In this document: piece after piece, positions 1 through 64,000 of the stretch
How the letters are laid out: the number at the start of each line of letters is the position of its first letter
How positions within the stretch are numbered: position 1 is the stretch's first letter
Assembly (NCBI GenBank): GCA_963711735.1
Contig: CAVQFA010000003.1
Coordinates: forward strand, 470,966 to 534,965
DNA: 64,000 bases
Direction: 5' to 3'
Source: Candidatus Gottesmanbacteria bacterium
Lineage (GTDB): Bacteria > Patescibacteriota > Microgenomatia > UBA10105 > UBA927
Notes under the pieces: model-generated
Databases searched by the model: none
Seen by the model: the letters and a program-made list of their open reading frames with translations, nothing else
What the model was told of the DNA's origin: nothing
Program-made: the position numbers and the translations under genes

Positions 1-606
1 GGAATTTTTGATACGTCCGATGAGGTGAGAGTGAAGGATAAGGATTTATCCAATGTGGTTTCAGGGGTAAAAACCGCTATATACGACGCAGTCGTGAAAG
101 AAGGGTATTTCCAGAAAAATCCGGAAACAGTGAGGACTCTCTATACCATTCTTGCCGTGTTCGGATTTATGACGGGCAATATGCTACTTGCCATAACCGC
201 ATTTATCTTCGGACGGGCAATGCCGAGAAAAACTCTCCCTGGTGTGGAAGTCTCCAATATCGCTAAGTCACTCAAAAATTTTCTTGTAAGCCAGGAGCAC
301 CGGCTTGCGTATGAGGCGAGAAACCAGATTTTCTTTGAAAAGTTTTTACCGTATGCAGTTGCATTCGGTGTGGAAAAAATATGGGCAGAGAGATTCAAAG
401 ATATTGCGATGACCCAGCCGGGATGGTATGAAGGACAAAATACCCGCATGTTTAACAGTGTTGTTTTTGCATCAGCTCTCAACTCGTCACTGACAAGTTT
501 TTCCCATGCCGCAACACCGACAAGGTCAACATCCGGGTATTCGTCAGGATTTTCCGGGGGATTCTCAGGCGGAGGCGGCGGAGGAGGGGGCGGAGGGAGT
601 TGGTGA
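1..606 (+). CDS. 5'-truncated membrane protein, DUF2207-like C-terminal region with poly-Gly ...GGGGGGGGGGSW tail
   Basis: The ORF is open from base 1 with no upstream stop. It has hydrophobic segments and a C-terminal Gly run ending in SW, typical of DUF2207-family predicted membrane proteins. Confidence 0.5.
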   Translation, partial: GIFDTSDEVRVKDKDLSNVVSGVKTAIYDAVVKEGYFQKNPETVRTLYTILAVFGFMTGNMLLAITAFIFGRAMPRKTLPGVEVSNIAKSLKNFLVSQEHRLAYEARNQIFFEKFLPYAVAFGVEKIWAERFKDIAMTQPGWYEGQNTRMFNSVVFASALNSSLTSFSHAATPTRSTSGYSSGFSGGFSGGGGGGGGGGSW

Positions 607-755
607 AACCCTTTTTTAAAAGGAGCGGAACCCTCCGGCGCGTATACGTGTTTGGATGATACACATATCACTATCTGTTGATAGTAGAGAATAGATGAGT
701 AAATATTTTCGTTTTACGAAGGAGGGTAACATTAGATTTATAGAAAGGAGCACAT

Positions 756-992
756 ATGCCGAGAATAGTAATAAAAACAGCAAAAGGACCAAAGGTACTT
801 GCACCACAGAAAGACATCTATGAAATATGCATGTGCGGACTATCCGAAAACCAACCGTTTTGCGATAAATCCCATAGAAAAACGCTGGATGAAAAAGAGA
901 ATATTCTCTACACGTATGACAAAGAAGGTAACCGTACGGAGTGTGAATCATGTGAAGGCGAATGTTGCGGATGCTGCCATGATTCAAAGTAG
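756..992 (+). CDS. CDGSH-type iron-sulfur domain protein with extra C-terminal Cys-rich tail
   Basis: Strong SD (AAGGAG) 8 nt upstream. Motif C-M-C-x2-S-x3-P-x-C-D-K-S-H matches the CDGSH 3Cys-1His signature. C-terminal CESCEGECCGCCH cluster. Confidence 0.7.
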   Translation: MPRIVIKTAKGPKVLAPQKDIYEICMCGLSENQPFCDKSHRKTLDEKENILYTYDKEGNRTECESCEGECCGCCHDSK

Positions 993-1009
993 AGTGTAAT
1001 TATTTCCAT

Positions 1010-1444
1010 ATGCATAAAAGTGAAATCGGTCTGAGGATATTCATTCCTCTCATACTTGCAGGATTTTTTTTTACCTGGCTTTTTGTTCCTATTAAAGGAA
1101 TTCCGAGGCCTAATATCGGAAAATATACGATTGTTTCACCCTGTGCAAAACCGCGTACGTACTCCGTTGCCTCCGTTGATCCCAAATACGGCATGACGAG
1201 AGAGGAAGTTGTTACGCTGGTGAGTGAGGCTGCCTCAGTTTGGAATGCAGCATCCGGATGGCAGATATTTTCATACAGTACAAATGGTGATATACCCGTT
1301 ACATTATCCTATGACGAACGTCAGGCTCTCGCTGACAGGATACAGAATATGGAGGGTAATTTAAATACCAGAAAGTCTACACTAGACCAGAAATCTCAGA
1401 ATTTTGAACGGGATGCGGCGCAGTTTAAAAAGAAATGTAGCTGA
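1010..1444 (+). CDS. N-terminal part (signal anchor plus coiled coil) of metzincin-like protease; frame breaks at an A-run near 1427-1440
   Basis: N-terminal hydrophobic segment. A coiled-coil-like region continues without a sequence break into the next ORF in another frame. Confidence 0.45.
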   Translation: MHKSEIGLRIFIPLILAGFFFTWLFVPIKGIPRPNIGKYTIVSPCAKPRTYSVASVDPKYGMTREEVVTLVSEAASVWNAASGWQIFSYSTNGDIPVTLSYDERQALADRIQNMEGNLNTRKSTLDQKSQNFERDAAQFKKKCS

Positions 1445-2027
1445 TCTGAATAACACGATAGAGTATTGGAATACTCACGGGGGAGCACCCCAGGATGAAT
1501 TTAATAAGATAGTTGAAACGCAAAACCAACTCAGGACAGAAGCAGCGCGTTTAAACGGAATTGCCGCGGAGCTTAACATGTCCGCGCAAATGTTTAACGC
1601 TGACGTCAAAAGTCTCAACAATACCATCACAGAGTTCAATACTGAGATCCGTGGCCGTCCGGAAATGGGGGTATACGACCACGGTGATAATACAATCACG
1701 ATTTTTTTCTATACGACCAAGGATGAGCTTGTCCATACACTCTCGCATGAATTCGGACATGCCCTAAATTTCGAACATACGGACGATTCTGCGTCAATCA
1801 TGTACCCGTATACGACATCCGTGAAGACGTTATCATATGCCGATATCCAGACAGTGAAAGAATACTGCCGTCCTAAAAGCGTGTTTGAGATATTTCAGCA
1901 ACATGTATTGGATACATACCAAATTCTGACCTCCCGGGAGTTTAAAGCAAGGTTTATGGATGTTTTTAAAAAAATCCCGGATGTACTCAGTGGTAAAATT
2001 TCTCCAAGTCAGCTTTTAGCTGAATAA
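1404..2027 (+). CDS. Zinc metalloprotease catalytic domain, metzincin/matrixin-like (HEFGHALNFEH ... SIMYP Met-turn)
   Basis: HExxHxxxxxH zinc-binding motif plus a downstream SxMxP Met-turn. Overlaps the upstream ORF in a different frame, so probably a single gene with a frameshift or sequencing error. Confidence 0.6.
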   Translation: MNGMRRSLKRNVADLNNTIEYWNTHGGAPQDEFNKIVETQNQLRTEAARLNGIAAELNMSAQMFNADVKSLNNTITEFNTEIRGRPEMGVYDHGDNTITIFFYTTKDELVHTLSHEFGHALNFEHTDDSASIMYPYTTSVKTLSYADIQTVKEYCRPKSVFEIFQQHVLDTYQILTSREFKARFMDVFKKIPDVLSGKISPSQLLAE

Positions 2028-2044
2028 TAGTAAAAATATTAGGA

Positions 2045-2551
2045 TTAAGGTCCTGTTGCAACACCGCTTACTTTCCATACATCGTTTATTTTTTCGACAG
2101 TGATCCACCGCGTATTTTCTCCTTCATCCCAAAGTATGTTTGCCGTGGGTTTCAGTGACGCATGTAATACAACTTTATAAATTTCCTTCATATCTGTCCA
2201 GGAAGATTGATCATACGCGTCAATTGTAGTTAGGGATAAAGAACTGAATGCATTAAACGTGACACCCCATGCCTGTTTGGAAGTCTCATCAGGTGCAGCG
2301 GTAGGCGATAACATGGAGACAGCCTCCGGTGTGTGTTTTTCATTGATAAGTGCAATAAATACGCGAATGATATCTATTCCGGTCGGAAGAGGTACTCCGT
2401 TATTGGTTTGAATCTCCGGTTGGAGAAACATCCTGAGTAGGAGCGTTATTCTGGGGCAATGCGTGAGTTTCGTTGACCGTGAAGTATATATGGGATATCC
2501 GATAATTCCGATGACAACAATGACGCAAAAACCTATGATATATTTGATCAT
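2045..2551 (-). CDS. hypothetical protein with N-terminal transmembrane anchor
   Basis: 168-aa ORF with an N-terminal hydrophobic helix. No recognisable motif. Confidence 0.4.
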   Translation of the reverse strand: MIKYIIGFCVIVVIGIIGYPIYTSRSTKLTHCPRITLLLRMFLQPEIQTNNGVPLPTGIDIIRVFIALINEKHTPEAVSMLSPTAAPDETSKQAWGVTFNAFSSLSLTTIDAYDQSSWTDMKEIYKVVLHASLKPTANILWDEGENTRWITVEKINDVWKVSGVATGP

Positions 2552-2782
2552 ACTGTTTCTTGTGAATACTCCACCAATATGATATCATACGAATATTCAT
2601 TTACAAGTTTAAAGCAATATATCTGCTTAAAATAATTGGTTCGTCCCGGTGGCGGGATATGAGGTTGCCTCTTTGTTCTATCCGATTTCCCCACACATAC
2701 GATACTTATGTTTTCCCTTTTTAGCAGTTTTATTCCTTTAACATGCAAAAATCTTATACGGAAAGGAGGGGAAATATAAATT

Positions 2783-3157
2783 ATGGCTAAACGTTTATTC
2801 GTCGGGAGTCTCCCGTACGACACAACAAACAATCAACTGGAAGAATTATTCGGTCAAGTTGGACAGGTCGAATCTGTAAATTTGGTTACTGACAGGTATA
2901 CCGGTCAGGGAAAAGGATTTGCATTCGTCGAAATGGTCAACGAAGCTGATGCACAGGCAGCGATCCAAAAACTCAATGGTTACGCAATGGGTGGAAGGAC
3001 TATCGTTGTCAACGAAGCACGTCCGCGCGAAGATCGTCCTAACAGGGGCGGTGGAGGTGGCGGAGGTGATTTCAGAGGCGGAAGAGGCGGTGGAGGTGAT
3101 TTCAGAGGCGGAGGTGGAGGTGGCAGAGGCGGTTTTGACAGAGGAAAGCGCTGGTAA
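2783..3157 (+). CDS. RRM-type RNA-binding protein with Gly/Arg-rich (RGG) C-terminus
   Basis: RNP-2 (LFVGSLP) and RNP-1 (KGFAFVEM) motifs. C-terminal GGGGGGDFRGGRGG repeats. SD AAGGAGGGG upstream. Confidence 0.85.
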   Translation: MAKRLFVGSLPYDTTNNQLEELFGQVGQVESVNLVTDRYTGQGKGFAFVEMVNEADAQAAIQKLNGYAMGGRTIVVNEARPREDRPNRGGGGGGGDFRGGRGGGGDFRGGGGGGRGGFDRGKRW

Positions 3158-3186
3158 ACACACACAACAATTTTCCAAAAAAAATT

Positions 3187-3220
3187 AAAACCCCGATGGC
3201 ATGTACGGGGTTTTATTTTT
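3187..3220. terminator. Rho-independent terminator hairpin (CCCCG...CGGGG) followed by a T-tract, between the convergent genes at 2783-3157(+) and 3249-4301(-)
   Basis: GC stem followed by TTTTATTTTT, with an A-tract on the other side, so it can act in both directions. Confidence 0.6.
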
Positions 3221-3248
3221 GGATAAGAAACGAGTTTCAATTTCCGAC

Positions 3249-4301
3249 TTAGTTTCGAAATTGCCAGAGGACATGGTAGTCATTGCTGCAGGGAGGACCT
3301 ATGGCTATCTCAATTGTTCCTGTTCCCATATCGATTACAGTTGAAAATGTAGTGTGCTGTCTATGATCTTTTCCGTCGTGTTTACAGATGGTCATTTCTG
3401 ACGGAATATTCTCAGGTCCGTGATCCCGGAGTATTTTTTTCAGTTGGGGAACGATGGGTTGTTCAGGTACTAAACTGTCGAGTAATATCTGAGCTCGTAT
3501 TAAACGGCCTGTAGAATCACCATCATCCGGTTCTTTATCATATGGTGTCATTTCTTCAGTGTAATGATTTGTGTGAACAATATGTCCGTATTCATCCGGT
3601 TTGACAATGCGATGATTTGTTGCAGATCCCTCGAAACAAACTACATGGTGATAGTCAGCTATTATATTGTTATATGATGAGGCGCGTTCCGGATGGTTTG
3701 CGATAGTCAGAGCCTCCGTTAGATCTTTTGCATCAAGAATTGCTAGCGCAATAATCCATCGTGGTATTCCTTCATCTCTACAGTCATTTTGGGATAACTC
3801 GTTTCCGGAAAGAGCTATCACGTCTCCGTTTGACTTTTTTGTCACGCCGACACTCATAAACGGACCTAAGCCGATTTCCAGAGTGCTGCCCCTATAGGTG
3901 TTCCACGTAACTACTGACACGAATGGAAGAAGTTCCGAACCGGCATCATTATTGTGGGCAATAATGGGATATGGGTTTGTGACAACCAAGTCGGTGCATT
4001 TCTTTATTTCAAAAGTATCATATGTCTCTTCGGAGGCTAAAGCGAAAATATCTTCAAACAGGAGACCTGATCCGGATGCTATTCCTCTCAGCTGATCAAT
4101 GATATGCGGAAAATGCTGTACAGATGCGGGAAGAAACTTCTGCGCGTGATTACGGACAACCTCCCATGGAGTATTAACAGTTAACTCTTTTTGCACCATC
4201 GCTAAAAAATTGTGAAGCATTTCCTGATAGTGTTTTCCTACCTTCAAACCACATTCAAGATCTGACCCTTGTGCGAAAAATGTTTCGATTGAATTACTCA
4301 T
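3249..4301 (-). CDS. hypothetical Ntn-hydrolase-like protein (possible C45 / acyl-CoA:6-APA acyltransferase-like family)
   Basis: 350-aa ORF. The overall composition and a Cys-containing segment (KKCTDLVV) resemble self-processing Ntn hydrolases. The assignment is tentative. Confidence 0.35.
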   Translation of the reverse strand: MSNSIETFFAQGSDLECGLKVGKHYQEMLHNFLAMVQKELTVNTPWEVVRNHAQKFLPASVQHFPHIIDQLRGIASGSGLLFEDIFALASEETYDTFEIKKCTDLVVTNPYPIIAHNNDAGSELLPFVSVVTWNTYRGSTLEIGLGPFMSVGVTKKSNGDVIALSGNELSQNDCRDEGIPRWIIALAILDAKDLTEALTIANHPERASSYNNIIADYHHVVCFEGSATNHRIVKPDEYGHIVHTNHYTEEMTPYDKEPDDGDSTGRLIRAQILLDSLVPEQPIVPQLKKILRDHGPENIPSEMTICKHDGKDHRQHTTFSTVIDMGTGTIEIAIGPPCSNDYHVLWQFRN

Positions 4302-4470
4302 ATAATTTATTTGAATAGTGGGTTTTATTTTTATTGGCAGGAAGATGAAAGGTTGTCTATACTGGTAAAGAAGAAATTGAACATGAATACATATGATTTA
4401 TGGATAATATAAAAACAATATTTCGGTTTGTCAATAAATGCAGGAGTGATTTGATTTTCAATAGTATAAT

Positions 4471-4806
4471 ATGATCTGTATGAATACGTCACCTGAAGCA
4501 GAAGAACAACACGAATCGCGTTATCTGGATTTTTTGAAAGACTGTCTTGACGGAAATCTGTGGGAGAATTTAACATTCGAACAATGGAATAGAATAAAGT
4601 ATAGAGAGTCATTGCTGTCTGAATACAACGATTATTGTCTGCAAAATTTAATAAATGCAAATGGGGATATTAAAGAGCTTCAGCTTCACGATGGAAATTT
4701 TTATGATTGGATGGCAGAAGTGAAAGGAATCGCACTAACATCAGATGAAGAAGAAATGAGAATTTACACATCGCAACCGGAACAAACGGAATCACCTATA
4801 GAATAG
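4471..4806 (+). CDS. hypothetical acidic protein
   Basis: 111-aa ORF preceded by a TATAAT-like box. Competes with an antisense ORF at 4331-4660. Confidence 0.3.
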   Translation: MICMNTSPEAEEQHESRYLDFLKDCLDGNLWENLTFEQWNRIKYRESLLSEYNDYCLQNLINANGDIKELQLHDGNFYDWMAEVKGIALTSDEEEMRIYTSQPEQTESPIE

Positions 4807-4866
4807 CGTACCGGAACGATAACAGAAACCAATAGAATCACTGCAATAAATGAAACAGGCCGGAAG

Positions 4867-5220
4867 TTAGAGAATTTCTTTAATGGCACTCGCGGGATAA
4901 CAGGATTCTCTTTTTCGCTGGATCTCGGTTTCCCAAAACAATTGTTCCTCAGGGGAAACATCGTCGATAGAAATCGCCTTCAGACCATATTGTTCAAACG
5001 CAGCATCATTAGGCATGCCGTACGGATATATATTCGCGATAATCATGGCCATATCTAAATGTTCTCTCACGCGGTTGGCATCGGATATTACGATAAGTTT
5101 TATTGGTTCGTCTTTCAGATCCGGGGGTGAAACCATTACGTTAACTACTAAACCCGGACGATAGTCAATTGGTTTAGCGTTACGGTCGGTGTAAAGAGCG
5201 AACGATGTATCTTTTAGCAT
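4867..5220 (-). CDS. hypothetical protein
   Basis: 117-aa ORF with no motif. Confidence 0.4.
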   Translation of the reverse strand: MLKDTSFALYTDRNAKPIDYRPGLVVNVMVSPPDLKDEPIKLIVISDANRVREHLDMAMIIANIYPYGMPNDAAFEQYGLKAISIDDVSPEEQLFWETEIQRKRESCYPASAIKEIL

Positions 5221-5373
5221 AATTTATCTCGTATTGTACTTTTATAATGATAAATGTCAATGTTTTGGGCGTTAAAACAACGGAATTACACATGTTGGGA
5301 AAATATTAAAACGTTTTTACTTCGATAGTAAACTGGTATAATTGGATTTATTCATTAAATTTATCTCAACAAT

Positions 5374-6027
5374 ATGATAAAACTAGCAATTATAGATTTC
5401 GATGACACATTGTGCATGACTGAGGAGGCGTGTTTTCATCTTGAAAATGATGCAGCTTCGAAATTAGGATTTCCACCGATGGGCAGGGATGTGCATAAAA
5501 AAAGTTGGGGTCAACCTGTAGAAATTGCCATTCTTGAGAGAATTCCCGGAATTGACCCGGAAAAATTCATGTCAAAACTAACGGCACTAATGCCCAAGTT
5601 AATTCAGGAAGGTAAATTGGATGTAATAACCTCACAAAATCTTTCAGCACTTGATGCTTTGAAAAAAAACGGAATGCACCTGGCACTATTAACGACTCGT
5701 ACTTTTAATGAAGTTAAACATTTAATAAACAGAAGCCATCCTTTATCAACCAGGATTGAAGCGTTCTATTATAAAGAAAATTCGGTGTTCAGGAAGCCGG
5801 ACCCGAGGGTGTTCACGGAGATTCTGGAAAAATTTAACATAAAACCCCGGGAGGCTGTATATGTCGGTGATAACGTCAGTGATGCGGAGTGCGCAAAGTC
5901 AGCCGGATTGTTTTTTATAGCTTCACTTGAAAGCGGACTGAAGACTAAAAAAGATTTTGGAAAAATAGATTACTTTATTGATAAGTTTTCAGATCTCCCA
6001 AAAGCCCTAGATTTTCTCAATAAGTAA
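5374..6027 (+). CDS. HAD-superfamily hydrolase
   Basis: N-terminal DxDxT motif (IIDFDDTL) and C-terminal VGDNVSDAECAKSAG motif IV. Confidence 0.75.
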   Translation: MIKLAIIDFDDTLCMTEEACFHLENDAASKLGFPPMGRDVHKKSWGQPVEIAILERIPGIDPEKFMSKLTALMPKLIQEGKLDVITSQNLSALDALKKNGMHLALLTTRTFNEVKHLINRSHPLSTRIEAFYYKENSVFRKPDPRVFTEILEKFNIKPREAVYVGDNVSDAECAKSAGLFFIASLESGLKTKKDFGKIDYFIDKFSDLPKALDFLNK

Positions 6028-6081
6028 GTATACTTGTTGGGATGGTATTGGAACTTTTTATAGCTTCGTCATGGAGCGAAA

Positions 6082-6546
6082 TTATTTAGCACTTTTTTGA
6101 TGCATAGCTTTATCTATTAATACAACTTGATTACTTCTCAGCAGTGGCATTTTGTCTTGTGAAAAAAAACCATATGCAGACACTTCCTGACTTGGAGTAA
6201 ATTCGCCACCGATAAATAAACCGGTATAACACATGTCCAGTCGGGAGCCGTTACGATCAGTGCGGGTTTTCAGTGGTGCGTCGACGCTTACGACAAGGCC
6301 CGATTCTTCCTTTATTTCCCTTTCAAGTGCTTCTGCGGGGTGCTCGCCGGATTTTAAATAACCGCCCGGCAGACTCCAGGCGTGTTGCCTATATGTATGA
6401 TTAAAAAGTAATACTTCGTTTTTTTCATTAAAAATAACTCCTGTAACTCCGACTAAAAATTGATTCTGAAAAAGGCGCATAAAAAACAACTGTACACCTT
6501 TTGGTAGGTTTAATATTTTCCATATCTTAGCGAGTAGTGATTTCAC
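6082..6546 (-). CDS. NUDIX hydrolase
   Basis: Nudix box GGYLKSGEHPAEALEREIKEESGL. Confidence 0.8.
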   Translation of the reverse strand: MKSLLAKIWKILNLPKGVQLFFMRLFQNQFLVGVTGVIFNEKNEVLLFNHTYRQHAWSLPGGYLKSGEHPAEALEREIKEESGLVVSVDAPLKTRTDRNGSRLDMCYTGLFIGGEFTPSQEVSAYGFFSQDKMPLLRSNQVVLIDKAMHQKSAK

Positions 6547-6890
6547 AATGCGTTTTTATCTTGAGGTTCATTAGACTTGGAGTCATTTTTGAGTCTCTCG
6601 TTTTCTAACTCCAGCTGGTGAATTCGTTTGGTCAAATCAACAATATCGCTTTTCCCGTGTTTGATCGCTGAATCCTTCCTGTGCATGGAAAAGGCGGTAA
6701 AAATTGAATTGATAAGATATATACAGTACGCTAATCCCAGTCCCGTTAAAAGAGAACCGATGATGACATAAAAGAGCGGAATACCGGAGAGTACGGATGT
6801 TCCAAGGCGTAAAGTTACCAACATCGAGTTATTTTGTGCCAGATACGCCATGATAGCGCCGATAATTAATAAGAAAATAAGTATAGGCAT
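6543..6890 (-). CDS. small membrane protein, LapA/DUF1049-like (two TM helices plus coiled coil)
   Basis: Two N-terminal hydrophobic helices, then a coiled-coil tail. 4-nt overlap with the NUDIX gene. The ATG at 6890 is the likely start. Confidence 0.5.
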   Translation of the reverse strand: MPILIFLLIIGAIMAYLAQNNSMLVTLRLGTSVLSGIPLFYVIIGSLLTGLGLAYCIYLINSIFTAFSMHRKDSAIKHGKSDIVDLTKRIHQLELENERLKNDSKSNEPQDKNAL

Positions 6891-6971
6891 TTCATATAGT
6901 ATACACACTTATCAAAATATTTTCTCATAAAGTATGTTCCAACATCGTCCCCTCTGGGAGCATATTTAATA

Positions 6972-7040
6972 AATTTCTCAGTACCCCAAATGATTTCTCG
7001 TTGGAACAAGCTTTTAGCCTCAATACGAGCGTGGAAAGGA
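6972..7040 (+). repeat. Short member (copy A) of a tRNA-Glu-3'-end-seeded repeat family: ...tctcaGTACCCCaaatgatttctcGTTGGAACaagcttttagcctcaatacgagcgtgg
   Basis: About 88% identical to 8829-8900. Shares the GTACCCC and GTTGGAAC...agcctcaata words with the long copies at 11.85, 13.2 and 14.27 kb. An inverted GTTCCAAC lies about 50 bp upstream. Confidence 0.6.
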
Positions 7041-7204
7041 ATTTTAGAACCTAATCTTCTCCCAGCCTTGAAGTATGTTTACAAACGAGTATTAGAATTT
7101 TGTATATATTCACGACATTTCATTTATTATTATACATTTATAGTTTGAACTATTTTTCTTCTTCTGATTTATATGCTAATATTAAACTAAATGAAACTAA
7201 AAAT

Positions 7205-8779
7205 ATGAATAGAAACAAGTACAATAAGGAGTCGTTTATATTTTTTTTAACCTTCATTGTAATTTCAGTCTCCCTGTTTGCCACATTTTCTATTGTCAGA
7301 CGTATTCAGATAGGAGAAAGTGTTCTTCCTCAAAAATCAAAAGCCGCATCTCAAACTACTGAACATTGGTTTCACCCAAATTACCATTATAAGTTCAATC
7401 ATGACTTAGCTTCATCTGCTTGGGGAAGTTATTTCACAAATACATCACAAACCGGAAATATTTTGAATAATATTAATGTATATGGACTGTTTGTAGAGCA
7501 AATAGAGAAAAATGAAGGAAATTTCTTACAGCAACTTATACCTCTTCTTAAAAGTAAAAATATAAAAATTTCTACGGAAGGTGGTCCTGCAAAATGTAAA
7601 GATAATAAGCTCATTGATGGAGCACAATGGGCAGATTATTTTCTGAATACTCTTTTAAAACCACTTTATGATGCAGGAGGGACTGTTGACTATTTTTCTT
7701 TTAGTGGATTTCCTGCACACACAATAAGCAGAACATCAACACCTATATGTACTACTAATATTAATGAATCTCTACCTGAACTTGTCAAGTTCATGAAAAG
7801 GTTTCATGAAGTCCATCCGGAAACAAAATTCGGTCTTATTATAAATTTTCCTAATTATGGTTATGGAAATAACATATCATACTGGTCAAATAATGAACCT
7901 TGGGGAGATTATAAAAGTCATTTAGAAAAGATATTGACTGCTGTAGATAATGCAGGAGAAAAACTCTATTACGTTCATATTGATAATCCATACGATTATG
8001 CCATAGGAGAACGCCCCCATACAATCCAAGGTATCGATTGGATGCAAAGAATAGTCGATATAGAAAAACAAACAAAAATGCATGGATTACGGTTTGGTCT
8101 TATTGTTAATTCTGAACGTGGAGGAATAGGCTATGACAAAAACAGCGGAAACGATAAACAATTCTATGATGACTCGATGGCATTTCTTAAAGAGTATTAT
8201 GAAAAAGGAGGAAGACTCGATAGTGTTATAGTAGAAAGTTGGTATAACCATCCATCTGCATTATTTCCTGATTATACCCCTTATACAATGACCTACAATG
8301 CTCTTAAGGCTTATCAGTTATACGATTCATTAACAAACGGCGTTAAAACGGTCAACCGATTAAAAAATGAGTCCGGAATTACGTTTATTGTCATGAGTGC
8401 TACAGAACAGAAAAGTGCAATCGAGAAGTACGGATATAAATCGCCAACGCCTCTTTTCCGGGCATGGGAATCAAAGAACGATGCAAATCTACACCCTGTC
8501 TATAGATTATTTAAAGCAAATGAAGGGTATTTATATACCAATGGGGAAAAGGAAAAAAATAACGCAATTAGTATCTACGGGTACTCGTTAAATGGCGTTG
8601 CGTTTTACGCATATTCCCGAAAAATAAACGATTCAGTACCCGTTTATCGCTTACAGTTAACCAATTCTGACGGTGGTTCGAGATTTTTATATACTTTATC
8701 AGAAACCGAAAAAAATACGTTAATAAACAACGGTAATTATAAATTGAACGGAATAGCATTTTACGCACTCCCTCCGTAA
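7205..8779 (+). CDS. secreted/membrane-anchored protein with C-terminal tandem DUF5648-like repeats (PVYRL...G.YLYT... x2); extremely AT-rich
   Basis: Long ORF running 7100-8779, with the likely start at Met 7205 (MNRNKYNK...) followed by a TM/signal segment. Two C-terminal repeats match the YRLYNP..GDHFYT...G pattern of DUF5648. GC is far below the neighbouring genes. Confidence 0.55.
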   Translation: MNRNKYNKESFIFFLTFIVISVSLFATFSIVRRIQIGESVLPQKSKAASQTTEHWFHPNYHYKFNHDLASSAWGSYFTNTSQTGNILNNINVYGLFVEQIEKNEGNFLQQLIPLLKSKNIKISTEGGPAKCKDNKLIDGAQWADYFLNTLLKPLYDAGGTVDYFSFSGFPAHTISRTSTPICTTNINESLPELVKFMKRFHEVHPETKFGLIINFPNYGYGNNISYWSNNEPWGDYKSHLEKILTAVDNAGEKLYYVHIDNPYDYAIGERPHTIQGIDWMQRIVDIEKQTKMHGLRFGLIVNSERGGIGYDKNSGNDKQFYDDSMAFLKEYYEKGGRLDSVIVESWYNHPSALFPDYTPYTMTYNALKAYQLYDSLTNGVKTVNRLKNESGITFIVMSATEQKSAIEKYGYKSPTPLFRAWESKNDANLHPVYRLFKANEGYLYTNGEKEKNNAISIYGYSLNGVAFYAYSRKINDSVPVYRLQLTNSDGGSRFLYTLSETEKNTLINNGNYKLNGIAFYALPP

Positions 8780-8828
8780 ATTTTAGTGAGGATCGAAGAT
8801 CGTCAATCCGTTATAGTAATTTTAGTAG

Positions 8829-8900
8829 AAATTTCTGTACCCCAAATGATTTCTCGTTGGAACCAGATTTTATCTTCAATACGAGCGTGGGAAGAATACC
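8829..8900 (+). repeat. Short member (copy B) of the same repeat family, a direct repeat of 6972-7040 flanking the 7205-8779 gene
   Basis: gaaatttctGTACCCCaaatgatttctcGTTGGAACcagattttatcttcaatacgagcgtggg, about 88% identical to copy A. Confidence 0.6.
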
Positions 8901-9099
8901 TGAATTCGGTTTCGTTGCAACTTTGCAATGTTACTACTAATTAGAATTAAATACATCCGTTGTGATGATTGAAAAAATTACTGGTATTAATCTGGGTCTA
9001 TGAGGTAAGGACTTAGTATAGTTGCTATTTTATTGTTTTTAGGTATATACTTTCACTCATTATAAAGTATCTGCCTGCTGCCTCATTTTCTATATCAAT

Positions 9100-10914
9100 A
9101 TGAATGCTAAAACTGAAGTTCCACTAAACACGCATCAGGCTCAATATGTTTCTGAACAATTAACGTCATTTCAACCTGAAAAAGCGAAAGGTACAAATAG
9201 TTTATTAGAATCTCTCTTCAGATCCATAAATACATTAGGAAATGAGTATGCGTTTCTGGCAGCTGCTCAGCTCAACGGTGACTCCGACTATCAAAACATG
9301 ATTGCAGAAAGGGTCATTGCCAAGGAATATCAGCATCTTCAAAAACCAAAGACTATGGACGCATACAATGAAGCGGTTCGGATCGGCAGAGAAACCGAAA
9401 CTGTAAAAAGGGTGTTATTTGCCCGAGTTCTACTGGAACATCCCGAGTCATTCTCTCCGGTCGAACATGAACTATTGGGCGGTGCAGTTATACTTTCCCA
9501 ATACGCGGACACTATATTTTTCGATGAATGGTTGCCAACTATACGTGATAGTGAGATAGGTAAAGCTCTGCATGCACTAGAAGAACAAGCAGCCGGCTCA
9601 TCATTGGGTGTACTACCCGGGACTCCCGATTCAATGCGTTGGTTTACTAGAAAACTCATTGATTCTGACAAACCCATTGAAAAAGATAATATTCAGCTGG
9701 TTCCATATAAAGATGCACTTCCCACTGTTAACAACATGATAGTTTCACTCAGGGAAATGGCTGACAATTTGGAACTGTTAAAACACGAAGGACAGGATGA
9801 TTTCGGGTATGTTGAATATTTCCGGGCATGGGCAGAGTGTCTGGCAGGAGTTGATCCTAATACTCAAAAAGAGAAAGAGGATAATATGTTTATCACCTGG
9901 AGAAGAGTCAATCCTCAAGCGCCTCTGTATTTCGTCGCAATGGCTGAAAATGAATATGAAGATCCAGCTGGAATAGCAATGGTTCCGTCAGTTCGAGCTG
10001 GGGTTTTGGATGAGTCCGATCAAGCACAAAGTCTCAAACTGCAGGAATCAGATTTGAAAAATGTGATCATACAATATACAACAGAACAAAATGTGTTCGG
10101 CGCGGAAAATCTTAAAAGGACAGATACTCACTACCGGATCTGGTCGCTGTTCGGCGGGTCAGATATGCTTTTTGGTATCTCCTCAGAATTTTTACCAAAT
10201 GATCCCGGTATACAAAGTAAAGAAGGAGCAGGGATATTCCCGGACCTTGCCCAGCAGGAAAAAGGGCATTATACACGAGATGTGTTTGCAGAAAAAGTGT
10301 ATCCCGAACCAATTCTCACAATTCTTAGAGATCTAAGATTTTCCTTGCAAGAAGGTTCAATTCATGAAATTCAATCACATGAACTCAATCATTTACCAGC
10401 GGTCACTCTGGAGGCAATTAACGCGATTGGGAAAACCAGAAATCTTCTGGAAGAAGCAAAGGCCACACTGGGAGGTTTAATCGCTCAAATACGAATTCGA
10501 CATAATCAGGATATAGAATTTCAAAAACGGGCAGCTGCAACACTACTTCATGCGGCACCTCGGTATATGGCAATTGACGGAAATCCGACATATCAGGGAT
10601 ATGTCAACGACACGAGGATAGTACTCATTGCAGCAGAAAAAGCAAACATACTAACGTTTAATGAGGCCAACGGATGGAGTCTGGATCTGGACAATACTGA
10701 CAAAATTGTATGGTTTTGGAACTTAATTGAAGAGTTTGTCGCATGGACGTATCACTTGTATGCTGATGTGACAGATGCACCAGTTGAGCAAAGGCCGGGA
10801 ATCGCCCAAAGAAATGCCGGGGAATTGGATACTTGGGTTGGTAAAAAACCTGAACCGGGTAATGATTTAGTAAATGATCGAACTATACGGGCTATAAAAT
10901 CTGCTCTTCAATAA
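9100..10914 (+). CDS. hypothetical cytoplasmic protein (604 aa), cargo gene
   Basis: Long uninterrupted ORF. No SD, no signal peptide and no recognisable domain. Contains a single HELNH (HExxH-like) string. Confidence 0.5.
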   Translation: MNAKTEVPLNTHQAQYVSEQLTSFQPEKAKGTNSLLESLFRSINTLGNEYAFLAAAQLNGDSDYQNMIAERVIAKEYQHLQKPKTMDAYNEAVRIGRETETVKRVLFARVLLEHPESFSPVEHELLGGAVILSQYADTIFFDEWLPTIRDSEIGKALHALEEQAAGSSLGVLPGTPDSMRWFTRKLIDSDKPIEKDNIQLVPYKDALPTVNNMIVSLREMADNLELLKHEGQDDFGYVEYFRAWAECLAGVDPNTQKEKEDNMFITWRRVNPQAPLYFVAMAENEYEDPAGIAMVPSVRAGVLDESDQAQSLKLQESDLKNVIIQYTTEQNVFGAENLKRTDTHYRIWSLFGGSDMLFGISSEFLPNDPGIQSKEGAGIFPDLAQQEKGHYTRDVFAEKVYPEPILTILRDLRFSLQEGSIHEIQSHELNHLPAVTLEAINAIGKTRNLLEEAKATLGGLIAQIRIRHNQDIEFQKRAAATLLHAAPRYMAIDGNPTYQGYVNDTRIVLIAAEKANILTFNEANGWSLDLDNTDKIVWFWNLIEEFVAWTYHLYADVTDAPVEQRPGIAQRNAGELDTWVGKKPEPGNDLVNDRTIRAIKSALQ

Positions 10915-11012
10915 GATAAATCCCTATATATACTCACCTGTGATATTCATCTACGTTGGATCAACGATATTTGATCTTGGAACACGGGTTGTTATAACAG
11001 GAAGAACTTTTA

Positions 11013-11072
11013 ATTTTGTACCCCGTAGCTTATCAAATTAGGACTTATTTTCAATCGATGATTTGATAATAA
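11013..11072 (+). repeat. Degenerate family member (copy C): ttttGTACCCCgtagc followed by a 9-bp-stem hairpin (ttatcaaat...atttgataa)
   Basis: Only the ttttgtacccc word and the upstream TTGGAACAC word are shared, so membership is weak. Confidence 0.25.
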
Positions 11073-11093
11073 TTATTTGGTATCTTCAGTTTG

Positions 11094-11639
11094 TTAATTC
11101 TGAATAGCTTGATCTGCTGGATACTTCCATTGATTTAAGTTTTTTTGAAATACTTGTCCAATATTATTGTGTAAACGAGCAACAACTGTTAGCAAATCTT
11201 CTGGCAAATCAAATGCTAAACCATTTTCAGTACCATAAAGAATTGACCCGTCTTGTGCTGTTACTACTCCGCAATCTAATCCAAAATCACGTTCATCGTT
11301 ACCGGGTATTCGATAAGTAAATTCTGTCTCAGTTGTGTGTGTATTAAAATTAAATAAACCATCAAATGATAATGTATCTGCATCTAAGATTTTTTGATCG
11401 TCTGGTGATAACATCTGTGCTGCCTCTTGAATAATTATTGGATTTAACCAGGCAGCATCAAGATGTGCTGTTAATTCCTTTATACCTTGCTTTCTTTCTG
11501 ATCCTATATCAGATAAATCTGCTTCTTCAAGTCGTGCTTGATCGAGCAATTCAATAGGCAATCCCAATTCTTCCATTCGTGCAATTACCAGGTTTGAGGC
11601 TAGCTCACGAATTTGTTGTGGTATTTCATGATCAGACAT
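11094..11639 (-). CDS. hypothetical acidic protein (181 aa), cargo gene on the opposite strand
   Basis: ORF with a good SD (AAGGAGGAA) immediately upstream on the minus strand (11641-11650). Confidence 0.5.
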   Translation of the reverse strand: MSDHEIPQQIRELASNLVIARMEELGLPIELLDQARLEEADLSDIGSERKQGIKELTAHLDAAWLNPIIIQEAAQMLSPDDQKILDADTLSFDGLFNFNTHTTETEFTYRIPGNDERDFGLDCGVVTAQDGSILYGTENGLAFDLPEDLLTVVARLHNNIGQVFQKNLNQWKYPADQAIQN

Positions 11640-11848
11640 ATTCCTCCTTAGTGAGCAGGAAGGTAATAATAATGATTTTCTTTGAAGAAATCAATGATTA
11701 TAAAAACTAAATCAAGTGCCTAGTTAATTAGACAGCCATCCTTTTCATTAGGGATGGGTTACCAACATAGGGCATAGATTAACTAGATATCTAAGGTTGT
11801 CCTTAAAATATAGAGGCTACTGTAAACGATTGTTGTATCACTTTTATT

Positions 11849-12050
11849 TGGTACCCCCTGCCGGATTGCCGCGATTACTCGACACTCGCCAGCACTAAAG
11901 CTCGTTGACTCGCTAAGTGCTGGTTGGCGAACCTCCGGTTCTCATCTAATGCAGAGTATTGCATAAAAAAATCGGGCGTAAAACCCGATATTTTTATGCA
12001 GTACACGTGTTGGAACCAAATTGGAACATATTTTAATCTCAACCACTTAG
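11849..12050 (+). repeat. Long divergent family member (R0): tRNA-3'-end-like GTACCCCCTGCCGGATT, imperfect hairpin module, palindromic terminator, tail GTACACGTGTTGGAAC...GGAACATATTTT
   Basis: About 75% identical to 13207-13420 over about 200 bp. Hairpin arms differ but keep their pairing (compensatory changes). The terminator is GCATAAAAAAATCGGGCGTAAAACCCGATATTTTTATGC. Confidence 0.6.
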
Positions 12051-12160
12051 ATTTCAATCCGCATTAATAAGAAATTGGTGAATTTGGTTCATAGTATTAA
12101 TTAGATAAATATCTTATAGTTGTTAATGAAAGTATTCATTGATATAATGCTCCAATTATT

Positions 12161-13198
12161 ATGTCGTATGTACCTGAAACTCTTGTATTAACACTTTCCC
12201 GGCAGTGTAATATTGAATGTAGTCACTGTATCGTCGAAGCAGAACCGAGAATATCAGAAGAACTTGATGTCAATATCATTAATTCTTCGCTTAGGCAAGC
12301 AAAGCAAATTGGCATACGAACTGTTTGCATCTATGGTGGAGAACCGTTTCTCCAGACCAGCGGACTTCTTCCTCACACCATACGCCAAACCTTTGCTGAG
12401 GGATTTCCTTTCGTTTCAATCGGAACAAATGGATTTTGGGGAAGAACAGAAGCACAGGCACAAAAAACACTATCCGAGTTGAAAAAGATAGTTAGCTCTT
12501 ATGACGGTATGATTGGTCTTGGCATGTCAGTAGACCGATTCCACCAACCGAGCGTACCACCACAATCAATTGCAAATATAATTTCAGTTCATAGACGTGG
12601 TAATTTCCCAAATATTCGATTAGGAATTCATACGTTCAAAGATCAACCATCATTTGATATTGTCGGACAGGTATATGATCGTGCGATGCGTAATGATTTG
12701 CATATGATCGAGAGTAATGACGCAGGATATATATATCCTGCGTTGAGAGAAGAGTTTATCGAGTTTTCCAGTGAGAACTTTCCCGTCATTAGACGTAATC
12801 TTGATTTACCTGAGGATGCAGATGAAAAGCATATCTTTGAATCACTTGTATTCAATCTTGATGTTTCACATGCAATGCGCGATGTGATGTTACCAAAAAT
12901 AATCGCACGTCAGATGGATATCGGTAACGGATTCGAAAATTACTTGATCTTTCCCAATCATACATATTTATTAGATTTTATTGTTGAGGAAAAAGTACTG
13001 AATGCCGGAAGGGCAAGGATTTCAGGTAATTTAGAAACTGCCCGCGATATGGACTCAGATACTGACTATTTGGTCATCGCTCCAAATGGTCAAGCATATG
13101 CCTATCCTGCTCATATTACCGCAGAATCAGGAATTATTATCGGAAATAAATCACTAAAACAGGTTGTAAGAGAAGTTGAAAACAAATGGTTCTATTAG
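12161..13198 (+). CDS. radical SAM domain protein (CX3CX2C motif C-N-I-E-C-S-H-C); cargo gene
   Basis: Canonical CxxxCxxC cluster at residues 16-23, followed by a glycine-rich SAM-binding segment (CIYGGEPF). No SPASM/twitch Cys cluster. Confidence 0.7.
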   Translation: MSYVPETLVLTLSRQCNIECSHCIVEAEPRISEELDVNIINSSLRQAKQIGIRTVCIYGGEPFLQTSGLLPHTIRQTFAEGFPFVSIGTNGFWGRTEAQAQKTLSELKKIVSSYDGMIGLGMSVDRFHQPSVPPQSIANIISVHRRGNFPNIRLGIHTFKDQPSFDIVGQVYDRAMRNDLHMIESNDAGYIYPALREEFIEFSSENFPVIRRNLDLPEDADEKHIFESLVFNLDVSHAMRDVMLPKIIARQMDIGNGFENYLIFPNHTYLLDFIVEEKVLNAGRARISGNLETARDMDSDTDYLVIAPNGQAYAYPAHITAESGIIIGNKSLKQVVREVENKWFY

Positions 13199-13206
13199 TT
13201 TAAAAA

Positions 13207-13368
13207 GTACCCCCAGTCGGATTCACTGCAAAGCTACGCTTTGAGTGCTCGCCAGCAGTATGACTCGTAAATATGAATTTACTCGTTAACTGCTGGTTAG
13301 CGAACCTTCGGTTCTCACCGACATGGGCATGAAAAAAGCACCCATTAGGGTGCTTTTTTCATGAGTAC
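13207..13368 (+). repeat. Repeat R1, a 162-bp unit 100% identical to 14266-14427. Its first 18 nt (GTACCCCCAGTCGGATTC) match the 3' end of the tRNA-Glu gene exactly
   Basis: Exact identity read from the sequence. Contains an imperfect hairpin (CGCCAGCAGT...ACTGCTGG) and a perfect 16-bp-stem hairpin CATGAAAAAAGCACCC-atta-GGGTGCTTTTTTCATG. A degenerate tail GTACACCTGTTGGGACGATGTTGGAACATATTT follows to about 13420. Confidence 0.9.
13328..13363. terminator. Perfect 16-bp-stem, 4-nt-loop hairpin with A-tract and T-tract arms (bidirectional intrinsic terminator) inside repeat R1
   Basis: CATGAAAAAAGCACCC ATTA GGGTGCTTTTTTCATG. Confidence 0.7.
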
Positions 13369-13471
13369 ACCTGTTGGGACGATGTTGGAACATATTTAGC
13401 CTCAAATATCTAAGTAATATATTTTTTTACGAGAGTATTATTCGGAAAATCAAATATGTTACACTGAATAT

Positions 13472-14260
13472 ATGAGTGAATCTGACATAAAAGTTAATAT
13501 TCAGCCGTCAGAAATTCAGCCTCAATCCGAACAGCCAAAGGAAGCCCGCGCACCAGTCCCCGGAATGAATAAAATAAAGTCATCTCATCTTCAGATAGCA
13601 TTGATGGCACTTCTTCTTATATCGATCACTACAGCAGGATATCTTGGTTATAAGTATTACGTATTCAATAATACATTAACTGTTACGCCGCCACAGCCTG
13701 AACAACCAGTTAAAACCATACCAACAATTACCCCTATTCTGACACCAGTATTTTCAATATCAGTAAATCCCGCTACAGGTCAGAATTTATATTCAAACAC
13801 AACATATGGGTTTAGTTTTGAATATCCTAAGGATTTTGTTATTGAAAATCAAAACCCCCCTAGTATTGGAGTAATGGGTAACAATATTGTCGGGCTCATC
13901 CGAAGATCTATGTACTTCCTGCCTAACTACCTACAAAATATAAGTAGGTATAATGAATATCGAAATCGGTTCACCAATATAAAAAAGCTAAATGTCGGAG
14001 AGTCGTACACATATGAACCAGTAGATACTTTTTTTGAGACGACAACCAGAATAGCTGATATGAAAATCGGAGGAATAACTTCTTATGTTTTTGATGTTCC
14101 TAAGGTTTGGGAAGGGGAAGGACCGTATAGAGAAATATATTTACCCAAAGGTGATGATTATATACAGATATTTTATACGAATTCTAACGATAAAGAAGAT
14201 CCGATTGATTACGTAAAAGGCTTTAACCAGATTCTATCCACTTTTAAATTTACTTATTGA
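13472..14260 (+). CDS. hypothetical membrane-anchored protein (262 aa), cargo gene flanked by the perfect repeats
   Basis: A hydrophobic helix at about residue 40 and a Pro-rich linker. No motif. Confidence 0.5.
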   Translation: MSESDIKVNIQPSEIQPQSEQPKEARAPVPGMNKIKSSHLQIALMALLLISITTAGYLGYKYYVFNNTLTVTPPQPEQPVKTIPTITPILTPVFSISVNPATGQNLYSNTTYGFSFEYPKDFVIENQNPPSIGVMGNNIVGLIRRSMYFLPNYLQNISRYNEYRNRFTNIKKLNVGESYTYEPVDTFFETTTRIADMKIGGITSYVFDVPKVWEGEGPYREIYLPKGDDYIQIFYTNSNDKEDPIDYVKGFNQILSTFKFTY

Positions 14261-14265
14261 TTTTT

Positions 14266-14427
14266 GTACCCCCAGTCGGATTCACTGCAAAGCTACGCTT
14301 TGAGTGCTCGCCAGCAGTATGACTCGTAAATATGAATTTACTCGTTAACTGCTGGTTAGCGAACCTTCGGTTCTCACCGACATGGGCATGAAAAAAGCAC
14401 CCATTAGGGTGCTTTTTTCATGAGTAC
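14266..14427 (+). repeat. Repeat R2, a 162-bp unit identical to R1 that abuts the tRNA-Glu gene and overlaps its 3' end by 4 nt; it includes the tRNA's terminator
   Basis: 100% identical to 13207-13368. Its terminal GTAC is the start of the genuine tRNA 3' segment. Confidence 0.9.
14388..14423. terminator. Perfect hairpin terminator immediately downstream of tRNA-Glu (minus strand), also able to act on plus-strand transcripts
   Basis: Same sequence as 13328-13363. Confidence 0.7.
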
Positions 14428-14498
14428 CCCCAGTCGGATTCGAACCGACGGTCTACACGTTGAGAACGTGTCGTCCTAGGCCGCTAGACGATGGGGGC
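14425..14498 (-). tRNA. tRNA-Glu, anticodon CUC
   Basis: Reverse complement GCCCCCAUCGUCUAGCGGCCUAGGACGACACGUUCUCAACGUGUAGACCGUCGGUUCGAAUCCGACUGGGGGUA folds as a cloverleaf (GUCU D-stem, ACACG/CGUGU anticodon stem, loop UUCUCAA, T-arm GUCGG-UUCGAAU-CCGAC). Close to E. coli tRNA-Glu. CCA is not encoded, and pair 1-72 is G.U. Confidence 0.85.
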
Positions 14499-14610
14499 GT
14501 TCCATACTAGTATACCTTATATTATATATGAGAAAAAGGGCTATAGCCGGCGGGTTTACCGGGGAAAAGATGAGTGGGTCATTAAATGTAATAATAATTG
14601 CAGGTTAGAC

Positions 14611-14639
14611 TTGACACAACAATCGAAATTGTCTACACT
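14611..14639 (+). promoter_or_regulatory. candidate sigma70 promoter TTGACA-17 bp-TACACT upstream of greA
   Basis: Exact -35 hexamer, a 17-bp spacer and a TAnnnT -10. Followed by an approximately 85-nt leader containing a CCCTGgataGGGTA hairpin. Confidence 0.4.
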
Positions 14640-14727
14640 TAAAAAGTAATATTCATACCCTGGATAGGGTAAAGAATTTATTTTACCTCCCTGACATAAT
14701 TATGAAAGGGGAGATTTTTTTGACCAT

Positions 14728-15192
14728 ATGGATATCAATCAACCAAAAATACTGACAAAAGAAGGTCTTGCTGAGCTTAAACAGGAACACGAAGAACTCG
14801 TAACCGTTAAACGGCCCTCCATTGTGACCCGTCTGGCTGACGCACGGGAACTTGGAGATCTTTCCGAAAACAGCGAATACGCTGCAGCAAAGCAGGATTT
14901 ATCATTCATAGACGGACGCATTACCGAACTTGAAGAGTTACTTCATGGTGCAAAGATCGTTACAAGCCACAAAAAGGGATCCGTCGACGTGGGGTGCAAA
15001 GTTACCCTTCATATCAACGGGAAAAAAGAAGTATTTACCGTTGTCGGTGAATGGGAAGCAGATCCGACGCAGAAAAAGATTTCAAATTCTTCACCGCTTG
15101 GCAAGGCACTCATTGGGAAAAAGCCCGGCGATAAAGTCGAGGTGGAAGCTCCTGCGGGAACGCTTTTGTATAAAATTCTGCACATCGAATAA
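14728..15192 (+). CDS. greA: transcription elongation factor GreA
   Basis: N-terminal coiled-coil LTKEGLAELKQE...LGDLSENSEYAAAK and a C-terminal FKBP-like domain. SD GGGGAG upstream. Confidence 0.9.
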   Translation: MDINQPKILTKEGLAELKQEHEELVTVKRPSIVTRLADARELGDLSENSEYAAAKQDLSFIDGRITELEELLHGAKIVTSHKKGSVDVGCKVTLHINGKKEVFTVVGEWEADPTQKKISNSSPLGKALIGKKPGDKVEVEAPAGTLLYKILHIE

Positions 15193-15208
15193 TCAGACTG
15201 ATTACAAC

Positions 15209-15240
15209 AAAACCCCGCACATGCGGGGTTCATTTTTTTA
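15209..15240 (+). terminator. Rho-independent terminator after greA (AACCCCGCAcatGCGGGGTT plus T7)
   Basis: GC-rich stem followed by a T-run. Confidence 0.7.
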
Positions 15241-15426
15241 AATGGATAGTTAGCGGGCAAATTCATATTTGCGGGCTTACTGACCATTTATCCGGCACAT
15301 AGGTGCCGGAAACAATATGTAATAACGTAAGCATATATACACACAGTGGTGTATATAGGAATCAATATTAATACTTTCATGTATAGGAAGTATTGATGGT
15401 GTTAATATACAATATAGGAACTACGT

Positions 15427-17742
15427 ATGTTCTGGGCAGACAGAATTGCAAAAGAAATCATTGGCAGCGGACTCTATCGTCCTTTTTGGGCGGATGATAT
15501 GTTCACCCCCTCAGGTTATGCACACATTGGTTCATTGCGTGGTCCCTTAGTCCATGACGTTATCTACCGTGCAATAACCGATGCAGGACAAAAAGCAGTG
15601 TCGACGTATGTTTTCAACGACTTTGATCCTGTGGACGGATTACCGTCTGAGCTTATGCATCTGTCCGATGAGCTTGGCAAACCGCTCCGCCTGGCGAAAT
15701 CTCCTGACGGCGGATACGCGAACTTCGCAGCGTACTTTGCACATGATTTTCAGACAGTGCTTCGGTCGCTCGGAGTCGGAGCGGAATTTCTCTCCAGCTG
15801 GGATATGTATCACGAAGGGAAATTTGACGGTGTTATCCGTACTGCCTTGGATCATGCACCCCTCATCCAGGACATCTATCAGCGTGTGAGCGGGAGCAAA
15901 AAACGCGAAAAAGGATGGCTTCCTCTTCAGGTTATCTGCGAGAAATGCGGGAAACTCGGAACAACGAGGGTGCATGATTGGGACGGGACGTTTGTTACAT
16001 ACACATGTGAAGAATCCATGGTTTCATGGGCAAAAGGATGTGGGTTTACCGGGAAAACCAGTCCGTTTACGGACCCGGATGATCCGAAACATCATCCCGG
16101 CAAGCTGCCGTGGAAAGTAGACTGGCCGGCACACTGGAGGGTCCTTGGCGTGACGATTGAAGGAGCAGGTAAAGACCATTCATCCGCGGGAGGTTCCCGG
16201 GATATCGCGAAGGTTCAGTGCAAAGAAGTCTTTGAAATACCGGAACCGTACAATCTGCCATACGAATTCTTTCTCATTGGAGGCAGGAAAATGTCCTCTT
16301 CTAAGGGGATCGGTCTCAAAGCTCGGGAGCTAACGGAAATCCTTCCGCCTCAATTAGGCAGATTTCTTTTCGTCCGCACGGATTACCACCAGGCAATAGA
16401 ATTTGATCCGGTCGGTACAACGGCAATTCCTGATTTGTTTGATGAGTACGACCGGTGTTTCACGGCATATGTAAACGGAGGCGATGAAAATCTGTCCCGT
16501 GCATTTGTATTATCACAAATCGGTAAAGTCCCGGAGAAATCTCCGGTTTTCATCCCGAGATTTCGCGACATTACCAATGTGCTTCAAACCCCTCACGCAG
16601 ATGCGGGTAAAATATTTACACAAAAAGCCGGACGGGTACTTACCGGACAGGAAGAAGAGATACTCAGGGAACGTATCTCATATGCACGTCTTTGGCTTTC
16701 TAAATTTGCACCTGAGGAAATGCTCACATCAATGACGAAAGAAATTCCCGATGATGTGAGAACTTTATCAGGGACACAGAGAGATTTTCTTACCCGTGTT
16801 GCCGATATGGTGAAGGATGCACAAAATCCTGAGAAACTACAGGAAGATTTATATGCACTCACGAAGGAAATGAAGATGAGCACAAAGGATGCTTTTTCTT
16901 CACTTTATATAGCGCTTATCGGGAGGAAGTACGGTCCCAAAGCAGCATGGTTTCTCCTCCAATATCCCAAAGATACCGTTGTGACACGCTTACGTGATGC
17001 AGCGAAACACCGGGAAGAAAAAGTTAAGCACGCTCCGGAGGATTTTGAAGTGATTGTTAAACCCGAATTTTTTACGATAGATCCTGCAGTGACGAAGTCG
17101 TACCCTACCGTTTCAATCGGAATTGCATTCATATCAAATGTCCACATAACTCTCAAAAATAATGAGCTGGAAAAGGAAAAAGCAAAAACTGTGGAACAAA
17201 TCCGCACCAATACTCTTGAAGAACTGGGAAGCTCTCCGGAGATAGTAAGCTACAGGAAGCTCTATAAACAAATGGGTATCGATTGGCATTCCCGGAGACC
17301 CTCTCCCGAGGCGCTTGTGCGGAGAATCATACAGGGCAAAGGACTCTATGAGGTAAACACGTGTGTGGATGCATATAATCTGTCAGTGGTGAAAAATCTG
17401 GTTTCCGTCGGTGCATTTGATGCGGACTCTATAAAGTTTCCGACCGTCTTGCGGTTTGCCAAAAGCGGTGATGAGATTCTTCTCCACGGCGACACCAAAC
17501 CGACAGCGTATACATCCGAAGAGCTGGCATACTATGATAAGTCCGGAGGATACAACATTGATTTTAACTACCGTGATGCCAAACGTACGCTCGTCACGGT
17601 TCATACGAAGAATATCTGGATAAACGTTGACGGTATATATGACATTTCAAAAGAGGCAGTATGGCATACGCTTCTCTCTGCTATAACGGGAATTATGAAA
17701 TACTGCGGCGGCACGCTTGAGTGGAAAGGGTTAGTGACATAA
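15427..17742 (+). CDS. lysK: class I lysyl-tRNA synthetase (archaeal-type LysRS) fused to a C-terminal B3/4 domain
   Basis: HIGH-type motif (YAHIGS) and KMSKS-type motif (KMSSSKG). The C-terminal roughly 210 aa (nt about 17100-17742) match the B3/4 domain (PSPEALVRRIIQG...VNTCVDAYNLSVV...GAFDADSI). Confidence 0.8.
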   Translation: MFWADRIAKEIIGSGLYRPFWADDMFTPSGYAHIGSLRGPLVHDVIYRAITDAGQKAVSTYVFNDFDPVDGLPSELMHLSDELGKPLRLAKSPDGGYANFAAYFAHDFQTVLRSLGVGAEFLSSWDMYHEGKFDGVIRTALDHAPLIQDIYQRVSGSKKREKGWLPLQVICEKCGKLGTTRVHDWDGTFVTYTCEESMVSWAKGCGFTGKTSPFTDPDDPKHHPGKLPWKVDWPAHWRVLGVTIEGAGKDHSSAGGSRDIAKVQCKEVFEIPEPYNLPYEFFLIGGRKMSSSKGIGLKARELTEILPPQLGRFLFVRTDYHQAIEFDPVGTTAIPDLFDEYDRCFTAYVNGGDENLSRAFVLSQIGKVPEKSPVFIPRFRDITNVLQTPHADAGKIFTQKAGRVLTGQEEEILRERISYARLWLSKFAPEEMLTSMTKEIPDDVRTLSGTQRDFLTRVADMVKDAQNPEKLQEDLYALTKEMKMSTKDAFSSLYIALIGRKYGPKAAWFLLQYPKDTVVTRLRDAAKHREEKVKHAPEDFEVIVKPEFFTIDPAVTKSYPTVSIGIAFISNVHITLKNNELEKEKAKTVEQIRTNTLEELGSSPEIVSYRKLYKQMGIDWHSRRPSPEALVRRIIQGKGLYEVNTCVDAYNLSVVKNLVSVGAFDADSIKFPTVLRFAKSGDEILLHGDTKPTAYTSEELAYYDKSGGYNIDFNYRDAKRTLVTVHTKNIWINVDGIYDISKEAVWHTLLSAITGIMKYCGGTLEWKGLVT

Positions 17743-17746
17743 AGAC

Positions 17747-18364
17747 ATGAAAAGGCTCCTCGTAGGTACCTCTAATCCCGGAAAGCTCTCAGAGTTTACA
17801 ACGTGCCTTTCAGACCTTCCTATTAAGATAATCAGCCTGACAGATATAAGATTACCGGGAGATGCTCCCGAGGATGCCCCTACTTTTTCCGGGAATGCAG
17901 AGAAAAAAGCAGTGTATTACCTCCGGAAGTCCGGCATCGCGACCCTTGCGGATGACGGGGGACTGGAAATTGATGCACTATCCGGCGAACCGGGGGTCAA
18001 ATCACACCGCTGGGTTGACGGCAGGAAAGAAAATACTGATGACGAACTTATCCGGTTCACGTTTGAAAAAATGAAAAATATTCCTTCGGAAAAAAGGGGA
18101 GCACAGCTTCACGTCGTTGTTTGCTTTGCGGATATTTCCGGTAATATATACAAAGAGGAATCCGTAGTCCGCGGAATCATCCCTTTCAAACCGTCAGGGA
18201 AAATTACCCCGGGTTTCCCGTACCGTTCGCTTCTCTATATTCCCCAAATCGGAAAATTTTACGACCACGATATCATGACAATGGAAGAAACAGAGCGTTT
18301 CAATCACAGAATGAAAGCTGTAGAAGCCCTGAAACCGCATATTAAACAATCCTTTGGAGTATAA
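17747..18364 (+). CDS. rdgB: non-canonical purine NTP pyrophosphatase (RdgB/HAM1 family)
   Basis: N-terminal TSNPGK motif and overall Ham1 similarity. Confidence 0.8.
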   Translation: MKRLLVGTSNPGKLSEFTTCLSDLPIKIISLTDIRLPGDAPEDAPTFSGNAEKKAVYYLRKSGIATLADDGGLEIDALSGEPGVKSHRWVDGRKENTDDELIRFTFEKMKNIPSEKRGAQLHVVVCFADISGNIYKEESVVRGIIPFKPSGKITPGFPYRSLLYIPQIGKFYDHDIMTMEETERFNHRMKAVEALKPHIKQSFGV

Positions 18365-18409
18365 TAATATAGGTATATACGCTAAAGAATACGATTTATA
18401 TCTTATAGT

Positions 18410-19660
18410 ATGTTAGACATTAAATTTATCCGTGAAAATCTTGAAATCTGCAAAAAAGCAGCCGTGGATAAAAACCGGAAAGTCGACTGGGACGCTCTTC
18501 TTTCATCAGATACGAAGAGGCGGTCTCTTATCTCCGAAATCGATGCACTCAGGAAGGACCGTAACGCAGTAAGCGCCCTTAGAACCGACCAGGCAAAAGT
18601 GAAAGGGAAAACGATCAAAGAAAAGATTCAGAAGCTCGAGGGCGAACTACGGAGCGTTGAGGAAGCATTCGGAGAGCTTATGGGCACGGTACCGAATGTT
18701 CCGGACCCCTCAGTTCCCATAGGGAAAGATGCAGCGGGAAATAAGGAACTCCGGAAATGGGGTGACGTTCCGAAGTTTTCTCTTACACCCAAAGATCATA
18801 TCGAACTGGCGAAAAATCTGGATCTTATTGATTTTACGCGCGGTGCGAAAGTCGGCGGATTCCGGGCATATTTCCTGAAAAACGAAGCAGCGCTTCTGGA
18901 ATGGGCCATCATGTTATACGCATTCCGTAAGCTGATCGATAAAGGTTTTACACCCATGACTGCTCCCTCACTCGTGAAAGATTTTACGCTCTTTGGTAAC
19001 GGACAGTTCCCGTGGGGTAAAGATGAGGTTTATCATGTCGAAAAAGATGACATGTACCTTGCAGGTACTGCAGAAGTCCCCGTGACGGCATACTTTGCTG
19101 ACGAAATACTGAGTGAGTCTGAATTGCCGAAAAAGTTCGTTGCGTATTCACCGTGTTTCCGGCGGGAGGCAGGCAGTTACGGGAAAGATACCAAAGGGGT
19201 TTACCGAGTACACCAATTCAATAAAATTGAACAAGTAATTATCTCAACTGCAGAAATGAACACTTCCATTACTCTTCATGAGGAATTACTCACAAATGCA
19301 GAAGAAATTTTACAGGATTTGAAACTTCCGTACCGTGTCATGTTTATGTGTACCGGTGACATGGGTGAGCCGCAGGTGAAAAAATATGACATAGAAACAT
19401 GGATGCCCGGAAGGGGTGAATACGGAGAAACTATGTCAGATTCGTTCATGGGTGACTTTCAGGCACGGAGATTAAAAATCCGCTACAGAGGGAAAAACGG
19501 CGAGGTAAAATTTGCCCACACACTGAATAATACCGCGCTGGCATCACCCCGCATTCTTATTGCAATTATGGAAAATTACCAACAGGCTGACGGATCCATT
19601 AAGGTTCCCGATGTGCTGGTACCTCTTGTCGGAAAGGGGTTGATACAACGGAAAAAGTAA
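18410..19660 (+). CDS. serS: seryl-tRNA synthetase
   Basis: N-terminal coiled-coil arm and class II motifs. Typical SerRS length of 416 aa. Confidence 0.9.
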   Translation: MLDIKFIRENLEICKKAAVDKNRKVDWDALLSSDTKRRSLISEIDALRKDRNAVSALRTDQAKVKGKTIKEKIQKLEGELRSVEEAFGELMGTVPNVPDPSVPIGKDAAGNKELRKWGDVPKFSLTPKDHIELAKNLDLIDFTRGAKVGGFRAYFLKNEAALLEWAIMLYAFRKLIDKGFTPMTAPSLVKDFTLFGNGQFPWGKDEVYHVEKDDMYLAGTAEVPVTAYFADEILSESELPKKFVAYSPCFRREAGSYGKDTKGVYRVHQFNKIEQVIISTAEMNTSITLHEELLTNAEEILQDLKLPYRVMFMCTGDMGEPQVKKYDIETWMPGRGEYGETMSDSFMGDFQARRLKIRYRGKNGEVKFAHTLNNTALASPRILIAIMENYQQADGSIKVPDVLVPLVGKGLIQRKK

Positions 19661-19686
19661 GTCCGTTTGTCAGAATCCTTTCGTTT

Positions 19687-20328
19687 TTGTATCCCCTCAC
19701 AGTTTTCCGTGCAGATACGAAGCATAATACCGGAATCCGCGTGGTTCTTTCCGGGAATACTCCTGAGCTTATTATCAACAAAGCGCTGCAGTCCGGAGCG
19801 AAACTCCGGTTTATTTGGCAGAAAGTATTCGATTTCTTTGGGATTACTAAACCTCACACTGAAAGGACGCGGGTATTGGTATTGGGTATCGGAGGAGGGG
19901 ATGTCATTACACTTATGCAAAAGCGGTTTCCCAACGCTGATATTGATGCAGTTGACATCGATGAAACGGTCATTACCATTGCCCGGGTATATTTCGGAAT
20001 ACATCCGACAAAACATCTCAAAATAGTAAACACAGACGCTATTATGTACGCATGTAAATCCGGTACAGCCAAAGACAGGTATGAAGTCATTGTCTCGGAT
20101 TTGTATAAAGGATTCGAAATTCCGGAAATGCTCAAAAGCAAACAGTTTCTCATGGGTCTTGGGCATCTTCTTTCCCCGAAAGGATCTCTTATTATCAATT
20201 TTTCTCCTCACACGGATTTCTCCGGAGAGGTACGCACGATGCGCGTACTGCTTCAAAGCGTGTTTAAAGACACAGATGAATATTCATATGATACGTATAT
20301 GTTTTTTAAAGCGTCCAATCCGCGTTAA
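19687..20328 (+). CDS. spermidine synthase-like class I SAM-dependent methyltransferase/aminopropyltransferase fold protein
   Basis: VLVLGIGGGDVITLMQKRFPNADIDAVDIDETVITIARVYFG matches the spermidine-synthase GxGxG...DxDxxV core. An antisense 226-aa ORF here was rejected. Confidence 0.6.
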   Translation: MYPLTVFRADTKHNTGIRVVLSGNTPELIINKALQSGAKLRFIWQKVFDFFGITKPHTERTRVLVLGIGGGDVITLMQKRFPNADIDAVDIDETVITIARVYFGIHPTKHLKIVNTDAIMYACKSGTAKDRYEVIVSDLYKGFEIPEMLKSKQFLMGLGHLLSPKGSLIINFSPHTDFSGEVRTMRVLLQSVFKDTDEYSYDTYMFFKASNPR

Positions 20329-20483
20329 TTTTCCTTCTTGACAAACACGCTCATTTTTCAGACTCTCATATATAGGGAAGAAATATATTTCTTTATATCC
20401 CGATACTGATCATACCGGGATGCCTGCCCAAATCCTCAATTGAAGTACCGCAATTGAGGGTTTTTTGTGGTATCATTAACGTC

Positions 20484-23237
20484 ATGCTGAAGTTTCTGTC
20501 GAAGTTGCTTGATACCAACCGCAAAGAAATTAAAGATCTGGGCGTCATAGTCGCACAAATCAACTCACTCGAAGAGAAAATCTCAAGGTATAAAGAAGCT
20601 GATTTTGCCAAAGCAACGCTGTCTTTTCGTGAGCGTTTACAAAGCGGCGAAACACTCGATGACATTCTTCCCGAAGCGTATGCACTTGTGCGTGAAGCGT
20701 CCGTTCGCAGTATCTCCCAGCGTCATTATGATGTGCAGCTTATGGCTGCAATTACGCTCCACAGGGGGAAAATTGCCGAGCAAAAAACCGGCGAAGGAAA
20801 AACATTATCAGCGATCCCCGCATTATACTTAAATGCCTTATCCGGGAGGGGTGCGCACCTCGTCACCGTCAATGATTACCTGGCACGTCGTGACGCAGGA
20901 TGGATGGGTAAAGTGCTTAAACTTCTCGGGCTTAGCGTGAGCGCCATGATTTCTGACCAGTCTTTTATTTATGATCCTGAGTATACGGATAATGCAATGG
21001 ATGACTGGAGGTTGCAGCATTTAAGGCCCATCACGCGCAAAGAGGCATACCTTACGGATATAACCTACGGGATAAACAGTGAATTCGGATTTGATTACCT
21101 TCGCGACAATATGGTGTCGGACATGTCCCAAATCGTTCAGCGTGCGTACCACTTTGCCGTTATTGACGAAGTGGATTCTATTTTAATAGATGAAGCACGC
21201 ACCCCGCACATCATTTCCGCCCCTGACACGGAAGCAACGCACAAATACTATGATTATGCCAAAATTGTGGATAAACTCACTTCCAAACTGGATTATGAAA
21301 TAGATGAGAAGCTGCATACCGCGCATCTGACCGATCACGGCCTTCTGAAAATTGAGAAGATGCTCGGTGTCGGCAATATTTACGAAAATGATTTTGATAC
21401 CGTGCACCACATAGAAGCCGCATTGAAGGCAAGAACTCTGTTTATCAAGGACAAAGAATATATCGTCAAAGACGGGCAGGTCGTTATCGTTGATGAATTT
21501 ACCGGAAGATTGTTAACCGGAAGGAGATTCAGCGAGGGCATCCATCAGGCTATAGAGGCAAAAGAAGGGGTAGCGATTCAGCAGGAAAGCAAAACGCTTG
21601 CCACGGTATCGCTTCAGAATTACTTCCGTATGTACGAGAAGCTTGCAGGTATGACGGGAACGGCTGCAACAGAAGCAGAGGAGTTTAAAAAAATATACAA
21701 CCTTGATGTTGTGGTAATCCCGACAAACAAAACGATGATCCGTACGGATTATGCCGACAGCGTTTACAAAACCCCGAGAGCGAAATATTCAGCCATCGTA
21801 GAGGATATCACTGACTGTTATAAACGCGGTCAACCGGTGTTGGTAGGAACCACGTCGATAGACAAAAACGAAATTATCAGTGAGTTTCTCAAACGGAAAG
21901 GAGTTCCGCACCAGGTCCTCAACGCCAAAAACCATCTGAAAGAGGCAGCAATCATCGCCGGGGCCGGGAATAAAGGATCAGTAACGGTTGCAACAAATAT
22001 GGCGGGACGCGGTGTTGATATTATTTTAGGTGGTCCGAGGCTTGAGAAATGGGAAGTGAAAAATGAAACTGAATGGAAAAAACATGAAAAAGAATGGCAG
22101 AAATTGCACGATGAGGTCTTAGCTTCAGGTGGATTGCATGTCATCGGGACAGAACGGCATGAATCCCGAAGAATTGATAACCAGCTTCGGGGCAGATCCG
22201 GCCGTCAGGGGGATGCAGGGTCCAGCCGGTTCTATGTATCGCTTGAGGATGACATCATGAGGCTTTTCGGCGGGGATCAGGTAGCAAAACTAATGACGAT
22301 CTTTAAGCTTCCCGAGGACGTACCATTAGAGCATCCGATGGTATCACGTTCCATCGAACAGGCACAGGTGAAAGTGGAGGGATTTCACTTTGATTCCAGA
22401 AAAAATCTGGTGGAATATGATGACGTTTTAAATAAACACAGGGAGATTATATACGGCACACGGAGAAAGGTGCTTGAAGGGGAAAGCCAGAAAGATACCA
22501 TACTTGAAAATATTTCCAAAGACATAAGCCATACGGTAGGATTTTATTCAGGAGGTCAGGGTGTTGAAATAGACAGAGAGAAAATATTATCGGAATTTCT
22601 TTCCATCATACCTTTTGAGGAAAATTCCCGCAGTCAGATACTGGCACAGCTTAAGGATCTGAAAACTCCGGAAGAGATAACGGATTTTTTAACGGCTATT
22701 GCCCGTGATCTGTATGAAAACAGGGAAAAACAGGTAACACCGGAAATCATGCGCCAGGTTGAACGGTGGGTATCATTAGGTATTATTGATAATCTATGGA
22801 TGGAGCATCTGGATGCAATTGATGATCTTCGGGAGGGTATAGGACTCCGGGGGTACGGCCAGCGTGACCCGCTTGTCGAATATAAAAACGAGGCATTTTC
22901 CATGTTTGAAAGGTTGATGGGAGCAATCGACAGTGAGATTATTCACAGAATTTATAAAGTGCAGATTGCACAACAACCGCAGCAAGTCGTACGTTCCGGA
23001 ATTAAGGCAGAGGATAAAAAGAAACCAAGTCAGCAACCTGATGATCCCGGTGTGCATGGTCAGGGTGAAATAATTCCTTCGGAAACAAAAATTACCAAAG
23101 AGGCGAAACGCGCAAGAACCAATGAGGCAACTGTCGCTGCACAGCCAAAAACACAAAAGCAAATCGGCCGCAACGATCCGTGTTGGTGCGGGAGCGGGAA
23201 AAAGTGGAAGAAATGCCATTATCCCCAAGTAGGGTAA
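20484..23237 (+). CDS. secA: preprotein translocase ATPase SecA
   Basis: MLKFLSKLL start and full SecA-length similarity. C-terminal zinc-finger CWCGSGKKWKKCH. The ORF is open from a TTG at 20454, but the ATG at 20484 matches SecA N-termini. Confidence 0.9.
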   Translation: MLKFLSKLLDTNRKEIKDLGVIVAQINSLEEKISRYKEADFAKATLSFRERLQSGETLDDILPEAYALVREASVRSISQRHYDVQLMAAITLHRGKIAEQKTGEGKTLSAIPALYLNALSGRGAHLVTVNDYLARRDAGWMGKVLKLLGLSVSAMISDQSFIYDPEYTDNAMDDWRLQHLRPITRKEAYLTDITYGINSEFGFDYLRDNMVSDMSQIVQRAYHFAVIDEVDSILIDEARTPHIISAPDTEATHKYYDYAKIVDKLTSKLDYEIDEKLHTAHLTDHGLLKIEKMLGVGNIYENDFDTVHHIEAALKARTLFIKDKEYIVKDGQVVIVDEFTGRLLTGRRFSEGIHQAIEAKEGVAIQQESKTLATVSLQNYFRMYEKLAGMTGTAATEAEEFKKIYNLDVVVIPTNKTMIRTDYADSVYKTPRAKYSAIVEDITDCYKRGQPVLVGTTSIDKNEIISEFLKRKGVPHQVLNAKNHLKEAAIIAGAGNKGSVTVATNMAGRGVDIILGGPRLEKWEVKNETEWKKHEKEWQKLHDEVLASGGLHVIGTERHESRRIDNQLRGRSGRQGDAGSSRFYVSLEDDIMRLFGGDQVAKLMTIFKLPEDVPLEHPMVSRSIEQAQVKVEGFHFDSRKNLVEYDDVLNKHREIIYGTRRKVLEGESQKDTILENISKDISHTVGFYSGGQGVEIDREKILSEFLSIIPFEENSRSQILAQLKDLKTPEEITDFLTAIARDLYENREKQVTPEIMRQVERWVSLGIIDNLWMEHLDAIDDLREGIGLRGYGQRDPLVEYKNEAFSMFERLMGAIDSEIIHRIYKVQIAQQPQQVVRSGIKAEDKKKPSQQPDDPGVHGQGEIIPSETKITKEAKRARTNEATVAAQPKTQKQIGRNDPCWCGSGKKWKKCHYPQVG

Positions 23238-23323
23238 GCATAAGTTAAAAATCTGGATATATATTTATTTTCACATATTGATTAACATCCAATTAACCCA
23301 CTATTATTATCCTGAAAATAACT

Positions 23324-23911
23324 ATGGATTATTTGGATATTGATTTTTATTCTTTACACAGACAGTTGCCTCTTACGTTTATAAGTTCAGACAAGCAGAT
23401 CGCCACATTCACGATTCTCGGTGACGTTGAATTTACCCAGTTAGCCGGTATGTTATTGGAGGATAAGCTTAAAGAGAAAAAGATAACACCGGATTGTTTT
23501 GTCGGCCCCGGAACAAATATTCTCTGTTTTGTTCATCATATGGCAGTGCGGTACGGACATAAGCGGTACGTGATTCTCAGAAAATCAATCAGAAACTATA
23601 TGACATCTCCTGAAGTCCAGCTTCCGTGGCGCAATGCTCCAAAACATGCCCGGAAACTCGTCATGAACGGATCAGACTGTACGTATCTGAAAGGAAAGAG
23701 CGTTGTACTTATTGATGACGTCATATCAACAGGAACTACCATCGACATGCTTGAAAAACTTATGGAGAAAATCGGTGCTCAGGTACTGGCTAAATGTGCA
23801 ATATTCAAGCAAAGTGACCGTTACAAAGGACCGCTCATTCATCTTTCGACACTGCCTATATTTGTAACTACCTCAGAAGGCAAAAAAGAACTCTTGACGC
23901 AGGAGTATTAA
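23324..23911 (+). CDS. phosphoribosyltransferase-domain protein (type I PRTase, PRPP-binding VVLIDDVISTGTT)
   Basis: PRPP-binding motif. Specificity (purine salvage or other) not assignable. Confidence 0.6.
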   Translation: MDYLDIDFYSLHRQLPLTFISSDKQIATFTILGDVEFTQLAGMLLEDKLKEKKITPDCFVGPGTNILCFVHHMAVRYGHKRYVILRKSIRNYMTSPEVQLPWRNAPKHARKLVMNGSDCTYLKGKSVVLIDDVISTGTTIDMLEKLMEKIGAQVLAKCAIFKQSDRYKGPLIHLSTLPIFVTTSEGKKELLTQEY

Positions 23912-24032
23912 TAGTATACGGTGAAATTACTAGCGCAATAGTCTGACATTGCCGCAGACACGCATACTACCCGAAGGCAAATACATATGTTGATACGTAT
24001 TAACCGTAATTCGACATAGTTTTTCTTTTTTT

Positions 24033-24066
24033 ACCCCCGATTTTTTACGGGGGTTTTCATTTTTTA
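24033..24066 (+). terminator. Intrinsic terminator or attenuator hairpin (ACCCCCG-attttta-CGGGGGT plus T-tract) ending 1-2 nt before the purF ATG
   Basis: 7-bp GC stem followed by TTTCATTTTTTAT. No SD between the hairpin and the purF start. Confidence 0.55.
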
Positions 24067-24067
24067 T

Positions 24068-25474
24068 ATGAGTTGTGAACAATTTGGTGAGAAATGCGGT
24101 GTATTCGGTGTTTATTCACCTCATTCAAGTGCAGCCCGTTTGGTACATCCCGGAATATTTGCTCTTCAGCACCGTGGGCAGGAAAGTACGGGAATAGGAA
24201 CGTCAAACGGACAGGATTTATTCCTGCACAGAGGAATGGGTTTAGTCACGCACGTATATTCGGAACCGGTTATAGATGCCCTTCCGGGGTTTATCGGAAT
24301 TGGCCATAACAGATATTCCACATCGCAGGGTTCGACTTTGGAGCATTCGCAGCCGATTATGCGAAGTGACGGCATAGTTGCACTTGCTCATAACGGTAAT
24401 TTACCAAGTACGGTAATCTTAGAAAATTTTCTGAAGGAAAAAGGATTTCCAACTCAAAAAAGCAACGATTCCGAAATGATGACGGATGTCATCGGATACC
24501 ACCTGAGGAGAGGAGCATCCCTGGAGCAGGCAATAACGGATTCTTATCCTTTATTTACAGGAGCTTTTTCGTTGGTAGTTATGACCAAAGATAAAATTGC
24601 CGCAGTAAGGGATCCTAAAGGTATCCGTCCTTTAGTGTACGGAAAATTAAACGGAACTGGATATGTGTTTGCATCAGAAACCTGTGCTCTTGACGCCGTA
24701 CGCGCAGAGTGTATCGGGGATGTTCTGCCCGGAGAAATGATTGTAATAGACGATTCAGGAGAACACCATTATCAAATAGATCCCGGAGAACAGAAGCTCG
24801 ACATATTTGAATTAGTATATTTTGCCCGTCCTGACAGTGAAATCATGGGTATGAGCGTATATGTGATCAGAGAAAATTTTGGTAAAATTCTCGCGTCTGA
24901 ATCTCCGGTTGCCGCAGATATTGTCATTCCGGTTCCCGATTCAGCAATCCCGGCAGCTATAGGTTTTTCTGAAGCGTCGAAAATCCCATATGAGGAAGCG
25001 ATAATAAAAAACCGCTATATTCATCGCACATTTATCCAGCCGCATGAGCGTTTGCGTTCTCACGACGTGGAAGTGAAGCTCAATCCTATACGGGCGGTTA
25101 TAAAAAATAAGCCGGTTGTACTTATTGATGATTCAATTGTCCGCGGAACAACCATGGGTCCGATTGTCGCAATGCTCCGGCGCGCCGGAGCATCGGAAGT
25201 TCACGTAAGAATTAGCTCTCCTCCGGTCTTATACCCCGATTTTTACGGAATAGATACACCCAATCAAAGTAAGCTCATTGCCGCCCGACTGAGTATTCCG
25301 GACATTTGTCAGCAAATCGGTGCTGATTCGCTGGCGTATTTATCCTACAGGGGAATGATACAGGCAACCGGACTACCGGAGGAAGTATTTTCATCATCCT
25401 GTTTCACGGGCATATATCCTATAGATATCAGAGAAAGAGAAGGAGAAATTATCAGATTTTCAAAGACTGTATGA
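24068..25474 (+). CDS. purF: amidophosphoribosyltransferase
   Basis: N-terminal Cys nucleophile (KCGVFG), glutaminase domain and C-terminal PRTase domain. Confidence 0.9.
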   Translation: MSCEQFGEKCGVFGVYSPHSSAARLVHPGIFALQHRGQESTGIGTSNGQDLFLHRGMGLVTHVYSEPVIDALPGFIGIGHNRYSTSQGSTLEHSQPIMRSDGIVALAHNGNLPSTVILENFLKEKGFPTQKSNDSEMMTDVIGYHLRRGASLEQAITDSYPLFTGAFSLVVMTKDKIAAVRDPKGIRPLVYGKLNGTGYVFASETCALDAVRAECIGDVLPGEMIVIDDSGEHHYQIDPGEQKLDIFELVYFARPDSEIMGMSVYVIRENFGKILASESPVAADIVIPVPDSAIPAAIGFSEASKIPYEEAIIKNRYIHRTFIQPHERLRSHDVEVKLNPIRAVIKNKPVVLIDDSIVRGTTMGPIVAMLRRAGASEVHVRISSPPVLYPDFYGIDTPNQSKLIAARLSIPDICQQIGADSLAYLSYRGMIQATGLPEEVFSSSCFTGIYPIDIREREGEIIRFSKTV

Positions 25475-26232
25475 GGGAACGATTACGGTTGGCAATATTT
25501 ATTTCCGGAGGTGGTTCTACGATGGATGCAATCGTGAGGGCAACGCAGCAGGATGGGCAGTTGAATAATCGTATAGAACCGGTCGTTGTTATTTCAAATA
25601 AACCGGATGCTTCCGGGATCTCCAAAGCACAAGCATTAGATATTCCGGTAAGGGTAGTTGACAGGAAAGATTTTGAGAAAGGTGAAAAAGGACTCGAACA
25701 ATTCGGATGGGCGATTCTGGCGTTTTTGAGGGAATTCTCCGCAGATTTTATAAGTCAAAACAGCTGGTTGGCGCTTACTCCCGCCAACGTGATTCAGGAG
25801 TATGAAGGAAAAATTTTTAACCAGCATCCCGGGCCATTGGATCCTGATCATAAAGGTTCTGACGGTTTGCCTTTACATTTCGGAGGTAAGGGCATGCATG
25901 GGTTGGCTGTGCATGCGGCTGTTTTGGAATTTCAGCGCATAAGTTCAAGAAGTTTTCCTGCGGAAGCTACAATTCATCGGGTTAATCCGGTTGTTGATGA
26001 AGGAGTTGTGGTGGCCCGAAACCAGGTAAAAGTTTTTTCCGGTGATTCACCGGAGAGTTTGGCAAGACGGGTATTACCCTATGAACACGAGCTGCAGATT
26101 GAATTTTGGAAAGGGGTATCAGACGGCGTAGGTACTGAATATCACCGTCCGGAACATCTTATTCATGAACACGAAGAAAATTTTCTTAAACAGGCAATAA
26201 TTTACGCCAGAAGTGCGTACCCAAACGGATAG
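25471..26232 (+). CDS. purN: phosphoribosylglycinamide formyltransferase (long form with C-terminal extension)
   Basis: LAIFISGGGSTMDAIV N-terminus and formyl-transferase fold. 4-nt overlap with purF. Confidence 0.8.
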   Translation: MRERLRLAIFISGGGSTMDAIVRATQQDGQLNNRIEPVVVISNKPDASGISKAQALDIPVRVVDRKDFEKGEKGLEQFGWAILAFLREFSADFISQNSWLALTPANVIQEYEGKIFNQHPGPLDPDHKGSDGLPLHFGGKGMHGLAVHAAVLEFQRISSRSFPAEATIHRVNPVVDEGVVVARNQVKVFSGDSPESLARRVLPYEHELQIEFWKGVSDGVGTEYHRPEHLIHEHEENFLKQAIIYARSAYPNG

Positions 26233-26242
26233 ATGATAATGT

Positions 26243-27811
26243 ATGAAAAAACAAAATAAGAAGATTAAATACGCCTTAATCAGTGTCTATGACAAATCCG
26301 GAATTATTGAACTGGCAAAAGGTATTGTTGCTGCAGGGTATCAAATCATATCAACCGGCGGTACATATAAATTTCTGTCTGAGGGCGGAATATCCGCAGT
26401 TCCCATAAAAGAAATTACGGGAAACCCGGAAGCTTTCGGCGGAAGAATGAAAACGATAAGTTTTCAGGTGGAAGGCGGAATCCTGTATAACCGTTCGAAT
26501 CCCGGTGACATACGTGAAGCGGAACATTTGCATGTACCCAGGATTGATATAGTTGTATGCAACCTTTATCCGTTTGCCAAAACCATAGAGAAAAAAGGTG
26601 TGACGCTTAGCGAGGCAGTTGAAAATATTGATGTCGGCGGACCGACAATGATACGGTCTGCTGCCAAAAATTTTGCACACGTTTTAGTGATAACGGATCC
26701 CGAAGATTACCGGCTTATTATAGATAAACTTGAGACAGGAGGATTGAACCGGGTATTTCGTCAGAAAATGGCTGCCAAAGCTTTCGGGCACCTGGCTTTC
26801 TATGACTCACAAATAAACGGATATTTAGGATCTGAAAAAAATTCTGATGAAATCACGCTGCCTCTGAAAAAAAGAACCGTTTTGCGATACGGAGATAATC
26901 CTGACCAGAAAGCCGGTATATATTTGATTCCGCATCAGAAATCATGGCTTTGGGATTTACAAAGATTATCCGGCAGAGAATTATCCGCAACAAATGTCAC
27001 GGATATTGATGCCGGGATCAGGGCAGTTCAGATATTTACCGAACCTGCGGCAGTAGTTGTCAAGCATAATAATCCCTGCGGTATGGCTCTCGGTAATTCA
27101 GATTCTGTTTCTCTTGTGAGGGCTCTTGAAGCAGATTCAGAGTCCGCCTTTGGCGGCGTGGTTGTTATGAATAAACCAATGAGTTTCAAATCAGCAGAGG
27201 AGTTAGCCCTATTTAAAGAGTCCGGAAAAGGCCAGATGGATATTATCGCGGTACCGGAAATACACCCTGAAGCACTCATATTGTTGCAGCAAGTCAGAAA
27301 AACCACGGGAGTGTATACATTCGGTCATATCCCGAAAGCCGATACCACCGGACAACTCATTCGCTTCATCGCCGGTGGTGCTGTTGTTCAGACGGTGAAT
27401 AATCCTGAGAGCAGTTTTCCCGATTGGGAAACGGTAACCGGGAGTAAACCTACAAAAAAACAAGTTGAACAGATGCATATTGCATGGAAATTTATATCCA
27501 GGATCCGCTCAAACACCGTTGCGGTTATAGACCAAACGCTCCCTATGACGCGCGGTATAGGAAGCGGACAGACTTCGCGGGTACTTGCAGTAAAAATAGC
27601 ATTGGAGCGGGCAGGAAAATATACAAAGAACGGAATTTTAGCCAGTGACAGCTTCTTTCCGTTTGATGACTCGGTGAAACTGGCTGTGAAGTATGGGATT
27701 GGAGCGATTGTCCAGCAGGGAGGATCAATCCGTGATGCGGATTCTATAAAGGCGGCCAATCGCGCCGGAATTCCGATGATATTTACACACCAAAGGGTAT
27801 TTTGGCACTGA
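26243..27811 (+). CDS. purH: bifunctional AICAR formyltransferase/IMP cyclohydrolase
   Basis: MGS-like N-terminal domain (ALISVYDKSGI) and AICARFT domain. Typical length of 522 aa. Confidence 0.9.
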   Translation: MKKQNKKIKYALISVYDKSGIIELAKGIVAAGYQIISTGGTYKFLSEGGISAVPIKEITGNPEAFGGRMKTISFQVEGGILYNRSNPGDIREAEHLHVPRIDIVVCNLYPFAKTIEKKGVTLSEAVENIDVGGPTMIRSAAKNFAHVLVITDPEDYRLIIDKLETGGLNRVFRQKMAAKAFGHLAFYDSQINGYLGSEKNSDEITLPLKKRTVLRYGDNPDQKAGIYLIPHQKSWLWDLQRLSGRELSATNVTDIDAGIRAVQIFTEPAAVVVKHNNPCGMALGNSDSVSLVRALEADSESAFGGVVVMNKPMSFKSAEELALFKESGKGQMDIIAVPEIHPEALILLQQVRKTTGVYTFGHIPKADTTGQLIRFIAGGAVVQTVNNPESSFPDWETVTGSKPTKKQVEQMHIAWKFISRIRSNTVAVIDQTLPMTRGIGSGQTSRVLAVKIALERAGKYTKNGILASDSFFPFDDSVKLAVKYGIGAIVQQGGSIRDADSIKAANRAGIPMIFTHQRVFWH

Positions 27812-27814
27812 TGT

Positions 27815-29074
27815 ATGAGTGCAGAACATAAAATATTGGTAATCGGTTCAGGTGGCAGGGAAGATGCAATCGGAAGGAAATTGATGCGTGAAGCAAGGCT
27901 TTTTTTTGCACCGGGAAACGGCGGGACGGCAGGCATCGGAAAGAATATTGATATTGGTGTAAATGATGTAGACAAGCTGTCCCGGTTTGCATCCGACAAC
28001 GTGATTGATTTAACCATAGTCGGACCGGAAGGACCATTATCAGAAGGAATCGTTGACGCGTTTGAGGAAGACGGTCTTGCTATCTTCGGTCCTTCAAAAG
28101 CTGCAGCCCGGCTCGAGTCAAGTAAACTCTGGAGTTCAAAGTTTATGGTAAGACACTCCATACCCTCTGCACAATTCCGGGAATTTCAAAATCCTGAAGA
28201 TGCGCTTCATTTTGTCAACCGGGTAGGATTTAAAAACACCGTCATTAAAGCCGACGGTTTATGTGCGGGCAAGGGTGTGGTTCTGCCGAATTCCACAGGG
28301 GAAGCAGAAACAGCAATACTGGGAATGTTGTCGGGTAAGGATTTTGGCACAGCCGGGAAAACAATTCTTATACAGGAGCGGTTAAAAGGCCCGGAAATAT
28401 CAGTAATGGCTATAAGCGACGGAAAAGTAGTTGTTCCCCTTCTGCCGGCGCGCGATCATAAGCGCGTCTTCGACGGGGATAAGGGACCCAATACCGGCGG
28501 AATGGGTGCGTACGCACCGGTGCCGGATGTAACGACCGGAATGCTGCAGGATATATATGAGCACATACTTCTTCCGACGGTATCAGGAATGTATGAAGAA
28601 GGAATACCGTATAAAGGGGTTTTGTATGCCGGGCTTATGCTTACAGCGGACGGTCCGAAAGTCCTTGAGTATAATTGCCGTCCCGGAGATCCGGAGACCC
28701 AGCCTCTCATGACCTTATTGCAGTCAGAATTGGCACCGGTTTTATTATCCTCGATTAAAGGAACATTGAAAAAATCACAGATCAAATTCAGGTCCGGTTA
28801 TTCTGTCTGTGTGGTTTTAACATCAGGCGGATATCCGGGTAGGTATGCATCCGGTGAGGTTGTTCACGGTGCAACCGGACAATATGAGAATACCGAAATA
28901 ATCCATGCCGGTACTTCTTACAGAGACGGATTGCTGGTTACATGCGGCGGAAGGGTATTAGGTGTGACGTCGTATGGTAAAACCCTAAAGGAAGCTGCCC
29001 GGAGAGCATATTCGGTAATCGGAACAAGCGTATATTTTAAAGGTATGCATTACCGGTCTGATATTGCCGCATAA
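27815..29074 (+). CDS. purD: phosphoribosylamine-glycine ligase
   Basis: KILVIGSGGREDAIG N-terminus and ATP-grasp fold. Confidence 0.9.
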   Translation: MSAEHKILVIGSGGREDAIGRKLMREARLFFAPGNGGTAGIGKNIDIGVNDVDKLSRFASDNVIDLTIVGPEGPLSEGIVDAFEEDGLAIFGPSKAAARLESSKLWSSKFMVRHSIPSAQFREFQNPEDALHFVNRVGFKNTVIKADGLCAGKGVVLPNSTGEAETAILGMLSGKDFGTAGKTILIQERLKGPEISVMAISDGKVVVPLLPARDHKRVFDGDKGPNTGGMGAYAPVPDVTTGMLQDIYEHILLPTVSGMYEEGIPYKGVLYAGLMLTADGPKVLEYNCRPGDPETQPLMTLLQSELAPVLLSSIKGTLKKSQIKFRSGYSVCVVLTSGGYPGRYASGEVVHGATGQYENTEIIHAGTSYRDGLLVTCGGRVLGVTSYGKTLKEAARRAYSVIGTSVYFKGMHYRSDIAA

Positions 29075-29076
29075 AT

Positions 29077-32043
29077 ATGACAAGGCGACTCTTTATTACG
29101 AGTAAAATTTCTGACAGCAGGGTAGGTCCTCTTAAACAAAAAATTATTGATATCGACGGAGATATCGGTCATTTAGAAATTGCAGTTGCGGATGTGTATA
29201 CCTTTACCAAAAAATTTACCCAAAAACAATGGCAGCGTGTGAGTTCCGTATTGGTAAATCCTGTTACGCAAACTGCAAATACGGATGTATTAAAAGAAGG
29301 TAAAATAATCGATTGGACTCTGGAGATAGGATTTTTACCCGGTGTTACCGATAACGTTGCCGCCACGGTAAGAGAAATGATCCGGGATCTGCTGAAAGTT
29401 AATTTTCTGCAAGACGAAAATATCTTTACCAGTACGCTTATGGTATTTTCCGGAAAAATCCGGAAAGGTGCGATTGAACGATTTGCAGACAGCCAATATA
29501 ATCCTTTGATCCAGTATGTCAGGGTGCTGCCATATGACGAGTTTAAAATCACCAAGCCATATGTGCCTAAAGTACATATTACCCAGTCTGTTAAAACAAA
29601 TACGGTTAACCTGAATGTCAGCAACGAAGAACTTATACAAATAGGTAAGGAAGGCATAAAAGGTGAAAACGGTGTTGCAAGGGGCCCGCTGGCATTGGAT
29701 CTTATATCATTCCGGGCAATCAGAGATTATTTCAGGAAACAGGGAAGGAATCCGACGGATATTGAACTGGAATCTATAGCCCAGACCTGGAGCGAACACT
29801 GCAAGCACACAATATTTTCCGATCCCATAGACAATTTGGATAACGGTCTTTTCCGTACGTATATTAAGCGTGCAACAGAAAAGATACGGAAAAGCTTGGG
29901 AAAGGATGACTTTTGTGTGAGCGTATTTACCGATAATTCCGGAGCGATACGATTTGACGGGAAATATCTCATCACGCACAAAGCAGAAACTCACAACAGC
30001 CCTTCAGCACTGGATCCTTTCGGAGGTGCGATTACCGGCATTGTTGGTGTTAACCGTGATGCGATAGGGTTTGGATTGGGAGCAAAACCAATAGCTAATA
30101 CGTACGGATATTGTGTTGCGGATCCCAATGACAGGGAACCACTTTATAAAGACAAAGACAGAAAAGTTAAGATGCTTTTCCCCCGGAGAATTCTGGACGG
30201 AATTGTTAAAGGAGTCAACTCAGGAGGCAACTGTTCCGGTATACCGACCATGTCGGGATTTGTTTACGTTGACGGGAGATATAAAGGTAAGCCGCTCGTT
30301 TTTGTAGGAACTGTAGGTCTTATACCCGGGAAGGTAAAAAACAGAAAAATGTACGAGAAACGTGCCCACCCGGGAGATCTTATCGTTATGGTCGGCGGAC
30401 GTGTCGGACTTGACGGTATACACGGTGCGACCTTTTCATCAGAGGCACTCTCCACAGGCAGTCCGTCGACTGCTGTCCAGATCGGAGACCCCATAACACA
30501 GAAAAAAATGAGTGATGCTCTTATCAAGGAAGCGAGAGATAAAGTTCTCTTTACCAGCATAACGGATAACGGTGCAGGCGGACTGTCCTGTTCGGTAGCT
30601 GAGATGGCTAAAGAGTCAGGCGGATGCTTGGTAAACCTGGATTTGGTTCCTCTCAAATATCCGGGATTAATGCCTTGGCAAATTTGGATATCAGAAAGTC
30701 AGGAGAGGATGACTCTCGCAGTTAACCCCCGAAAATGGAAAACGCTAAAAAAACTTCTGGATAAAAGGGCAGTTGAAGGGACAATTATAGGAAAATTCAA
30801 TAATTCCGGAAGATGCTCTGTGTTCTACCGGAAAAAGAAAATCATGGATGTAGACATGAAATTTCTTCATGACGGTCTTCCGAAACGCAGACAGAAATCC
30901 CGGTATATCAAAAGTGTTTTTACTGATCCTGCATTACCCGACGATCGTCACTTAACTCAGGTTTTCGAAAATATGCAAAAAAGATACAACGTGTCCGGTT
31001 ACGGATATATTTCCGGTCAATATGACCATGAAGTGCAGGGAACATCAGTGACCAAGCCATTACAGGGACGCGGAAGGGTGAATGCTGACGCGATAGTAGT
31101 CCGTCCGTTACCGGATGGTTTTCGGGGATTAGTATTAAGCCAGGCATTATATCCTTCATACAGCGAGATTGATCCGTATCGGATGGCTGCATGTTCAATC
31201 GATACGGCAATAAGAAACATTGTTTCTGCCGGAGGGGATCCTGCCCGGTGTGCGCTTCTCGATAATTTTTGCTGGTGCAGTTCGAGAGACCCGGTGAGAC
31301 TCTGGCAACTGAAAGAGTCCGCCAAAGCCTGCTTTGATACTGCTGTATGTTTCAGAACACCCTTTATATCCGGCAAAGACAGTATGTTTAATGATTTCCG
31401 TGGGTTTGATGAGTCAGGAAAAAGTGTAAACATATCTGTGCTTCCGTCGCTTCTGATTTCGTCGATATCTATAATTCCCGATATCCGTCATTCAGTGACG
31501 CTGGATTTTAAATTTCCCGGTGATCTTATCTATATCGTCGGATCCACTTTTGAAGAATTGGGAGGTTCAGAATATTATGCGTATTTGTCCGGTCAGCGGA
31601 AACGGTTCTCTCCGGGTACAAATGTACCCCGGGTGGATTGTCAGAAGAATATCAAAATTTATAATTCGGTTTTTACCGGAATCTGCAAAGATCTTATATC
31701 GTCCGCAACGAGTATCCATAGGGGCGGATTGGCATCATCCTTATGCAAATCCGCAATCGGAGGACATGTGGGATTTGAGGTAGACCTTAACAAACTCAAA
31801 GGCAAGTGTAAAAGAAATGACAGTTTACTTTTTTCAGAAACACAAGGCAGATTTCTCCTGTCAGTAAATCCGGCGAAAAAGCGAATGTTTGAAAAATTAT
31901 TTCATGACACGGATTATTCATTTGCAGGGCGGGTCAGGGAAGACACAAAGGGAATTATAAACGGTATTTCCGGGAAAACGATTATAAACACCGACGTCAG
32001 GCGATTAGAGAAGTTATATAAATCCAAATTCAATAATTTCTGA
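29077..32043 (+). CDS. purL: phosphoribosylformylglycinamidine synthase, large synthetase component with PurS-like N-terminal domain and no glutaminase domain
   Basis: 988 aa. AIR-synthase-related duplicated domains. The N-terminal roughly 170 aa resemble the N-terminal domain of large PurL. The glutaminase is encoded separately downstream. Confidence 0.8.
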   Translation: MTRRLFITSKISDSRVGPLKQKIIDIDGDIGHLEIAVADVYTFTKKFTQKQWQRVSSVLVNPVTQTANTDVLKEGKIIDWTLEIGFLPGVTDNVAATVREMIRDLLKVNFLQDENIFTSTLMVFSGKIRKGAIERFADSQYNPLIQYVRVLPYDEFKITKPYVPKVHITQSVKTNTVNLNVSNEELIQIGKEGIKGENGVARGPLALDLISFRAIRDYFRKQGRNPTDIELESIAQTWSEHCKHTIFSDPIDNLDNGLFRTYIKRATEKIRKSLGKDDFCVSVFTDNSGAIRFDGKYLITHKAETHNSPSALDPFGGAITGIVGVNRDAIGFGLGAKPIANTYGYCVADPNDREPLYKDKDRKVKMLFPRRILDGIVKGVNSGGNCSGIPTMSGFVYVDGRYKGKPLVFVGTVGLIPGKVKNRKMYEKRAHPGDLIVMVGGRVGLDGIHGATFSSEALSTGSPSTAVQIGDPITQKKMSDALIKEARDKVLFTSITDNGAGGLSCSVAEMAKESGGCLVNLDLVPLKYPGLMPWQIWISESQERMTLAVNPRKWKTLKKLLDKRAVEGTIIGKFNNSGRCSVFYRKKKIMDVDMKFLHDGLPKRRQKSRYIKSVFTDPALPDDRHLTQVFENMQKRYNVSGYGYISGQYDHEVQGTSVTKPLQGRGRVNADAIVVRPLPDGFRGLVLSQALYPSYSEIDPYRMAACSIDTAIRNIVSAGGDPARCALLDNFCWCSSRDPVRLWQLKESAKACFDTAVCFRTPFISGKDSMFNDFRGFDESGKSVNISVLPSLLISSISIIPDIRHSVTLDFKFPGDLIYIVGSTFEELGGSEYYAYLSGQRKRFSPGTNVPRVDCQKNIKIYNSVFTGICKDLISSATSIHRGGLASSLCKSAIGGHVGFEVDLNKLKGKCKRNDSLLFSETQGRFLLSVNPAKKRMFEKLFHDTDYSFAGRVREDTKGIINGISGKTIINTDVRRLEKLYKSKFNNF

Positions 32044-32044
32044 T

Positions 32045-32848
32045 ATGTCAGACAAACCAAAAGTTATCATTATCGGCGGATACGGATTCAACTGCGAAGA
32101 GGAAACAAAATTTGCATTTGATCTGGCAGGCGCCGCATCGGACATTGTGCATATAAATGATTTGATATCCGACCGGAAAATTCTCGGCAGGTACAGGATT
32201 TTGGTAATTCCCGGTGGATTTTCGTACGGTGATGATACCGGTTCCGGTAATGCCATGGCAATGAAGATGAGAAATCATCTGTCAGACGACCTCATGACAT
32301 TTATATCAAAGGACCGATTGGTTTTAGGGATCTGTAACGGTTTTCAGGTTCTCATCAACGCAGGACTGCTACCCGGTTTTAAAGGCCGAAACGGTGAAAG
32401 ATCAGCAGCTCTTGTTTCGAACAAGTCAAACAGATACATTGTCAGGTGGACGGATTTACAAATTTATGGCAAAAGTCCGTGGATTACAGGAATCAAAAGT
32501 ATATCTTTACCGATAGCACACGGCGAAGGACGTTTTATCGTTTCAGCTGATGTTATGACCAAGTTAAAGAAAAACAAGCAAATCACAATGAAATATGTGA
32601 AAGGGGAATACTGCAGATACTTTAATCTGCCTGCAAATCCCACCGGAACAACCGGGGGTATCGCGGCTGTCACTGACCAAACCGGACGGATACTGGGAAT
32701 GATGCCGCATCCTGAAAGGGCGGTATTTTTTACACATTTACCTGACTGGACGTACAGGAAAGAATTGTTATTACGAAACGGCGGAAAAATTCCGGTGTTT
32801 GGTCCCGGTATGAAAATTTTTACAAATGCGGTTGCATACTTTCATTAA
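32045..32848 (+). CDS. purQ: FGAM synthase glutaminase subunit (class I GATase)
   Basis: VIIIGGYGFNCEEE N-terminus and the LGICNGFQVL catalytic Cys. Confidence 0.85.
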   Translation: MSDKPKVIIIGGYGFNCEEETKFAFDLAGAASDIVHINDLISDRKILGRYRILVIPGGFSYGDDTGSGNAMAMKMRNHLSDDLMTFISKDRLVLGICNGFQVLINAGLLPGFKGRNGERSAALVSNKSNRYIVRWTDLQIYGKSPWITGIKSISLPIAHGEGRFIVSADVMTKLKKNKQITMKYVKGEYCRYFNLPANPTGTTGGIAAVTDQTGRILGMMPHPERAVFFTHLPDWTYRKELLLRNGGKIPVFGPGMKIFTNAVAYFH

Positions 32849-32858
32849 GGAGGCATGT

Positions 32859-34133
32859 ATGATTCATGTAATAGTCGGTGCACAGTGGGGTGATGAAGGC
32901 AAAGGCAAGATTGTGGATTATTTATCCCGGAAAGCAGACTGTGTCGTGCGTTTTCATGGTGGGAACAATGCAGGACACACGATAGTAAACAGTTTCGGCA
33001 AATTTCCCCTCCATTTGATCCCCGGAGGAATATTTCATACCCGATGCAGGATATTCATAACAGGAGGGACGATTCTGGATCTTGATGTGCTGACGGAAGA
33101 AATCAGAATGCTTTCGGAAGTTCTGCCTGATTTTATCGGAAGGGTTTTCATATCTCCCATGTGTCACCTCATCTTGCCGTATCATAAATTACTTGACACA
33201 CTCCTGGAGGAAGCGAAGGGCAAATTCAGAACCGGTACGACAGGCCGGGGAATAAGCCCTACGTATGCTGATAAGGTTTCCTATAACGGAATCAGACTTT
33301 TTGATTTATCAGACAAAAACGTGTTTCGGGAAAAACTGAAAATTCAGCTTATTGTGAAGAATAAAATCATCTCGTCATTAGGTCACGATCCGTTGGAGCT
33401 TGAGCCAATATATAAAAATACGTATAAAAAGTACCAATTAATCAAAAAAATGGTTAAAGATACGTTCAGGCCTTTACAGGAAAGCATACACAAGAATAAA
33501 TATATTCTTTTCGAAGGAGCACAGGGAATATTTCTTGATAACGACTGGGGTACGTATCCGTATGTGACTGCGTCAAATTGTATTTCCGGAAATATCCATG
33601 CGGGAGCCGGGGTTTATCCGGGACTTATAAACAGGGTAACGGGTATTTCTAAAGCCTATACGACCCGCGTGGGGGAAGGACCGTTTCCGACTGAACTGAC
33701 TGATCATATCGGAGATAATATCAGATCAGTCGGATCCGAATACGGTGCAACAACCGGACGACCCAGAAGATGCGGTTGGCTGGATCTGGTAATGCTCAAA
33801 TTTGCCTGCCGGTTAAACGGTTTTACGGATTTGGTCATCACTAAAATGGATGTTTTGGATAAATTTAAGGAAATAAAAGTCTGTATAGGTTATACATTAA
33901 ACGGAAAAAAAGTGGATTATTTCAATTGTGACGCCCAGATGCTGACGGGAGTCAAGCCTGTTTATAAAATTTTGAAAGGATGGAATAAAAACCTGAAATC
34001 AGCAGTGAAATATACGGACTTGCCAAAAGAAGCCATCAGATATATCAACGAAATTACACGGTATACCGGTGTTCCGGTATCAATTATTTCCGTCGGGCCC
34101 GAGAGAAACAAGACGATATCCGTAAACGGATAA
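32859..34133 (+). CDS. purA: adenylosuccinate synthetase
   Basis: MIHVIVGAQWGDEGKGK P-loop N-terminus. SD AAGGAGG 6 nt upstream of the ATG at 32859. Confidence 0.9.
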   Translation: MIHVIVGAQWGDEGKGKIVDYLSRKADCVVRFHGGNNAGHTIVNSFGKFPLHLIPGGIFHTRCRIFITGGTILDLDVLTEEIRMLSEVLPDFIGRVFISPMCHLILPYHKLLDTLLEEAKGKFRTGTTGRGISPTYADKVSYNGIRLFDLSDKNVFREKLKIQLIVKNKIISSLGHDPLELEPIYKNTYKKYQLIKKMVKDTFRPLQESIHKNKYILFEGAQGIFLDNDWGTYPYVTASNCISGNIHAGAGVYPGLINRVTGISKAYTTRVGEGPFPTELTDHIGDNIRSVGSEYGATTGRPRRCGWLDLVMLKFACRLNGFTDLVITKMDVLDKFKEIKVCIGYTLNGKKVDYFNCDAQMLTGVKPVYKILKGWNKNLKSAVKYTDLPKEAIRYINEITRYTGVPVSIISVGPERNKTISVNG

Positions 34134-34145
34134 ATAACAATAATT

Positions 34146-35543
34146 ATGGATTATTCTACATACAATTCTCCTTTATCATGGAGATACGGGTCATCACCGA
34201 TGAGACGGATATTCTCGGAAAAACACAAATATGAGTTATGGCGGAAAATCTGGGTGGCACTCGCGAAAGCCCATCATAAAGCCGGTCTGGTAAGCCAATC
34301 AGAGTTAAATGATCTTATAGGAAAAGAAAGCAATATAGATATAGAAAAAATTCTGGAAATCGAGAAACAGACCGGACATGATGTGGTTGCTGCAATCCGG
34401 GAATTCGCACTCACGGCAAAAAAAGGCGGAGGCAAGATACACCTGGGAGCAACCAGTATGGATATTGTGGATAACGCCGAATCGATACGCATAATCGAGG
34501 CTCTGGATCTCGTCCGATCGGCGTGTCTGGAATTACTGAAATTATTCTCAGCAAAAATTATCAAGTACAAAGACACGGTATGTCTCGGGTACACACATCT
34601 CCAGCCTGCGGAACCGACGACTGTCGGATACCGATTGGCTTTTTACGCTCAGGATCTGCTTATTGATTTCCGGATGCTTAGATATATAGAAAAACAAATT
34701 CAGGTAAAAGGATTCAAAGGTGCTGTGGGCACATCAGCAAGTTACGCAAAGCTATTGACAGGTTCGTCTATGACACCCTATACAATGGAAAAAATGGTGA
34801 CTGACGAGCTGGGAATTAAACCTTTTATTGTTACCTCGCAGGTCAGCAGCAGAAAAATTGATTATCTGGTATTAACACTTCTGTCATCAATCGGGTCAAC
34901 GCTGTCCAAATTTGCGGCAGATTTACGGATTCTGCAGTCTCCCATGTTCGGTGAATGGAGTGAACCTTTTGGCAGTTCACAGGTCGGATCATCTGCTATG
35001 CCGTATAAGAAAAATCCGGTTTCAGCTGAAAAAATCTGTTCACTTGCCAGATATCTTATCAGTTTGCCGGCTGTGGTTCTGGAAAATGCATCACTCTCGC
35101 ATCTTGAAAGGACACTTGATGATTCCGCAAACAGAAGAATAATCTTTCCCACTGCGTTTTTAACTTTGGATGAAATAGTTAGTACCGCTCAAAAAATCCT
35201 CAAAGGTCTTGTTGTAAATGAAAAAAGGATTACTCATAACCTCAATGTATACGCTCCGTTTTTGGCAACCGAAGCTGTACTTATGGAATCTGTAAAGAAA
35301 GGTGCTGACCGGCAGAAAATGCATGAGATTTTACGAAAATTATCATTAAAAGCCTGGGAAGAGGTCATCACCGGAAGACCAAATCCATTATTGGAATTGA
35401 TGAAGTCTGATTCACGAATTCTTCGGTATATTAAGAAAGAAAATATCAATAAAGTCGCAGACGTTTCGACTCATACCGGCGATGCCGGAAAAAGGGGAAT
35501 GACGTTAATTTCACAAATACAAAAGGAGGTTATCAGTGTATGA
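34146..35543 (+). CDS. purB: adenylosuccinate lyase
   Basis: Fumarate-lyase family signature region (SSAMPYKKNP). 465 aa. Confidence 0.85.
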   Translation: MDYSTYNSPLSWRYGSSPMRRIFSEKHKYELWRKIWVALAKAHHKAGLVSQSELNDLIGKESNIDIEKILEIEKQTGHDVVAAIREFALTAKKGGGKIHLGATSMDIVDNAESIRIIEALDLVRSACLELLKLFSAKIIKYKDTVCLGYTHLQPAEPTTVGYRLAFYAQDLLIDFRMLRYIEKQIQVKGFKGAVGTSASYAKLLTGSSMTPYTMEKMVTDELGIKPFIVTSQVSSRKIDYLVLTLLSSIGSTLSKFAADLRILQSPMFGEWSEPFGSSQVGSSAMPYKKNPVSAEKICSLARYLISLPAVVLENASLSHLERTLDDSANRRIIFPTAFLTLDEIVSTAQKILKGLVVNEKRITHNLNVYAPFLATEAVLMESVKKGADRQKMHEILRKLSLKAWEEVITGRPNPLLELMKSDSRILRYIKKENINKVADVSTHTGDAGKRGMTLISQIQKEVISV

Positions 35544-36064
35544 AAAAACCACTCGTTTCCGTCGTTATGGGAAGTGATTCTGATATTCCTGTCATGAAAG
35601 AAGCAATTGATGTTTTACATCAGTTTGAGATAAGCCATGAGATATTTATTCTGTCTGCCCACAGGTGTCCCGACCAGACTGCAGAATTTGCCAAAAGAGC
35701 CATCCAGAGAGGAATTAAAGTGATTATTGCCGGAGCCGGCGGGGCAGCACATCTTGCCGGAATAATAGCAGCCAACACTGCTCTTCCCGTTATCGGGATT
35801 CCGGTTTTATCAAAAAGCCTCAGCGGAATTGACTCTCTGTATTCTACGGTTCAGATGCCTCCCGGAGTACCGGTTGCGACCGTTGCAATAAACGGTGCAA
35901 AAAATGCAGGATTACTCGCCATACAAATATTGGCGTTAAGTATGCCAAAACTTCAGAAAAAATTTGCGAATTACAAAAAAGATCTTGGTAAATCAGTGAT
36001 TTCCAAATCTGAAGAGCTAACGCGTATCGGTTGGCAAAAATATCTCAAACAGAAAGGAATATAA
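35540..36064 (+). CDS. purE: 5-(carboxyamino)imidazole ribonucleotide mutase / AIR carboxylase catalytic subunit
   Basis: SVVMGSDSDIPVMKEA and AGGAAHLAG motifs. Confidence 0.9.
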   Translation: MKKPLVSVVMGSDSDIPVMKEAIDVLHQFEISHEIFILSAHRCPDQTAEFAKRAIQRGIKVIIAGAGGAAHLAGIIAANTALPVIGIPVLSKSLSGIDSLYSTVQMPPGVPVATVAINGAKNAGLLAIQILALSMPKLQKKFANYKKDLGKSVISKSEELTRIGWQKYLKQKGI

Positions 36065-36067
36065 AGT

Positions 36068-37033
36068 ATGGTGAATAAAAATACTATTATTGAATCCATT
36101 CCCAAATGTCTTAAAACAGTAAATATCGTAGGTTCAGGTAGAAAATTCCGGGGAAAAGTCAGGGATTATTATATAACCGGCGATAAACGGATTATGATTA
36201 CCACCGACCGCCAGTCTGCATTTGACGTCAATTTGGGTTATATACCGTTTAAAGGTGCGGTTCTCAACCAACTTTCAGCGTTCTGGTTTGCAAAAACGAA
36301 ACACATCGTAAAAAATCATCTGATTACCGTTACTCATCCGAATGTCATGATTGTCCGTAATTGTAAACCGATTCCCATAGAAATGATTGTCCGCGGATTT
36401 ATATCAGGCGTAACTAAAACGTCAATCTGGTATTCGTATAGTAAAGGTGAGAGATTGATTTACGGTCTGACATTTCCTGATGGTCTCAGAAAAAACCAGC
36501 AGCTTCCAAAACCGGTTATTACTCCGACTACACATGGTGGCGGGAAAGGCGGTCATGACGAACGCTTGACCAAAGAAGAGATTATTAAGCGCCGTATTGT
36601 TGATAAGAAATTATACGAACAGATGGAAAAGGCAGCTTTAGCACTCTTTCATTACGGCAGCAGACTTTGTATGGAAAGAGGATTGATTTTAGTGGACACG
36701 AAGTATGAATTTGGTCTCTATAACGGGAAACTTACTCTGATGGACGAAATTCACACACCGGACTCATCCCGGTTCTGGATAGAAAAGACGTATCTTTCCC
36801 GGTTTGAAAAAGGACAGGAACCGGAAAATTACGATAAGGAATTCCTGCGGTTGTGGTATAAAGAGCGGGGATTTTCCGGTGAAGGTAAACCTCCTGAGAT
36901 GACGGGCAAACTCATAGTCGATCTCGCAAAGAGGTACGTGAATGTTTACGAAATACTGACCGGTAAAATTTTTAAACCATACAAGTATCCCATCAATGAT
37001 GAGATTGCAAAAACTTTGAAACGTATTTTGTGA
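36068..37033 (+). CDS. purC: SAICAR synthetase (long form)
   Basis: GKVRDYY...ITTDRQSAFDV and LSAFWF motifs characteristic of PurC. Confidence 0.85.
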   Translation: MVNKNTIIESIPKCLKTVNIVGSGRKFRGKVRDYYITGDKRIMITTDRQSAFDVNLGYIPFKGAVLNQLSAFWFAKTKHIVKNHLITVTHPNVMIVRNCKPIPIEMIVRGFISGVTKTSIWYSYSKGERLIYGLTFPDGLRKNQQLPKPVITPTTHGGGKGGHDERLTKEEIIKRRIVDKKLYEQMEKAALALFHYGSRLCMERGLILVDTKYEFGLYNGKLTLMDEIHTPDSSRFWIEKTYLSRFEKGQEPENYDKEFLRLWYKERGFSGEGKPPEMTGKLIVDLAKRYVNVYEILTGKIFKPYKYPINDEIAKTLKRIL

Positions 37034-37050
37034 AACGGTTCACATAATGC

Positions 37051-38157
37051 ATGAAAACCAAACATATTTCCTACAGTCATGTCGGTGACAACTATCATAC
37101 CAAAGATCCGATAAAAAAATTTGCACAGGCGTCAGCAGCAAAAACCGGCAGCAATCTGAAATTTCATAAATTTATGGAAATATCCGATACGAGAGGTGAA
37201 TCGGCGTATGTGTGGAAGCAGGGGAAAATTTTCATGGCGTCGGTTATCGAAGGACTTGGTTCCAAGAATCTTGTTGCAGATTCGGTATATTTGTTAACCG
37301 GAAAATCTTATTACGATCATATCGCTCATGATACGGTAGCAACCATCATTAATGATCTGATTTCAACTGGAGCTACACCTCTGGTTATACATGCATATTG
37401 GGCAGTTGAGGATAACAGGTGGTTTAATGATCTCAAAAAAGTTCGAGATTTGGTGAGAGGTTGGAAATCGGCGTGTGATGAAGCGCGCGTTTCCTGGGGC
37501 GGGGGAGAAACCCCGACGCTCAAAGGCATCATTGTTCCCGGTACAATTGAACTTGGAGGATCTGCAGTCGGTACCATCAAATCACCTAAAAGACTAATAA
37601 CTGACAGAAAGTTATTATCCGGTGACCGGATACTTTTCGTTCAAAGCGCCGGTATCAATGCCAATGGGTTGTCCCTTGCACGGGCTGTCGCAGGAGAGCT
37701 TTCAGATGGGTACCGAACAAAAATTAACAAATCAAAATCATTCGGAGAAGCGCTTCTTACGAAATCACATATTTATGCCGGTCTTCTGGAGAAATTATCC
37801 GAAGGAGGAGTGAATCTTCACTACATATCACACATCACAGGGCATGGTTTGAGAAAAATCATGCGTGCCAGAAAGGAATATTCATACATAATAGAAAACA
37901 TTTTTGATCCACAGGAAGAATTTTTATTTATCCAAAAACATGCGGGTCTCTCTGACCGGGAAATGTACGGGACATTTAATATGGGTATGGATTATGCGTT
38001 GTTTTTACCCGGGAAAGATATTGATAACGCACAAAAAATAATACGTGCTGCCGGATATAATAGTATCCCGGCCGGGTACGTCAGTCGTGGCAGAAGACGC
38101 GTTATTATAAAACCTAAAAATATTGAATATGCGTCAGACGAACTGGACTTGAGATAA
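37051..38157 (+). CDS. purM: AIR synthetase (phosphoribosylformylglycinamidine cyclo-ligase)
   Basis: Blocks conserved with E. coli PurM: EGLGSKNLVA, WGGGETP, AGINANGLSL, HITGHG, MYGTFNMG. Confidence 0.8.
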   Translation: MKTKHISYSHVGDNYHTKDPIKKFAQASAAKTGSNLKFHKFMEISDTRGESAYVWKQGKIFMASVIEGLGSKNLVADSVYLLTGKSYYDHIAHDTVATIINDLISTGATPLVIHAYWAVEDNRWFNDLKKVRDLVRGWKSACDEARVSWGGGETPTLKGIIVPGTIELGGSAVGTIKSPKRLITDRKLLSGDRILFVQSAGINANGLSLARAVAGELSDGYRTKINKSKSFGEALLTKSHIYAGLLEKLSEGGVNLHYISHITGHGLRKIMRARKEYSYIIENIFDPQEEFLFIQKHAGLSDREMYGTFNMGMDYALFLPGKDIDNAQKIIRAAGYNSIPAGYVSRGRRRVIIKPKNIEYASDELDLR

Positions 38158-38192
38158 TAAAGTTATGTTTCTGACGGGATAAAACACAAGTT

Positions 38193-39671
38193 CTACTGCT
38201 GATACCGGTAGAGGTACGCTGTACCGATCGATTTTTCAAGTCTGATAACACCGGCTTTTTCCATATTGTTTACGGCAGACAGGAAATTTTCAGGAGATTC
38301 CAGCAATTGAGTAAGCCATTGCGTTTGATCAGTGTTAACTATCATATACTCAGGTGATCCGGCACTATCCAACCACCAGCATGATGTTTGTCCGCATACG
38401 GAATCTTTCCTGTCATGAATTCTAGGATATAACAGATAGATATATTGTCTGTGACTTAAATGCGGGACTATATGTTGTGTTGCGGCAACGCTGGCGTTCT
38501 TCGGAACGTACTGAAGCAATGCATCAGTGTCTTTCATCCATTGAGAATGGTTCCAATATACTGATTTTATCAGTTTATTGAGGGGAAAATGAAAGACATA
38601 CTGCTGTATGAATGCTGAAATAATCAATATACATGCAAATATGGACAAAGATATTTTTTTTCTATTTAAATATGAAAAAACTTCAAGCGTTCCTAGAGCA
38701 AGAAATACTGCCAGTATTGCTCTGTGGTGCATATACGGGCTCCACATACGGGAAAACTCCGGTCCTGTTACGAAATACTGGGAAAGATCCAGCAGTATCG
38801 CTGATACTGCACCGATAGAAAAAAATGGAATACCCGTGAATGACAGAAATGTATACAGAAGCACTGATTGTTTTTCCGGGGAGTTAACGAACTGTTGAAA
38901 AATAATGACTGGATTTGCTGATAACCGTGGAACATATTCGTATCCGACGGGTGACAATCGGCTGATTATAGACATTGCAATGATTGAGTATGATAATCCG
39001 CCTATTATAAATGCAGCACCTACCTTTCTGTACGTCCTGTTTAAAAGATAGATACACCCAAGACATGCAAGGGCTATTCCCATATTTTCCTGTGTGAGTA
39101 GTGAAAGGATCAGAAATATCCAGAATAATGTACGTTTTTTTGTTTCAAGAAAGTATGCAAGCCATACAAGGAGTCCTGTACCGATAATTATCGGATGAAA
39201 ATCAAAAAAGACACCATATTGGATACCGTAAAACAGAGTATATACAATGCTTACGCTTAAAGATACAAATTTTGAAAAGCCGCGGTTTTGCGTCAATTTA
39301 TATATTGCCATTCCCGAAAAAGCAATCCAGACAGCCTGAAAAATGAGAATCATCCGTACATCTGACCATATCCAGTAAAGCGGAGAGAGAAGCGGGAGTG
39401 TCAGGGTAAGATGGTCGGCAAGTACCAAGCGGTCTTTAACGGAACTATACGGATAGGTAAATTTTGAATATTGCCAAACAGATTGATCATATAATCCCAA
39501 ATCATACGCTCCGGATTGATAATTAGTGTGCCTGACTATTGATAATATACAGAAAAGGACGGCAATACCGCATACCCACAAGAGAATTATTGTAAATGCG
39601 CGCCTCTCTATCAAAGTTTCAATTCTTCTTAGTAATACATTGAATTGTATCGGTAAGCGTTTTTGTGCCAT
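38193..39671 (-). CDS. polytopic integral membrane protein (about 12 TM; GT-C-like / DUF2079-like)
   Basis: 492 aa with many hydrophobic helices. Family assignment is tentative. Confidence 0.4.
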   Translation of the reverse strand: MAQKRLPIQFNVLLRRIETLIERRAFTIILLWVCGIAVLFCILSIVRHTNYQSGAYDLGLYDQSVWQYSKFTYPYSSVKDRLVLADHLTLTLPLLSPLYWIWSDVRMILIFQAVWIAFSGMAIYKLTQNRGFSKFVSLSVSIVYTLFYGIQYGVFFDFHPIIIGTGLLVWLAYFLETKKRTLFWIFLILSLLTQENMGIALACLGCIYLLNRTYRKVGAAFIIGGLSYSIIAMSIISRLSPVGYEYVPRLSANPVIIFQQFVNSPEKQSVLLYTFLSFTGIPFFSIGAVSAILLDLSQYFVTGPEFSRMWSPYMHHRAILAVFLALGTLEVFSYLNRKKISLSIFACILIISAFIQQYVFHFPLNKLIKSVYWNHSQWMKDTDALLQYVPKNASVAATQHIVPHLSHRQYIYLLYPRIHDRKDSVCGQTSCWWLDSAGSPEYMIVNTDQTQWLTQLLESPENFLSAVNNMEKAGVIRLEKSIGTAYLYRYQQ

Positions 39672-39701
39672 GAATAAATCCTAAAACATCAGATTCTTCT
39701 T

Positions 39702-40820
39702 ATGTATAATACAATATACGATATGACAAAAAAATCCACTTTTATTGTATCCGGTTTAGACTCTCACGCAACACAAGAGAAGAAAGATCAAACCATACGG
39801 AACGTATTTTTGGAATCAACCAATAACGTTTCATGGCTTACCAAAGGTCAGACGGTTCTTTTAAAACCCGCATTGAACTCTCCCGATCCTTATCCGGCAA
39901 CTACAGACCCGGACGCTGTGAGGGTTGTAGCACAGGAACTGACCAAACGCGGTGCACGGGTTGTCATCGGCGATCAGTCGGGGATAGGTCATGTTCTTCA
40001 TACACCCTCAGGTGTTATGCGGGGATCGACCCGGGTATGCTATCACGCAAGCGGCATGAGTAAAGGAATGGATGCGTATCCGTTTGTTGCATTTGAAGAA
40101 AACGGGTGGAATACCGGTTTTGTAAAATTTACTTCAAAGAATTGTTCTGCCTGGACTCATGGGTACTACATCAGCCGGTGCGTGGGTGAGGCGGATCATA
40201 TTGTCAACCTGCCAAGGATAAGCACTCACGGCCAGGCAGGTGTCACAATCGGTTTTAAAAATTATGTCGGAATCCTGCGTGATGACAGCAGGCTTGAATT
40301 TCACGATACCGGTCCGTTTGCATCCATGATGAGTGTTAAAAACAGGAAGTCAGGTACACCGGTACAAAGGGATGTATTTATAAGAAAAATTACCCAAATA
40401 TTCGAATCGGTTAAAGATAAAGTCCGTCTCACTCTCGTATCATCCGTATGTGCTCAGGTGACAGGAGGTCCTGATAAAACATCAGCAGGTTTATGGAATT
40501 CTTATGTTTCCAAGCCGGATGCCGGACTTATCTACGCCTCATCCGATCCTGTTGCTGTGGAAGCATTTGGTATTGCCGATTTATATACCCTGCAGTCACG
40601 TATTCCTCATTATCAGAAAATTTGCCAAATTGCTCTCGGGATTATAAATCCACTCAGTTCTCTTTTGGATGAAGGACGTGTCAGGAATAATCTTTTTGTG
40701 AAATATGGTTTAGAGGCTCATTACGGAATCTGCGCAAATAGAATTACAGTGCTTCATAACAATCAGAAGTATAACGAGAGAATAGATGAAATCAGAAGTT
40801 TGTTGCGGTTGCCGGTATAG
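39702..40820 (+). CDS. DUF362 domain-containing protein
   Basis: VLLKPALNSPDPYPATTDPDAVRVVAQEL matches the DUF362 N-terminal region. Confidence 0.55.
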   Translation: MYNTIYDMTKKSTFIVSGLDSHATQEKKDQTIRNVFLESTNNVSWLTKGQTVLLKPALNSPDPYPATTDPDAVRVVAQELTKRGARVVIGDQSGIGHVLHTPSGVMRGSTRVCYHASGMSKGMDAYPFVAFEENGWNTGFVKFTSKNCSAWTHGYYISRCVGEADHIVNLPRISTHGQAGVTIGFKNYVGILRDDSRLEFHDTGPFASMMSVKNRKSGTPVQRDVFIRKITQIFESVKDKVRLTLVSSVCAQVTGGPDKTSAGLWNSYVSKPDAGLIYASSDPVAVEAFGIADLYTLQSRIPHYQKICQIALGIINPLSSLLDEGRVRNNLFVKYGLEAHYGICANRITVLHNNQKYNERIDEIRSLLRLPV

Positions 40821-40848
40821 AAATGTACAATAAAGGAGGGTGAATGAT

Positions 40849-41223
40849 ATGTCCGATTCCCGGAAAAAAATCCTTATCATCGAAGACGATACTACCCTTC
40901 AGGCAGTCTATAAAACACGATTTGAACACGAAGGGTATGCCGTTATTCAGGCATTTAACGGTCATTTAGGATATGCATACGCCTCTGAACATAAACCCGA
41001 CCTTATTCTTCTCGATATCATGCTTCCGGAGGGTATGAACGGATTTGATGTGTTATCACAATTGAAACAGAACATGGAATTACAGCGTATTCCGGTCATA
41101 CTCCTTTCTAATTTGGATTCGGAAAAGGAATCCGGAGCTGCCATGGGAGCAGTTGATTACGTAGTAAAGGCAAATACATCCATAGACGAGCTTATTTCTA
41201 AGGTGAAATCTCATTTATCATAA
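40849..41223 (+). CDS. stand-alone response regulator receiver (CheY-like) domain protein
   Basis: KILIIEDD...LILLDIMLPEGMNGFDVL...VVK, with phospho-acceptor Asp. SD GGAGGG 8 nt upstream of the ATG at 40849. Confidence 0.8.
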   Translation: MSDSRKKILIIEDDTTLQAVYKTRFEHEGYAVIQAFNGHLGYAYASEHKPDLILLDIMLPEGMNGFDVLSQLKQNMELQRIPVILLSNLDSEKESGAAMGAVDYVVKANTSIDELISKVKSHLS

Positions 41224-41240
41224 ATACCCGATAGAGCCAA

Positions 41241-42371
41241 TTGACGCTTATTTCTTCCGGGATGTATAATGGAATCGTGCGTAAGACTCTCGACCAGCTT
41301 CCGATTCATGACTTTTTCTATTATTCCCGCGGTCGATTCAATGCCATCACAGACGTTCCCGGTATCAAAGTAGGCCATTCAACCATTATAGAAGGGGATA
41401 ATATCCGTACCGGAGTGACTATAGTAATGCCGCTTGATGATTATATGAAAAGCAAGATGATCGCAGGTGGGTTTATACTTAACGGGAACGGTGAAACGCT
41501 TGGATTGGCATATATCATGGAAGAAGCCCGGTTAACGAGTCCGATTTTTTTGACAAACACATATTCCGTCGGTGATGTTGCAAATGCCGTTATCCATTAT
41601 TATAACGGCGCCATACAGCTTCCGATTGTAGCTGAGTGCTGGGACGGTTATCTAAATGACATAGACGGACGATACGTTCAAGCAGAACACGTGAGACAGG
41701 CGATAGAAACAGCCTCGAGCGGTCCTGTCCATCAGGGGTGCGTCGGCGCGGGGACGGGAATGACGGCATTCGGTTTTAAAGCAGGGATCGGAACATCCTC
41801 ACGAACGATAACATTACTTGGTAAGGAATATACCATTGGTGTTTTGGTAAACAATAATTTAGGAAATGAAGTAGGGCATCACAGATATTTGCGTATAGGG
41901 GGAGTTGATATCGGCAAATTATATACGGAAATGGAGCGGGAAGGGGAAGCAACGGATTCTTCAGAGTCGCAACAATCTTCTACGATTTGTGTAATTGCGA
42001 CAGACATACCTCTGGTTCAGAATCAGTTAAACCGCCTTTCTAAACGGGCAGTCCTCGGTATGGGCAGGATGGGAGTTGTATCATATACAGACAGCGGTGA
42101 TTTTATTCTTGCTTTTACTACTGCAAATAAACCACCGAAGCGCGGAACGGACGTTTTATGGGAAGCGCAGATGGTAGAAGAGAAGATGTTGGATGATATT
42201 TTTGAAGCGACTATCGAAGCAGTGGAAGAGTCATATATCAATTCTCTCCTGACTGCAACAGACATGACCGGAAGGGACGGACATATTATGAAAGCTCTGC
42301 CCATTGAGCTGTTTATCAAAAAAGGTATGTTTCCGAAACCCTGGAAGAAATCCGAGCTTCTGTCCGGATAG
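41241..42371 (+). CDS. P1-family peptidase (S58, DmpA/L-aminopeptidase-like, Ntn hydrolase)
   Basis: VGAGTGMTAFGFKAGIGTSS glycine-rich motif with Ser nucleophile typical of the DmpA family. Confidence 0.6.
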   Translation: MTLISSGMYNGIVRKTLDQLPIHDFFYYSRGRFNAITDVPGIKVGHSTIIEGDNIRTGVTIVMPLDDYMKSKMIAGGFILNGNGETLGLAYIMEEARLTSPIFLTNTYSVGDVANAVIHYYNGAIQLPIVAECWDGYLNDIDGRYVQAEHVRQAIETASSGPVHQGCVGAGTGMTAFGFKAGIGTSSRTITLLGKEYTIGVLVNNNLGNEVGHHRYLRIGGVDIGKLYTEMEREGEATDSSESQQSSTICVIATDIPLVQNQLNRLSKRAVLGMGRMGVVSYTDSGDFILAFTTANKPPKRGTDVLWEAQMVEEKMLDDIFEATIEAVEESYINSLLTATDMTGRDGHIMKALPIELFIKKGMFPKPWKKSELLSG

Positions 42372-42376
42372 GATTT

Positions 42377-43588
42377 CTATTCGTATCGGATCGCTTCCAT
42401 AGGAGACAGTTCAGCTGCGCGTTTAGCCGGCATCACGCCAAACACAACCCCGACAAGTGAAGAGACCCCGAGTGCAACGATGACGGTTGTTGTATCGATA
42501 TACGCCGGAAACAGACTTTGCATAGCCAATACTATTACGTATGAAACGACAAGACCTAAAAATCCGCCAAAAATGGATAAAAGAACGGATTCAGCCAGAA
42601 ATTGATATAAAATGTCGCTTCTTCTTGCTCCTATTGCCCTTCTGATTCCGATCTCGCGGATCCGTTCCACTACGGAAACATACATGATATTCATAATTCC
42701 TACCCCGCCCACAACGAGGGATATTGCCGCTATCGCAACAAGTATGGTATTTAAAATATTAAAAATGGAATTGATTGTGTTGAGAATTTCAGTCGGTTCA
42801 ATAACAGAAAATTCGTCTGTTTTGTAGCGCTTCAGAAGAATTTTTTTGGCATCGGTCTTGATTTGGGCCATCGAATCTTCTGAATCGGCTTTAATATAGA
42901 TTGCATAGTAGGTTTTATCCGGATTGAAACTGGATGCAGCTTTAACCGGTATATATACATGTTCATCTACACTGGGAGTACCTAATCCACCGCCTCCGCC
43001 TTTGGATACGGCAACACCGACTACCCGGAATGCCTGTGTTTCAATTTTTATGATTTTACCCAAAGCATCGTCAGCAGTTCCGAACAGCTGTTCGGCAGTT
43101 TTTGATCCGAGAACTGCCACTTTTGCGCCTTTATCGGCGTCGCTTTTTTCAAACAACCGGCCAATGTCCGCTTCAATGTTCATCACGGGAAACATATCTG
43201 CTGTTGATGCAGCGATTTCGACGGATTTTGAGTCTATCTGACCCTGAATTTTAGAAAATTTTATGAAAAAAGGTACCGTGTATTCGGAATTTTTAATTTT
43301 TTTAAGTGATGCTACATCTTTATCGTCAAAACGGATTCCACCTACCATACTGCCACCCATTCCGCTCATATCCCCTCCGGACATATCTCCCGGCATGATA
43401 AATACGGTATTAGAACCCATACTTTCGAATTGTTGCTGGATATAACGTTTAAGCCCCAGACCCATTGCTATCAGAAGAACGACTGAGGAAATGCCGATAA
43501 ATATGCCAAGCGATGTAAGAAAGGTACGCAGTTTATTGCGACGGAAATCATCCAACGCTGTTTTTATGATAAACGTAAAATTATTCAT
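42377..43588 (-). CDS. ABC transporter permease, MacB/FtsX-like family
   Basis: N-terminal TM, a large periplasmic domain and the C-terminal FtsX 3-TM module. Confidence 0.8.
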   Translation of the reverse strand: MNNFTFIIKTALDDFRRNKLRTFLTSLGIFIGISSVVLLIAMGLGLKRYIQQQFESMGSNTVFIMPGDMSGGDMSGMGGSMVGGIRFDDKDVASLKKIKNSEYTVPFFIKFSKIQGQIDSKSVEIAASTADMFPVMNIEADIGRLFEKSDADKGAKVAVLGSKTAEQLFGTADDALGKIIKIETQAFRVVGVAVSKGGGGGLGTPSVDEHVYIPVKAASSFNPDKTYYAIYIKADSEDSMAQIKTDAKKILLKRYKTDEFSVIEPTEILNTINSIFNILNTILVAIAAISLVVGGVGIMNIMYVSVVERIREIGIRRAIGARRSDILYQFLAESVLLSIFGGFLGLVVSYVIVLAMQSLFPAYIDTTTVIVALGVSSLVGVVFGVMPAKRAAELSPMEAIRYE

Positions 43589-43590
43589 AA

Positions 43591-44260
43591 TTACTCAATG
43601 ATTTTTCCGTCCCGTATATGAATCTGACGACGGGTTCTGTCCGCTACGTCTTTCTCATGGGTAACAAGAACTATTGTGACATGTTCTTTTTTATTGAGAT
43701 CTTCCAATAGATCCAGAATTGCATTACCGTTTGCAGTATCCAGATTGCCCGTAGGTTCGTCAGCGAGTATCAGATCCGGTTTCATCATAAGCGCCCGGGC
43801 GATAGATACGCGCTGCTGCTGGCCCCCGGAAATTTTATTCGGAAAAGAGTAAGCTTTTTCTTTGATACCGAAATGTCCGAATCAGTTCCATCGCACGTTC
43901 TTTTGGGTCGAAATCAAGCTTCCGTCTCGCGTATATCGTAGGCAAAAGAATGTTTTCAAGATTCGTAAGTTTATTTATTAAATTAAATTGCTGGAAAACA
44001 AAACCGACGAATTCACTCCGCAGAGTCGAAAGTTCATTGTCGGATAAATGAGATATGTCTTTTCCGTTCACAGTAATATCACCACGTGTGGGTTGATCCA
44101 AAAGTCCGATGATATGCATGAGTGTTGATTTTCCCGAACCGGAAGGTCCCAAAATTGCAGAATATTCACCTTTTTGTATACTCAGGGAAACATTATCAAG
44201 CGCCCGAAAAAGTTCACCGCCTATATCGTATTCTTTGAAGATTTTCGAGAGTTTAATCAT
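43591..44260 (-). pseudogene. ABC transporter ATP-binding protein (MacB/LolD-type) interrupted by a frameshift around 43862-43885
   Basis: The N-terminal ORF 43835-44260 carries Walker A (GPSGSGKST). The C-terminal ORF 43591-43788 carries Walker B and the H-loop. The signature LSGGQQQRV is readable in the C-terminal frame upstream of its Met. The two frames are joined only by a 1-nt shift. Confidence 0.65.
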
Positions 44261-45287
44261 ACACTACATCACCCTCTGATATCCCCCCGATGATTTCCGT
44301 GTCAGCGTCAAAATCCTCTCCTGTTTCAATATATTTTTTTTGTTTTTTCTTGTCCCCGTTTGTTGTCGCGTACACAAACTTTTTTTCATCATCCTGTTTG
44401 ATAAATGAAGTCGGAATGGATAGGATATTGTTTTTTGTTTTTATTGTAAACGTTGCATCCGCAGTCATATCTATTCTATAAGTGTTATCGGTATTTTCTG
44501 TCGGAAATATGACTTTAACGTCGTATACGGTTCCTGTTTCGCCGGTTTTCGGAATAAATGAAATTGTATCTATCGTTCCGCTGACAGACGCATCGGGAAA
44601 TGCATCCATGGTAATTTCCGCGATCATGCCTTTATGAAGTTTTATTACTTCGTTTTGATCTGCAGATACGGATAAGTAGACAGTCCGGGGGTTTATCACC
44701 TCAAACTCTGCAGTTGCCGGAGTAATGTTCATTCCGGTATACGGTGCGTCAATCTTCGTAATAATTCCGTCTATCGGTGTCCAGAGTGAAGCGTATTCCA
44801 CACTTAAATTCTGGAGTTCCACGTCCAAAACGCTGTTATTGAGATCAAATTGTGATTTTTCCAGAATTCGTTTAATAGTGTCGTCTTTAATTGTATTTTT
44901 ATAGTCATCTTTTGTCTGTTCAAAATCCCATCGTTCCGAAAGGTACGTATTTAATTTTTTTTCAAGGGTTTTTTTCACATCCCGCTGATCTAAGGAAGCA
45001 ATAGTCTGAAATTTTTTCACTGCGTCGCCTTCTTTTACACCAACCCAGGTAAGACGTCCTGATGTTTGGAACCGGAGAATAATTCTTTCCCGTGCATCTA
45101 TTTTGCCGGAAAGTGTGAGAGTCTGGATCAGATTTTTACGCCCGACTGTATATGAAGTAATTTTTTTCTTTGAACCGTTCGTCTGCACGGATTGATTATT
45201 CCGGATATAAAAATATCCGCCTATTAAGGCGACTGCGGCAATAAGTATGAAATATTTATTGAATAATATTTTCTTCAACACAGCCAT
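44253..45287 (-). CDS. efflux transporter periplasmic adaptor subunit (HlyD/MacA-like)
   Basis: N-terminal TM anchor, coiled-coil hairpin and beta-barrel regions. Overlaps the ATPase gene start by 8 nt. Confidence 0.7.
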   Translation of the reverse strand: MAVLKKILFNKYFILIAAVALIGGYFYIRNNQSVQTNGSKKKITSYTVGRKNLIQTLTLSGKIDARERIILRFQTSGRLTWVGVKEGDAVKKFQTIASLDQRDVKKTLEKKLNTYLSERWDFEQTKDDYKNTIKDDTIKRILEKSQFDLNNSVLDVELQNLSVEYASLWTPIDGIITKIDAPYTGMNITPATAEFEVINPRTVYLSVSADQNEVIKLHKGMIAEITMDAFPDASVSGTIDTISFIPKTGETGTVYDVKVIFPTENTDNTYRIDMTADATFTIKTKNNILSIPTSFIKQDDEKKFVYATTNGDKKKQKKYIETGEDFDADTEIIGGISEGDVVYD

Positions 45288-45291
45288 ATGA

Positions 45292-45903
45292 TTATATCAT
45301 GGGTATAGTTTTATGCTTCAGTGCGGTTGAAACGAAAATATTTCGATGATATCTGCATACCCCGTGCATGATTATCGCCTTTATGTGTTCTTCGGTTCCG
45401 TACCCTGCGTTTTTGTGCCATACATATTCCGGATACAACTCACCTATGCGTTTCATAAATGTATCACGGGTGACTTTGGCTACTATACCTGCAAGGATAA
45501 CGGCGGGAATTATCCTATCCGCATGCGGAACGGATGTCACATGATGATTTGTCGACGTGATACGGTAATTACCGTCTATTATGACTTTATCGCAGGGTTT
45601 TACATTTGTAAGCAAACGGATAAATATGTTTCTGTTTGTCCATCCGATTCCTTTTGCATTTATAGTTGTAACTCTTGAAACGTATATAAAATAAGTAATT
45701 TTGAGTGTTTGTATTAAATCCATCACTGCATTTCGTTGTTTGCGGGAAAGAGTTTTACTGTCACGTATGACGATACCCGATTGAAACAGGTTTTTTTCCA
45801 TTGTATGCGGTAAAATCACGGCTGCTGCAACCAGAGGACCTGCAAGCGCTCCTCTACCTGCTTCATCCATACCGCAAACAGTGTGATTTTTTATGAATGC
45901 CAT
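45292..45903 (-). CDS. rnhB: ribonuclease HII
   Basis: CGMDEAGRGALAGPLVAAAV active-site region. The ORF is open to 45948, but Met 45903 (MAFIKN...) gives a canonical N-terminus. Confidence 0.8.
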   Translation of the reverse strand: MAFIKNHTVCGMDEAGRGALAGPLVAAAVILPHTMEKNLFQSGIVIRDSKTLSRKQRNAVMDLIQTLKITYFIYVSRVTTINAKGIGWTNRNIFIRLLTNVKPCDKVIIDGNYRITSTNHHVTSVPHADRIIPAVILAGIVAKVTRDTFMKRIGELYPEYVWHKNAGYGTEEHIKAIIMHGVCRYHRNIFVSTALKHKTIPMI

Positions 45904-45959
45904 ATTTATATAATCGCGGGTGTTGACAAAAATAATACTATAGTGCAATATTAATTGCT

Positions 45960-47084
45960 ATGAAAAAAACAGCAAGTTCCCAACAAAACAAAGTAAAAAA
46001 GTCCGTTTCACGCGCACATAAGGCTGCTTTAGGGGAGCCATATATGCCCGTTGGTAATGATAAGGAAGAAACGTTTATTTCAACTCCTCCTTCCAACAAA
46101 AAAAGCCCGGTTCCGATCATATTAACTCTTATTCTTGTAGGGGGATTGCTTTGGATGGGGATGACGAAAAGATCCCTTGATAGTTTGGTTACGATGAAAA
46201 ATAAGACAATTCCTGATGCAGTACAGAAGGTAACCGGCGGATCAGCTAAGGTCAAAGAGATTGCAAATTTGAAGGAAGTGAGCGGTGTATATGAATTTGA
46301 ACTTAATTTGGATTCTAACGGGCAAGTGAATAAATACACATCATATATCACAAAAGACGGAAAGATACTTTTCGTTTCCGGTACCAAACTCACGGATTTG
46401 GATAAAAAAGCAAACACTACTGCGCAGCCTGAAACGAAGAAATTAAGCTGTGCGGATGTAAAGAAAGCTGATCTGCCGAAAGTAACTGCATATGTTGTTG
46501 CCAATTGTCCGTATGGTCTTCAGATGCAGCGTGCCATGAAAAAAGCAATAGAAGAGCAACCTGAGCTTTCAGAATATCTGAACGTCAGGTATCTGGGAAG
46601 CATACAGAACGGAAAAATTACATCAATGCACGGCGACGAAGAAGCAGTTGAAAACCATCGACAGATATGCATAAGGGAAGAACAACCCGCACTCTATTGG
46701 CCGTATGTTTCGTGTTACATGAAAAAAGCCGGTGAATCAGCATCTTGTCTTGTTTCATCAGGAATAAACGCGACGCAACTCTCTTCATGCATGAGTGATG
46801 CGAAGCGCGGTTTGGCATACGCTGCGAAGGATTTTGAACTTGCGGATAAATTCCAAATTGCAAGTTCTCCGACGCTTTTAGTAAATGACGAACAGATAGT
46901 ATCTGAGAATGATTTCGGAGGCAGGACGCCGAACGCATTAAAAGAATTGTCCTGCTGCGGTGCAAATACAAAAGGGGCATATTGCACGAAAAATCTCACA
47001 ACGGATTCGGCAGCTGTGGCATTCTCTGAAACGGATGTTCAAACAGGAGGATCCCAGTCGGCAGTAAATTGTAATCCGCAATGA
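45960..47084 (+). CDS. membrane-anchored thioredoxin-fold (DsbA-like) protein, tentative
   Basis: N-terminal TM, then a C-terminal domain with a CPYG dithiol-like motif and several conserved Cys. Low similarity. Confidence 0.35.
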   Translation: MKKTASSQQNKVKKSVSRAHKAALGEPYMPVGNDKEETFISTPPSNKKSPVPIILTLILVGGLLWMGMTKRSLDSLVTMKNKTIPDAVQKVTGGSAKVKEIANLKEVSGVYEFELNLDSNGQVNKYTSYITKDGKILFVSGTKLTDLDKKANTTAQPETKKLSCADVKKADLPKVTAYVVANCPYGLQMQRAMKKAIEEQPELSEYLNVRYLGSIQNGKITSMHGDEEAVENHRQICIREEQPALYWPYVSCYMKKAGESASCLVSSGINATQLSSCMSDAKRGLAYAAKDFELADKFQIASSPTLLVNDEQIVSENDFGGRTPNALKELSCCGANTKGAYCTKNLTTDSAAVAFSETDVQTGGSQSAVNCNPQ

Positions 47085-47086
47085 GG

Positions 47087-48121
47087 TTATAACAGCGATT
47101 CCTGATCAATATTCTTCGGAGGACGCTTACCGAGGTGTTTAAACGCATTCATTGTTACCATTCTTCCGCGTGTCGTACGTTTGAGAAAACCGATCTGCAT
47201 AAGGTACGGTTCCAGTACTTCCTCAACTGTTCCGATATCTTCAGAAAGTGCTGATGCAATTGTCTGAATTCCGACAGGACCCCCGGAAAACTTATCGATA
47301 ATCGTAGTAAGAAGTCTGACATCAGACGAGTCCAAACCCATCGTATCCACTTCAAGCATTTGAAGAGCTTTTGACAGAATTGCATCCGTTATTTCTCCTA
47401 CTCCTTCTACATCAGCCACGTCACGGATGCGCTTGAGAAGCCGAAGTGCAATTCTTGGCGTACCACGGGCCCGTATGGATAATTCTTTTTTTGCTGTGTC
47501 TGATAACCGGACTTGAAGTTTCGCTGCGGCATGATCAAGGATTATTTCCAGCTCTGCCGGAGTATAGAATGACAACCTGTTTATTACCCCGAATCTGTCA
47601 CGCATGGGTGAGGACAAAAGTCCGATCCTCGTCGTTGCACCGACGAGTGTAAAAGGGGGAACATCCAAACGGAGCGTTCTGGCCGATGGTCCTTTTCCGA
47701 TGACAATATCCAATGCAAAATCTTCCATTGCAGGATAGAGTGTTTCTTCGACCAGTTTGTTGAGACGGTGAATTTCATCTATAAAAAGGATATCACGCGG
47801 TTCCAGATTGGTGAGTATTGACGCGAGATCTCCGGCGCGTTCAATTGCAGGGCCTGAAGTAATTTTCAGATTTACACCCATTTCTTTAGCAATGATATGT
47901 GCAAGCGTTGTCTTACCGAGACCGGGCGGGCCGTATAAAAGAATGTGTTCGACTGCCTCTTTTCTTTTTTTAGCGGCGGCAATTGATATCTGTATGCTTT
48001 TTTTCACTGTAGTCTGACCGGCAAATTCGTCCCAGGATGCCGCACGCAATGAAACAAATAAACGCTCTTCTTCATCCCGGACGGGTGTATCTTTTTTAGT
48101 TTTTTCCTGTATTTGTTTCAT
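47087..48121 (-). CDS. ruvB: Holliday junction helicase RuvB
   Basis: AAA+ Walker [19 protein letters not shown] and full-length similarity. Confidence 0.9.
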
Positions 48122-48129
48122 ATAAAAAA

Positions 48130-48708
48130 CTACGTATGTTTACCTATATATTTAAGTGCCTCACGTATTTTATTTTCTAACGTTGCTTCAGTTTTCTGGA
48201 TTTTCCTTATGGCATACACTGCCTCACTTTTGCCGAAACCCATACCGATAAGCGCATCGAGAATTGCTTTTGTCTCGGAATCTCCTTCTTCTCTCAGGTC
48301 CAGTTCCTTTGTGCTCCCGATTTTTGATTTCAATTCAATAATTATTTTCTGGGCATTTTTTTTGCCTAAACGCGGGATTGTTGTGAAAAAATCAACATCG
48401 GATGAGATTATTGCTTTTTCTACGGAATGATATCCTCTGTCGATAACCAGCAGTGCCGTTTTTGGTCCGACCCCGGATACCGTAAGGAGAAGGTTAAATA
48501 AATCAAGATCCCTTTTGAGGGTAAATCCGTATAATTCCAAAGCATCATCCCGTACATGCGTATGGATATATAATACTGTTTCCGCAACCGGTTTTATGGA
48601 ACGCAGAATATTGGGAGGAACAGATACTTCATATCCCACTCCGTGTACATCCAGAATAATCGTTGTCGGGTTTATGCTTTCGGGAATTCCCGTGAGTTTG
48701 CCTATCAT
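48130..48708 (-). CDS. ruvA: Holliday junction DNA-binding protein RuvA
   Basis: MIGKLTG...VHGVGYEV N-terminal OB domain and HhH motifs. Confidence 0.9.
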
Positions 48709-49196
48709 ATGAGTTTTTGTTTCAGTTTGTATGAATACGCGTGTGTCAGAGCTATAGCACAGGCATCTGTCACATCATCAGGTTTCGGTGTTTCTTTCAA
48801 TTTCATAATGGATACGATCATTCTCGCAACCTGGGTTTTATCGGCTTTTCCGCTGCCCGTTATTGTTTGTTTCACAACAAGAGGAGTATACGATACAACT
48901 TGAATATCCGCCAGAGCTGCAGAAAGTATTATGACTCCTCTTGCCTGACCCACGGAAATTGCCGTTTTTGCGTTTGTTGCAAAAAACAATTCCTCTACAC
49001 TGACGACATTCGGAGTATATGCTGAAATGAGTTCATTCATTTTTCTGTAGATAAAGAGCAGTCTTTCCGTATCGCTTTTTGTATGGATATCCGGAATAAT
49101 GCAACCGTATGCAGGTATGGTGATGAGAGAATTTTGCACATGAACCACTGACCATCCGACACGTGTTGTTCCGGGGTCAACTCCGAGGATCTTCAT
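48705..49196 (-). CDS. ruvC: Holliday junction resolvase RuvC
   Basis: ILGVDPGTTRVGWSV N-terminus with catalytic Asp. 4-nt overlap with ruvA. Confidence 0.9.
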   Translation of the reverse strand: MKILGVDPGTTRVGWSVVHVQNSLITIPAYGCIIPDIHTKSDTERLLFIYRKMNELISAYTPNVVSVEELFFATNAKTAISVGQARGVIILSAALADIQVVSYTPLVVKQTITGSGKADKTQVARMIVSIMKLKETPKPDDVTDACAIALTHAYSYKLKQKLI

Positions 49197-49282
49197 GAGA
49201 ATGTTATATCATGTAAGTCAGTTTTTTCCAAAAAAAACTCATGTAATTGAAGCAGAGATACCGATGAAGGTATACTGGAAAC

Positions 49283-49696
49283 ATGGGAAGTATTCTGCGC
49301 TTTGCTTTCGTTGCTGTTATTGCATTTATTGTCTTGACCGTGCTTTCGGTGGGATGGTCAAAATTTTCAGTACAACCCCGTCCCGACGCAATAAAGATAT
49401 TTCACGGGTACGTAAAAGATACTTATCTTGCCAAACAGACAGCCCAGGTTCTCGGTGTTACCGACAGCACAACGAGCGCGCCTATGTCTTTTTCATCCAT
49501 CGCTTCCGATTTTAAAACGCGTGCAATTCAGGAAGTAAGTGATCAGGTACGGTTATTTATTGTATCGAGACTCGCAATTCAGCTTATGTATCAGTTTAAC
49601 GCTCTTCCCGAATCCGACCGTTCTGCAGTGACGTCGCTTATCTGCAAACCGGACTCCGGTCGCGTCATTGATGCTACATCATCAGGGATTCACTAG
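49283..49696 (+). CDS. hypothetical membrane-anchored protein
   Basis: 137-aa ORF with an N-terminal TM. Confidence 0.4.
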   Translation: MGSILRFAFVAVIAFIVLTVLSVGWSKFSVQPRPDAIKIFHGYVKDTYLAKQTAQVLGVTDSTTSAPMSFSSIASDFKTRAIQEVSDQVRLFIVSRLAIQLMYQFNALPESDRSAVTSLICKPDSGRVIDATSSGIH

Positions 49697-50948
49697 TATG
49701 CTTATAAAGTTACAACTTACCCGAATCCGCAAGTTTATCCGGACACATGTTCACGGCATCATTTCAGGCGGAGCAGACAATGATCCCGCGGGAATATCGA
49801 CATATGCCATTTCAGGGGCAAGATTTGGATATCAACAATTGTGGCTTCTTGTTTTATCAACACCCATGCTTATAGCCGTTCAGGCCATGTGCGCGAGGCT
49901 CGGTGACGTAAAACGGAAAGGATTAATGGTTATTTTCCGTGAACATTATCATCCTGTAATTGCAATATCCGCGATGATAATTCTGCTTATAACAAATATC
50001 GCGACTCTTTCGGCAGATTTGCTTGGTGTTGCCGACAGCTTTGAACTTATAAGCGGTATATCACGATATATATGGATTATCCCGATTGCATTTGGAATTT
50101 GGTACGTAGAAGTTTTTAAAAGTTTTAAAGTCATAGAAAAGTACCTCTTTTTATTAACATTTGTTTTTTTGGGGTACATCATAACAGCATTTCTTTCAAA
50201 ACCTGATTGGGTTTCAGTTCTGAGATTTACGATACTGCCTGATATATCGGTTTCACCGGGATATTTTGTGGCAGCGCTCGGTCTATTGGGAACAACAATT
50301 ACACCGTTTCTTTTCTTCTGGCAATCCAGACAGGATTTAGAAGAGCATTTACCTGCAAAAGAATTGGAAAATGACATTAGACATGAAGATACTGTTCTTG
50401 CTCCGGGTTTTATCTGGAGCAACATCATTTCCTTTTTTATTATTGTTTCCACATCAGCAGTGCTTCACGCAAACGGAAGATTTGATATTAAAAGCGCTGC
50501 AGAGGCAGCGCGGGTTTTGGAACCGTTTGCAGGATCATATGCGAAAATTCTTTTTGCTCTCGGAATCATCGGATCAGGAATACTCGCCATACCGGTACTT
50601 GCCGCATCAACAGCATACGCCGTAGCGGAGACGTTTCATTGGCATGAAAGTTTATCCGATAAACCCAGTAAAGCAAAAGGATTTTATGCCGTTGTGTCAC
50701 TTTCGATAGTTGCAGGTTTACTTATTATATTAAGCGGTGTAGATCCGATTCAAAGCCTTTTCTATTCTCAGGTTCTCAATGGTATATTGGCACCCGTCCT
50801 TATCATTCTGATTTTACTTCTTGCTTCAGACCGTAAAATCATGGGGAAGTTTGTAAACAGAGGGTTTGATACCATATTTGGCTGGTTAACAGTTTTTGTT
50901 ATGATATTTGGTACGTGCGGACTCGTCTGGCAAATACTGGTAAAATAA
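49668..50948 (+). CDS. mntH: NRAMP-family divalent metal cation transporter
   Basis: GGADNDPAGISTY motif (Nramp DPGN consensus region). About 11 TM helices. Confidence 0.75.
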   Translation: MMLHHQGFTSMLIKLQLTRIRKFIRTHVHGIISGGADNDPAGISTYAISGARFGYQQLWLLVLSTPMLIAVQAMCARLGDVKRKGLMVIFREHYHPVIAISAMIILLITNIATLSADLLGVADSFELISGISRYIWIIPIAFGIWYVEVFKSFKVIEKYLFLLTFVFLGYIITAFLSKPDWVSVLRFTILPDISVSPGYFVAALGLLGTTITPFLFFWQSRQDLEEHLPAKELENDIRHEDTVLAPGFIWSNIISFFIIVSTSAVLHANGRFDIKSAAEAARVLEPFAGSYAKILFALGIIGSGILAIPVLAASTAYAVAETFHWHESLSDKPSKAKGFYAVVSLSIVAGLLIILSGVDPIQSLFYSQVLNGILAPVLIILILLLASDRKIMGKFVNRGFDTIFGWLTVFVMIFGTCGLVWQILVK

Positions 50949-51070
50949 TATGATTTTTTCCGGAAAATTCCACCGGAATACTCTTAGCACAGCATGGTAT
51001 AAAATCCTTTTTTCTATACTGCATGACGGATACAAAGCGAAAGTTGAAATAGTATACAATACGATCCTTT

Positions 51071-52078
51071 ATGAAAGAAGAATTGGTTCGTCGGACAAAA
51101 CAGGTTTTATCTAAACTCGATCTTGATAATAAACGGATTACAGTTGAGAGTCTTGAAAAGGAAAGTCTGGACCCTTCATTCTGGCAGGATAGTGCAAAAG
51201 CAACCACTGTAATGAAAAAAATTTCAGCCATAAAGAAAGAAATAGAACAGGGTGAAATGCTTGAACTTCTTATGACTGACGGTAAAGAAGAAGATTTGGA
51301 AAAAGAAGTAGACAGACTTGAATATGCACTCTATTTATCAGGTGTCCATGACAGGGGAGATGCAATTATTGCTCTTCACGCAGGACAGGGAGGAACAGAA
51401 GCCATGGACTGGACGGGTATGCTATACCGGATGTATACAAGGTTTATTGAACGTAAAGGATGGTCCGCAGAAGAAATTGATTATACGCGGGGAGACGAAG
51501 CAGGTATCAAAAGCATTACACTGCAGGTTACCGGGACATACGCGTATGGGTACCTGAAAGCGGAAGCCGGAGTACACAGACTTGTCCGGCAATCACCGTT
51601 TAATGCCGATAACCTGCGGCAGACTTCATTTGCAATGCTTGAAGTTCTTCCTGTGGTAGAAGATGAGGATGTGGTGATAAAAGAGGACGAGCTTGAATGG
51701 GATTTTTACAGAAGCGGAGGAAAAGGGGGCCAAAACGTGAATAAAGTGTCAACTGCAGTCCGTTTGAGGCATAAACCGACAAATATCGTCGTTACGTGTC
51801 AGAGTGAACGGTATCAGGGTCAAAACAGGGAATACGCGCTGAAAATTTTACGTGCAAAGTTATGGGCAATAGAGGAAGAACATCGGAAAACAGAGCAGGA
51901 AAAAGTGAAGGGCGCATATAAAACACCCGGTTGGGGAAATCAGATACGATCATATGTTCTTCATCCGTATCATATGGTAAAAGACCTGCGTACCGGTCAT
52001 GAAACAGGTAATACCGGACGTGTTTTGGATGGTGATATAGAGGATTTTATTATCTCATACTTGAAAAAAATCGCGTAA
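51071..52078 (+). CDS. prfB: peptide chain release factor 2 (single continuous ORF, no programmed frameshift)
   Basis: SPF tripeptide motif and GGQ motif (GGQNVNK). The position of the E. coli-type CUU UGA C shift site reads CTT GAT. Confidence 0.85.
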   Translation: MKEELVRRTKQVLSKLDLDNKRITVESLEKESLDPSFWQDSAKATTVMKKISAIKKEIEQGEMLELLMTDGKEEDLEKEVDRLEYALYLSGVHDRGDAIIALHAGQGGTEAMDWTGMLYRMYTRFIERKGWSAEEIDYTRGDEAGIKSITLQVTGTYAYGYLKAEAGVHRLVRQSPFNADNLRQTSFAMLEVLPVVEDEDVVIKEDELEWDFYRSGGKGGQNVNKVSTAVRLRHKPTNIVVTCQSERYQGQNREYALKILRAKLWAIEEEHRKTEQEKVKGAYKTPGWGNQIRSYVLHPYHMVKDLRTGHETGNTGRVLDGDIEDFIISYLKKIA

Positions 52079-52109
52079 GCCGTAATAATGGTATGAGCAT
52101 GCGAAATGT

Positions 52110-52613
52110 ATGAACAAGGTCAACGTGCAAACTCAGATACATCCGTCAAGTGCGGGAGTTGTGCCGAAAGAAGCACCGCTTGTTCAAAGTATTGACACAC
52201 GTGATCCTGATGCGATCAAAGCAGGTATTTCTATGAAAAAAACTATTTTTGCAGTATATATTGTGCTCATTGTGTTAGGAGTTGGTACGGGCTATTTGCT
52301 CTCCAGAGGAACAGGATCATCCAAAAATGCTCCTGTTACGGGTTCAATGCTGACAACAGGATCTGCGGTGGGGATTAGCGATGAAACGACATTTAAAGAT
52401 TCCGCTGAGGGCACTATTGAAGCCGGTGGTGCAGACGGAGAGGGGACTCATAAACTGATCAGAGACGGCGGGCCTTCCCAGACTGTATATCTTATATCGT
52501 CTGTTGTTGATCTGGACGAATTTATCGGGAAAAAAGTTAAAGTATGGGGTCAAACTCAGGCAGCAAAAAGTGTAGCATGGCTCATGGATGTAGGAAAAGT
52601 TGAGCTTAAATGA
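52110..52613 (+). CDS. hypothetical membrane-anchored protein
   Basis: A TM helix (IFAVYIVLIVLGVGTGYLL) after about 40 aa. The start may be the internal Met. Confidence 0.4.
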   Translation: MNKVNVQTQIHPSSAGVVPKEAPLVQSIDTRDPDAIKAGISMKKTIFAVYIVLIVLGVGTGYLLSRGTGSSKNAPVTGSMLTTGSAVGISDETTFKDSAEGTIEAGGADGEGTHKLIRDGGPSQTVYLISSVVDLDEFIGKKVKVWGQTQAAKSVAWLMDVGKVELK

Positions 52614-52616
52614 ACA

Positions 52617-53390
52617 ATGATACGTTACGACAAAGTATCCAAACAATACGGGCAATTACAGCCGGCATTATCCGATATTTCTCTTGAAATTGCGGATGGT
52701 GAATTTGTTTTTTTAATCGGTCCGTCAGGAGCAGGAAAAACAACAGTACTACGTCTTCTTACCCGTGATCTTGACCCAACGAGCGGAAGTATTTTTGTAG
52801 ATGAGGAAGATATTTCAACGATCCGATCAAAAAGTATATACCTCCTTCGGAGAAAAATAGGAATGATTTTCCAGGACTTTAAACTTCTTTCCGAACGTAC
52901 AGTATACGAAAATGTTGCGATACCTTTGGAAATACTAGGGAAAAAGGAAGATGAAGTCAAAAAATCAGTAGAAAAAATTCTGGATATCGTCGGGCTTTCC
53001 AAAAAAACAAATCTGTTTCCTCAACAATTATCTGCAGGAGAAATGCAAAGGACGAGTATTGCGCGATCTCTTGTGGGCGGACCCAAGGTGCTTCTCGCTG
53101 ATGAACCGACCGGAAATCTGGACCCTGAGACTGCTTGGGGAATTCTTAAAATATTAAGCGAAGTCAATTCAATCGGTACGACGATAATCATGGCAACACA
53201 CAATACCACCATAGTAAATGATATGAAAAAAAGGACTATTACCATTCATGACGGAATGATAGTGAGAGACGAAACACACGGTAAGTATCATACGGGGAAT
53301 GATAAACATGACGAAGATAATGGTTCGGATGTAAAAAATCATGAACACGAAAACCATCATAAGGAGAAAAAACACCATGGGAATTCGTAA
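52617..53390 (+). CDS. ftsE: cell division ATP-binding protein FtsE with a His-rich C-terminal tail
   Basis: Near-colinear with E. coli FtsE (MIRYDKVSKQY..., Walker A/B, LSAGEMQR). The extra C-terminal tail HGKYHTGNDKHDEDNGSDVKNHEHENHHKEKKHHGNS is unusual. Confidence 0.9.
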   Translation: MIRYDKVSKQYGQLQPALSDISLEIADGEFVFLIGPSGAGKTTVLRLLTRDLDPTSGSIFVDEEDISTIRSKSIYLLRRKIGMIFQDFKLLSERTVYENVAIPLEILGKKEDEVKKSVEKILDIVGLSKKTNLFPQQLSAGEMQRTSIARSLVGGPKVLLADEPTGNLDPETAWGILKILSEVNSIGTTIIMATHNTTIVNDMKKRTITIHDGMIVRDETHGKYHTGNDKHDEDNGSDVKNHEHENHHKEKKHHGNS

Positions 53391-54273
53391 AACCACCTGG
53401 CATCATATCAGAAGGTCACCATTTCATGCATTTGCAGCGATTGTAACTATTTTTATAACGTTTCTTCTCGGAGGTGTGTTTTTGCTTTTAACAACTGCAT
53501 CTGTTGAAATACTTGCATATTTTGAAAGCAAACCCCAAATAACCGTGTTTTTTTCGGATTCCGCAACCATGGAAACGGTAGATAAGATGAAAAAAACGCT
53601 TTTGGACACAGGTATGACATCCTCACTTGTCTACGTATCGAAAGATCAGGCATTAGCGCTGTATAAAAGCCAGTATAAAGATGATCCTTTACTTCTGGAA
53701 ATGGTGACTGCTGACATTCTTCCCGCATCTTTGGAAGTGACAGCAAAGGAACCGTCGTTTCTTAAAGAGCTTGAACCGATCATAAAAAAATCTGAAGGAA
53801 TAGAGGATATTGCATATCAGAAAGATGTTGTTGACGCTCTTGTCATTTGGACACGTGCAATACGGATAACCGGTATCATTTTAGCCGGAATGCTCATGCT
53901 TGATTCACTCCTTATCATAATGACTGTCATCGGACTGAATATTGCCATCCGGAAAGATGAAATAGAAATATTAAAGCTGGTAGGCGCAAGCCCGTCATAC
54001 ATCCGTATACCATTTCTTCTTGAAGGAGTTTTCTATGGATTTTCCGGATCAGTGCTGGCAGCAGTTGTAGTTTTAGGAACGGTTTATGCAACACTTCCGT
54101 ATATCGGGACATTTTTAGGAGCAATACCTTCCATAAGTTCGCTTCTCACACAACCATTTTCACAAACTTCGATTCTGTATGCAGGAGTCTTTGCAGGAAT
54201 ATTACTTTCAAGCGGAAGCATCCTCGGACTTATCGGTAGCGCCGTATCAATCGGACGATATCTCAAATTTTAG
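53377..54273 (+). CDS. ftsX: cell division permease FtsX
   Basis: SD AAGGAG 10 nt upstream of the ATG at 53377. N-terminal TM, periplasmic domain and C-terminal 3-TM FtsX module. Confidence 0.85.
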   Translation: MGIRKTTWHHIRRSPFHAFAAIVTIFITFLLGGVFLLLTTASVEILAYFESKPQITVFFSDSATMETVDKMKKTLLDTGMTSSLVYVSKDQALALYKSQYKDDPLLLEMVTADILPASLEVTAKEPSFLKELEPIIKKSEGIEDIAYQKDVVDALVIWTRAIRITGIILAGMLMLDSLLIIMTVIGLNIAIRKDEIEILKLVGASPSYIRIPFLLEGVFYGFSGSVLAAVVVLGTVYATLPYIGTFLGAIPSISSLLTQPFSQTSILYAGVFAGILLSSGSILGLIGSAVSIGRYLKF

Positions 54274-54287
54274 TGTATTTTCCTATC

Positions 54288-55433
54288 ATGGTCATACGCA
54301 GGCTATTCATTCTTATTTTTTGTATTTTTGTGCTGGAATTTTCCGCACTGCATATCCACGCACAGACAACATCCGATACGGATAAGCGTATTGAGGAGTT
54401 AAAAGCGAAAGTCGCAGAACTTCAGGGTACTGCAAATACGCTGACAAAAGAAATTACCATCAGAAATAACCAGATCGCAATGATCAGTTTACGTATAGAG
54501 TCCATGCGGTCGGCAATATCCAAACTTACAGCAGAAGCTGATCAATTAGCCGGGGAGATTGATAGAATCGAGACACTCCTGACACGAAGGACAGAACTTG
54601 TTCTTAAGCGGATTCCGGAATCTTACATGCGTTCGAGTGCATCACAATTCGGGATGATATTTTTCAGCAGGGATTTCAACGATTTTATCGCAAAAGTGGA
54701 ATATATTTCGCTTGTTCAGAAACAGGATACACACCTCATGCTACAGCTGAAAGCAACGCAAAACAACTTTGAAGAGCGGAAAAATCTCCGGGAAGAGAAA
54801 AAAATTGAAAAACAAACGCTTCAGACACAACTTGAAGCAGAAAGTCTGGAGTTAGAACGGACACAGAAAGAGAAACAACACCTTCTGGATCAAACAAGGT
54901 CAAGCGAAGCTGTATATCAACAATTGTTGTCTCAGGCCTTAGCTGAACGACAAGCACTGGAACGGGCTCTTGTTGAAGGAGTACAGATTGGACCGATCAA
55001 AAAAGGAGATCCTATAGCTCTCGTTGGGAACACTGGATATCCGGGATGTTCGACAGGCCAGCACTTACATTTTGAGGTACGGAATAATAATGTTTGGACT
55101 GATCCGTCTCAATATCTGCAAAATAAAACCGTCAATGACGAACAGAACGGAGGCACTTGGAATGTGGGGTCAGGAAGTTGGGATTGGCCGATTGCAGATA
55201 CCGTCAGGATTACACAGCACTATGGTAAGACACCCTATTCATGGAGGTATGCGTATTCAGGAGGAATGCATACGGGTTTTGACATGATATCCACATCAGG
55301 CGATATAATCCGTGCTCCGAGCGACGGAACTCTGTATTCATCAAGTCAGGCATGCGGAAGCGGAAGCATCATAAAAATAAAATATATTGATCACGGGGGC
55401 GGACTCGTTTCGTTTTTCCTGCATGTTCAATAA
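54288..55433 (+). CDS. secreted coiled-coil M23/LytM peptidase (EnvC/PcsB-like FtsEX partner) with apparently circularly permuted M23 domain
   Basis: Signal peptide, then about 200 aa of coiled coil. The M23 C-terminal subdomain comes next (GDPIALVGNTGYPGCSTGQHLHFEV), followed by the M23 N-terminal subdomain (GGMHTGFDM...GDIIRAPSDGTLY...IDHGGGLVSFFLHV). Confidence 0.7.
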   Translation: MVIRRLFILIFCIFVLEFSALHIHAQTTSDTDKRIEELKAKVAELQGTANTLTKEITIRNNQIAMISLRIESMRSAISKLTAEADQLAGEIDRIETLLTRRTELVLKRIPESYMRSSASQFGMIFFSRDFNDFIAKVEYISLVQKQDTHLMLQLKATQNNFEERKNLREEKKIEKQTLQTQLEAESLELERTQKEKQHLLDQTRSSEAVYQQLLSQALAERQALERALVEGVQIGPIKKGDPIALVGNTGYPGCSTGQHLHFEVRNNNVWTDPSQYLQNKTVNDEQNGGTWNVGSGSWDWPIADTVRITQHYGKTPYSWRYAYSGGMHTGFDMISTSGDIIRAPSDGTLYSSSQACGSGSIIKIKYIDHGGGLVSFFLHVQ

Positions 55434-55455
55434 ATAGAGTACACAAATTCTGCCT

Positions 55456-56325
55456 ATGGGACTGTATCGGTGGTTTTTTATATGCTTCATTCTCCTTACA
55501 TTATTTTTTTTGATATCCGACATTGCAGAAGCTGCATTCACACTGATTAAACCAAATCAGAGTGATATAAAGGATGCAGACGATTATTCCGTATCATTGG
55601 AATTTTCCATAGAACAGGCTGACGATACAAAGTATTATCTTCGCGGAGTTTTTTATAAGGAAGGGACCTCTGATTATTGCGGATATACCTGGAATGGGTC
55701 CGGTTGGTATAAAGGACCGTATACATCAGGTGACGGGTGGAAAAATTTTTTGCCGATTTCAATAAAAAACAGCACATGGTCAGGAATATTGAAATCCAAA
55801 ATTGATACAGGTGATTCGGGATGCAGGGAAAGCGGTGTTTATGGGTTTAAAATTGAACGGTTTACGGAATCCGGATCACCTAATTTTGACAACCAAAACG
55901 AAGTCAGGGTAAACATCATGATTCCGACTCCTACGCATACCCCTCAACCGACTCATACACCAATGCCGACAGATAAACCGACACCGACAGTAAAACCGGA
56001 TCCTTCGGCAACACCGACAACTGTGAAAGTTAATTCACTGATGACAAACGTCATAACAGGGATTCCGTCAAATACTCCGCGTATTTCTCCGATGGTATCA
56101 AAAGCAGACAAGGATCAAAACCATAATGACACGAAAAATTCTGAAGTTTCTGTGCTTGGATCTATGGATGATGGCATAGGCACGAATGCAAGTGAAAGTG
56201 GCTTTACGCGTTCCTCCGGAAAATATCTCGCAATTGCGCTCTCTTTTATAGGTTTAGGTTTCGCCATCCTGACGGGAGTGAGCGTGTGGCGGATTGCAGA
56301 CAAAAAAAGGCAGAGTATAATATAA
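55456..56325 (+). CDS. secreted protein with Pro/Thr-rich linker and C-terminal hydrophobic anchor plus basic tail
   Basis: Signal peptide. Linker PTPTHTPQPTHTPMPTDKPTPTVKPDPSATPTT. C-terminus LAIALSFIGLGFAILTGVSVWRIADKKRQSII. Confidence 0.5.
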   Translation: MGLYRWFFICFILLTLFFLISDIAEAAFTLIKPNQSDIKDADDYSVSLEFSIEQADDTKYYLRGVFYKEGTSDYCGYTWNGSGWYKGPYTSGDGWKNFLPISIKNSTWSGILKSKIDTGDSGCRESGVYGFKIERFTESGSPNFDNQNEVRVNIMIPTPTHTPQPTHTPMPTDKPTPTVKPDPSATPTTVKVNSLMTNVITGIPSNTPRISPMVSKADKDQNHNDTKNSEVSVLGSMDDGIGTNASESGFTRSSGKYLAIALSFIGLGFAILTGVSVWRIADKKRQSII

Positions 56326-56330
56326 CTCTT

Positions 56331-56744
56331 ATGAAGATTTCTATATATTGGATACCATCCGTATTTTGGATGTGTGTAATTTTCTTTTTTTCATCCAGAT
56401 CACGAATTCAGGTTGCTGATACGTACACTGTAAATTTCATCTTTTTTAAGACGTTGCATGTTTTAGAATATGCGTTATTGTTTCTTTTTAACACACGCGC
56501 TTTTCGGTATACATTTCCGGGAATTCGTCAGTCTTCACTGTATACCGCATCGTTTCTTGCCACAATCGGATTTGCGTTTACCGATGAGCTGCATCAGTTA
56601 TATGTTCCGACACGCGAAGGAAGGCTCCGTGATGTTATAATCGATGCCGGAGGAATATTGCTGTCATGGATGATTTTAACGTATATACTACCAAAAATGC
56701 CGAAGAAACTCAGAGACTTGGCTCACGTTTTGCATCTCATATAA
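56331..56744 (+). CDS. VanZ-like family membrane protein
   Basis: FTDELHQLYVPTREGRLRDVIIDAGGILL matches the VanZ family. The ORF is open from 56286, but Met 56331 was chosen. Confidence 0.6.
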   Translation: MKISIYWIPSVFWMCVIFFFSSRSRIQVADTYTVNFIFFKTLHVLEYALLFLFNTRAFRYTFPGIRQSSLYTASFLATIGFAFTDELHQLYVPTREGRLRDVIIDAGGILLSWMILTYILPKMPKKLRDLAHVLHLI

Positions 56745-57121
56745 TACAATACCGGCAGAAACACAAAAATAACCACGCATATGTAATTGCGCTTTCCGGG
56801 GAACTTGGCAGTGGGAAAACAACTTTTATTCAGGGAATTGCCCGTGGGCTCGGGATTACAGGCCGTATATTATCTCCGTCTTTCGTTCTTCTCCGCATTC
56901 ATAGGTCAGATGTGTCTCTTTACCATATCGATCTATACAGAATTAAATCACGTGAAGAAGTAAATTTTAATATTGAAGAATATATTGCTGATTCCGCATC
57001 GGTTATATGCATAGAATGGCCTGAAATAGTCAAAAAACTTCTTCCTTCGGATACAATCTATATTAAGATGAACACATTGGAGTCAGGGATACATACGCTG
57101 ACAAGCTCAGTCCATATATGA
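56666..57121 (+). CDS. tsaE: tRNA threonylcarbamoyladenosine biosynthesis protein TsaE
   Basis: P-loop VIALSGELGSGKTTFIQGIARGLGI. Confidence 0.8.
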   Translation: MDDFNVYTTKNAEETQRLGSRFASHIIQYRQKHKNNHAYVIALSGELGSGKTTFIQGIARGLGITGRILSPSFVLLRIHRSDVSLYHIDLYRIKSREEVNFNIEEYIADSASVICIEWPEIVKKLLPSDTIYIKMNTLESGIHTLTSSVHI

Positions 57122-57705
57122 TCAATCATCCAACCAGAGAGGAAATTCTGCATACAGGAGATGTATTAGCTGAAGGAGGAATAGCAATATTTCCGACAGA
57201 TACAGCATTCGGGATAGGATGCCGTATTGATCGTGATGATTCTCTGAAACGATTGTTTACAATCCGGAAAAGACCGCTCAATCAAGCTATTCCGGTTCTC
57301 GTTTCGTCCGTAGAAATGGCACTGAGGTATTTTGATAATCCATCCGGTGAAACGGTTAAGCTTATGCGCACATATTGGCCGGGAGCTCTTACTGTTATTT
57401 CGTCATGTAAGAAAGAGCATCGTTTAACATATACAGGTGGTAATACGATCGGACTTCGGATGCCCGATTATACGGATATGCTTTCAATTATTTCCAGAGT
57501 CGGAGTGGGAGTGGCAGGCCCATCCGCAAATTTTCACGGGGGAAAAACACCCTATATATTTGATGAACTTGATCAGAATCTGGTACGCCTCGCAGACACT
57601 GTCCTTTACGGTGTTGGTAAAACAGGAAATGTGTCGACAGTAGTTGATTGCTCCGTAATACCATATAAAATTTTACGGAAAGGAGCAATTGAGTTAAACG
57701 TATGA
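57118..57705 (+). CDS. tsaC: L-threonylcarbamoyladenylate synthase (YrdC/Sua5 family)
   Basis: AIFPTDTAFGIGC motif and the YrdC fold length. Confidence 0.8.
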   Translation: MINHPTREEILHTGDVLAEGGIAIFPTDTAFGIGCRIDRDDSLKRLFTIRKRPLNQAIPVLVSSVEMALRYFDNPSGETVKLMRTYWPGALTVISSCKKEHRLTYTGGNTIGLRMPDYTDMLSIISRVGVGVAGPSANFHGGKTPYIFDELDQNLVRLADTVLYGVGKTGNVSTVVDCSVIPYKILRKGAIELNV

Positions 57706-58043
57706 AAACTTGTGTTCTCACTATTGATGCATCATCTTCCGACATTGTTCAAATTTCGGTCAGAACCAATTCCGGTGTTTTTCATAGCGGGATTCCTATA
57801 CACAAACATTCCTCACGGATGATAGTTTCGGGTATTGAGAAGCAACTCCTGGCACATTCAGTAGCGCTTTCGGATTTAACAGGGGTAGAGGTGCACAAAG
57901 GCCCCGGTTCTTTCACGGGTCTGAGAGTCGGTGCGGTCATTGGCCAGATGCTGGGTTTATTGTTGGAGATTCCTGTTAATAAGAAGGACCCAAAAAAGAC
58001 AGTTGTTCTTACGTATGACAAGAGCGCGTTTGATAAAAAGTGA
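57702..58043 (+). CDS. tsaB: TsaB (YeaZ-like) short form, N-terminal ASKHA domain only
   Basis: GPGSFTGLRVGAVIGQ motif. Only 113 aa. Confidence 0.7.
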   Translation: MKTCVLTIDASSSDIVQISVRTNSGVFHSGIPIHKHSSRMIVSGIEKQLLAHSVALSDLTGVEVHKGPGSFTGLRVGAVIGQMLGLLLEIPVNKKDPKKTVVLTYDKSAFDKK

Positions 58044-58085
58044 CATCTGGAATTTTCCGTCCGCTCACGATATGATGATAGTATC

Positions 58086-59126
58086 ATGAAGGAATGGATT
58101 GCTCACTATTTCACCCCGCACCACACAAATAACCACAGGGCAAGGGTATTGCATATAGATGCACTCTTTTTTTATGCGATATTTTTCTTATGTACGTATG
58201 TCATATCACAATCGCTTTATCATAATGCTCCGGAAGTGCTCGGATATGCCACAGACATTTATGTAGACCAGCTCTTATCATCCACCAATACGCAAAGACA
58301 ATCAGCAGGACTTCCACCTCTTTCATTAAACAGCCAATTATCTCAGGCAGCCGCCGCAAAAGCACAAAACATGTTTTCCAATAATTATTGGTCGCATACC
58401 GGTCCTAACGGTCAAACACCATGGAATTTTATTACCGCTTCAGGATATAAGTATACGGTAGCCGGTGAAAATCTCGCTAAAAACTTTTCAAACACTCAGG
58501 GTGTGGTTGATGCATGGATGGCATCACCTACACACAGAGATAATATCCTCAAGTCACAGTATAAAGATGTGGGTTTTGCAGTAGTCAACGGTGTTTTGAA
58601 CGGTGAAGAAACGACACTGGTTGTTCAGATGTTCGGAGCGTCGCAAAGCGTAATAGCCGCAAAACCGATTGCGGTTGAAGTACCTGCTCAATCAGTTGAA
58701 GCGGCTGAACTTTCATCCGAAGAAAAGAAGACAATCCCCCCTCTGGTAATAACACCCACAATTTCGGTAAAACCCGCAATCGGTATTGCATCGAACTTAC
58801 CCCAATCACCCACACCGATCCCCAAAATGGCAATTGCAGAGACACGGGCGGGAAATAACAATGAATATCAGCTTGGAGAATATAATACATCCCAAGGAAG
58901 CACTTCAATGGGCCTTACATTGAAACCTTTCATACAGATGCCCATTTTTTCTCGGTGGCTTACGCTTATTTTTGGAGTATTTATGATAACAATTCTCGCA
59001 TTGGACGGCTATATCGCACACAAGAAAAAGGTAATCAGAGTATCAGGGCATAATATAGGGCATATCATATTTATTGCCTCAATTGTATATATCTCTCTTA
59101 TATTGAAAGCCGGCAGCATAATATGA
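58086..59126 (+). CDS. CAP (SCP/PR-1-like, YkwD-type) domain protein with N-terminal TM, Pro-rich linker and C-terminal TM helices
   Basis: YWSHTGPNGQTPWNF...GENLAKNF...WMASPTHRDNIL matches CAP-domain signatures. Confidence 0.7.
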   Translation: MKEWIAHYFTPHHTNNHRARVLHIDALFFYAIFFLCTYVISQSLYHNAPEVLGYATDIYVDQLLSSTNTQRQSAGLPPLSLNSQLSQAAAAKAQNMFSNNYWSHTGPNGQTPWNFITASGYKYTVAGENLAKNFSNTQGVVDAWMASPTHRDNILKSQYKDVGFAVVNGVLNGEETTLVVQMFGASQSVIAAKPIAVEVPAQSVEAAELSSEEKKTIPPLVITPTISVKPAIGIASNLPQSPTPIPKMAIAETRAGNNNEYQLGEYNTSQGSTSMGLTLKPFIQMPIFSRWLTLIFGVFMITILALDGYIAHKKKVIRVSGHNIGHIIFIASIVYISLILKAGSII

Positions 59127-59377
59127 ATAAAAAATTTAAATTTATACACTTAATCGTTCTTATTATAATATTATTTTCCGGTATTGCGACGTTTATATCT
59201 CTCGCACCTAACAGACAACTGCAATTCATAGTCGGTATTGCCACGAGTGTTGCTTATGTATTATGGGGTATTCTTCACCACTCGATATCCGGTGACTTAC
59301 ATAAGAAAATTGTGGTAGAATATATTCTCATCAGCAGTATTGCCGTGCTTCTTTTGTGTATTGTCTTTTTTGATTAA
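59123..59377 (+). CDS. small two/three-TM membrane protein (DUF2304-like), often found beside glycosyltransferase/rhamnose loci
   Basis: 84 aa, all hydrophobic helices. 4-nt overlap with the upstream gene. Confidence 0.45.
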   Translation: MNKKFKFIHLIVLIIILFSGIATFISLAPNRQLQFIVGIATSVAYVLWGILHHSISGDLHKKIVVEYILISSIAVLLLCIVFFD

Positions 59378-59386
59378 AGAGGTTAT

Positions 59387-60127
59387 ATGAAAGGAATTAT
59401 TCTTGCGGGAGGATTGGCTACACGACTTCGCCCCTTAACACTTGTCACAAACAAGCACCTTTTGCCGATTTATCATAAACCGATGATATATTATGCGCTT
59501 GAAGCAATGAAAATGGCCGGGATTAAGGAAGTATTGCTTACATCATCACCGGATCATGGGGGTCATTTTGCAAATTTACTGAAAGCCGGTGAGGATTTCG
59601 ACCTTAGGTTGTATTATGCAATCCAAAAAAATCCTAAAGGTGGTATAGCAGATGCGATTCTTCTCGGTGAAGAGTTTGCTCATCACGAACCAATTCTTGT
59701 TGTATTGGGTGATAATATATTTCTCCACCCTCTGAAGCATTCTGTTGATGAGTTCGAAAAAACCGGAACAGGTGCAGTCGTTTTTGGTGTACATAAGGAT
59801 ACACAGTCAAAACAGTACGGGGTTATAGAAATTACCAAAGAAGGCAGAGTGCTTTCTATAGAAGAAAAACCGGACCACCCCAAATCCGATATCGCCCAAA
59901 CGGGCATTTACATGTATGACGAGAAAGTATTTGAATATATAAAAACACTCAAACCATCACTTACCCGGGGTGAGCTTGAAGTAACAGATTTGAACAACAT
60001 ATATTTATCTAAAGGACAGCTTCGGTGTGAAATAATCGATTGGTGGGTCGATGCCGGAACATCATTTGACGAGCTTCTCTCTGCAAACAATCTGGTTGCG
60101 GGTATGGTGCGTGAGGGCAAATTATGA
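59387..60127 (+). CDS. rmlA: glucose-1-phosphate thymidylyltransferase (short form)
   Basis: MKGIILAGGLATRLRPLTLVTNKHLLPIYHKPMIYY is nearly colinear with the E. coli RmlA N-terminus. Confidence 0.75.
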   Translation: MKGIILAGGLATRLRPLTLVTNKHLLPIYHKPMIYYALEAMKMAGIKEVLLTSSPDHGGHFANLLKAGEDFDLRLYYAIQKNPKGGIADAILLGEEFAHHEPILVVLGDNIFLHPLKHSVDEFEKTGTGAVVFGVHKDTQSKQYGVIEITKEGRVLSIEEKPDHPKSDIAQTGIYMYDEKVFEYIKTLKPSLTRGELEVTDLNNIYLSKGQLRCEIIDWWVDAGTSFDELLSANNLVAGMVREGKL

Positions 60128-60597
60128 TCCTCGGTGTTGCCACGAAACAATTGGAAAGGCATCCTGACGAACGGGGTTTTTTTGAAGAAGTGATCCGCAA
60201 TTCCGACCCTCTTTTTTCCGAAGGTTTTATGCAATTATCCCATTCGTACATGTTGGACGGAGTGGTAAAAGCATGGCATATCCATAAAACCCAGGTAGAT
60301 TGGTGGTTTGTCGTTAAAGGAACGGTAAAGGTTGCGCTGTACGACTACAGACAGGAATCCATAACGTACAAAGAAATCAATGAATTTGTAATTGGTGAAA
60401 AAGGAGAGCAAATTGTGGTAAAAATTCCTTCAGGTGTGGCGCACGGATTGAAAGTTATGCAAGGACCGGCAGATCTCGTATATATTACAAGCTCCTTCTA
60501 CTCGAAGGAAGAAGAAGGCCGTATACCATATGACGATCCGACAATTGGATACGATTGGATTCAGGGAAAAACAATCACGAATACAAATATCACATAA
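60124..60597 (+). CDS. rmlC: dTDP-4-dehydrorhamnose 3,5-epimerase (cupin)
   Basis: HPDERGFFEEV...WHIHK motif region of RmlC. Confidence 0.75.
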   Translation: MILGVATKQLERHPDERGFFEEVIRNSDPLFSEGFMQLSHSYMLDGVVKAWHIHKTQVDWWFVVKGTVKVALYDYRQESITYKEINEFVIGEKGEQIVVKIPSGVAHGLKVMQGPADLVYITSSFYSKEEEGRIPYDDPTIGYDWIQGKTITNTNIT

Positions 60598-60633
60598 TAA
60601 AACCGGGCACATAGCAAGGATATTTTTTTCAGT

Positions 60634-61668
60634 ATGAATGAATATTCACCAAAAATATTATTTGTAACAGGAGGAGCAGGGTTTATAGGATCCAACTTCA
60701 TTTTATATTGGTTGAGAGAACATCCTGATGATAAAATCATAAACTTCGATCTGCTTACATATGCAGGTAATTTGGAAAATCTTATATCTGTTCAGAAAAA
60801 TCCCCGGTATTCGTTTGTTCATGGGGATATCAGGAATTCCCAAAGTGTTAAACAGGCAATGCGCAGTGCCGATACGGTAGTTCATTTTGCAGCAGAAAGT
60901 CACGTCGACAGATCCATACATGATCCGAGTCCTTTTATTACGACAAATATTGTCGGAACACATATACTCCTGGAAGCTGCAATAGAACTTGGGATTACAC
61001 GGTTCCATCATATATCGACAGATGAAGTCTTTGGATCTCTGTCCCTGGATTCAAAGGATAAATTTTCCGAAGTGACACGGTATAATCCGCACAGCCCATA
61101 TTCCGCGTCTAAAGCTTCTTCCGATCATTTAGTCCGGGCATACTTTGATACATTCAATCTTCCGATAACTATAAGCAATTGTTCCAATAATTACGGACCA
61201 TATCAGTTTCCGGAAAAATTTATACCTCTTACGATTACCAATGTATTGGAAAAAAAGAACATTCCGATATACGGAGATGGTAAATATGTCCGCGACTGGT
61301 TATATGTTGAGGATCATTGTCGCGCAATTGATGTAATTTTACATAAAGGTCAGGTCGGTGAAACATATTGTATCGGTGGTCAAACAGAGGTAATAGATAA
61401 TATATCGATAGCAAGGATGATATGTAAGGGAATGGGTGTGGATGATTCCTGTATACAATTAGTGAAAGACAGACCATCACATGACCGGCGATATGCAGTA
61501 GACTCAACAAAGATACAAAAAGAACTCGGGTGGAAACCCATGCATGATTTTTCTGAGTATATTATAAAAACTATTGATTGGTACCGTACAAACGAGTCAT
61601 GGTGGAAAAATATTAAAACCGGTAGTTATATGTCTTACTATGCCAAACAATACGGCAGTTCATTATGA
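60634..61668 (+). CDS. rmlB: dTDP-glucose 4,6-dehydratase
   Basis: ILFVTGGAGFIGSNF Rossmann motif, YxxxK, and the typical 344-aa length. Confidence 0.85.
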   Translation: MNEYSPKILFVTGGAGFIGSNFILYWLREHPDDKIINFDLLTYAGNLENLISVQKNPRYSFVHGDIRNSQSVKQAMRSADTVVHFAAESHVDRSIHDPSPFITTNIVGTHILLEAAIELGITRFHHISTDEVFGSLSLDSKDKFSEVTRYNPHSPYSASKASSDHLVRAYFDTFNLPITISNCSNNYGPYQFPEKFIPLTITNVLEKKNIPIYGDGKYVRDWLYVEDHCRAIDVILHKGQVGETYCIGGQTEVIDNISIARMICKGMGVDDSCIQLVKDRPSHDRRYAVDSTKIQKELGWKPMHDFSEYIIKTIDWYRTNESWWKNIKTGSYMSYYAKQYGSSL

Positions 61669-62543
61669 ATATTATAGGCACTGGTTTATCAGGTCTGGTG
61701 GGGTCGAGGGTTGTGGAACTGTTACGTTCAAAACATCAATTTACAAATATAAGCTTGGAAACGGGTACAGATATAACAAATAAGGCGGAATTAGAGAAAG
61801 CTATTGTTTCCTCGGATGCACCTATCATATTTCATTTTGCTGCAGCAACGGACGTAGACAGTGTTGAAAAAGAGAAAAGTTTGGGTGTAAACGGGAATGC
61901 ATGGAAAGTAAATGTTGAAGCAACCGCTCATATTGCTGATTTGTGTAAAAAAACAGGAAAAAAACTTCTATATATTTCCACAGACTATGTATTTTCCGGT
62001 AAAAAGGAAAAATATTCCGAAGAAGATACACCGGACCCCGTCGGTTGGTATGGTGTGACGAAATATGAAGGGGAAAAAGCTGTCAAAGCTCTTGGACAAG
62101 GAGGATTAATCATTCGGATAGCTAATCCATACAGGGCTGCATTTGCACATAAATCAGATTTTGTCAGACGTATAATCGATCGGTTATCAAAAGGAGAAAG
62201 GATTCGTTCTCCTTATGACCAAATTTTTGTTCCGACATTTATAGATGATATTGCATTCGCTATCGACGTTCTGATCGGAGAAAATGCATGTGGTCTTTTT
62301 CATGTTGTCGGAGCCAATGCTATATCTCCGTTTGATGCCTGTTTAGAAATCTGTACCGTGTTTTCATTACCCGGGCATATGGTAGAAAAAACGGTTTTTG
62401 CTGAATATTTTAAAGGACGTGCAGAGAGACCCTTACATGCTCATTTGGGACATGTTAAAATAGCCAAATACAACGTAATTATGAAATCATTTCATGAAGG
62501 ATTATCAGAGATGAAAAGGCAATTAGAGGAGAACACAGTATGA
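61665..62543 (+). CDS. rmlD: dTDP-4-dehydrorhamnose reductase
   Basis: Short-chain dehydrogenase N-terminus, RmlD length, and its position after rmlB. Confidence 0.7.
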   Translation: MNIIGTGLSGLVGSRVVELLRSKHQFTNISLETGTDITNKAELEKAIVSSDAPIIFHFAAATDVDSVEKEKSLGVNGNAWKVNVEATAHIADLCKKTGKKLLYISTDYVFSGKKEKYSEEDTPDPVGWYGVTKYEGEKAVKALGQGGLIIRIANPYRAAFAHKSDFVRRIIDRLSKGERIRSPYDQIFVPTFIDDIAFAIDVLIGENACGLFHVVGANAISPFDACLEICTVFSLPGHMVEKTVFAEYFKGRAERPLHAHLGHVKIAKYNVIMKSFHEGLSEMKRQLEENTV

Positions 62544-63838
62544 CAGTTTCGTTTATAGGACACGGGTATGTCGGTCTGGTAACCGCAGCGGTATTTGCAG
62601 ATTTAGGGAATACCGTATGGGTTGTCGGTCGTCATAAAGAAAAAATTGAAAATTTAAAAAAGGGCATCACACCGTTTTTCGAACCCGGATTAACTGAACT
62701 CGTAAAAAGAAATGTTGAAGCAGGAAGGCTGATATTTACTTTGTCATACGAAAATGCCGTAAAGCCGAGTAATATTATTTTTATTTGTGTCGGCACTCCC
62801 TCAAAAACATCCGGTGAAGCGGATTTAACAGACGTTTTTTCCGCAGCACGCGAGATAGGAAAAACAATGATCGGGTATAAAGTAGTAGTTACAAAAAGTA
62901 CGGTTCCACCCGGAACAAATAAAAAAGTTACAGAGATACTGAACCGGAATAAACAGGAAGGGACATCATTTTCTATAGCGTCTGTTCCGGAATTTCTTCG
63001 GGAGGGTACGGCTATTTCAGATACGCTTCATCCCGATAGGGTTGTTATTGGTACGACCTCCGAACGGGCGGCAAAACTGCTTCTGGAGCTTCATAAACCC
63101 ATAGACGGAAAAACGGTTCTCTGTAATGTAGAAACCGCTGAACTTATTAAGTACGCATCGAATTCCATGCTTTCAGTTAAAATATCATTTGCCAATGCCA
63201 TATCTGTTATTTCTGAAAAAGTCGGGGCGGATGTAGAGAAGGTGCTTGAAGGAGTGGGACTTGACAAAAGAATCGGAAGAAACTTTTTATATCCGGGTGT
63301 CGGGTATGGAGGTAGTTGTTTTCCGAAGGATGTAAAAGCACTTATTGCACTTGCAAATCAATATGGATATGATTTTCAGCTCCTCAAGTCCGTAGAGGAA
63401 ATAAATAAGAATGCCAGAAAATTATTTGTCAAAAAAATTATTAACCATTTTAACGGTACATTAAAAAACATAACGATAGGTGTGTTGGGATTATCGTTTA
63501 AACCGGATACGGATGACATGAGAGAAGCTCCTTCTATAGATATCATCCACGAATTATCACAAAAAGGAGCAAAAATAATTGCTTATGATCCCGAAGCAAC
63601 AGAAAACGCCAAAAAAGTGATAAAAGATACCGTCATATATGTAGATAGCGCGTATGATGTATCCAAAGGAGCAGATGCAGTGATTGTCATTACGGAATGG
63701 AATGAGTTCCGTCAGCTGGATCTTGTTAAGCTTGCAAAACACATGAAGCAAATGATTTTATTTGACGGAAGAAACATATATGATCCTGAAACAGTAAAAA
63801 AACTTGGCTTTATTTATTATGCCGTCGGGAGAATGTAA
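62540..63838 (+). CDS. ugd: UDP-glucose 6-dehydrogenase family protein
   Basis: FIGHGYVGLVTAAVFADLGN N-terminus, catalytic Cys region GGSCFPKD, and the 432-aa length. Confidence 0.85.
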   Translation: MTVSFIGHGYVGLVTAAVFADLGNTVWVVGRHKEKIENLKKGITPFFEPGLTELVKRNVEAGRLIFTLSYENAVKPSNIIFICVGTPSKTSGEADLTDVFSAAREIGKTMIGYKVVVTKSTVPPGTNKKVTEILNRNKQEGTSFSIASVPEFLREGTAISDTLHPDRVVIGTTSERAAKLLLELHKPIDGKTVLCNVETAELIKYASNSMLSVKISFANAISVISEKVGADVEKVLEGVGLDKRIGRNFLYPGVGYGGSCFPKDVKALIALANQYGYDFQLLKSVEEINKNARKLFVKKIINHFNGTLKNITIGVLGLSFKPDTDDMREAPSIDIIHELSQKGAKIIAYDPEATENAKKVIKDTVIYVDSAYDVSKGADAVIVITEWNEFRQLDLVKLAKHMKQMILFDGRNIYDPETVKKLGFIYYAVGRM

Positions 63839-63866
63839 TTATATAGTATGATCAGTAAGGAGGAAT

Positions 63867-64000
63867 ATGAATACTAAGAAAATTCTGATAACTGGGATTG
63901 CAGGTTTTGTCGGAAGTCATCTGGCTGAGCTTCTGTTGTCCAAAGGATACGAAGTGTATGGTATGTGCAGACCAAGAAGCAAAATGGACCATATTGAGCA
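63867..64000 (+). CDS. NAD-dependent epimerase/dehydratase (GDP-mannose 4,6-dehydratase-like), 3'-truncated by the window end
   Basis: SD AAGGAGG upstream. [28 protein letters not shown] Rossmann N-terminus. Confidence 0.6.

Follow-up and report, generated by a model that had tools for sequence, protein, structure and literature searches.

The window analysed here, a 64,000-nucleotide stretch of DNA, contains an open reading frame for a radical SAM protein that sits between two repeat units, close to a tRNA-Glu gene. This raises two questions: what kind of enzyme the gene encodes, and how it came to lie where it does. Our main reading, to which we give a probability of about 0.5, is that it encodes a stand-alone radical SAM enzyme, of a rare and seemingly CPR-restricted family, that likely acts on a peptide or protein, and that it is carried as a single-gene module of an array anchored at the tRNA-Glu gene.

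The radical SAM gene and its family

The reading frame spans 12161–13198 on the forward strand and encodes 345 residues from an ATG start. Its conservation identifies it as a genuine gene and not a chance reading frame, since a search of 5.8 billion clusters found 19 homologs down to E 1e-45, with the best non-identical match at E 4e-123. The CX3CX2C motif (CNIECSHC) lies at residues 16–23, encoded at 12206–12229 on the forward strand, and its three cysteines (C16, C20 and C23), [4Fe-4S] ligands by motif, are invariant in 18 of the 18 aligned family sequences. Further conserved motifs are GGEPF (residues 59–63), TNGFWG (89–94), SVDRFHQP (123–130), YPAL (192–195), NAGRAR (280–285) and APNGQAYAYPAH (307–318). 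Pfam assigns residues 12–109 to Radical_SAM (PF04055) at 30.4 bits, a marginal score against the cutoff of 29.5, with a sub-threshold match to Fer4_12 and no B12 domain. The features of the superfamily are therefore in place, namely the CX3CX2C motif, a gathering-level PF04055 score and a partial TIM-barrel with the GGE SAM-binding motif, in agreement with an earlier note on this DNA that had described a radical SAM protein with the cluster motif at its N terminus. The same note had proposed that a SPASM or twitch auxiliary cluster is missing. This also stands, because the sole further cysteine of the protein, C56, is not conserved, and the family alignment contains no conserved cysteine besides the cluster ligands.

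The family appears to be rare and confined to ultra-small bacteria of the CPR/Patescibacteria type. A second collection, with 1.84 billion entries, contributed 31 representatives at E<1e-30, whereas more than 1,600 others match the first ~170 residues only. A search of the GTDB species genomes gave no true members, only distant relatives with the N-terminal core, and relatives that share this core alone mostly carry C-terminal cysteine clusters. Four homologs (P0016, P0017, P0021 and P0034) show tryptophan-for-glycine substitutions, which indicate that UGA is read as glycine in these sequences, as in genetic code 25. Among curated NCBIfam models the best, YydG (TIGR04078), reaches 64.4 bits over residues 6–170 against a cutoff of 300, and all other models score at most 41 bits. 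Searches of Pfam and NCBIfam gave no match to methylthiotransferases, RlmN/Cfr, TYW1 or similar families, so neither the housekeeping radical SAM family nor the conserved context that the earlier note had named as evidence against its view was found.

We asked whether the gene travels with a partner by all-against-all BLASTP of the ORFs of at least 20–25 residues within ±3 to 5 kb, at first 8 and then 11 loci. Among ORFs of at least 20 residues within ±5 kb of 10 independent loci, no neighbour is shared (E<=0.05), and the genomic context differs at every locus compared. A conserved partner or precursor was rejected, as sharing occurs only between loci of the same or syntenic genomes. Three small ORFs near the gene (11875–12057, 11924–12067 and 12120–12191) were considered as precursors and set aside because none is conserved and each runs into the promoter or the repeat unit, and the interval 12060–12160 contains no credible peptide ORF. 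The search for precursor genes suggested previously thus turned up small ORFs but no credible candidate. The homolog P0007 is the only one that adjoins ABC exporters. Taken together, the comparison supports the description of the gene as an orphan, which the earlier note had based on the lack of a precursor peptide, B12 domain, nucleotide-modification partner or auxiliary cluster. RiPP maturases would not typically lack a nearby precursor gene at all of 10 loci, as this family does.

Fold, chemistry and substrate

The AF2 model of the 345-residue protein has a pLDDT of 93.4. Its best Foldseek match in the PDB is the RiPP epimerase EpeE (E 4e-11), and a family profile run against PDB sequences retrieves YydG at E 2e-25 over residues 7–174. 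The likeness spans the N-terminal ~175 residues by sequence and 225 residues by structure, while the C-terminal 110–120 residues have no structural match; modelled alone, the last 110 residues reach a pLDDT of only 64, which does not allow a meaningful search by fold. By sequence and predicted fold, EpeE/YydG is clearly the closest relative, and the catalytic core is nearest to this enzyme and then to the RiPP maturases SkfB, ChlB and SuiB. The profile and structure searches proposed in the earlier note gave a generic PF04055 assignment and EpeE as the best structural match.

EpeE/YydG of B. subtilis (PDB 8ai1–8ai6) and the present protein are similar in size (~320–345 residues), carry CX3CX2C at the extreme N terminus, lack an RRE domain and have the motifs GGE.FL, NGFWG and S.D.YH.P in common. 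EpeE is defined by an auxiliary [4Fe-4S] cluster in its C-terminal T-SPASM (extended twitch) domain, and its Cys223 donates the hydrogen atom to the C-alpha radical (PMC13012085). In contrast, the protein described here has no auxiliary cluster, no counterpart of Cys223 and no C-terminal cysteine at all, and its C-terminal ~120 residues cannot be superposed. The family genes are also not surrounded by an operon with an epeX/yydF-type precursor, a protease and an ABC exporter. Likewise, the protein differs from the SPASM/twitch RiPP maturases (SkfB, SuiB, ChlB, PqqE and CteB) in lacking the cysteines of an auxiliary cluster, in having no detectable RRE or leader-binding domain and in having no adjacent precursor peptide.

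Thus, an EpeE/YydG-type core is found here without the auxiliary cluster and the cysteine hydrogen donor, both thought essential to EpeE chemistry. Judging from the aligned sequences, the family has lost, or never had, both, and for this reason the 345-residue protein cannot be expected to perform cysteine-mediated epimerisation of the EpeE type. In the mechanism we propose, C16, C20 and C23 would bind a single [4Fe-4S] cluster, and the motifs common to EpeE/YydG (GGEPF, TNGFWG and S.D.YHQP) would serve SAM binding or the active site. Reductive cleavage of SAM would yield a 5'-deoxyadenosyl radical, which would abstract hydrogen from a substrate provided in trans, and the resulting radical would be quenched by another donor, such as the invariant Y192 or Y313, unless the chemistry is different. 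From sequence and model we infer that the protein is functional as a stand-alone radical SAM enzyme, and that its most likely substrate is a peptide or protein because the core is closest to EpeE/YydG and next to the RiPP maturases. Of the functions that the earlier note had listed (peptide, RNA or nucleotide modification, or antiviral activity), the evidence therefore leans to the first. The identity of the substrate would show what an EpeE-type core does with a single cluster.

A nucleotide or small-molecule substrate, as in a viperin-like dehydratase or a QueE/MoaA-like step towards a 7-deazapurine or cofactor, is improbable. Like the family described here, prokaryotic viperins (pVips) are stand-alone, single-cluster enzymes of ~300–350 residues that have no partner gene and often lie in variable islands, and PADLOC does report pVip matches to residues 11–118, at 33 and 30 bits. 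In addition, the JGI annotation names some family members 'organic radical activating enzyme', and queF-, queC- and yhhQ-like genes adjoin a distant relative of 451 residues from a Peribacteria MAG. However, the similarity to pVips is confined to the generic N-terminal core, at 29–33 bits against a cutoff of 180 (NF038283, 29 bits), the structural superposition is limited to ~170–206 residues, and EpeE is clearly nearer by both sequence and fold. Kinase and queuosine genes are absent near the gene, both in the window and at 10 family loci. As the PADLOC matches are weak and generic, membership of a defence system was rejected as well. Relatives in viruses were sought in a viral structure library and dropped, because it returned generic radical SAM matches only, every one with a TM below 0.46.

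The gene adjoins tRNA genes at three loci (the window, L032 and L008), which could point to a housekeeping enzyme that modifies RNA or protein, for example the neighbouring tRNA. We consider this very improbable, since very few genomes, in a patchy distribution, have the family, the gene lies in a low-GC variable island, its context is different at every other locus and no methylthiotransferase-like or related family is matched. Insertion at tRNA 3' ends instead accounts for its adjacency to tRNAs.

An array anchored at tRNA-Glu

The anchor of the array is the tRNA-Glu(CTC) gene at 14424–14498 on the reverse strand. Repeat units of ~165 nt begin with the last 18 nt of this adjacent tRNA, read as the reverse complement. 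Unit 3 (14266–14430, reverse strand) abuts the tRNA gene and has no cargo of its own, whereas unit 2 (13207–13371, reverse strand) starts 8 nt past the stop codon of the radical SAM gene; the two are 99% identical across 165 nt. Unit 2 contains the 18-nt core (13207–13224), an exact match to the 3' end of tRNA-Glu, together with three hairpins and, at 13328–13363, a terminator hairpin; a boundary motif, GGGACGATGTTGGAACATATTT, follows at 13377–13400. Between units 2 and 3 lies a neighbouring cassette gene (13472–14260, forward strand) for a protein of 262 residues that matches no family and carries a membrane anchor at its N terminus. Upstream of the radical SAM gene is the diverged unit 1 (11851–12035, reverse strand), identified by covariance model and repeat comparison. 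It opens with a tRNA-3'-end-like core, GTACCCCCTGCCGGATT (11851–11867), and continues with a structured region, a hairpin that resembles a terminator in both directions (11971–11989) and a boundary motif (12005–12033). In the window, the covariance model detects three copies and no more (11843–11959, 13199–13332 and 14258–14391; E 1e-29 to 5e-26), which confirms that the gene lies between two repeat units, as the earlier note had described.

Further from the tRNA gene, three boundaries on the forward strand carry a copy of the tRNA end without a unit. The distal end of the array, B1 (6981–7038), consists of GTACCCC, ~12 nt and GTTGGAAC...TTTTAGCCTCAA, can be read as a tRNA 3' end that has degenerated, and precedes a DUF5648 gene (7100–8779). 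B2 (8837–8894) is 85% identical to B1 and precedes a DUF7897/CiaB-like gene (9100–10914), and B3 (11018–11060), GTACCCC followed by a TTAGGACTTATTTTCAATC-type motif, precedes a gene for 181 residues on the reverse strand (11094–11639). The 18-nt core occurs four times, against 0.01 expected; within the units it is found at 13207 and 14266, with a 17-nt version carrying two changes at 11851, and 7-nt relics of the tRNA end remain at 6981, 8837 and 11018. GTACCCC itself is present seven times on one strand within 7.4 kb, intergenic each time. In total, seven relics of the tRNA end between 6981 and 14424 delimit six modules, and the island has a GC content of 0.31–0.41 against about 0.43–0.47 elsewhere.

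The interval 12060–12160, previously taken as a 100-bp leader, turns out to be mostly promoter-like. A promoter-like site, TTGTTA-17 nt-(TG)aTATAAT, occupies 12120–12148 on the forward strand as a consensus match and ends 12 nt before the ATG, and homolog loci have TGATATAAT or GTTATAAT at an equal distance from the start. Transcription from this putative promoter would give a near-leaderless mRNA. With a predicted promoter and terminator of its own, the radical SAM gene is, as far as its sequence can tell, a single-gene module. The boundary motif GGACGATGTTRGAAC was also considered as a promoter element and rejected, since in the window its spacing from the -10 box is variable, and at L008 it lies to the same side of forward- and reverse-strand genes alike.

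Both strands of the units are predicted to form very stable folds (z-scores ~-8). The predicted structure is closed by an outer stem of 7 bp, is interrupted by internal loops and has a variable hairpin at its tip, and 7 of its 16 pairs show compensatory changes. No Rfam family corresponds to the unit; both gathering and permissive scans gave tRNA and sub-threshold noise only. The fold of the window copy had brought a tRNA-like cloverleaf or a hammerhead into consideration. The cloverleaf was dropped because other genomes do not conserve the acceptor-like closing helix, and the hammerhead because the CUGGUGAG segment is at odds with its core.

Related units exist elsewhere. The strict patterns TGCTGGTTRGCGAACCTYCGGTTCTCAYC and GGTTRGCGAACCTYCGGTTCTCA had no match in the genome, viral and metagenome collections, and a looser gapped pattern, designed after L032 had been seen, had none in viral contigs. 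In metagenomes, the unit is present in 14 contigs, mostly just 3' of tRNA-Glu, and its end is identical to the end of each genome's own tRNA, which at L036 is tRNA-Cys. The covariance model detects multi-unit arrays at L040 and L048.

The comparison of loci, beyond the repeats alone, is what supports the proposal that the gene is carried as a cassette. The closest homolog (56% identity), at L032, occupies the same tRNA-Glu/greA locus beside a homologous unit, and the 262-residue module that separates the gene from the tRNA in the window is absent there. At L047, the Lon and beta-lactamase-like flanks and the unit/tRNA-Glu pair are as here, and the slot holds an unrelated ORF of 255 residues in place of the radical SAM gene. 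The cassette view of the earlier note is thereby upheld. The tRNA-Glu/greA synteny recurs at L032, L040 and L041, where the cargo differs. The unit is present at only 2 of ~10 independent loci that carry the gene, and the unit core at L032 mismatches the tRNA-Glu that now adjoins it. A Logan contig with the exact protein (6,967 nt; gene at 5892–6929) ends 38 nt past the gene, at the start of the repeat.

Growth of the array

Repeated site-specific recombination is the most likely way in which the array was built up. Each event would take place at the T-loop and 3' end of tRNA-Glu, catalysed in trans by a recombinase encoded elsewhere in the genome. All module boundaries keep a relic of the tRNA 3' end, and the three presumed youngest also have the ~130-nt structured unit and a terminator. 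No recombinase or integrase was found among the 58 larger ORFs of the window, scanned in five Pfam batches, or in the L040 array, and we saw no circle junction or excision polymorphism.

The same enzyme and array could instead have arisen by homologous recombination, which we regard as an unlikely but serious alternative. The unit and the tRNA would then be only an anchor of homology, and RecA-dependent, Campbell-type recombination would duplicate the unit. Under this scheme the unit is conceivably a chromosomal gene for a small structured RNA, or a 3'-UTR/terminator module, and the DNA would perhaps enter by transformation or as circles carrying the unit. The identity of units 2 and 3 fits this equally well and counts against a site-specific system, as 165 nt at 99% is far beyond a typical att core. 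Many genomes also preserve both the sequence and the structure of the unit, as would be expected of a functional RNA, its folds are very stable on either strand, and no recombinase is found near any array examined. On the other hand, no Rfam RNA family matches the unit, the older boundaries B1–B3 keep the relic of the tRNA end alone, and the last ~18 nt of the unit track the tRNA end of each genome, including tRNA-Cys at L036. A unit whose end follows its own tRNA 3' end is the classic signature of att duplication by an integrase.

Site-specific growth invites comparison with integrons. Integron arrays are likewise tandem single-gene cassettes fixed at one site, and attC sites resemble the unit in being imperfect palindromes with conserved flanks and a hairpin tip that varies in sequence with conserved structure. 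They differ in that no IntI adjoins the present array (among the 58 larger ORFs of the window), the segment of identity is a tRNA 3' end, and the cassettes are predicted to be self-promoted and lie in either orientation. By eye, no GTTRRRY/RYYYAAC sequences or canonical R''/L''/L'/R' boxes were recognised in the unit. A bolder and rather doubtful proposal is that the locus represents a new integron-like capture system of CPR/Patescibacteria, with the T-loop and 3' end of tRNA-Glu as fixed insertion site, the conserved ~130-nt unit as recombination site of the cassettes, a trans-acting recombinase and self-promoted single-gene cassettes, together with a single-cluster EpeE-like enzyme class that has a peptide or protein substrate in trans and quenching by tyrosine or solvent.

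Routes of horizontal transfer in ultra-small bacteria are poorly understood. The setting points to a recurrent hotspot beside tRNA-Glu in which single genes, predicted to be self-expressed, are exchanged. A conserved structured element borders these genes and ends in a match to the tRNA of the respective genome, and no recombinase was found nearby. If active, the hotspot would be a compact mechanism of gene capture in organisms with genomes of roughly 0.6–1 Mb; if neither this nor the unusual enzyme holds, the gene is one more uncharacterised island radical SAM gene.

Integrase-less elements of the CIME type are known to accrete at tRNA-anchored islands and are comparable to the array described here. 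Compared with these and with tycheposons, the modules are single genes of ~1–2 kb without integrase, replication or excision genes, and a ~130-nt conserved structured unit, as found at the younger boundaries, is undescribed for those systems. Direct repeats of the tRNA 3' end and variable cargo, as expected of tandem integrative islands, are present, whereas a carried integrase was not detected in the scanned ORFs or at L040. In other respects the array resembles the tRNA-anchored tandem islands of Prochlorococcus, the tycheposons (bioRxiv 10.1101/2020.12.28.424599): a tRNA gene marks the start of the island, the cargo segments are separated by partial tRNA 3' ends, older insertions, whose relics are more degenerate, seem to have been displaced outwards by newer ones, and the cargo varies between related genomes.

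The radical SAM protein and its closest relative

The open reading frame at 12161-13198 (+ strand) encodes a protein of 345 amino acids that starts with MSYVPETLVLTLSRQCNIECSHC and carries its CX3CX2C motif at residues 16-23. Its Pfam match to Radical_SAM is marginal (30.4 bits against a threshold of 29.5, residues 12-109), and the Pfam search of the protein returned no B12-binding or SPASM domain, nor anything else notable. The sole cysteine outside the motif, C56, is not conserved among homologs. An AlphaFold model of the whole protein is confident (pLDDT 93.4) and was used for fold searches. Since the C-terminal 110 residues modelled alone reach a pLDDT of 64 and adopt no confident fold, they probably pack against the barrel instead of forming an independent domain.

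Among 5.8 billion protein clusters there are 19 homologs, with identities of 32-56% except for one identical entry. A profile of 18 family members, searched against 1.84 billion representatives, matched 31 proteins at E < 1e-30, with roughly 20-25 full-length matches, and over 1,600 proteins that align only with about its first 170 residues. The invariant residues are Y3, C16, C20, C23, Y192, P265 and Y313, along with E61 (GGEPF), N90 (TNGFWG), S123, D125 and H128 (S.D.YHQP) and A282 (NAGRAR) within motifs. No cysteine outside the cluster motif is conserved, either in the family alignment or in more distant full-length relatives. Judged from these sequences, the cluster-free state is an unusual feature of the family, because distant relatives sharing only the N-terminal core generally carry C-terminal Cys clusters.

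The closest characterised relative is the RiPP peptide epimerase EpeE (YydG). The best NCBIfam model is the YydG epimerase, though at 64 bits against a cutoff of 300 (residues 6-170), with all others at 41 bits or less. Against PDB sequences, the single protein finds YydG/EpeE at E = 1.3e-11, followed by viperin (4.5e-4), and the family profile finds it at 2e-25 (residues 7-174), followed by SkfB (3e-6). Foldseek against the PDB likewise ranks EpeE best (E = 4e-11), ahead of SuiB and SkfB. The profile alignment shows GGE.FL, NGFWG and S.D.YH.P common to both families. EpeE is characterised by its radical SAM cluster, by a single auxiliary [4Fe-4S] cluster housed in an extended twitch ('T-SPASM') domain, and by Cys223, which serves as the H-atom donor (PMC13012085); the window protein has neither the auxiliary cluster nor a Cys223-type donor. 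The enzyme has a catalytic core like that of EpeE yet falls outside that family; it can be described as a new, cluster-poor form of the EpeE-like radical SAM core. The leading guess for its substrate is a peptide or protein, with a nucleotide or small molecule as a possible alternative. PADLOC gave only weak, generic viperin matches, and a viral structure library only generic matches.

The genomic context of ten homologs differs at every locus. The neighbours include CxxCxxCC, TP_methylase and an IS200-like transposase; two ABC exporters; lysine-biosynthesis genes; SufBD; a glyoxalase-like gene; GNAT and GGDEF; and YceG and SNase. In an all-against-all BLASTP of ORFs of at least 20 residues within 5 kb of the radical SAM genes, no protein or peptide was common to independent loci. 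The small ORFs next to the window gene, scanned as candidate precursor peptides, overlap the repeat or the promoter and were rejected. The earlier note had described a stand-alone radical SAM protein between two repeat units, with CX3CX2C at its N terminus, no SPASM or twitch domain, and no partner such as a precursor peptide or B12 domain; each of these points is borne out. The gene looks self-promoted and nearly leaderless, because a promoter-like TTGTTA-17-TG.TATAAT ends 12 nt upstream of its ATG, and TGATATAAT or GTTATAAT lies at equal distance from the start in homolog loci. At another homolog locus (L001), a perfect 47-nt tandem duplication (10749-10842) adjoins an IS200-like (Y1_Tnp) gene ~1.7 kb downstream of the radical SAM gene.

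Four homologs (P0016, P0017, P0021 and P0034, from loci L003-L006) show Trp in place of a Gly that is otherwise invariant in the family. In-frame UGA codons occur in their genes, which cannot be translated under table 11. Code 25, in which UGA is Gly, is that of Gracilibacteria and Absconditabacteria. These organisms must use code 25, and the source annotation evidently took UGA as Trp. Judging by this signature, the location of the identical protein on a 567-kb contig, the origin of related contigs in groundwater samples (one labelled '01um') and a distant relative in a Peribacteria MAG, the family appears to be confined to CPR/Patescibacteria. That 451-residue relative (L011, 5941-7296) adjoins ORFs judged from their translations alone to be queF-like, queC-like and, twice, YhhQ-like (queuosine-precursor transporter), within 3230-7296, a neighbourhood that may link its branch to 7-deazapurine metabolism.

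A tRNA-Glu-anchored array

The radical SAM gene lies in an array anchored at tRNA-Glu(CTC) (14424-14498, - strand). Repeat units 2 (13207-13371) and 3 (14266-14430) are 99% identical across 165 nt, unit 1 (~11851-12035) is a diverged copy, and a covariance model finds exactly these three in the window. Units 2 and 3 begin with GTACCCCCAGTCGGATTC, 18 nt that form the reverse complement of the tRNA-Glu 3' end; unit 1 carries this segment with two changes, making four occurrences in all against 0.01 expected. From 6981 to 14424 the + strand contains seven copies of the heptamer GTACCCC (~0.45 expected there), all of them between genes; the remaining 56 kb contain only four more, counting either strand.

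Outward from the tRNA, the array consists of unit 3 without cargo (position 14266), a 262-aa gene and unit 2 (13207), the radical SAM gene and unit 1 (11851), a 181-aa gene and boundary B3 (11018), a DUF7897/CiaB-like gene and boundary B2 (8837), and a DUF5648 gene and boundary B1 (6981). B1-B3 retain only GTACCCC and a motif resembling TTGGAAC...TTTTAGCCTCAA, and we read them as putative degenerate copies of the tRNA acceptor and T-arm. GC content in the island is 0.31-0.41, vs ~0.43-0.47 beyond it. Just past the most distal boundary, an inverted boundary motif, AGTATGTTCCAACATCGTCCCC (6932-6955), is the reverse complement of 13379-13400.

The tRNA relics are better preserved closer to tRNA-Glu, as expected if new insertions enter at the tRNA and displace older ones outwards. 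The youngest duplication could instead have arisen by homologous (Campbell-type) recombination across the 165-nt unit. A Pfam scan of 58 larger ORFs of the window showed no recombinase domain, and no recombinase was found in the largest array seen (L040), where two identical unit copies lie 517 nt apart. Known systems with which the array can be compared include tRNA-anchored islands and accretion of integrase-less elements. Prochlorococcus tycheposon islands are tRNA-anchored and are built by successive integrations (bioRxiv 10.1101/2020.12.28.424599). As in such islands, the array starts at a tRNA, has partial tRNA copies between segments, more degenerate older relics and variable cargo; it differs in its single-gene modules, the lack of a recombinase in the ORFs scanned, and the conserved structured unit at its younger boundaries. 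Integrons likewise consist of single-gene cassettes in tandem, with structured palindromic elements at their borders, but no IntI gene appeared among the window ORFs scanned, inspection by eye showed no canonical attC boxes in the unit, and the window cassettes are self-promoted and in either orientation.

The unit and its cargo in other genomes

A pattern built from shared parts of the unit matched 14 metagenome contigs and no viral contigs. On most of the 14, the unit lies directly 3' of a tRNA-Glu gene, often past a terminator hairpin. The final ~18 nt of the unit equal the 3' end of its own genome's tRNA, and these ends vary between genomes (GGCACGGGGTAC, GGCTGGGGGTAC, CCACACGGGGTAC); on L036 it follows tRNA-Cys and ends in the last 8 nt of that tRNA. 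Across 16 aligned units, the invariant blocks GGTTCGC.A.CCAGCA and TGCTGG.GAG flank hairpins that stay paired despite variable sequence, with compensatory changes in 7 of the 16 predicted pairs. The covariance model finds two units on L048 and six over ~7 kb on L040 (983-8237), adjoining tRNA-Glu and greA. In radical SAM loci besides the window and L032 it finds no unit. One of these loci, L008, bears instead seven + strand copies of a ~50-nt repeat (TTGTGCAGGCTAGTGGACGATGTTAGAACCTATTTCACGGGTGAAAAG; 684-4776) that marks every gene boundary regardless of gene orientation, shares the 20-nt motif GGACGATGTTRGAAC.TATTT with the window boundaries, and has its last copy just upstream of the radical SAM gene. 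The L008 array, which ends at tRNA-Tyr and tRNA-Thr, represents a second kind of cassette array.

The window, L032, L040 and L041 agree in their layout of array, tRNA-Glu and greA, in that order (with lysS as well on L040), and the cargo differs among them; that of L040 comprises an LMW phosphatase, GNAT, a PAS-domain protein and unknowns. L032, the contig of the closest homolog, carries in sequence the radical SAM gene (56% identity), a homologous unit, tRNA-Glu(CTC) and greA (76% identity), and lacks the 262-aa module found between radical SAM gene and tRNA in the window. In both L032 and L047, one slot is flanked by Lon and a beta-lactamase-like gene (51% identical) to one side and by the unit with tRNA-Glu to the other. 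L032 has its radical SAM gene in this slot, whereas L047 has an unrelated 255-aa ORF in the opposite orientation. In the 3411-3830 region of L032, the tRNA-Glu(CTC) 3' end (..CTACGCGCCA) mismatches the core of the adjacent unit, a core identical to the 3' end of tRNA-Glu in L040 and L041, and a GIY-YIG nuclease ORF (3462-3830, - strand) lies between tRNA-Glu and greA; together these suggest that the tRNA gene itself was replaced. A 6,967-nt Logan contig with the exact window protein stops 38 nt past the gene, where the repeat starts.

From this anatomy and comparison we infer that the cassettes are mobile. The differing neighbours and the differing cargo at syntenic tRNA-Glu sites support the proposal in the earlier note that the radical SAM enzyme is an orphan and travels as a cassette. 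The array with its conserved structured boundary unit is more unusual than the enzyme. No published description of such a tRNA-Glu-anchored array turned up in the literature searched, though one may exist; numerous genomic islands are reported in a study of horizontal transfer among groundwater Patescibacteria, which mentions neither tRNA, integrase, integron nor cassette (PMC12455944).

The window flanks are housekeeping: greA, lysS, serS, secA, purine biosynthesis, ruvABC, prfA, ftsEX and rhamnose genes. Among them, a class I lysyl-tRNA synthetase (15427-17742) bears a B3_4 domain as a C-terminal fusion, an unusual combination in a protein of 771 aa. A MacB/FtsX-type permease (42377-43588, - strand) is separated by a 250-nt gap from an ABC_tran ORF of only 140 aa (43835-44260), so that a split or a frameshift in the gene for the ATPase is possible. 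In an RRM-domain protein (2783-3157), 30-nt GGN-rich repeats (3043-3135) encode a C-terminal tail rich in Gly, and a similar repeat occurs at 573-602.

Follow-up and report, generated by a model that had tools for sequence, protein, structure and literature searches.

Structured modules with copies of the tRNA-Glu 3′ end alternate with single genes beside a tRNA gene of a Candidatus Gottesmanbacteria bacterium

In the genome of a Candidatus Gottesmanbacteria bacterium a perfect direct repeat brackets one small gene immediately beside a tRNA-Glu gene, which raises the question of whether DNA has been inserted at this tRNA and what kind of unit it was. We analysed the locus within a 64,000-nucleotide stretch of contig CAVQFA010000003.1, referred to here as the window. 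An earlier, sequence-only reading had described the two repeats, 13207-13368 and 14266-14427, as perfect over 162 bp, and they are indeed 100% identical over 162 nt (99% over 165 nt). Its closer observations held as well. Both copies begin with an exact 18-nt copy of the tRNA-Glu 3′ end, the last four nucleotides of the second copy (GTAC, 14424-14427) are also the first four of the 3′ end of the tRNA gene, and the bracketed open reading frame (13472-14260, plus strand) encodes a 262-amino-acid protein with one N-terminal hydrophobic segment as membrane anchor. ARAGORN places the tRNA gene, tRNA-Glu(CTC), at 14424-14498 of the minus strand (Rfam RF00005, 60.8 bits). Its 3′-terminal 18 nt, termed the core, read GTACCCCCAGTCGGATTC on the plus strand (14424-14441) and extend from the 3′ half of the T-loop to the acceptor end. 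The exact 18-mer GTACCCCCAGTCGGATTC is found at 13207, 14266 and 14424, with a three-mismatch copy at 11851, giving four matches against 0.05 expected by chance. A possible decayed remnant of a tRNA tail, GTACCCCGTAGC (11018-11029, plus strand; compare the tRNA end GTACCCCGTGCC in the related locus L016), is weak and could be a chance match.

The reading had proposed a two-copy layout, and the order of repeat, gene, repeat and tRNA stands, but the pair belongs to a longer array, with three units or more. The order, head to tail up to the 3′ end of the tRNA gene, is module C (11851-12004, plus strand), a radical-SAM gene, module A (13207-13368, plus strand), the gene for the 262-amino-acid protein, module B (14266-14427, plus strand) and the tRNA. 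Modules A and B start just beyond the stop codons of the preceding genes, at 13198 and 14260. Module C, which the reading had not reported, is diverged (63% identical to A), with the core variant GTACCCCCTGCCGGATTG. Also absent from that reading was a conserved motif of about 30 nt that follows A and C. Downstream of A this motif, Y (13369-13397, plus strand), reads ACCTGTTGGGACGATGTTGGAACATATTT and includes TGTTGGRAC twice, in direct orientation with 11-bp spacing; its counterpart after C, Y′ (12005-12033, plus strand), reads ACGTGTTGGAACCAAATTGGAACATATTT. A third copy, GGGACGATGTTGGAACATACTT (6928-6951, minus strand), lies upstream of the minus-strand gene 6543-6908 and has no adjacent module. 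We considered whether motif Y might be a degenerate core and found this unconvincing, as only 8-9 of 16 positions are identical; from their sequence, the 11-bp-spaced repeats look more like a protein-binding site. The GC content is 0.31-0.41 across about 4-14.5 kb, and the core genes on the right have 0.43-0.47. Judged from the sequence, a recent event or gene conversion would be a reasonable explanation for the perfect identity of A and B.

Each module is a non-coding unit of about 160 nt that consists of the tail copy, a structured body and a terminator-like hairpin. Where the 162 bp had been taken for an att core with its flank, the tail copy is confirmed, but the whole repeat belongs to a conserved family of structured modules, with members at tRNA-Glu in other Gottesmanbacteria. 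The body is predicted to fold into a three- or four-way junction that is closed by P1, in which the tail copy pairs with a distal 'anti-core'; inside P1 lie the variable hairpin P2, the long and conserved P3 and, as a rule, the short P4. In module A (MFE −51.8 kcal/mol, z = −7.0) the core occupies 13207-13224, P1 joins 13212-13220 to 13318-13327, P2 spans 13225-13246, P3 13247-13301 and P4 13302-13314; the terminator-like hairpin (13328-13363) and GTAC (13365-13368) complete the 3′ part. Module B is made up in the same way, with the core at 14266-14283, the structured body, the hairpin at 14387-14422 and the terminal GTAC shared with the tRNA gene. Module C contains P3, P4 and its own terminator-like hairpin (11956-12004), and was positive in a terminator scan on both strands. 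Four distinct module sequences are known (n = 4), and the core/anti-core pairing of P1 is predicted in every one, with a bulged base in A. In P3 compensatory changes affect 3 of 11 pairs, with 97.7% of cells paired, and the covariation score was reached by 3 of 500 shuffles. The covariance model built for the family, R1, scores A and B at 116.5 bits each and C at 109 bits. The terminator-like hairpin has a GC core with a run of A on one side and a run of T on the other (A6/T6 in the hairpin that separates module and tRNA); it should act as a two-way terminator, for the rebuilt tRNA and, on the opposite strand, for the convergent cargo gene, a function that we infer. Rfam holds no family for the module, even at E ≤ 5 over 10900-14700, and weak RNAI and Atu_C8 matches in the region arise from the terminator-like hairpin. 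We also considered whether the body could be a decayed tRNA-Glu pseudogene. In local alignments of the body without its core to the remaining tRNA, the scores were no better than for shuffled sequence (p = 0.08-0.7), and the idea thus found no support.

In related genomes the order tRNA-Glu (minus strand), greA, lysS, ham1, serS, secA is conserved, and what differs between them is the DNA beyond the 3′ end of the tRNA gene. Three of these loci (L016, L021 and L024) carry no module there. The most informative pair is L019 and L020, which are 99.74% identical over 1172 nt downstream. L019 reads 'cgtta', core, a 149-nt homologous body and then the core within the tRNA, that is, a bare module of about 167 bp between two tail copies, and L020 reads 'cgtta' followed directly by the core within the tRNA, the empty site for this module. 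The difference between them is an exact core-to-core indel. A deletion between the two 18-nt repeats fits equally well, so the pair is compatible with either gain or loss. For the 1059-bp unit itself, made up of module, motif Y and the gene for the 262-amino-acid protein, no empty site was seen among the relative loci compared, nor was a circular form observed. A distant relative, L028, has the order Lon, bla (minus strand), a radical-SAM homologue with a module, tRNA-Glu and greA, and in L021 and L016 the order is Lon, bla (minus strand), tRNA-Glu and greA without gene and module. The radical-SAM gene and the module downstream of it thus behave as one linked unit at this tRNA, a linkage seen in two genomes. 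The core of the L028 module mismatches the neighbouring tRNA-Glu, whose acceptor and T stems are different, so a simple rule that the core equals the resident tRNA fails there. The identity to the tRNA breaks off inside the T-loop, at the same position in A, B and L019. This shared end point fits the att sites that tyrosine integrases use at the T-loop or the 3′ end of tRNA genes.

Modules of different genomes are 64-71% identical, and the module closest to A is the one after the radical-SAM gene of L028. Since A and C, within one genome, are as diverged as modules from different genomes, they appear to have independent origins and not to result from amplification in situ. Contigs of the close relatives L018, L022 and L023 begin 0-35 nt from the tRNA 3′ end, which fits heterogeneity or repeats at this position. 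An R1 search of the 64-kb window and 14 related loci (173 kb) found no modules beyond A, B, C and those of L019 and L028, and all copies lie at tRNA-Glu. When the conserved block GCTGGTTNGCGAACCNNNGGTTC was sought in GTDB genomes and JGI metagenomes, the scan returned chance matches only, a result limited to the pattern itself, which is overly strict because L019 and L028 differ within it. Three pattern scans of IMG/VR gave no match, nor did BLASTN of 11851-14427 against phage and plasmid collections.

The cargo proteins received no defence-system or named-family assignment in the searches made. The radical-SAM protein (cargo gene 1; 12161-13198, plus strand; 345 amino acids, CX3CX2C motif) has a YydG-like family as its best named match, far under the cut-off of that family. 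Its homologue in L028, followed by a module beside tRNA-Glu, is 56% identical; a further homologue in L026 has no module, and viral contigs yielded a single match of 30% identity. The 262-amino-acid protein (cargo gene 2) matches no family, and its only homologue, P0009, is 54% identical and sits in an unrelated context without module or tRNA. Distal to module C, a 181-amino-acid open reading frame (11094-11639, minus strand) is possibly older cargo. The locus had been described as lacking an integrase, and our Pfam scans agree: no recombinase, transposase or Y1/HUH domain was found in 60 window ORFs, a set that comprised ORFs of at least 110 amino acids and left out about ten more, mostly overlapping larger genes. 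Three further candidates were rejected. The repeats are not a DGR TR/VR pair, since they begin after stop codons, are 100% identical and come with no reverse transcriptase domain. The 18-mer is not a retroviral-type primer-binding site, as a reverse transcriptase is lacking and modules A and B have no CCA complement. For a retron, an IS110 bridge RNA or an IS200/605 element no matching protein is present.

How might such a locus have come about? The best reading is that it marks a recombination hot spot at tRNA-Glu. We propose, with a probability of about 0.5, that small cassettes form an array anchored at the tRNA, which grows and shrinks through recombination at either the tRNA tail or the module and for which the window ORFs scanned supply no integrase. 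Incoming DNA composed of module, motif Y and gene would recombine with the resident core or module, either by the site-specific action of a recombinase whose gene lies elsewhere in the genome, with the crossover in or beside the T-loop, or by homologous recombination over the length of the 162-bp module. Exact loss of units would be possible through the same direct repeats, and the newest event would concern the 1059-bp unit with the 262-amino-acid protein gene. The direction of events (gain or loss), the mechanism of recombination and the enzyme are the parts of this account that we infer. The attL/attR geometry of tRNA integration suggested by the sequence-only reading is present, in that 18/18 cores flank the insert and one lies inside the intact tRNA, as in L019. 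However, RecA-type recombination across 162 bp of homology would give the same product, and the geometry alone does not show site-specific integration. Against the array stand the lack of a recombinase domain in the window ORFs scanned, the core mismatch in L028, the small number of distinct module sequences (four), and the only homologue of the 262-amino-acid protein and the radical-SAM homologue of L026, both without a module. A role as att site does not by itself account for the conserved fold of the body.

The duplication is unlikely to be an assembly artefact. Short reads resolve a perfect 162-bp repeat poorly, and a single chromosomal module, or a free 1059-bp circle of module, motif Y and 262-amino-acid protein gene threaded into the assembly path, might have been assembled into the present order. 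A circle and an integrated tandem have the same junctions (gene-core-body and body-Y), so sequence alone cannot tell them apart. However, an independent Logan contig (k = 31, ERR12037368) with an identical GreA begins 330 nt before greA, at window position 14398, exactly 30 nt (k−1) inside the right end of the repeat. From this start point, the reads should hold both continuations, from the repeat to the tRNA and from the repeat to ACCTG. Module C and the independent assemblies of L019 and L028 share the architecture, and all four junction types need read support for any k > 18. Taken with these points, a product of assembly has very little probability. Much better placed, if still rather improbable, is the idea of a tRNA-linked repeat that works mainly at the RNA level, like the RtT repeats of E. 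coli, in which copy number changes by unequal crossing-over at the tail copies and the intervening genes are incidental. Possible roles would be processing, termination, stabilisation of mRNA 3′ ends or regulation. In E. coli K-12 the 178-bp units that follow tyrT/tyrV yield RtT RNA; read in the direction of the tRNA, each unit has a 19-nt copy of the 3′ end of tRNA-Tyr at its end, and the closing helix of the Rfam RtT consensus (GGGGAAGGAU/AUCCUUCCCC) is formed by the tail copy and an anti-core with hairpins inside, the layout that we observe in the module. The compensatory changes in P3, the conserved loop sequences and the position of every module directly after the stop codon of a convergent gene or beside the tRNA would also suit an RNA. 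The E. coli units, however, score 133-137 bits with RF00391, and the module has no match to this model, either at the gathering score or at E ≤ 5 over 10900-14700, nor to other Rfam families. Co-transcription of module and tRNA-Glu is unlikely, given the strong two-way hairpin with U-tracts that stands between them. The units have protein genes between them, the identity of A and C is 63% compared with 95% among the E. coli units, and outside the 18-nt core the body shows no significant resemblance to the remaining tRNA.

The remaining two explanations give the module itself a part in DNA mobility. In an integron-like system, the module would be an analogue of attC, with P1 in folded single-stranded DNA mimicking the 3′ end of the tRNA gene; a host tyrosine recombinase would join the mimic to the tRNA gene, and circles of ORF and module would enter the tRNA as their 'attI'. 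The repeated arrangement of one ORF and then a 3′ structured site, the anchoring of the array at one end, P1 in all four module types and a structure that is kept at about 63-71% sequence identity can all be read this way, and cassettes themselves carry no integrase. We regard this as doubtful, as the window ORFs scanned contain no IntI or other recombinase domain, the fold is a multi-way junction and not a single imperfect hairpin, folding as single-stranded DNA looks no different from folding as RNA, and only four sequences are known. Reading the sequence directly, there are no GTTRRRY/RYYYAAC boxes; GTTAGCG and GTTGGCG do not fit GTTRRRY and have no RYYYAAC partner. Equally much of a long shot is the broader idea that tRNA-tail modules, including RtT, are recombination sites of an integron-like cassette system in which a host recombinase moves single-gene circles through the P1 mimic of the acceptor/T-arm end; if true, genome-reduced CPR bacteria would swap genes with no integrase in the cassette. 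A MITE-like element is highly improbable. Here core and anti-core would be imperfect terminal inverted repeats that target the tRNA tail, consistent with the imperfect inverted repeat of 9 bp and a bulge in A and with the bare unit of about 167 bp that distinguishes L019 from L020. An 18-nt 'target duplication' is, however, beyond the range of transposases, the hairpin and GTAC fall outside the inverted repeats, R1 finds no dispersed copies in the window and the 14 related loci, and the ORFs scanned include no transposase.

CPR bacteria (Patescibacteria) have tiny genomes with few recognised mobile elements, and little is understood of how they acquire accessory genes. Should the units indeed be mobile, the array would represent a compact device for gene exchange at one tRNA, with no recombinase found nearby, and R1 would provide a search model for such hot spots in metagenomes. 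The RtT/tyrT repeats of E. coli have long been known and are unexplained. The likeness to them suggests that 'tRNA-linked repeats' are a broader class united by origin or function.

Among known systems, the array resembles islands that build up at tRNA and tmRNA genes. As in tycheposons, CIME/ICE accretion and the Dehalococcoides ssrA islands, direct repeats of the 3′ part of the tRNA punctuate the cargo, and units stack at one tRNA within a variable, low-GC region; the tycheposon preprint describes tandem accretion of elements with partial tRNA copies between them. CIMEs, like the units here, lack an integrase and lie between att-like repeats. Unlike island arrays, the units are only 0.16-1.4 kb long with zero or one gene, none has an integrase among the window ORFs scanned, and a conserved structured body of about 140 nt accompanies every tail copy. 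IMEXs and the pdif modules of Acinetobacter are gene modules of about 1 kb that carry no recombinase of their own and offer sites to a host-encoded enzyme (dif-like sites, XerC/D). They share with the present units the small size and the missing recombinase, but we recognised no dif-like site here and the likeness is one of analogy only. With integron cassettes, including the integrase-less CALINs, the array shares the repeated pairing of an ORF and a 3′ structured site whose structure is better conserved than its sequence; it differs in having no IntI, R/L boxes or attI/Pc, and in using a tRNA gene as anchor. With RtT it shares units of about 130-180 nt placed head to tail directly 3′ of a tRNA gene, an 18-19-nt tail copy that begins in the 3′ half of the T-loop, and a fold of several hairpins that is closed where this copy pairs with an anti-core upstream (P1, 4/4 module types). 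Unlike RtT, it sits at tRNA-Glu of a CPR bacterium without a sequence or covariance-model match, has a two-way terminator-like hairpin between tRNA and module, is split by protein genes on the opposite strand and has more diverged copies within one genome.

The only tRNA gene of the window, a minus-strand tRNA-Glu(CTC) at 14424-14498, adjoins the second of two direct repeats, modules A (13207-13368) and B (14266-14427), which are identical over 162 nt and match at 99% over 165 nt. Both open with GTACCCCCAGTCGGATTC, which on the opposite strand reads as the final 18 nt of the tRNA gene. This core spans the T-loop's 3' half, the 3' strands of the T-stem and acceptor stem, and the discriminator base plus a single C. 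The terminal GTAC of module B overlaps the tRNA gene, and between the repeats lies an ORF (13472-14260) for 262 amino acids with a single N-terminal hydrophobic segment. A sequence-only reading had described the repeats, their tRNA-derived start and the gene between them correctly. The core occurs three times exactly and once, at 11851, with three mismatches, where 0.05 matches would be expected by chance. The fourth occurrence, GTACCCCCTGCCGGATTG, opens module C (11851-12004), a divergent third copy with the part order of A and B: conserved blocks CTCGCCAGCA and GCTGGTTRGCGAACCTYCGGTTCTCA, its own hairpin between A- and T-runs and a terminal GTAC.

Directly after modules A and C, the GTAC is followed by a conserved motif of about 30 nt, ACSTGTTGGRAC..TTGGAACATATTT, termed Y (13369-13397) and Y' (12005-12033) respectively. 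Within it TGTTGGRAC appears twice at a spacing of 11 bp, an arrangement that looks like a putative site for a DNA-binding protein. The order on the plus strand is a minus-strand gene for 181 amino acids, module C, Y', a radical-SAM gene (12161-13198), module A, Y, the 262-aa gene, module B and tRNA-Glu. The minus-strand gene 6543-6908 has a further Y-motif copy, GGGACGATGTTGGAACATAYTT, immediately before it on the same strand (6928-6951), and no module adjoins this copy. At 11018-11029, GTACCCCGTAGC is similar to the 3' end that tRNA-Glu has in other Gottesmanbacteria (GTACCCCGTGCC in locus L016). This may be the decayed remnant of an older tail copy at a further array boundary, or a chance likeness.

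Module A folds on either strand into a four-way junction (about -52 kcal/mol, z about -7 against shuffled sequences). The outer helix, P1, forms between the tRNA-tail copy CCCAGTCGG and a distal anti-core, CCGAC-A-TGGG, and encloses a hairpin P2, a long hairpin P3 and a short hairpin P4 (GAACC-loop-GGTTC). After the junction stands a 16-bp palindromic hairpin, its GC core between A6 and T6, and on either strand its shape is that of an intrinsic terminator. A consensus terminator scan flagged only the hairpin of copy C, on both strands; those of A and B are missed by its rule because the stem runs through the A/T runs and hides the T-tail. The terminator role of the module is therefore a predicted one. 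Identity among the four module types is 63-71%, and just 63% between A and C, which share a genome. P3 is retained through compensatory changes: in three of 11 pairs both sides differ, 97.7% of cells are paired, the covariation score is reached by only 3 of 500 shuffles, and slid controls all collapse. The P2 hairpins of A and of the modules in relatives L019 and L028 are unrelated in sequence. All four types have a P1 whose register varies, with GTCGG/CCGAC in A and GCCGG/CCGGC in L028. This supports a conserved fold, and the four sequences would fit RNA and single-stranded DNA alike; the G-U pairs (3 versus 1) lean slightly to the plus strand as the folded one, which is not decisive. A covariance model built from the four types found only A, B, C and the L019 and L028 modules in 173 kb, and Rfam holds no family for the module. 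The idea that the module body is itself a decayed tRNA-Glu copy found no support.

GreA homologs assign the organism to Candidatus Gottesmanbacteria. Its relatives retain tRNA-Glu(CTC) ahead of greA in the opposite orientation, and the DNA on the tRNA 3' side varies. In L019 (GreA 84% identical) 'cgtta' is followed by the exact 18-nt core, a 149-nt module-like body with an A/T-flanked hairpin, and the tRNA with the core again, whereas in L020 '...aaaaaacgtta' leads directly into the tRNA. These two loci have identical GreA proteins and DNA 99.74% identical over 1172 nt. A 167-nt stretch, the bare module with one core, is therefore present in one and absent from the other, and the two cores are the exact bounds of this polymorphism. 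The contigs of close relatives begin 35 (L018), 26 (L022) and 0 nt (L023) from the tRNA 3' end, that of L018 with an A/T-flanked hairpin resembling the module right end.

In L028 (GreA 76%) the order is Lon, beta-lactamase-like (minus strand), a radical-SAM homolog 56% identical to that of the window, a 16-nt gap, a module, tRNA-Glu, GIY-YIG (minus strand) and greA; in L021 and L016 it is Lon, beta-lactamase-like (minus strand), tRNA-Glu and greA. The radical-SAM gene thus forms a linked unit with the module downstream of it, on the tRNA-Glu 3' side in two distant genomes. The L028 module, to which module A is closest, has the core GTACCCCCAGCCGGATTG, a P3 like that of copy A and a truncated right end. 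Its core is no copy of the resident tRNA-Glu, because the acceptor and T stem of that tRNA differ. The differing tRNA-Glu stems (GGCGCG type), the GIY-YIG endonuclease gene between this tRNA and greA, and the truncated module together suggest local replacement of the tRNA gene in this part of L028 (3411-3728). A radical-SAM homolog in L026 has no module, and the sole homolog of the 262-aa protein lies away from any module or tRNA. The contig of this homolog (L015) carries a promoter-like sequence of about 35 nt, cttgactttaaatcttsyttaagaaatacttaaag, before successive genes (2880-2915, 3608-3645).

The window comes from a 567-kb contig. To the right of the array are core genes (greA, class I lysS, ham1, serS, secA, the purine operon, ruvABC), and GC rises from 0.31-0.41 between about 4 and 14.5 kb to 0.43-0.47 rightward. 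Pfam searches of 60 window ORFs, which left aside about ten of 110 aa or longer that mostly overlap larger genes, gave no recombinase, transposase or reverse-transcriptase domain. The purine operon (23324-38157: PurF-like, PurN, PurH, PurD, PurL, PurQ, PurA, PurB, PurE, PurC, PurM) is apparently complete for de novo biosynthesis, and such an operon is notable in a CPR genome. The lysS gene (15427-17742) fuses class I LysRS to a C-terminal B3_4 domain, as in L018 and L022; the syntenic gene is class II in L016, L019 and L021, a non-orthologous replacement within the Gottesmanbacteria lineage. A 124-aa protein (2783-3157) has a eukaryote-type RRM_1 RNA-recognition motif (E = 1.2e-25). The greA-lysS spacer (15193-15330), far shorter in relatives, folds very stably (-52.9 kcal/mol, z = -8.06) and matches no Rfam family. 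In its hairpin at 15248-15273, in inverted orientation, the inner 34 nt or so closely match the P3 apex of A/B (CGCAAATATGAATTTGC versus CGTAAATATGAATTTAC); the outer stem is of wholly different sequence from P3 with complementarity retained.

The reading we favour, at a probability of about 0.5, is a cassette array built by recombination at the tRNA-Glu 3' end; only four module sequences are known. Units of module, Y and gene would recombine with the resident core or module, through a recombinase encoded beyond the window or by homologous recombination across the module, and could be lost exactly through the same repeats; the module would offer its predicted terminator to the tRNA and the convergent gene alike. 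Import of separate units is favoured by the low A/C identity and by the linkage of the radical-SAM gene to its module; the perfect identity of A and B points to a single very recent local event or to gene conversion. The sequence-only reading had seen the attL/attR geometry of a tRNA-integrating element here, and this is partly supported.

That the repeat is an assembly artefact or a free circle is very improbable. A free 1059-bp circle, sharing every junction with the tandem form, keeps a small probability. A Logan contig (k=31) from ERR12037368 encodes the identical GreA at 331-795, with the next gene at 1030, and therefore begins at window position 14398, exactly 30 nt (k-1) inside the repeat right end at 14427. 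A de Bruijn unitig has to stop there if the 31-mer 14397-14427 can be extended in two ways, ...C into the tRNA and ...A into motif Y, and we infer that the reads contain both. Module C and the separately assembled L019 and L028 add to this break in making an artefact unlikely, and we regard the repeat as real. An RtT-like element acting as RNA and spread by unequal crossing-over is a doubtful alternative: its architecture is that of the module, but genes lie between the modules here. An integron-like system with a folded strand is less probable still, and a MITE scarcely credible; the integron attC and MITE readings, and those of a DGR, retron or primer-binding site, each fail on a defining feature.

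Among known systems, the cassette array is close in kind to arrays of integrative elements at tRNA and tmRNA genes, with partial tRNA copies between units, some of them integrase-less (the CIME literature). The likeness is in geometry and the T-loop identity boundary, the difference in the missing integrase and units of 0.16-1.4 kb. The module itself has the architecture of the tRNA-linked repeats of the E. coli K-12 tyrT/tyrV locus, where 178-bp units lie head to tail behind the tRNA, each ending, in the tRNA sense, in 19 nt copied from the tRNA-Tyr 3' end. In the Rfam RtT consensus the tRNA-tail copy AUCCUUCCCC pairs with an upstream anti-core GGGGAAGGAU, enclosing several hairpins. However, the module fails the RtT covariance model, a terminator-like hairpin separates it from the tRNA, and the divergence among its copies in a single genome far exceeds that of the E. 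coli units. The system, from a CPR bacterium, is a variant form of two known kinds, accretion arrays anchored at a tRNA and tRNA-linked repeats of the RtT type.

Follow-up and report, generated by a model that had tools for sequence, protein, structure and literature searches.

A single open reading frame encodes a class I LysRS with a C-terminal B3/4 module

The window analysed here is a stretch of 64,000 nt from a contig of Candidatus Gottesmanbacteria, which belong to the Patescibacteria (candidate phyla radiation). Nucleotides 15427-17742 constitute a single open reading frame on the + strand, to which all features described below belong; it starts with ATG and encodes 771 aa followed by a stop codon. 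As judged from this frame, from homologues and from an AF2 model, the whole gene encodes a class I lysyl-tRNA synthetase (LysRS) extended by a CtdA-like B3/4 module. Full-length homologues from a protein cluster search were 51-64% identical, and both Pfam domains were present in all of them. The AF2 model of the complete 771-aa protein had a mean pLDDT of 90.5 and a pTM of 0.65, the latter indicating that the placement of the LysRS body relative to the module is unreliable. Upstream of the gene no match to an RNA leader or riboswitch reached threshold, and neither a second LysRS, an ArgRS or a further B3/4 gene nor a tRNA-Lys gene was found within the 64-kb window.

Profile searches and alignment to PDB entry 1IRX identified residues 1-525 as a complete class I LysRS. 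The NCBIfam model TIGR00467 (lysS_arch) matched aa 1-522 with 315.9 bits (cutoff 147.55), Pfam PF01921 matched aa 2-354 with an E-value of 3.7e-76 and 256.8 bits (cutoff 27), and the match to 1IRX (E 5e-61) extended from end to end, with query residues 2-523 aligned to residues 3-520 of the 523-residue chain. PF01921 and 1IRX place the catalytic (Rossmann) domain at aa 2-354 (15430-16488). The HIGH and KMSSSKG motifs named in the preliminary description could be read directly from the sequence. The HIGH-type signature is H33-I-G-S36 (HIGS; 15523-15534), with G35 and S36 invariant among 68 homologues and H33 at least 90% conserved, and the KMSKS-type signature is K288-M-S-S-S-K293 (16288-16305) within a KMSSSKG stretch spanning aa 288-294 (nt 16288-16308), with K288, M289, S292 and K293 invariant in the same set. 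Alignment columns of the 68 homologues further revealed four invariant cysteines, C171, C174, C194 and C205 (15937-16041), which we take to be the probable zinc-binding insertion of class I LysRS. The helical, anticodon-binding part of the body, defined by 1IRX and by TIGR00467 up to aa 522, comprises aa 355-525 (16489-17001), and PF19269 matched weakly at aa 446-525. Residues 1-525, HIGH, KMSKS and the four cysteines are thus shared with canonical class I LysRS, represented by the Pyrococcus horikoshii enzyme (1IRX) and TIGR00467. However, the canonical enzyme ends at about 520-530 aa and has no editing domain, whereas the protein studied here is about 246 residues longer.

This extension measures about 223 aa without the linker and about 246 aa with it, close to the approximately 210 aa estimated previously. 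The linker, aa 526-548 (17002-17070), was delimited by conservation and AF2 pLDDT. It is variable, without a single invariant column among 23 and with a mean identity to this protein of 15%, and it is predicted to be disordered, the pLDDT of aa 531-537 falling below 50.

The appended module is CtdA-like rather than PheRS-like

The complete module covers aa 549-771 (17071-17739), as defined by free-standing homologues, AF2 and Foldseek. Its core, aa 609-742 (17251-17652), was recognized by Pfam as B3_4 (PF03483; E 1.2e-18, 67.7 bits, cutoff 29.3), so that the C-terminal B3/4 domain noticed from the sequence alone is borne out by a profile search; the three peptides quoted for it at the time lie at aa 625-637, 643-655 and 662-669. 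Free-standing proteins of 220-240 aa align to the module from their residue 3-8 through to the end. Modelled in isolation, the module reached a pLDDT of 92 and a pTM of 0.90. With this model, Foldseek matched the structures of CtdA (9f7e and 9mkl), the free-standing B3/4 canavanyl-tRNA(Arg) deacylase, with a query TM-score of 0.77 and a target TM-score of 0.77-0.79 (E 8e-15, 232-237 columns), while PheRS beta gave TM-scores of 0.55-0.61 (E 5e-10). All of the top 35 Foldseek matches were CtdA, PheRS beta or LRRC47.

Fold and topology are shared with CtdA over about 230 aa, and the CtdA-type topology is present over the whole module, including the helical insert. A sequence match to 9f7e was also detected by HMMER (E 0.004), at an identity to CtdA of just 17-20%. 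CtdA is a free dimer, whereas the module forms one chain with a synthetase. With the B3/B4 editing domain of PheRS beta (6oz5, 1pys, 3pco) it has in common the fold, PF03483 and the principle of built-in post-transfer editing. Nevertheless, the PheRS-specific helices are missing and the CtdA-type helical insert is found instead, and the PheRS beta domain is embedded between B1/B2 and B5 of PheT, whereas the module is terminal and attached through a flexible linker. TIGR00472 (pheT) scored only 12.8 bits at aa 612-691, and Pfam detected no other PheT domains in the 771-aa protein. Altogether, the module is CtdA-like rather than PheRS-like. Of the kinship first suggested, the link to free-standing deacylases therefore stands, while a specific likeness to PheRS beta does not.

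Within the protein, conservation is highest in the B3_4 core. Invariant columns make up 21% of this core (28/134), compared to 16% of the catalytic domain and 0% of the linker, which argues for a selected active site and not for a passive appendage.

An invariant pocket retains the essential residues of CtdA but differs at candidate specificity positions

The motif D648-A-Y-N651 (17368-17379) contains, according to the HMMER alignment to 9f7e/9mkl, the equivalent of CtdA N105 and PheRS N254, the Asn that presumably sits at the ester bond to be cleaved. All 68 fusion proteins examined have N651, and Asn occupies this position in 102 of 109 family members. Furthermore, G662 within G662-A-F664-D665 (17410-17421) aligns with CtdA G116. 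The CtdA study describes Asn105 and Gly116 as essential and the N105A variant as inactive (PMC12449066); both residues are kept in the module.

The remaining pocket differs from that of CtdA. F664 replaces E118 and is, from the alignment, a candidate specificity position. N710 stands in place of C166 and D717 in place of Q173, at the two ends of a segment (17554-17577) running from N710 through N714-Y-R-D717. N733 within N733-V-D-G736 (17623-17634) replaces I189 at the last pocket position; here W731 and D/E735 anchor the alignment, which is less secure than elsewhere in the pocket. All six pocket equivalents (N651, G662, F664, N710, D717 and N733; signature NGFNDN) are invariant in the 68 fusion proteins. 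D648, D665, D704, N714, R716 and T721 are family-wide and common to the module and CtdA.

The module lacks three pocket residues of the CtdA-1 clade, whose Cys166 corresponds to N710, which is invariant in the 68 fusions, whose Glu118 corresponds to F664 and whose Gln/Glu173 corresponds to D717. Cys166 is reported to be strictly conserved in CtdA-1 and to determine canavanine specificity (PMC12449066). The same study describes an uncharacterised CtdA-2 clade from Chloroflexi, Bacillota and archaea that keeps N105 and G116, has C166 absent or different and is about 20% identical to CtdA-1. Compared to CtdA-2, by this published description only, the module likewise keeps N651 and G662, has N710 for C166 and is 17-20% identical to CtdA. 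Of the PheRS editing residues (R244, N254, H265, G318 and E334 in E. coli), it shares only the Asn, with G662 in place of H265 and Y641 in place of R244; these positions were matched through the CtdA/PheRS correspondence given in PMC12449066 together with our HMMER alignment. According to the same source, the PheRS editing residues other than Asn are not conserved in the CtdA lineage.

The fusion is recurrent in Microgenomates

The in-frame fusion is kept at 67 of 80 genome loci across Microgenomates lineages, and both domains are present in all of the 120 best protein clusters. The preliminary description had called for a check against an annotation fusion and had pointed to the region near nt 17000, where a frameshift or stop would split the frame. 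That it reflects an assembly, frameshift or gene-calling artefact can be discounted almost entirely: the frame is uninterrupted, with neither a stop nor a frameshift near nt 17000, the GC content runs smoothly across the LysRS/module boundary, and the in-frame junction at 67 of 80 independent loci from many studies and in 120 of 120 clusters rules out fusion by assembly or annotation.

The other 13 of the 80 close relatives are without the module, and no B3/4 coding sequence was found in any frame within 4 kb on either side of these unfused loci. As they are nested among fused lineages, the module is dispensable. The databases name the fusion only "lysine--tRNA ligase", with both Pfam domains tagged automatically. 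LysRS-B3/4 or ArgRS-B3/4 fusions found no mention in the searchable full text outside subscription journals, which includes the CtdA papers and a 2026 deacylase-mining paper. The extension is thus common in Microgenomates, as had been considered, but it is not a catalogued one in that literature; the fusion is recurrent yet uncharacterised.

Class II LysRS carries modules of the same clade

Among the best 150 representatives at 50% identity, the module was carried by class I LysRS in 25 cases, by class II LysRS in 16 and by ArgRS in five, and by no other synthetase. The class II identity of the LysRS partner was affirmed by TIGR00499, which scored above cutoff in all five fusions tested. Class II LysRS-B3/4 fusions are widespread in Patescibacteria. 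Their modules belong to the same clade in a neighbour-joining tree (without support values) and are also placed C-terminally, and the pocket signature NGFNDN is identical on class I and class II LysRS, including that of an Asgard archaeon. In P0126 the module is 54% identical to that of our protein, and many class I fusions are equally close. P0126, P0134, P0281 and P0283, from Patescibacteria and the Asgard archaeon, share with the class I fusion the module clade, the pocket, the placement and the synthetase specificity. Their body, however, has the unrelated class II fold, a shorter linker of about 7-40 aa connects it to the module, and some of these proteins contain HD, DUF2000 or tRNA_bind domains as well. 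Among the relatives, P0144 carries an additional tRNA-binding domain, PF01588. The ArgRS fusions fall into a CtdA-like clade and most of them have CtdA-type pockets. The strongest functional clue was thus located outside the gene itself, in the same module clade on class II LysRS and a CtdA-like clade on ArgRS.

When the C-terminal LysRS fusions were compared with CtdA and most ArgRS fusions, the pocket proved to follow the synthetase partner. Of 35 C-terminal LysRS fusions, 33 have F or Y at position 664 and two have M, while the equivalent residue is E in CtdA and in four of the five ArgRS fusions. Position 717 is D in 34 of the 35, whereas CtdA has Q there; three of the ArgRS fusions have E, a fourth has Q and the fifth, P0244, has D. 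Two of three N-terminal B3/4-LysRS2 fusions have the CtdA-like pockets NGECEV and NGDCEV, and P0244 has a Y...D pocket type without the Asn, so that pocket type tracks the partner imperfectly.

The free-standing relatives that bear names come from Bathyarchaeia and Bacillota, and no lysine link was found in the gene neighbourhoods of the free-standing relatives. The free-standing proteins P0392 and P0211 adjoin radical SAM genes, and a radical SAM ORF is located 2.2 kb upstream of the gene studied here; a functional link was rejected since the three radical SAM proteins are alike only in the CxxxCxxC region, implying that the adjacency is coincidental. A Bathyarchaeal neighbour with a class II core was likewise rejected as a LysRS/EpmA-like protein, being AsnRS/AsnA-like.

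Proposed function and alternatives

By analogy, the module probably works like CtdA, hydrolysing the ester bond between an amino acid and the 3' end of a tRNA. Since the partner is LysRS and not ArgRS, the substrate is presumably not canavanyl-tRNA-Arg. With modest confidence, based on the complete LysRS body, the CtdA-type fold, the conserved pocket and the recurrent fusion to both LysRS classes, we favour an active post-transfer editing domain that would remove a wrong amino acid from tRNA-Lys. The class I LysRS body would charge tRNA-Lys, and a near-cognate amino acid, probably cationic or polar, would be attached in place of lysine. Either while still bound to the body or once released from it, the mischarged tRNA would insert its 3' end into the module's pocket, where N651 would direct a water molecule at the ester and the incorrect amino acid would be hydrolysed off, while the pocket lined by F664, N710, D717 and N733 would exclude or disfavour lysine itself. 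We infer that such hydrolysis of mischarged tRNA-Lys would proceed either in cis or in trans by a module that stays tethered. In class I LysRS the chain ends on the anticodon-binding side, well away from the catalytic site, whereas in class II LysRS it ends on the catalytic core; the occurrence of one module in these two geometries would argue against strict cis channelling. Ornithine was not adopted as the edited amino acid because class I LysRS reportedly does not charge it (PMC8001834). Against an editing function stand the 13 of 80 relatives without the module, the exceptions to the match of pocket and partner, and the missing lysine link in the neighbourhoods of free-standing relatives.

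The preliminary description had anticipated an added module, proofreading-like or tRNA-binding, on a synthetase that usually has none, and the evidence favours this reading. Between the two roles, we regard a purely non-catalytic one as unlikely, in which a tRNA-binding or retention domain would strengthen the binding of tRNA-Lys or pass the tRNA on without any hydrolysis. PheRS uses B3/4 domains to contact the acceptor end of tRNA, some relatives such as P0144 add a further tRNA-binding domain, and dispensability in 13 of 80 relatives would also fit such a role. However, the pocket, including the Asn that is essential in CtdA, is invariant and exceeds the surface in conservation, and the nearest relatives of solved structure are active deacylases. 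The pocket also co-varies with the partner synthetase, as a generic RNA-binding surface would not be expected to do.

If the module is a hydrolase, the question arises of its task. It appears very improbable that it is a CtdA orthologue clearing canavanine from tRNA-Arg in trans and merely tethered to LysRS. Although no solved structure matches the module better than CtdA, in fold or in sequence, and the equivalents of N105 and G116 are conserved, the changes of C166 to N710, E118 to F664 and Q173 to D717 speak against orthology, as do the low identity and the finding that true CtdA-type pockets occur on ArgRS and not on C-terminal LysRS fusions. Another task, such as regulated deacylation of Lys-tRNA-Lys, removal of D-lysine or of lysine on a wrong tRNA, or cleavage of a non-tRNA lysyl ester or adenylate, we consider quite unlikely. 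It would be compatible with the conserved putative catalytic residues and with the weak hydrolysis of cognate Arg-tRNA-Arg by CtdA described in PMC12449066, and the HD and DUF2000 hydrolase-type domains added in relatives hint at a broader nucleotide or ester chemistry around LysRS. Nevertheless, hydrolysing its own correct product would be futile for the enzyme, and the characterised B3/4 hydrolases all reportedly act on mischarged tRNA (PMC12449066 and PMC10018355). We therefore return to editing of mischarged tRNA-Lys as the preferred function. Its wider form, a lysine proofreading system in which a CtdA/B3-B4 clade with the pocket N-G-F/Y-x-D-x is dedicated to mischarged tRNA-Lys and was recruited by LysRS of both classes, in Patescibacteria as well as in at least one Asgard archaeon, is a tentative proposal that falls somewhat short of probable.

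Implications for a possible proofreading of lysine charging

ProRS INS/YbaK/ProXp, AlaRS editing/AlaX and ThrRS N2/ThrRS-ed each use one hydrolase fold in fused (cis) and free (trans) form; the evolutionary pattern is the same as that of the B3/4 module, but the fold is different. To our knowledge, no such cis/trans editing pair has been described for lysine, and neither class of LysRS is known to have a domain dedicated to post-transfer editing. The class II enzyme relies on pre-transfer cyclisation to eliminate ornithine, homocysteine and homoserine (PMC8001834). The fusion suggests that some organisms proofread lysine charging. With a conserved LysRS-deacylase fusion in both enzyme classes, lysine would join the amino acids subject to synthetase editing, the CtdA family, discovered in 2023-2025, would gain a second specificity, and natural cis versions would exist of an enzyme so far known only as a trans factor. 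The pocket differences E to F, C to N and Q to D offer a ready comparison for substrate choice by B3/4 deacylases, and the module could serve as a tool to control misincorporation at lysine codons. If the proposed function is correct, a function could be assigned to the many uncharacterised B3/4 proteins that are free-standing and share this pocket type, perhaps the CtdA-2 clade, LysRS would not be universally editing-free, and a natural lysine antimetabolite or near-cognate threat would exist in these habitats. The fusion also makes it testable which amino acid endangers lysine codons in such scavenging bacteria with reduced genomes.

An in-frame fusion of class I LysRS with a complete B3/4 protein

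The fusion gene (window positions 15427-17742, + strand) is a single ORF of 771 codons with an ATG start and smooth GC content, and its frame is neither stopped nor shifted near nt 17000 in the window sequence. In Pfam, the class I LysRS catalytic domain covers aa 2-354 (PF01921, E 3.7e-76), followed by a weak match to the anticodon domain at aa 446-525 (PF19269) and by the B3/4 domain at aa 609-742 (PF03483, E 1.2e-18; 67.7 bits, cutoff 29.3). Residues 1-522 correspond to the archaeal-type LysRS equivalog TIGR00467 of NCBIfam (316 bits, cutoff 147.55), and HIGS (aa 33-36) and KMSSSK (aa 288-293) signatures were read from the protein sequence. Pyrococcus horikoshii 1IRX, the only solved class I LysRS, aligned with the body from end to end (E 5e-61; query 2-523 with residues 3-520 of the 523-residue chain). 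This implies that the synthetase is complete by about residue 525 and that the remainder is additional. By every testable criterion the protein belongs to both class I LysRS and Pfam B3_4. The Pfam, NCBIfam and 1IRX results confirm the preliminary description, which had read one ORF for this two-part protein, had suggested the PF03483 profile search, and had quoted peptides that we located at aa 625-637, 643-655 and 662-669.

The two parts are joined by a 23-residue linker (aa 526-548) with no invariant columns and 15% mean identity, predicted to be disordered (pLDDT <50 at aa 531-537 in the full-length AF2 model). Elsewhere this model is confident, with a mean pLDDT of 90.5, but its pTM of 0.65 makes the relative placement of the domains unreliable. 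The B3/4 module (aa 549-771) is one compact alpha/beta domain (modelled alone, AF2 pLDDT 92 and pTM 0.90). Its free-standing relatives, 220-240 aa long, match it over nearly their whole length (residue 3-8 through the end), and therefore the fused part is a complete free-standing protein rather than a piece of one. Within the fusion polypeptide, conservation is highest in the B3_4 core (aa 609-742), with 21% invariant columns compared to 16% in the catalytic domain and 7% in the anticodon-binding part.

The gene lies in a housekeeping stretch with tRNA-Glu(CTC) (14424-14498, - strand) and, all on the + strand, greA (14728-15192), a Ham1/RdgB-type NTP pyrophosphatase gene starting 5 nt past the fusion stop (17747-18364), serS (18410-19660) and secA (20454-23237). 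No lysine- or analogue-related genes adjoin it in the window. Further upstream, an ORF for a 345-aa radical SAM protein (12161-13198, +), which resembles YydG-type peptide epimerases only weakly (64 bits, cutoff 300), precedes one for a 262-aa protein without a Pfam family (13472-14260, +). The former has no relationship to those radical SAM genes that lie beside free-standing B3/4 genes elsewhere.

Distribution of the class I fusion

Among 5.8 billion proteins searched, 3785 were relatives, and all of the best 120 contained both PF01921 and PF03483 (51-64% identity, 736-992 aa). Names, where given among these 120, were 'lysine--tRNA ligase' only, from Gottesmanbacteria, Levyibacteriota or Patescibacteria; the closest relatives were from Gottesmanbacteria (~64% identity). 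When one genome per GTDB species was surveyed, 67 of the 80 best loci carried the in-frame fusion, ranging over Gottesman-, Davies-, Levyi-, Woese-, Roizman- and Beckwithbacteria, CPR3 and Dojkabacteria. These matches place the source of the window among Patescibacteria of the Microgenomates type, nearest to Gottesmanbacteria. Given this recurrence and the uninterrupted reading frame, an artefactual fusion, for which the preliminary description had proposed a check, is of negligible probability.

The other 13 loci encode an unfused LysRS whose body is just as close (56-62% identity) but ends at about residue 525, and no B3/4 coding sequence was found in any frame within ±4 kb of them. In a neighbour-joining (NJ) tree of the body, built without support values, unfused genes were nested among fused ones in several places and the deep branches were all fused. 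The simplest reading of these sequences is an old fusion followed by repeated secondary loss of the module. The module is thus an accessory that aminoacylation would not require.

At one Roizmanbacteria locus (L066, MGAG01000013.1), a separate 59-aa match to the C-terminal end of the module (4595-4771, 49% identity) lies in a different frame, ~1 kb beyond the 3' end of the intact fusion gene, and may be the remnant of a duplicated module. The Microgenomates-type gene also occurred in many genome records under the titles 'uncultured Gammaproteobacteria bacterium', 'Candidatus Sulfotelmatobacter sp.', 'Vitreimonas sp.' or 'Acidiferrales' (loci L004, L006, L007, L011, L021, L049, L064 and others), which appear to be placeholders or mistaken assignments given to Patescibacteria bins.

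The same module on both classes of LysRS

With the module only as query, HMMER was run exhaustively over 1.84 billion cluster representatives and yielded 1773 relatives at E<1e-3, 489 of them with E<1e-10. The best 150, classed by domain probes with Pfam and NCBIfam as a check, carried the module C-terminally on class I LysRS (25) or class II LysRS (13), N-terminally on class II LysRS (3) or ArgRS (5), or consisted of B3/4 only (104, mostly 220-240 aa, some of them fragments); no other synthetase was found as a partner among them. The class II partners were genuine LysRS in all five cases tested (TIGR00499, 448-595 bits, cutoff 427.6). A follow-up search showed class II LysRS-B3/4 proteins of ~715-735 aa to be widespread in Patescibacteria (Parcubacteria, Levybacteria), alongside LysRS2-B3/4-HD, LysRS2-HD and plain LysRS2 forms.

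An approximate NJ tree of the module, without support values, intermixed the window protein and the C-terminal fusions to both LysRS classes in one clade. CtdA, a canavanyl-tRNA(Arg) deacylase, fell elsewhere among free-standing proteins, as did the fusions to ArgRS and those with the module at the N-terminus of LysRS2. The module of one class II protein (P0126) is 53-54% identical to that of the window, as close as many class I fusions. A 973-aa class II LysRS from an Asgard archaeon (P0134, MFX1535370.1, Promethearchaeota) has a module with an identical pocket, which suggests that the fusion or the module was transferred across domains of life.

Further architectures were seen on LysRS of both classes, namely LysRS-B3/4-HD, LysRS2-HD (~690 aa), LysRS2-B3/4-DUF2000 and LysRS2-tRNA_bind-B3/4-HD; proteins with extra domains include P0067 (992 aa), P0272, P0274, P0275, P0277, P0319 and P0322 (~920 aa), P0136 and P0144. 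LysRS is known to make Ap4A, and the HD phosphohydrolase domain might be a candidate nucleotide hydrolase. One ArgRS (P0194) has two module copies.

A conserved pocket that differs from that of CtdA

By sequence, the only solved relatives of the module are CtdA of Pseudomonas canavaninivorans (9f7e, E 0.004) and of Salmonella (9mkl). CtdA was also the best fold match, over the full length (TM 0.77, E 8e-15). Next came bacterial PheRS beta with its B3/B4 editing domain (TM 0.55-0.61, E ~1e-9), and then archaeal and eukaryotic PheRS beta and LRRC47. CtdA works as a free-standing deacylase, clearing tRNA-Arg of canavanine (PMC10018355; PMC12449066); its pocket is defined by N105, G116, E118, C166, Q173 and I189, activity is lost with N105A, G116H/W or Q173G, and specificity is tuned by C166 (PMC12449066). 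A HMMER alignment anchored on the family-wide motifs VDxYN, VGx and NxRxxxRT mapped these residues to N651, G662, F664, N710, D717 and N733 of the window protein, respectively, all six being invariant among 68 fusion proteins. Compared to CtdA, the module keeps the chemistry residues, whereas those reading the side chain are different and fixed, as one would expect if the enzyme were active on another substrate. Since the specificity residues differ, the module does not classify as CtdA proper, nor does it classify as a PheRS editing domain. It may belong, or be sister, to the uncharacterised 'CtdA-2' clade, described as keeping N105 and G116, lacking C166, and occurring in Chloroflexi, Bacillota and archaea (PMC12449066); the named free-standing relatives (Bathyarchaeia, Bacillota) are consistent with this range.

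The pocket signature varies with the partner synthetase. NGFNDN was found in the window protein, in class I fusions and in six class II fusions (P0126, P0134, P0136, P0139-P0141), and other C-terminal LysRS fusions read NGFTDx or NAYCDx. Overall, all 35 C-terminal LysRS fusions have F, Y or M at 664, and 34 of the 35 have D at 717. CtdA (NGECQI) and four of the five ArgRS fusions (P0194, P0210, P0239, P0244, P0258) have E at 664 and Q or E at 717, the four reading NGE(C/T)(E/Q)(V/I), that is NGECE(V/I) or, in P0194, NGETQI. The fifth, P0244 (LGYTDF), is of the Y...D type without the Asn, and two of the three N-terminal B3/4-LysRS2 fusions (P0205, P0232, P0220) have a CtdA/ArgRS-like pocket (NGECEV, NGDCEV). 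The link between pocket and partner is therefore strong, not perfect, and a simple partner-pocket rule does not explain the N-terminal LysRS2 fusions. The ArgRS proteins with an N-terminal CtdA-type module look like natural cis-editing enzymes against canavanine, judged from their pockets.

Predicted editing of tRNA-Lys

The main argument that the module would deal with tRNA-Lys is its presence on both LysRS classes, because two unrelated folds that share only the amino acid and the tRNA carry the same module and pocket. We lean towards post-transfer editing as its predicted function. The LysRS body would charge tRNA-Lys, a wrongly charged tRNA-Lys would offer its 3' end to the tethered module, and N651 would position a water on the ester, as is proposed for N105 of CtdA and N254 of PheRS (PMC12449066), whereupon the amino acid would be released. 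The pocket, with acidic D717, several Asn/Asp residues and an aromatic in place of the Glu of CtdA, would suit a lysine-like side chain that is cationic or polar. The C-terminus lies on the anticodon-binding side in class I LysRS and at the catalytic core in class II LysRS. As the two C-termini sit differently and the linker is flexible, we would favour a tethered trans-editor, recapturing tRNA after its release, over strict channelling. The textbook near-cognate, ornithine, is reported to be a substrate of class II but not of class I LysRS (PMC8001834). Free-standing relatives of the module had no genomic link to lysine genes in the neighbourhoods examined.

The preliminary description had left open a tRNA-binding role. 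A non-catalytic tRNA-binding domain is unlikely, as the invariance of the pocket and its co-variation with the partner argue against it. An active hydrolase with another task is likewise unlikely. That the module is a true CtdA acting on canavanyl-tRNA-Arg is very unlikely, in view of the loss of C166, E118 and Q173.

The preliminary description had also considered that the domain might be a common, already catalogued LysRS extension. It is recurrent, and domain databases tag LysRS-B3/4 proteins automatically, but no B3/4 fusion to LysRS or ArgRS was found in the searchable literature, which includes the CtdA and 2026 deacylase-mining work and excludes most subscription journals. Altogether, LysRS-B3/4 is a recurrent, uncharacterised synthetase whose appended, predicted editing domain has free-standing homologues as well.

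Follow-up and report, generated by a model that had tools for sequence, protein, structure and literature searches.

Few peptidoglycan hydrolases and regulators have been studied as much as those with an M23/LytM domain, which include lysostaphin, LytM, EnvC, NlpD, MepM and SpoIIQ. To our knowledge, cell division in the CPR/Patescibacteria is almost unstudied. EnvC of E. coli, V. cholerae and P. aeruginosa (PDB 6tpi, 8tzl, 8hd0) consists of an FtsEX-bound coiled coil and a LytM domain that serves as an activator. In E. coli EnvC, the LytM domain was documented to be devoid of catalytic residues, its sole role being to activate amidases (PMC7668044). PcsB of S. pneumoniae, CwlO of B. subtilis and RipC of M. 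tuberculosis are FtsEX-regulated coiled-coil hydrolases (PMC7668044, PMC11627006) that carry the hydrolase domain on the FtsEX-partner scaffold itself (PMC11627006), and their catalytic domains are cysteine peptidases of the CHAP or NlpC/P60 type. Circular permutation has been reported in one peptidoglycan-hydrolase superfamily, the permuted NlpC/P60 proteins (YaeF/poxvirus G6R, LRAT-like), whose catalytic residues have changed places along the sequence (PMC6403190). These are a precedent for the rearrangement described here, although they are papain-like cysteine peptidases with a fold and chemistry unrelated to M23. In this study, we describe a gene whose product is probably an extracytoplasmic partner of FtsEX, composed of a coiled coil and a permuted M23 peptidase that is proposed to be active and gated by FtsEX.

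The gene is located at 54288..55433 on the forward strand of the window, that is, the whole 64-kb stretch of DNA that was analysed. Its open reading frame spans 54273/54288-55433 (+), and the product from the ATG at 54288, 381 aa plus the stop and putatively a peptidoglycan hydrolase of the coiled-coil FtsEX-partner type, is identical to the public protein P0001. The preliminary description had placed it directly after ftsE-ftsX, an adjacency that holds in the window and is shared by 68 of the 75 related loci. The upstream order is prfB, a small membrane protein gene, ftsE, ftsX and the permuted M23 gene. The ABC ATPase gene ftsE occupies 52617..53390 (+; Pfam ABC_tran E 4.5e-35) and ftsX, encoding an extracellular domain and a permease, 53341..54273 (+; FtsX_ECD E 9e-16, FtsX E 1.2e-9). 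The ftsX stop TAG lies at 54271-54273, and the ATG of the permuted M23 gene follows 15 nt farther on. The longest ftsX ORF shares 50 nt with the ftsE ORF, an overlap that a start at 53377 would shrink, and FtsE ends in a tail rich in His/Asp/Lys (...HDEDNGSDVKNHEHENHHKEKKHHGNS). A programmed frameshift in prfB was considered, but the prfB ORF looks contiguous. Between prfB and ftsE, a small single-pass membrane protein of 167 aa (52110..52613, +) matched no family in a Pfam search; its position is kept in about 70 of 80 loci, and it may be a further part of the Microgenomates FtsEX module that has gone unrecognised.

Downstream of the permuted M23 gene, a Pro/Thr-rich surface protein of 289 aa is encoded at 55456-56325 (+). 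It has a signal or TM segment at the N-terminus and a TM anchor at the C-terminus, and its linker is rich in Pro/Thr (PTPTHTPQPTHTPMPTDKPTPT...). About 20 of 80 loci have it conserved directly 3' of the permuted gene. Next comes a small membrane-protein ORF (56286-56744), and farther downstream are tsaE and then tsaC-like and tsaB-like ORFs, names that were read from the sequence. In seven of the 75 loci (L048, L061, L071, L076, L077, L078 and L080) the permuted gene stands away from ftsEX. Its neighbours in L077 are a flavin amine oxidase with a small ORF on one side and, on the other, an alpha/beta hydrolase and then a Mur ligase.

The preliminary description also claimed that the M23 sequence blocks are swapped, so that the segment that normally ends the domain comes first, and all the M23 motifs that it quoted are present in the protein. 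Pfam Peptidase_M23 (PF01551) matched with 51.5 bits, against a gathering cut-off of 28.7, as two partial stretches with the profile end first; the best stretch aligned protein residues 236-273 to positions 62-96 of the 96 in the profile, that is, to its end. The same arrangement was obtained by phmmer against the PDB chains 3slu, 9gy1, 6muk, 2hsi and 5kqb. Residues 322-380 of the query correspond to their HxxxD half and residues 235-273 (KKGD...GNTG...HLHFEV...DP) to their HxH half, which comes after the HxxxD half in these five chains, and phmmer found no PDB chain that matched the whole protein colinearly. A custom HMM of 141 positions, built from 40 canonical-order M23 domains, gave two reversed matches, aa 237-279 to HMM 101-140 (51.4 bits) and aa 291-380 to HMM 6-90 (58.7 bits), with domain E values of 1.4e-17 and 7.9e-20. 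The two halves thus jointly cover HMM 6-90 and 101-140. When the protein was de-permuted in silico by placing aa 294-381 before aa 227-293, one colinear match over HMM 10-140 was obtained with 123.7 bits. The order HxxxD ... YxH ... HxH of the canonical profile was found only in this de-permuted sequence and not in the native protein, and the attempt to refute the swap by aligning a normal colinear domain failed.

The ancestral C-terminal half, which now comes first, extends over 54978..55124 (+; aa 231-279), as defined by the HMM, Pfam and PDB alignments, and contains a beta-hairpin VQIGPIKKGDPIALVG, the loop GNTGYPGCSTG, HLHFEV and DPSQYL. The linker at 55125..55157 (+; aa 280-290) joins the old C-terminus (DPxxYL) to the old N-terminus (WxWP). 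It measures about 10-20 residues from DPSQYL to SWDWP here, with a family minimum of about 4 aa, is modelled as a small beta-hairpin and includes the least conserved residues (aa 281-290). The distance from HxH to HxxxD ranges from 47 to 86 residues in the permuted family, with a median of 70. The ancestral N-terminal half, now last, is found at 55158..55430 (+; aa 291-381), as defined by the HMM and PDB alignments, with SWDWP, HTGFD, IDHGGG and FFLH(379)VQ, after which the protein ends. As had been claimed, it stops where a canonical domain would continue, two residues past the third catalytic histidine, H379 of the YxH strand. The new N-terminal entry into the domain is the beta-hairpin that canonically comes after that strand. 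Because reversed halves, joined old termini and a single site for the new termini occur together, which are the usual signs of circular permutation, we regard the permutation of this M23/LytM domain as almost certain.

A swapped order might also arise as an artefact, if a canonical M23 gene were misassembled, frameshifted or miscalled, and MAG assemblies are known to carry errors, which is the only prior reason to consider it. The distribution of the protein speaks strongly against it. A protein search gave 1044 homologues, and in all 120 that were listed, with 58-69% identity and from NCBI, JGI, ENA and Logan assemblies, HxH comes before HxxxD with the identical order and stop position, nearly all ending in LHVQ, in sequences from independent projects. 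GTDB species-representative genomes were scanned with a 14-sequence alignment query; 136 genomes matched, and all 80 of the loci retrieved encode the full-length permuted protein, with the LHVQ end in 79. In the window itself the ORF is unbroken, and the next ORF, that of the 289-aa surface protein, has no Pfam match and thus no M23 fragment. The proposed checks of block order in related genomes and of an assembly error therefore both came out in favour of the permutation, and the probability of an artefact is practically negligible.

An exhaustive search was also made with the catalytic region alone, and the best 150 clusters at 50% identity were examined. Among these, 83 are permuted, down to about 31% identity, and the permuted domain is almost always at the extreme C-terminus; canonical-order M23 proteins were matched only in two stretches, from about E 1e-11. 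The named sources are Gottesman-, Woese-, Roizman-, Collier- and Woykebacteria, Microgenomates, WWE3 and 'Patescibacteria group'. The names of the homologues include Candidatus Gottesmanbacteria, placed by NCBI in the Patescibacteria group, Microgenomates group. Many loci are titled 'uncultured Gammaproteobacteria/Pseudomonadales', and we rejected these titles on the basis of complete synteny with named Gottesmanbacteria loci. One so titled, OZ246401.1, is a complete chromosome of 938,475 bp, and these MAGs are of CPR size. The so titled records, dozens of bulk-submitted TPA MAGs among L001-L080, show the full Microgenomates-type synteny, and their public taxonomy labels look wrong.

A second, more distant set of about 108 EnvC-like proteins, which are also permuted, was found through the divergent member P0239; we call it group 2, and the set of the present protein group 1. 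Group 2 proteins usually have a Cys-containing tail of about 14 residues past the terminal histidine. Their genes also lie directly after ftsE-ftsX, in a neighbourhood unlike that of group 1, with the order secA, M16 peptidase, prfB, ftsE, ftsX, permuted gene, ctpA and pyrG. From one named relative of the neighbouring pyrG, we tentatively assign the hosts of group 2 to the Parcubacteria. The permuted module is further found at the C-terminus of unrelated giant proteins, namely P0159 (1256 aa), P0210 (2174 aa) and P0274 (2492 aa), the last of which also carries an endonuclease/exonuclease/phosphatase domain. Pfam finds only a fragment of the permuted M23 domain in these giants, and the match in P0210 is below the gathering score. 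The presence of the module on such unrelated proteins indicates that it behaves as an autonomous unit.

The catalytic residues are complete. H328-T-G-F-D332 forms the HxxxD motif and aligns to the HxGxD of 3slu, 9gy1 and 2hsi, H259-L-H261 aligns to the HLH of solved M23 chains, and H379 (FFLHV) aligns to the histidine of the YxH strand in 9gy1 and 2hsi (...YGHV and ...FCHL). According to what is established for LytM and lysostaphin, we take HxxxD (H328, D332) and the second histidine of HxH (H261) to be the zinc ligands, and H259 and H379 to be the two catalytic histidines. In group 1, H259, H261, H328 and D332 are present in 82 of 82 diverse domains and H379 in 80 of 82; in group 2, all five are present in 109 of 109. 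The claim that all catalytic ligands are present, unlike in E. coli EnvC, is thus extended to the whole family.

These data bear on the possibility that the permuted LytM domain, like that of EnvC in the E. coli FtsEX-EnvC-AmiA/B system, binds and activates a separate amidase. Such a role has a documented precedent in EnvC (PMC7668044); the closest structures to the whole protein are those of EnvC in FtsEX complexes (8tzl_E, 6tpi_A), and EnvC is the best coiled-coil match in NCBIfam. However, the NCBIfam EnvC model (NF008644) scored 28.7 bits, far under its equivalog cut-off of 270. E. coli EnvC itself lacks the catalytic residues (PMC7668044), whereas the five residues are essentially invariant here over about 190 diverse sequences, which is hard to explain without catalysis. 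A CHAP hydrolase, moreover, replaces the permuted domain on a homologous scaffold in a syntenic relative. In the locus L083 (3359-4540, GCA_019347895.1, labelled Parcubacteria), a protein with a CHAP domain, a replacement also seen in P0422, fills the slot of group 2, in the order prfB, ftsE, ftsX, CHAP protein, ctpA, pyrG, response regulator and L27, which is syntenic with group 2. By BLASTP, its coiled coil and the one in the permuted proteins are homologues (E 4e-23), and their similarity peaks at the hairpin tip. As CHAP is swapped for permuted M23 on the same scaffold, the M23 module is argued to be the hydrolase. We therefore consider the activator role unlikely, and suggest that the permuted protein is probably an active hydrolase under the control of FtsEX.

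The EnvC/PcsB-like coiled coil noted in the preliminary description was recovered by several approaches. The full-length AlphaFold model (pLDDT 83) has helices at 29-117 and 130-230 and a beta domain at 232-380. We place the antiparallel coiled-coil hairpin at 54372..54977 (+; aa 29-230) from this model, Foldseek, the similarity to CC_PcsB and the conservation profile. With 25.4 bits, the match to Pfam CC_PcsB fell slightly short of the cut-off of 27, and the hairpin tip with the CC_PcsB-like region (aa 91-163) includes the invariant Y113 and Y139. The top Foldseek matches of the full-length model in the PDB were 8tzl_E (EnvC in the V. cholerae FtsEX complex), 6tpi_A (E. coli EnvC with the FtsX periplasmic domain), 4cgk (PcsB) and 8idc_E, together with 8jia (both RipC in FtsEX-RipC), all known FtsEX partners; this search is dominated by the coiled coil and informs on the architecture only. 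At the N-terminus, a hydrophobic segment at 54288..54365 (+; aa 1-26, MVIRRLFILIFCIFVLEFSALHIHA followed by Q) was read from the sequence and is modelled as a helix at 2-22. Judged from its hydrophobicity, it is a putative signal peptide or anchor.

The catalytic domain modelled alone was predicted with confidence (pLDDT 86, pTM 0.84) as a compact single chain; it may be equivalent in three dimensions to the canonical M23 fold and may fold intramolecularly into a normal active site. A sequential Foldseek search of this domain model against the PDB returned no M23 structure, the best match being to lectins (E 0.38). We attribute this to the changed chain order and do not read it as evidence against M23. 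Another arrangement would be pairing of the half-domains in trans, as a domain-swapped dimer of protomers, or one half that is vestigial. This is quite improbable in view of the compact single-chain model, of linkers that join exactly the ancestral termini, down to about 4 residues, as in a true permutation, of the equal conservation of both halves in the profile, and of the module standing as a single C-terminal unit on the unrelated giant proteins. The permuted domain also shows a pair of cysteines in group 1, C254 ahead of HxH and, in the other half, C356, of which 62 domains have both, 15 neither and 5 only C254; a cysteine within 8 residues before HxH is rare in canonical domains (5/40). 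This co-occurrence in the sequences suggests that a C254/C356 disulfide may staple the two halves together. Group 2 is without this pair and has two cysteines of its own, one in the C-terminal tail. Elsewhere in the window, the gene at 45960-47084 encodes a secreted protein with weak thiol-reductase-like (GILT) similarity, which may be compared with the putative disulfide.

Comparison with the described proteins shows that each is matched in part. The protein resembles EnvC in its coiled-coil hairpin, according to the structure model, and in its genetic link to FtsEX, according to synteny. The LytM domain of EnvC, however, is colinear, degenerate and catalytically dead, whereas the domain here is permuted and its five catalytic residues are present and invariant; EnvC also has a restraining arm, a separate kinked helix about 50 residues long, and no such arm is seen in our model. 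With PcsB, CwlO and RipC it shares a coiled coil and a competent C-terminal hydrolase domain encoded with ftsEX. The likeness to PcsB lies in the CC_PcsB similarity, the Foldseek match to 4cgk and the CHAP-bearing PcsB-like protein that fills the slot in a relative, and the likeness to RipC in the matches to 8idc and 8jia, but their cysteine peptidase domains contrast with the zinc M23 domain here. The NCBIfam PcsB model scored 25 bits against a cut-off of 450, and the NCBIfam scan of the permuted protein gave no model at its cut-off. As for LytM, lysostaphin, MepM, Csd3 and StM23 (PF01551), the HxxxD, YxH and HxH motifs and the secondary-structure elements are the same, whereas the half order is opposite, the termini have moved beside the catalytic YxH strand, and the permuted family has the co-occurring cysteine pair.

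Based on these observations, we propose that, in this Microgenomates-type (CPR/Patescibacteria) bacterium, the signal-anchored coiled-coil hairpin would dock on the extracellular domains of FtsX through its tip (aa ~91-163). The chain would then run from the hairpin that canonically follows YxH to the HxH strand, DPxxYL, the linker, WxWP, HxxxD and finally YxH, where it ends. As in PcsB, CwlO and RipC, and in contrast to the dead EnvC, the permuted M23 domain would itself cut peptidoglycan, as an endopeptidase. Previous work equated the Ala-rich helix of PcsB with the restraining arm of EnvC (PMC7668044). In the present protein, an Ala-rich helix (aa 191-230) is immediately N-terminal to the catalytic domain. 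Outside the catalytic parts, no segment is more conserved than its stretch at aa 191-220, which is about level with the catalytic core in this respect. Because this segment is conserved and Ala-rich like the helix of PcsB, we propose it as an autoinhibitor; as a candidate restraining element, the helix at aa ~191-230 might hold the M23 groove inactive until ATP-driven mechanotransmission by FtsEX during division releases the autoinhibition.

In the model, the second coiled-coil helix runs straight into the hairpin beside the C-terminal H379 strand. The permutation could thus be adaptive, with the last helix of the coiled coil fused to an active-site hairpin and FtsEX gating catalysis by pulling or re-seating this element. 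We regard this idea as speculative and rather doubtful. If true, it would be a distinct form of coupling in which no separate arm is withdrawn from the substrate groove, and one that is ancestral to a large part of the CPR, which would explain the fixed order across hundreds of lineages.

With respect to the origin of the permutation, the permuted query aligns colinearly to tandem-M23 proteins over the junction between their domains, and the spacing in these proteins from HxH to the next HxxxD (62-78) agrees with that of the permuted family. For these two reasons, the most likely origin is a tandem M23 duplication followed by loss of the first N-terminal half and the last C-terminal half. The nearest canonical and tandem relatives have two names only, both of Firmicutes, which are uninformative on the origin. 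When de-permuted and canonical domains were placed in one rough NJ tree, 75 of the 82 permuted members formed a single clade, and 7 divergent ones, including the group 2 representative, had no firm placement; the support is too weak to claim either a single or a multiple origin from the tree. The breakpoint shared by groups 1 and 2 favours one ancient permutation event.

The preliminary description knew of no permuted LytM domain, and our survey agrees with it: no description of a permuted M23/LytM domain was found in the full-text literature on M23, LytM, EnvC/FtsX and CPR, a scope that leaves subscription papers, ECOD and CATH outside. The term 'permut*' together with M23, LytM or EnvC led only to NlpC/P60, PDZ, hybrid-barrel and statistical uses, and the CPR/Patescibacteria literature on EnvC, FtsX and M23 contained nothing on permutation. 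The catalytic family and the FtsEX-partner architecture are thus known, and the lineage-wide topological rearrangement is apparently reported here for the first time.

Taken together, the data suggest that a permuted M23 protein is the standard FtsEX partner in large lineages of CPR/Patescibacteria, and that FtsEX scaffolds swap catalytic modules (permuted M23, CHAP) even within the CPR. It offers a natural experiment on the coupling of the FtsEX lever to the catalytic domain, in which the attachment point has been moved beside the active site. It also points to a blind spot in annotation: since Pfam detects no more than pieces of the domain, at times under its threshold, and Foldseek returns no M23 structure, permuted enzymes are missed too often or carry the name 'EnvC activator'. 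Tandem relatives and natural linkers of small length provide a worked example of the duplication-truncation route to permutation, as well as a template for engineering permuted enzybiotics of the lysostaphin type.

The 64-kb window also holds secA, a purine-biosynthesis cluster, a MacB-type permease and an Nramp transporter. The purine cluster (24068-38157, +) is a near-complete de novo set (purF-like, purH, purD, purL, purA, purB, purC, purM-like), and CPR genomes are usually described as being without nucleotide biosynthesis, so this cluster deserves attention. At 42377-43588 (-), apart from the division ftsEX, there is another permease of the FtsX type, which has the periplasmic core domain of MacB and points to a MacB-like ABC system. 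An unusual fusion is encoded at 15427-17742 (+), where a class-I lysyl-tRNA synthetase (tRNA-synt_1f) carries a C-terminal B3_4 domain in a protein of 771 aa.
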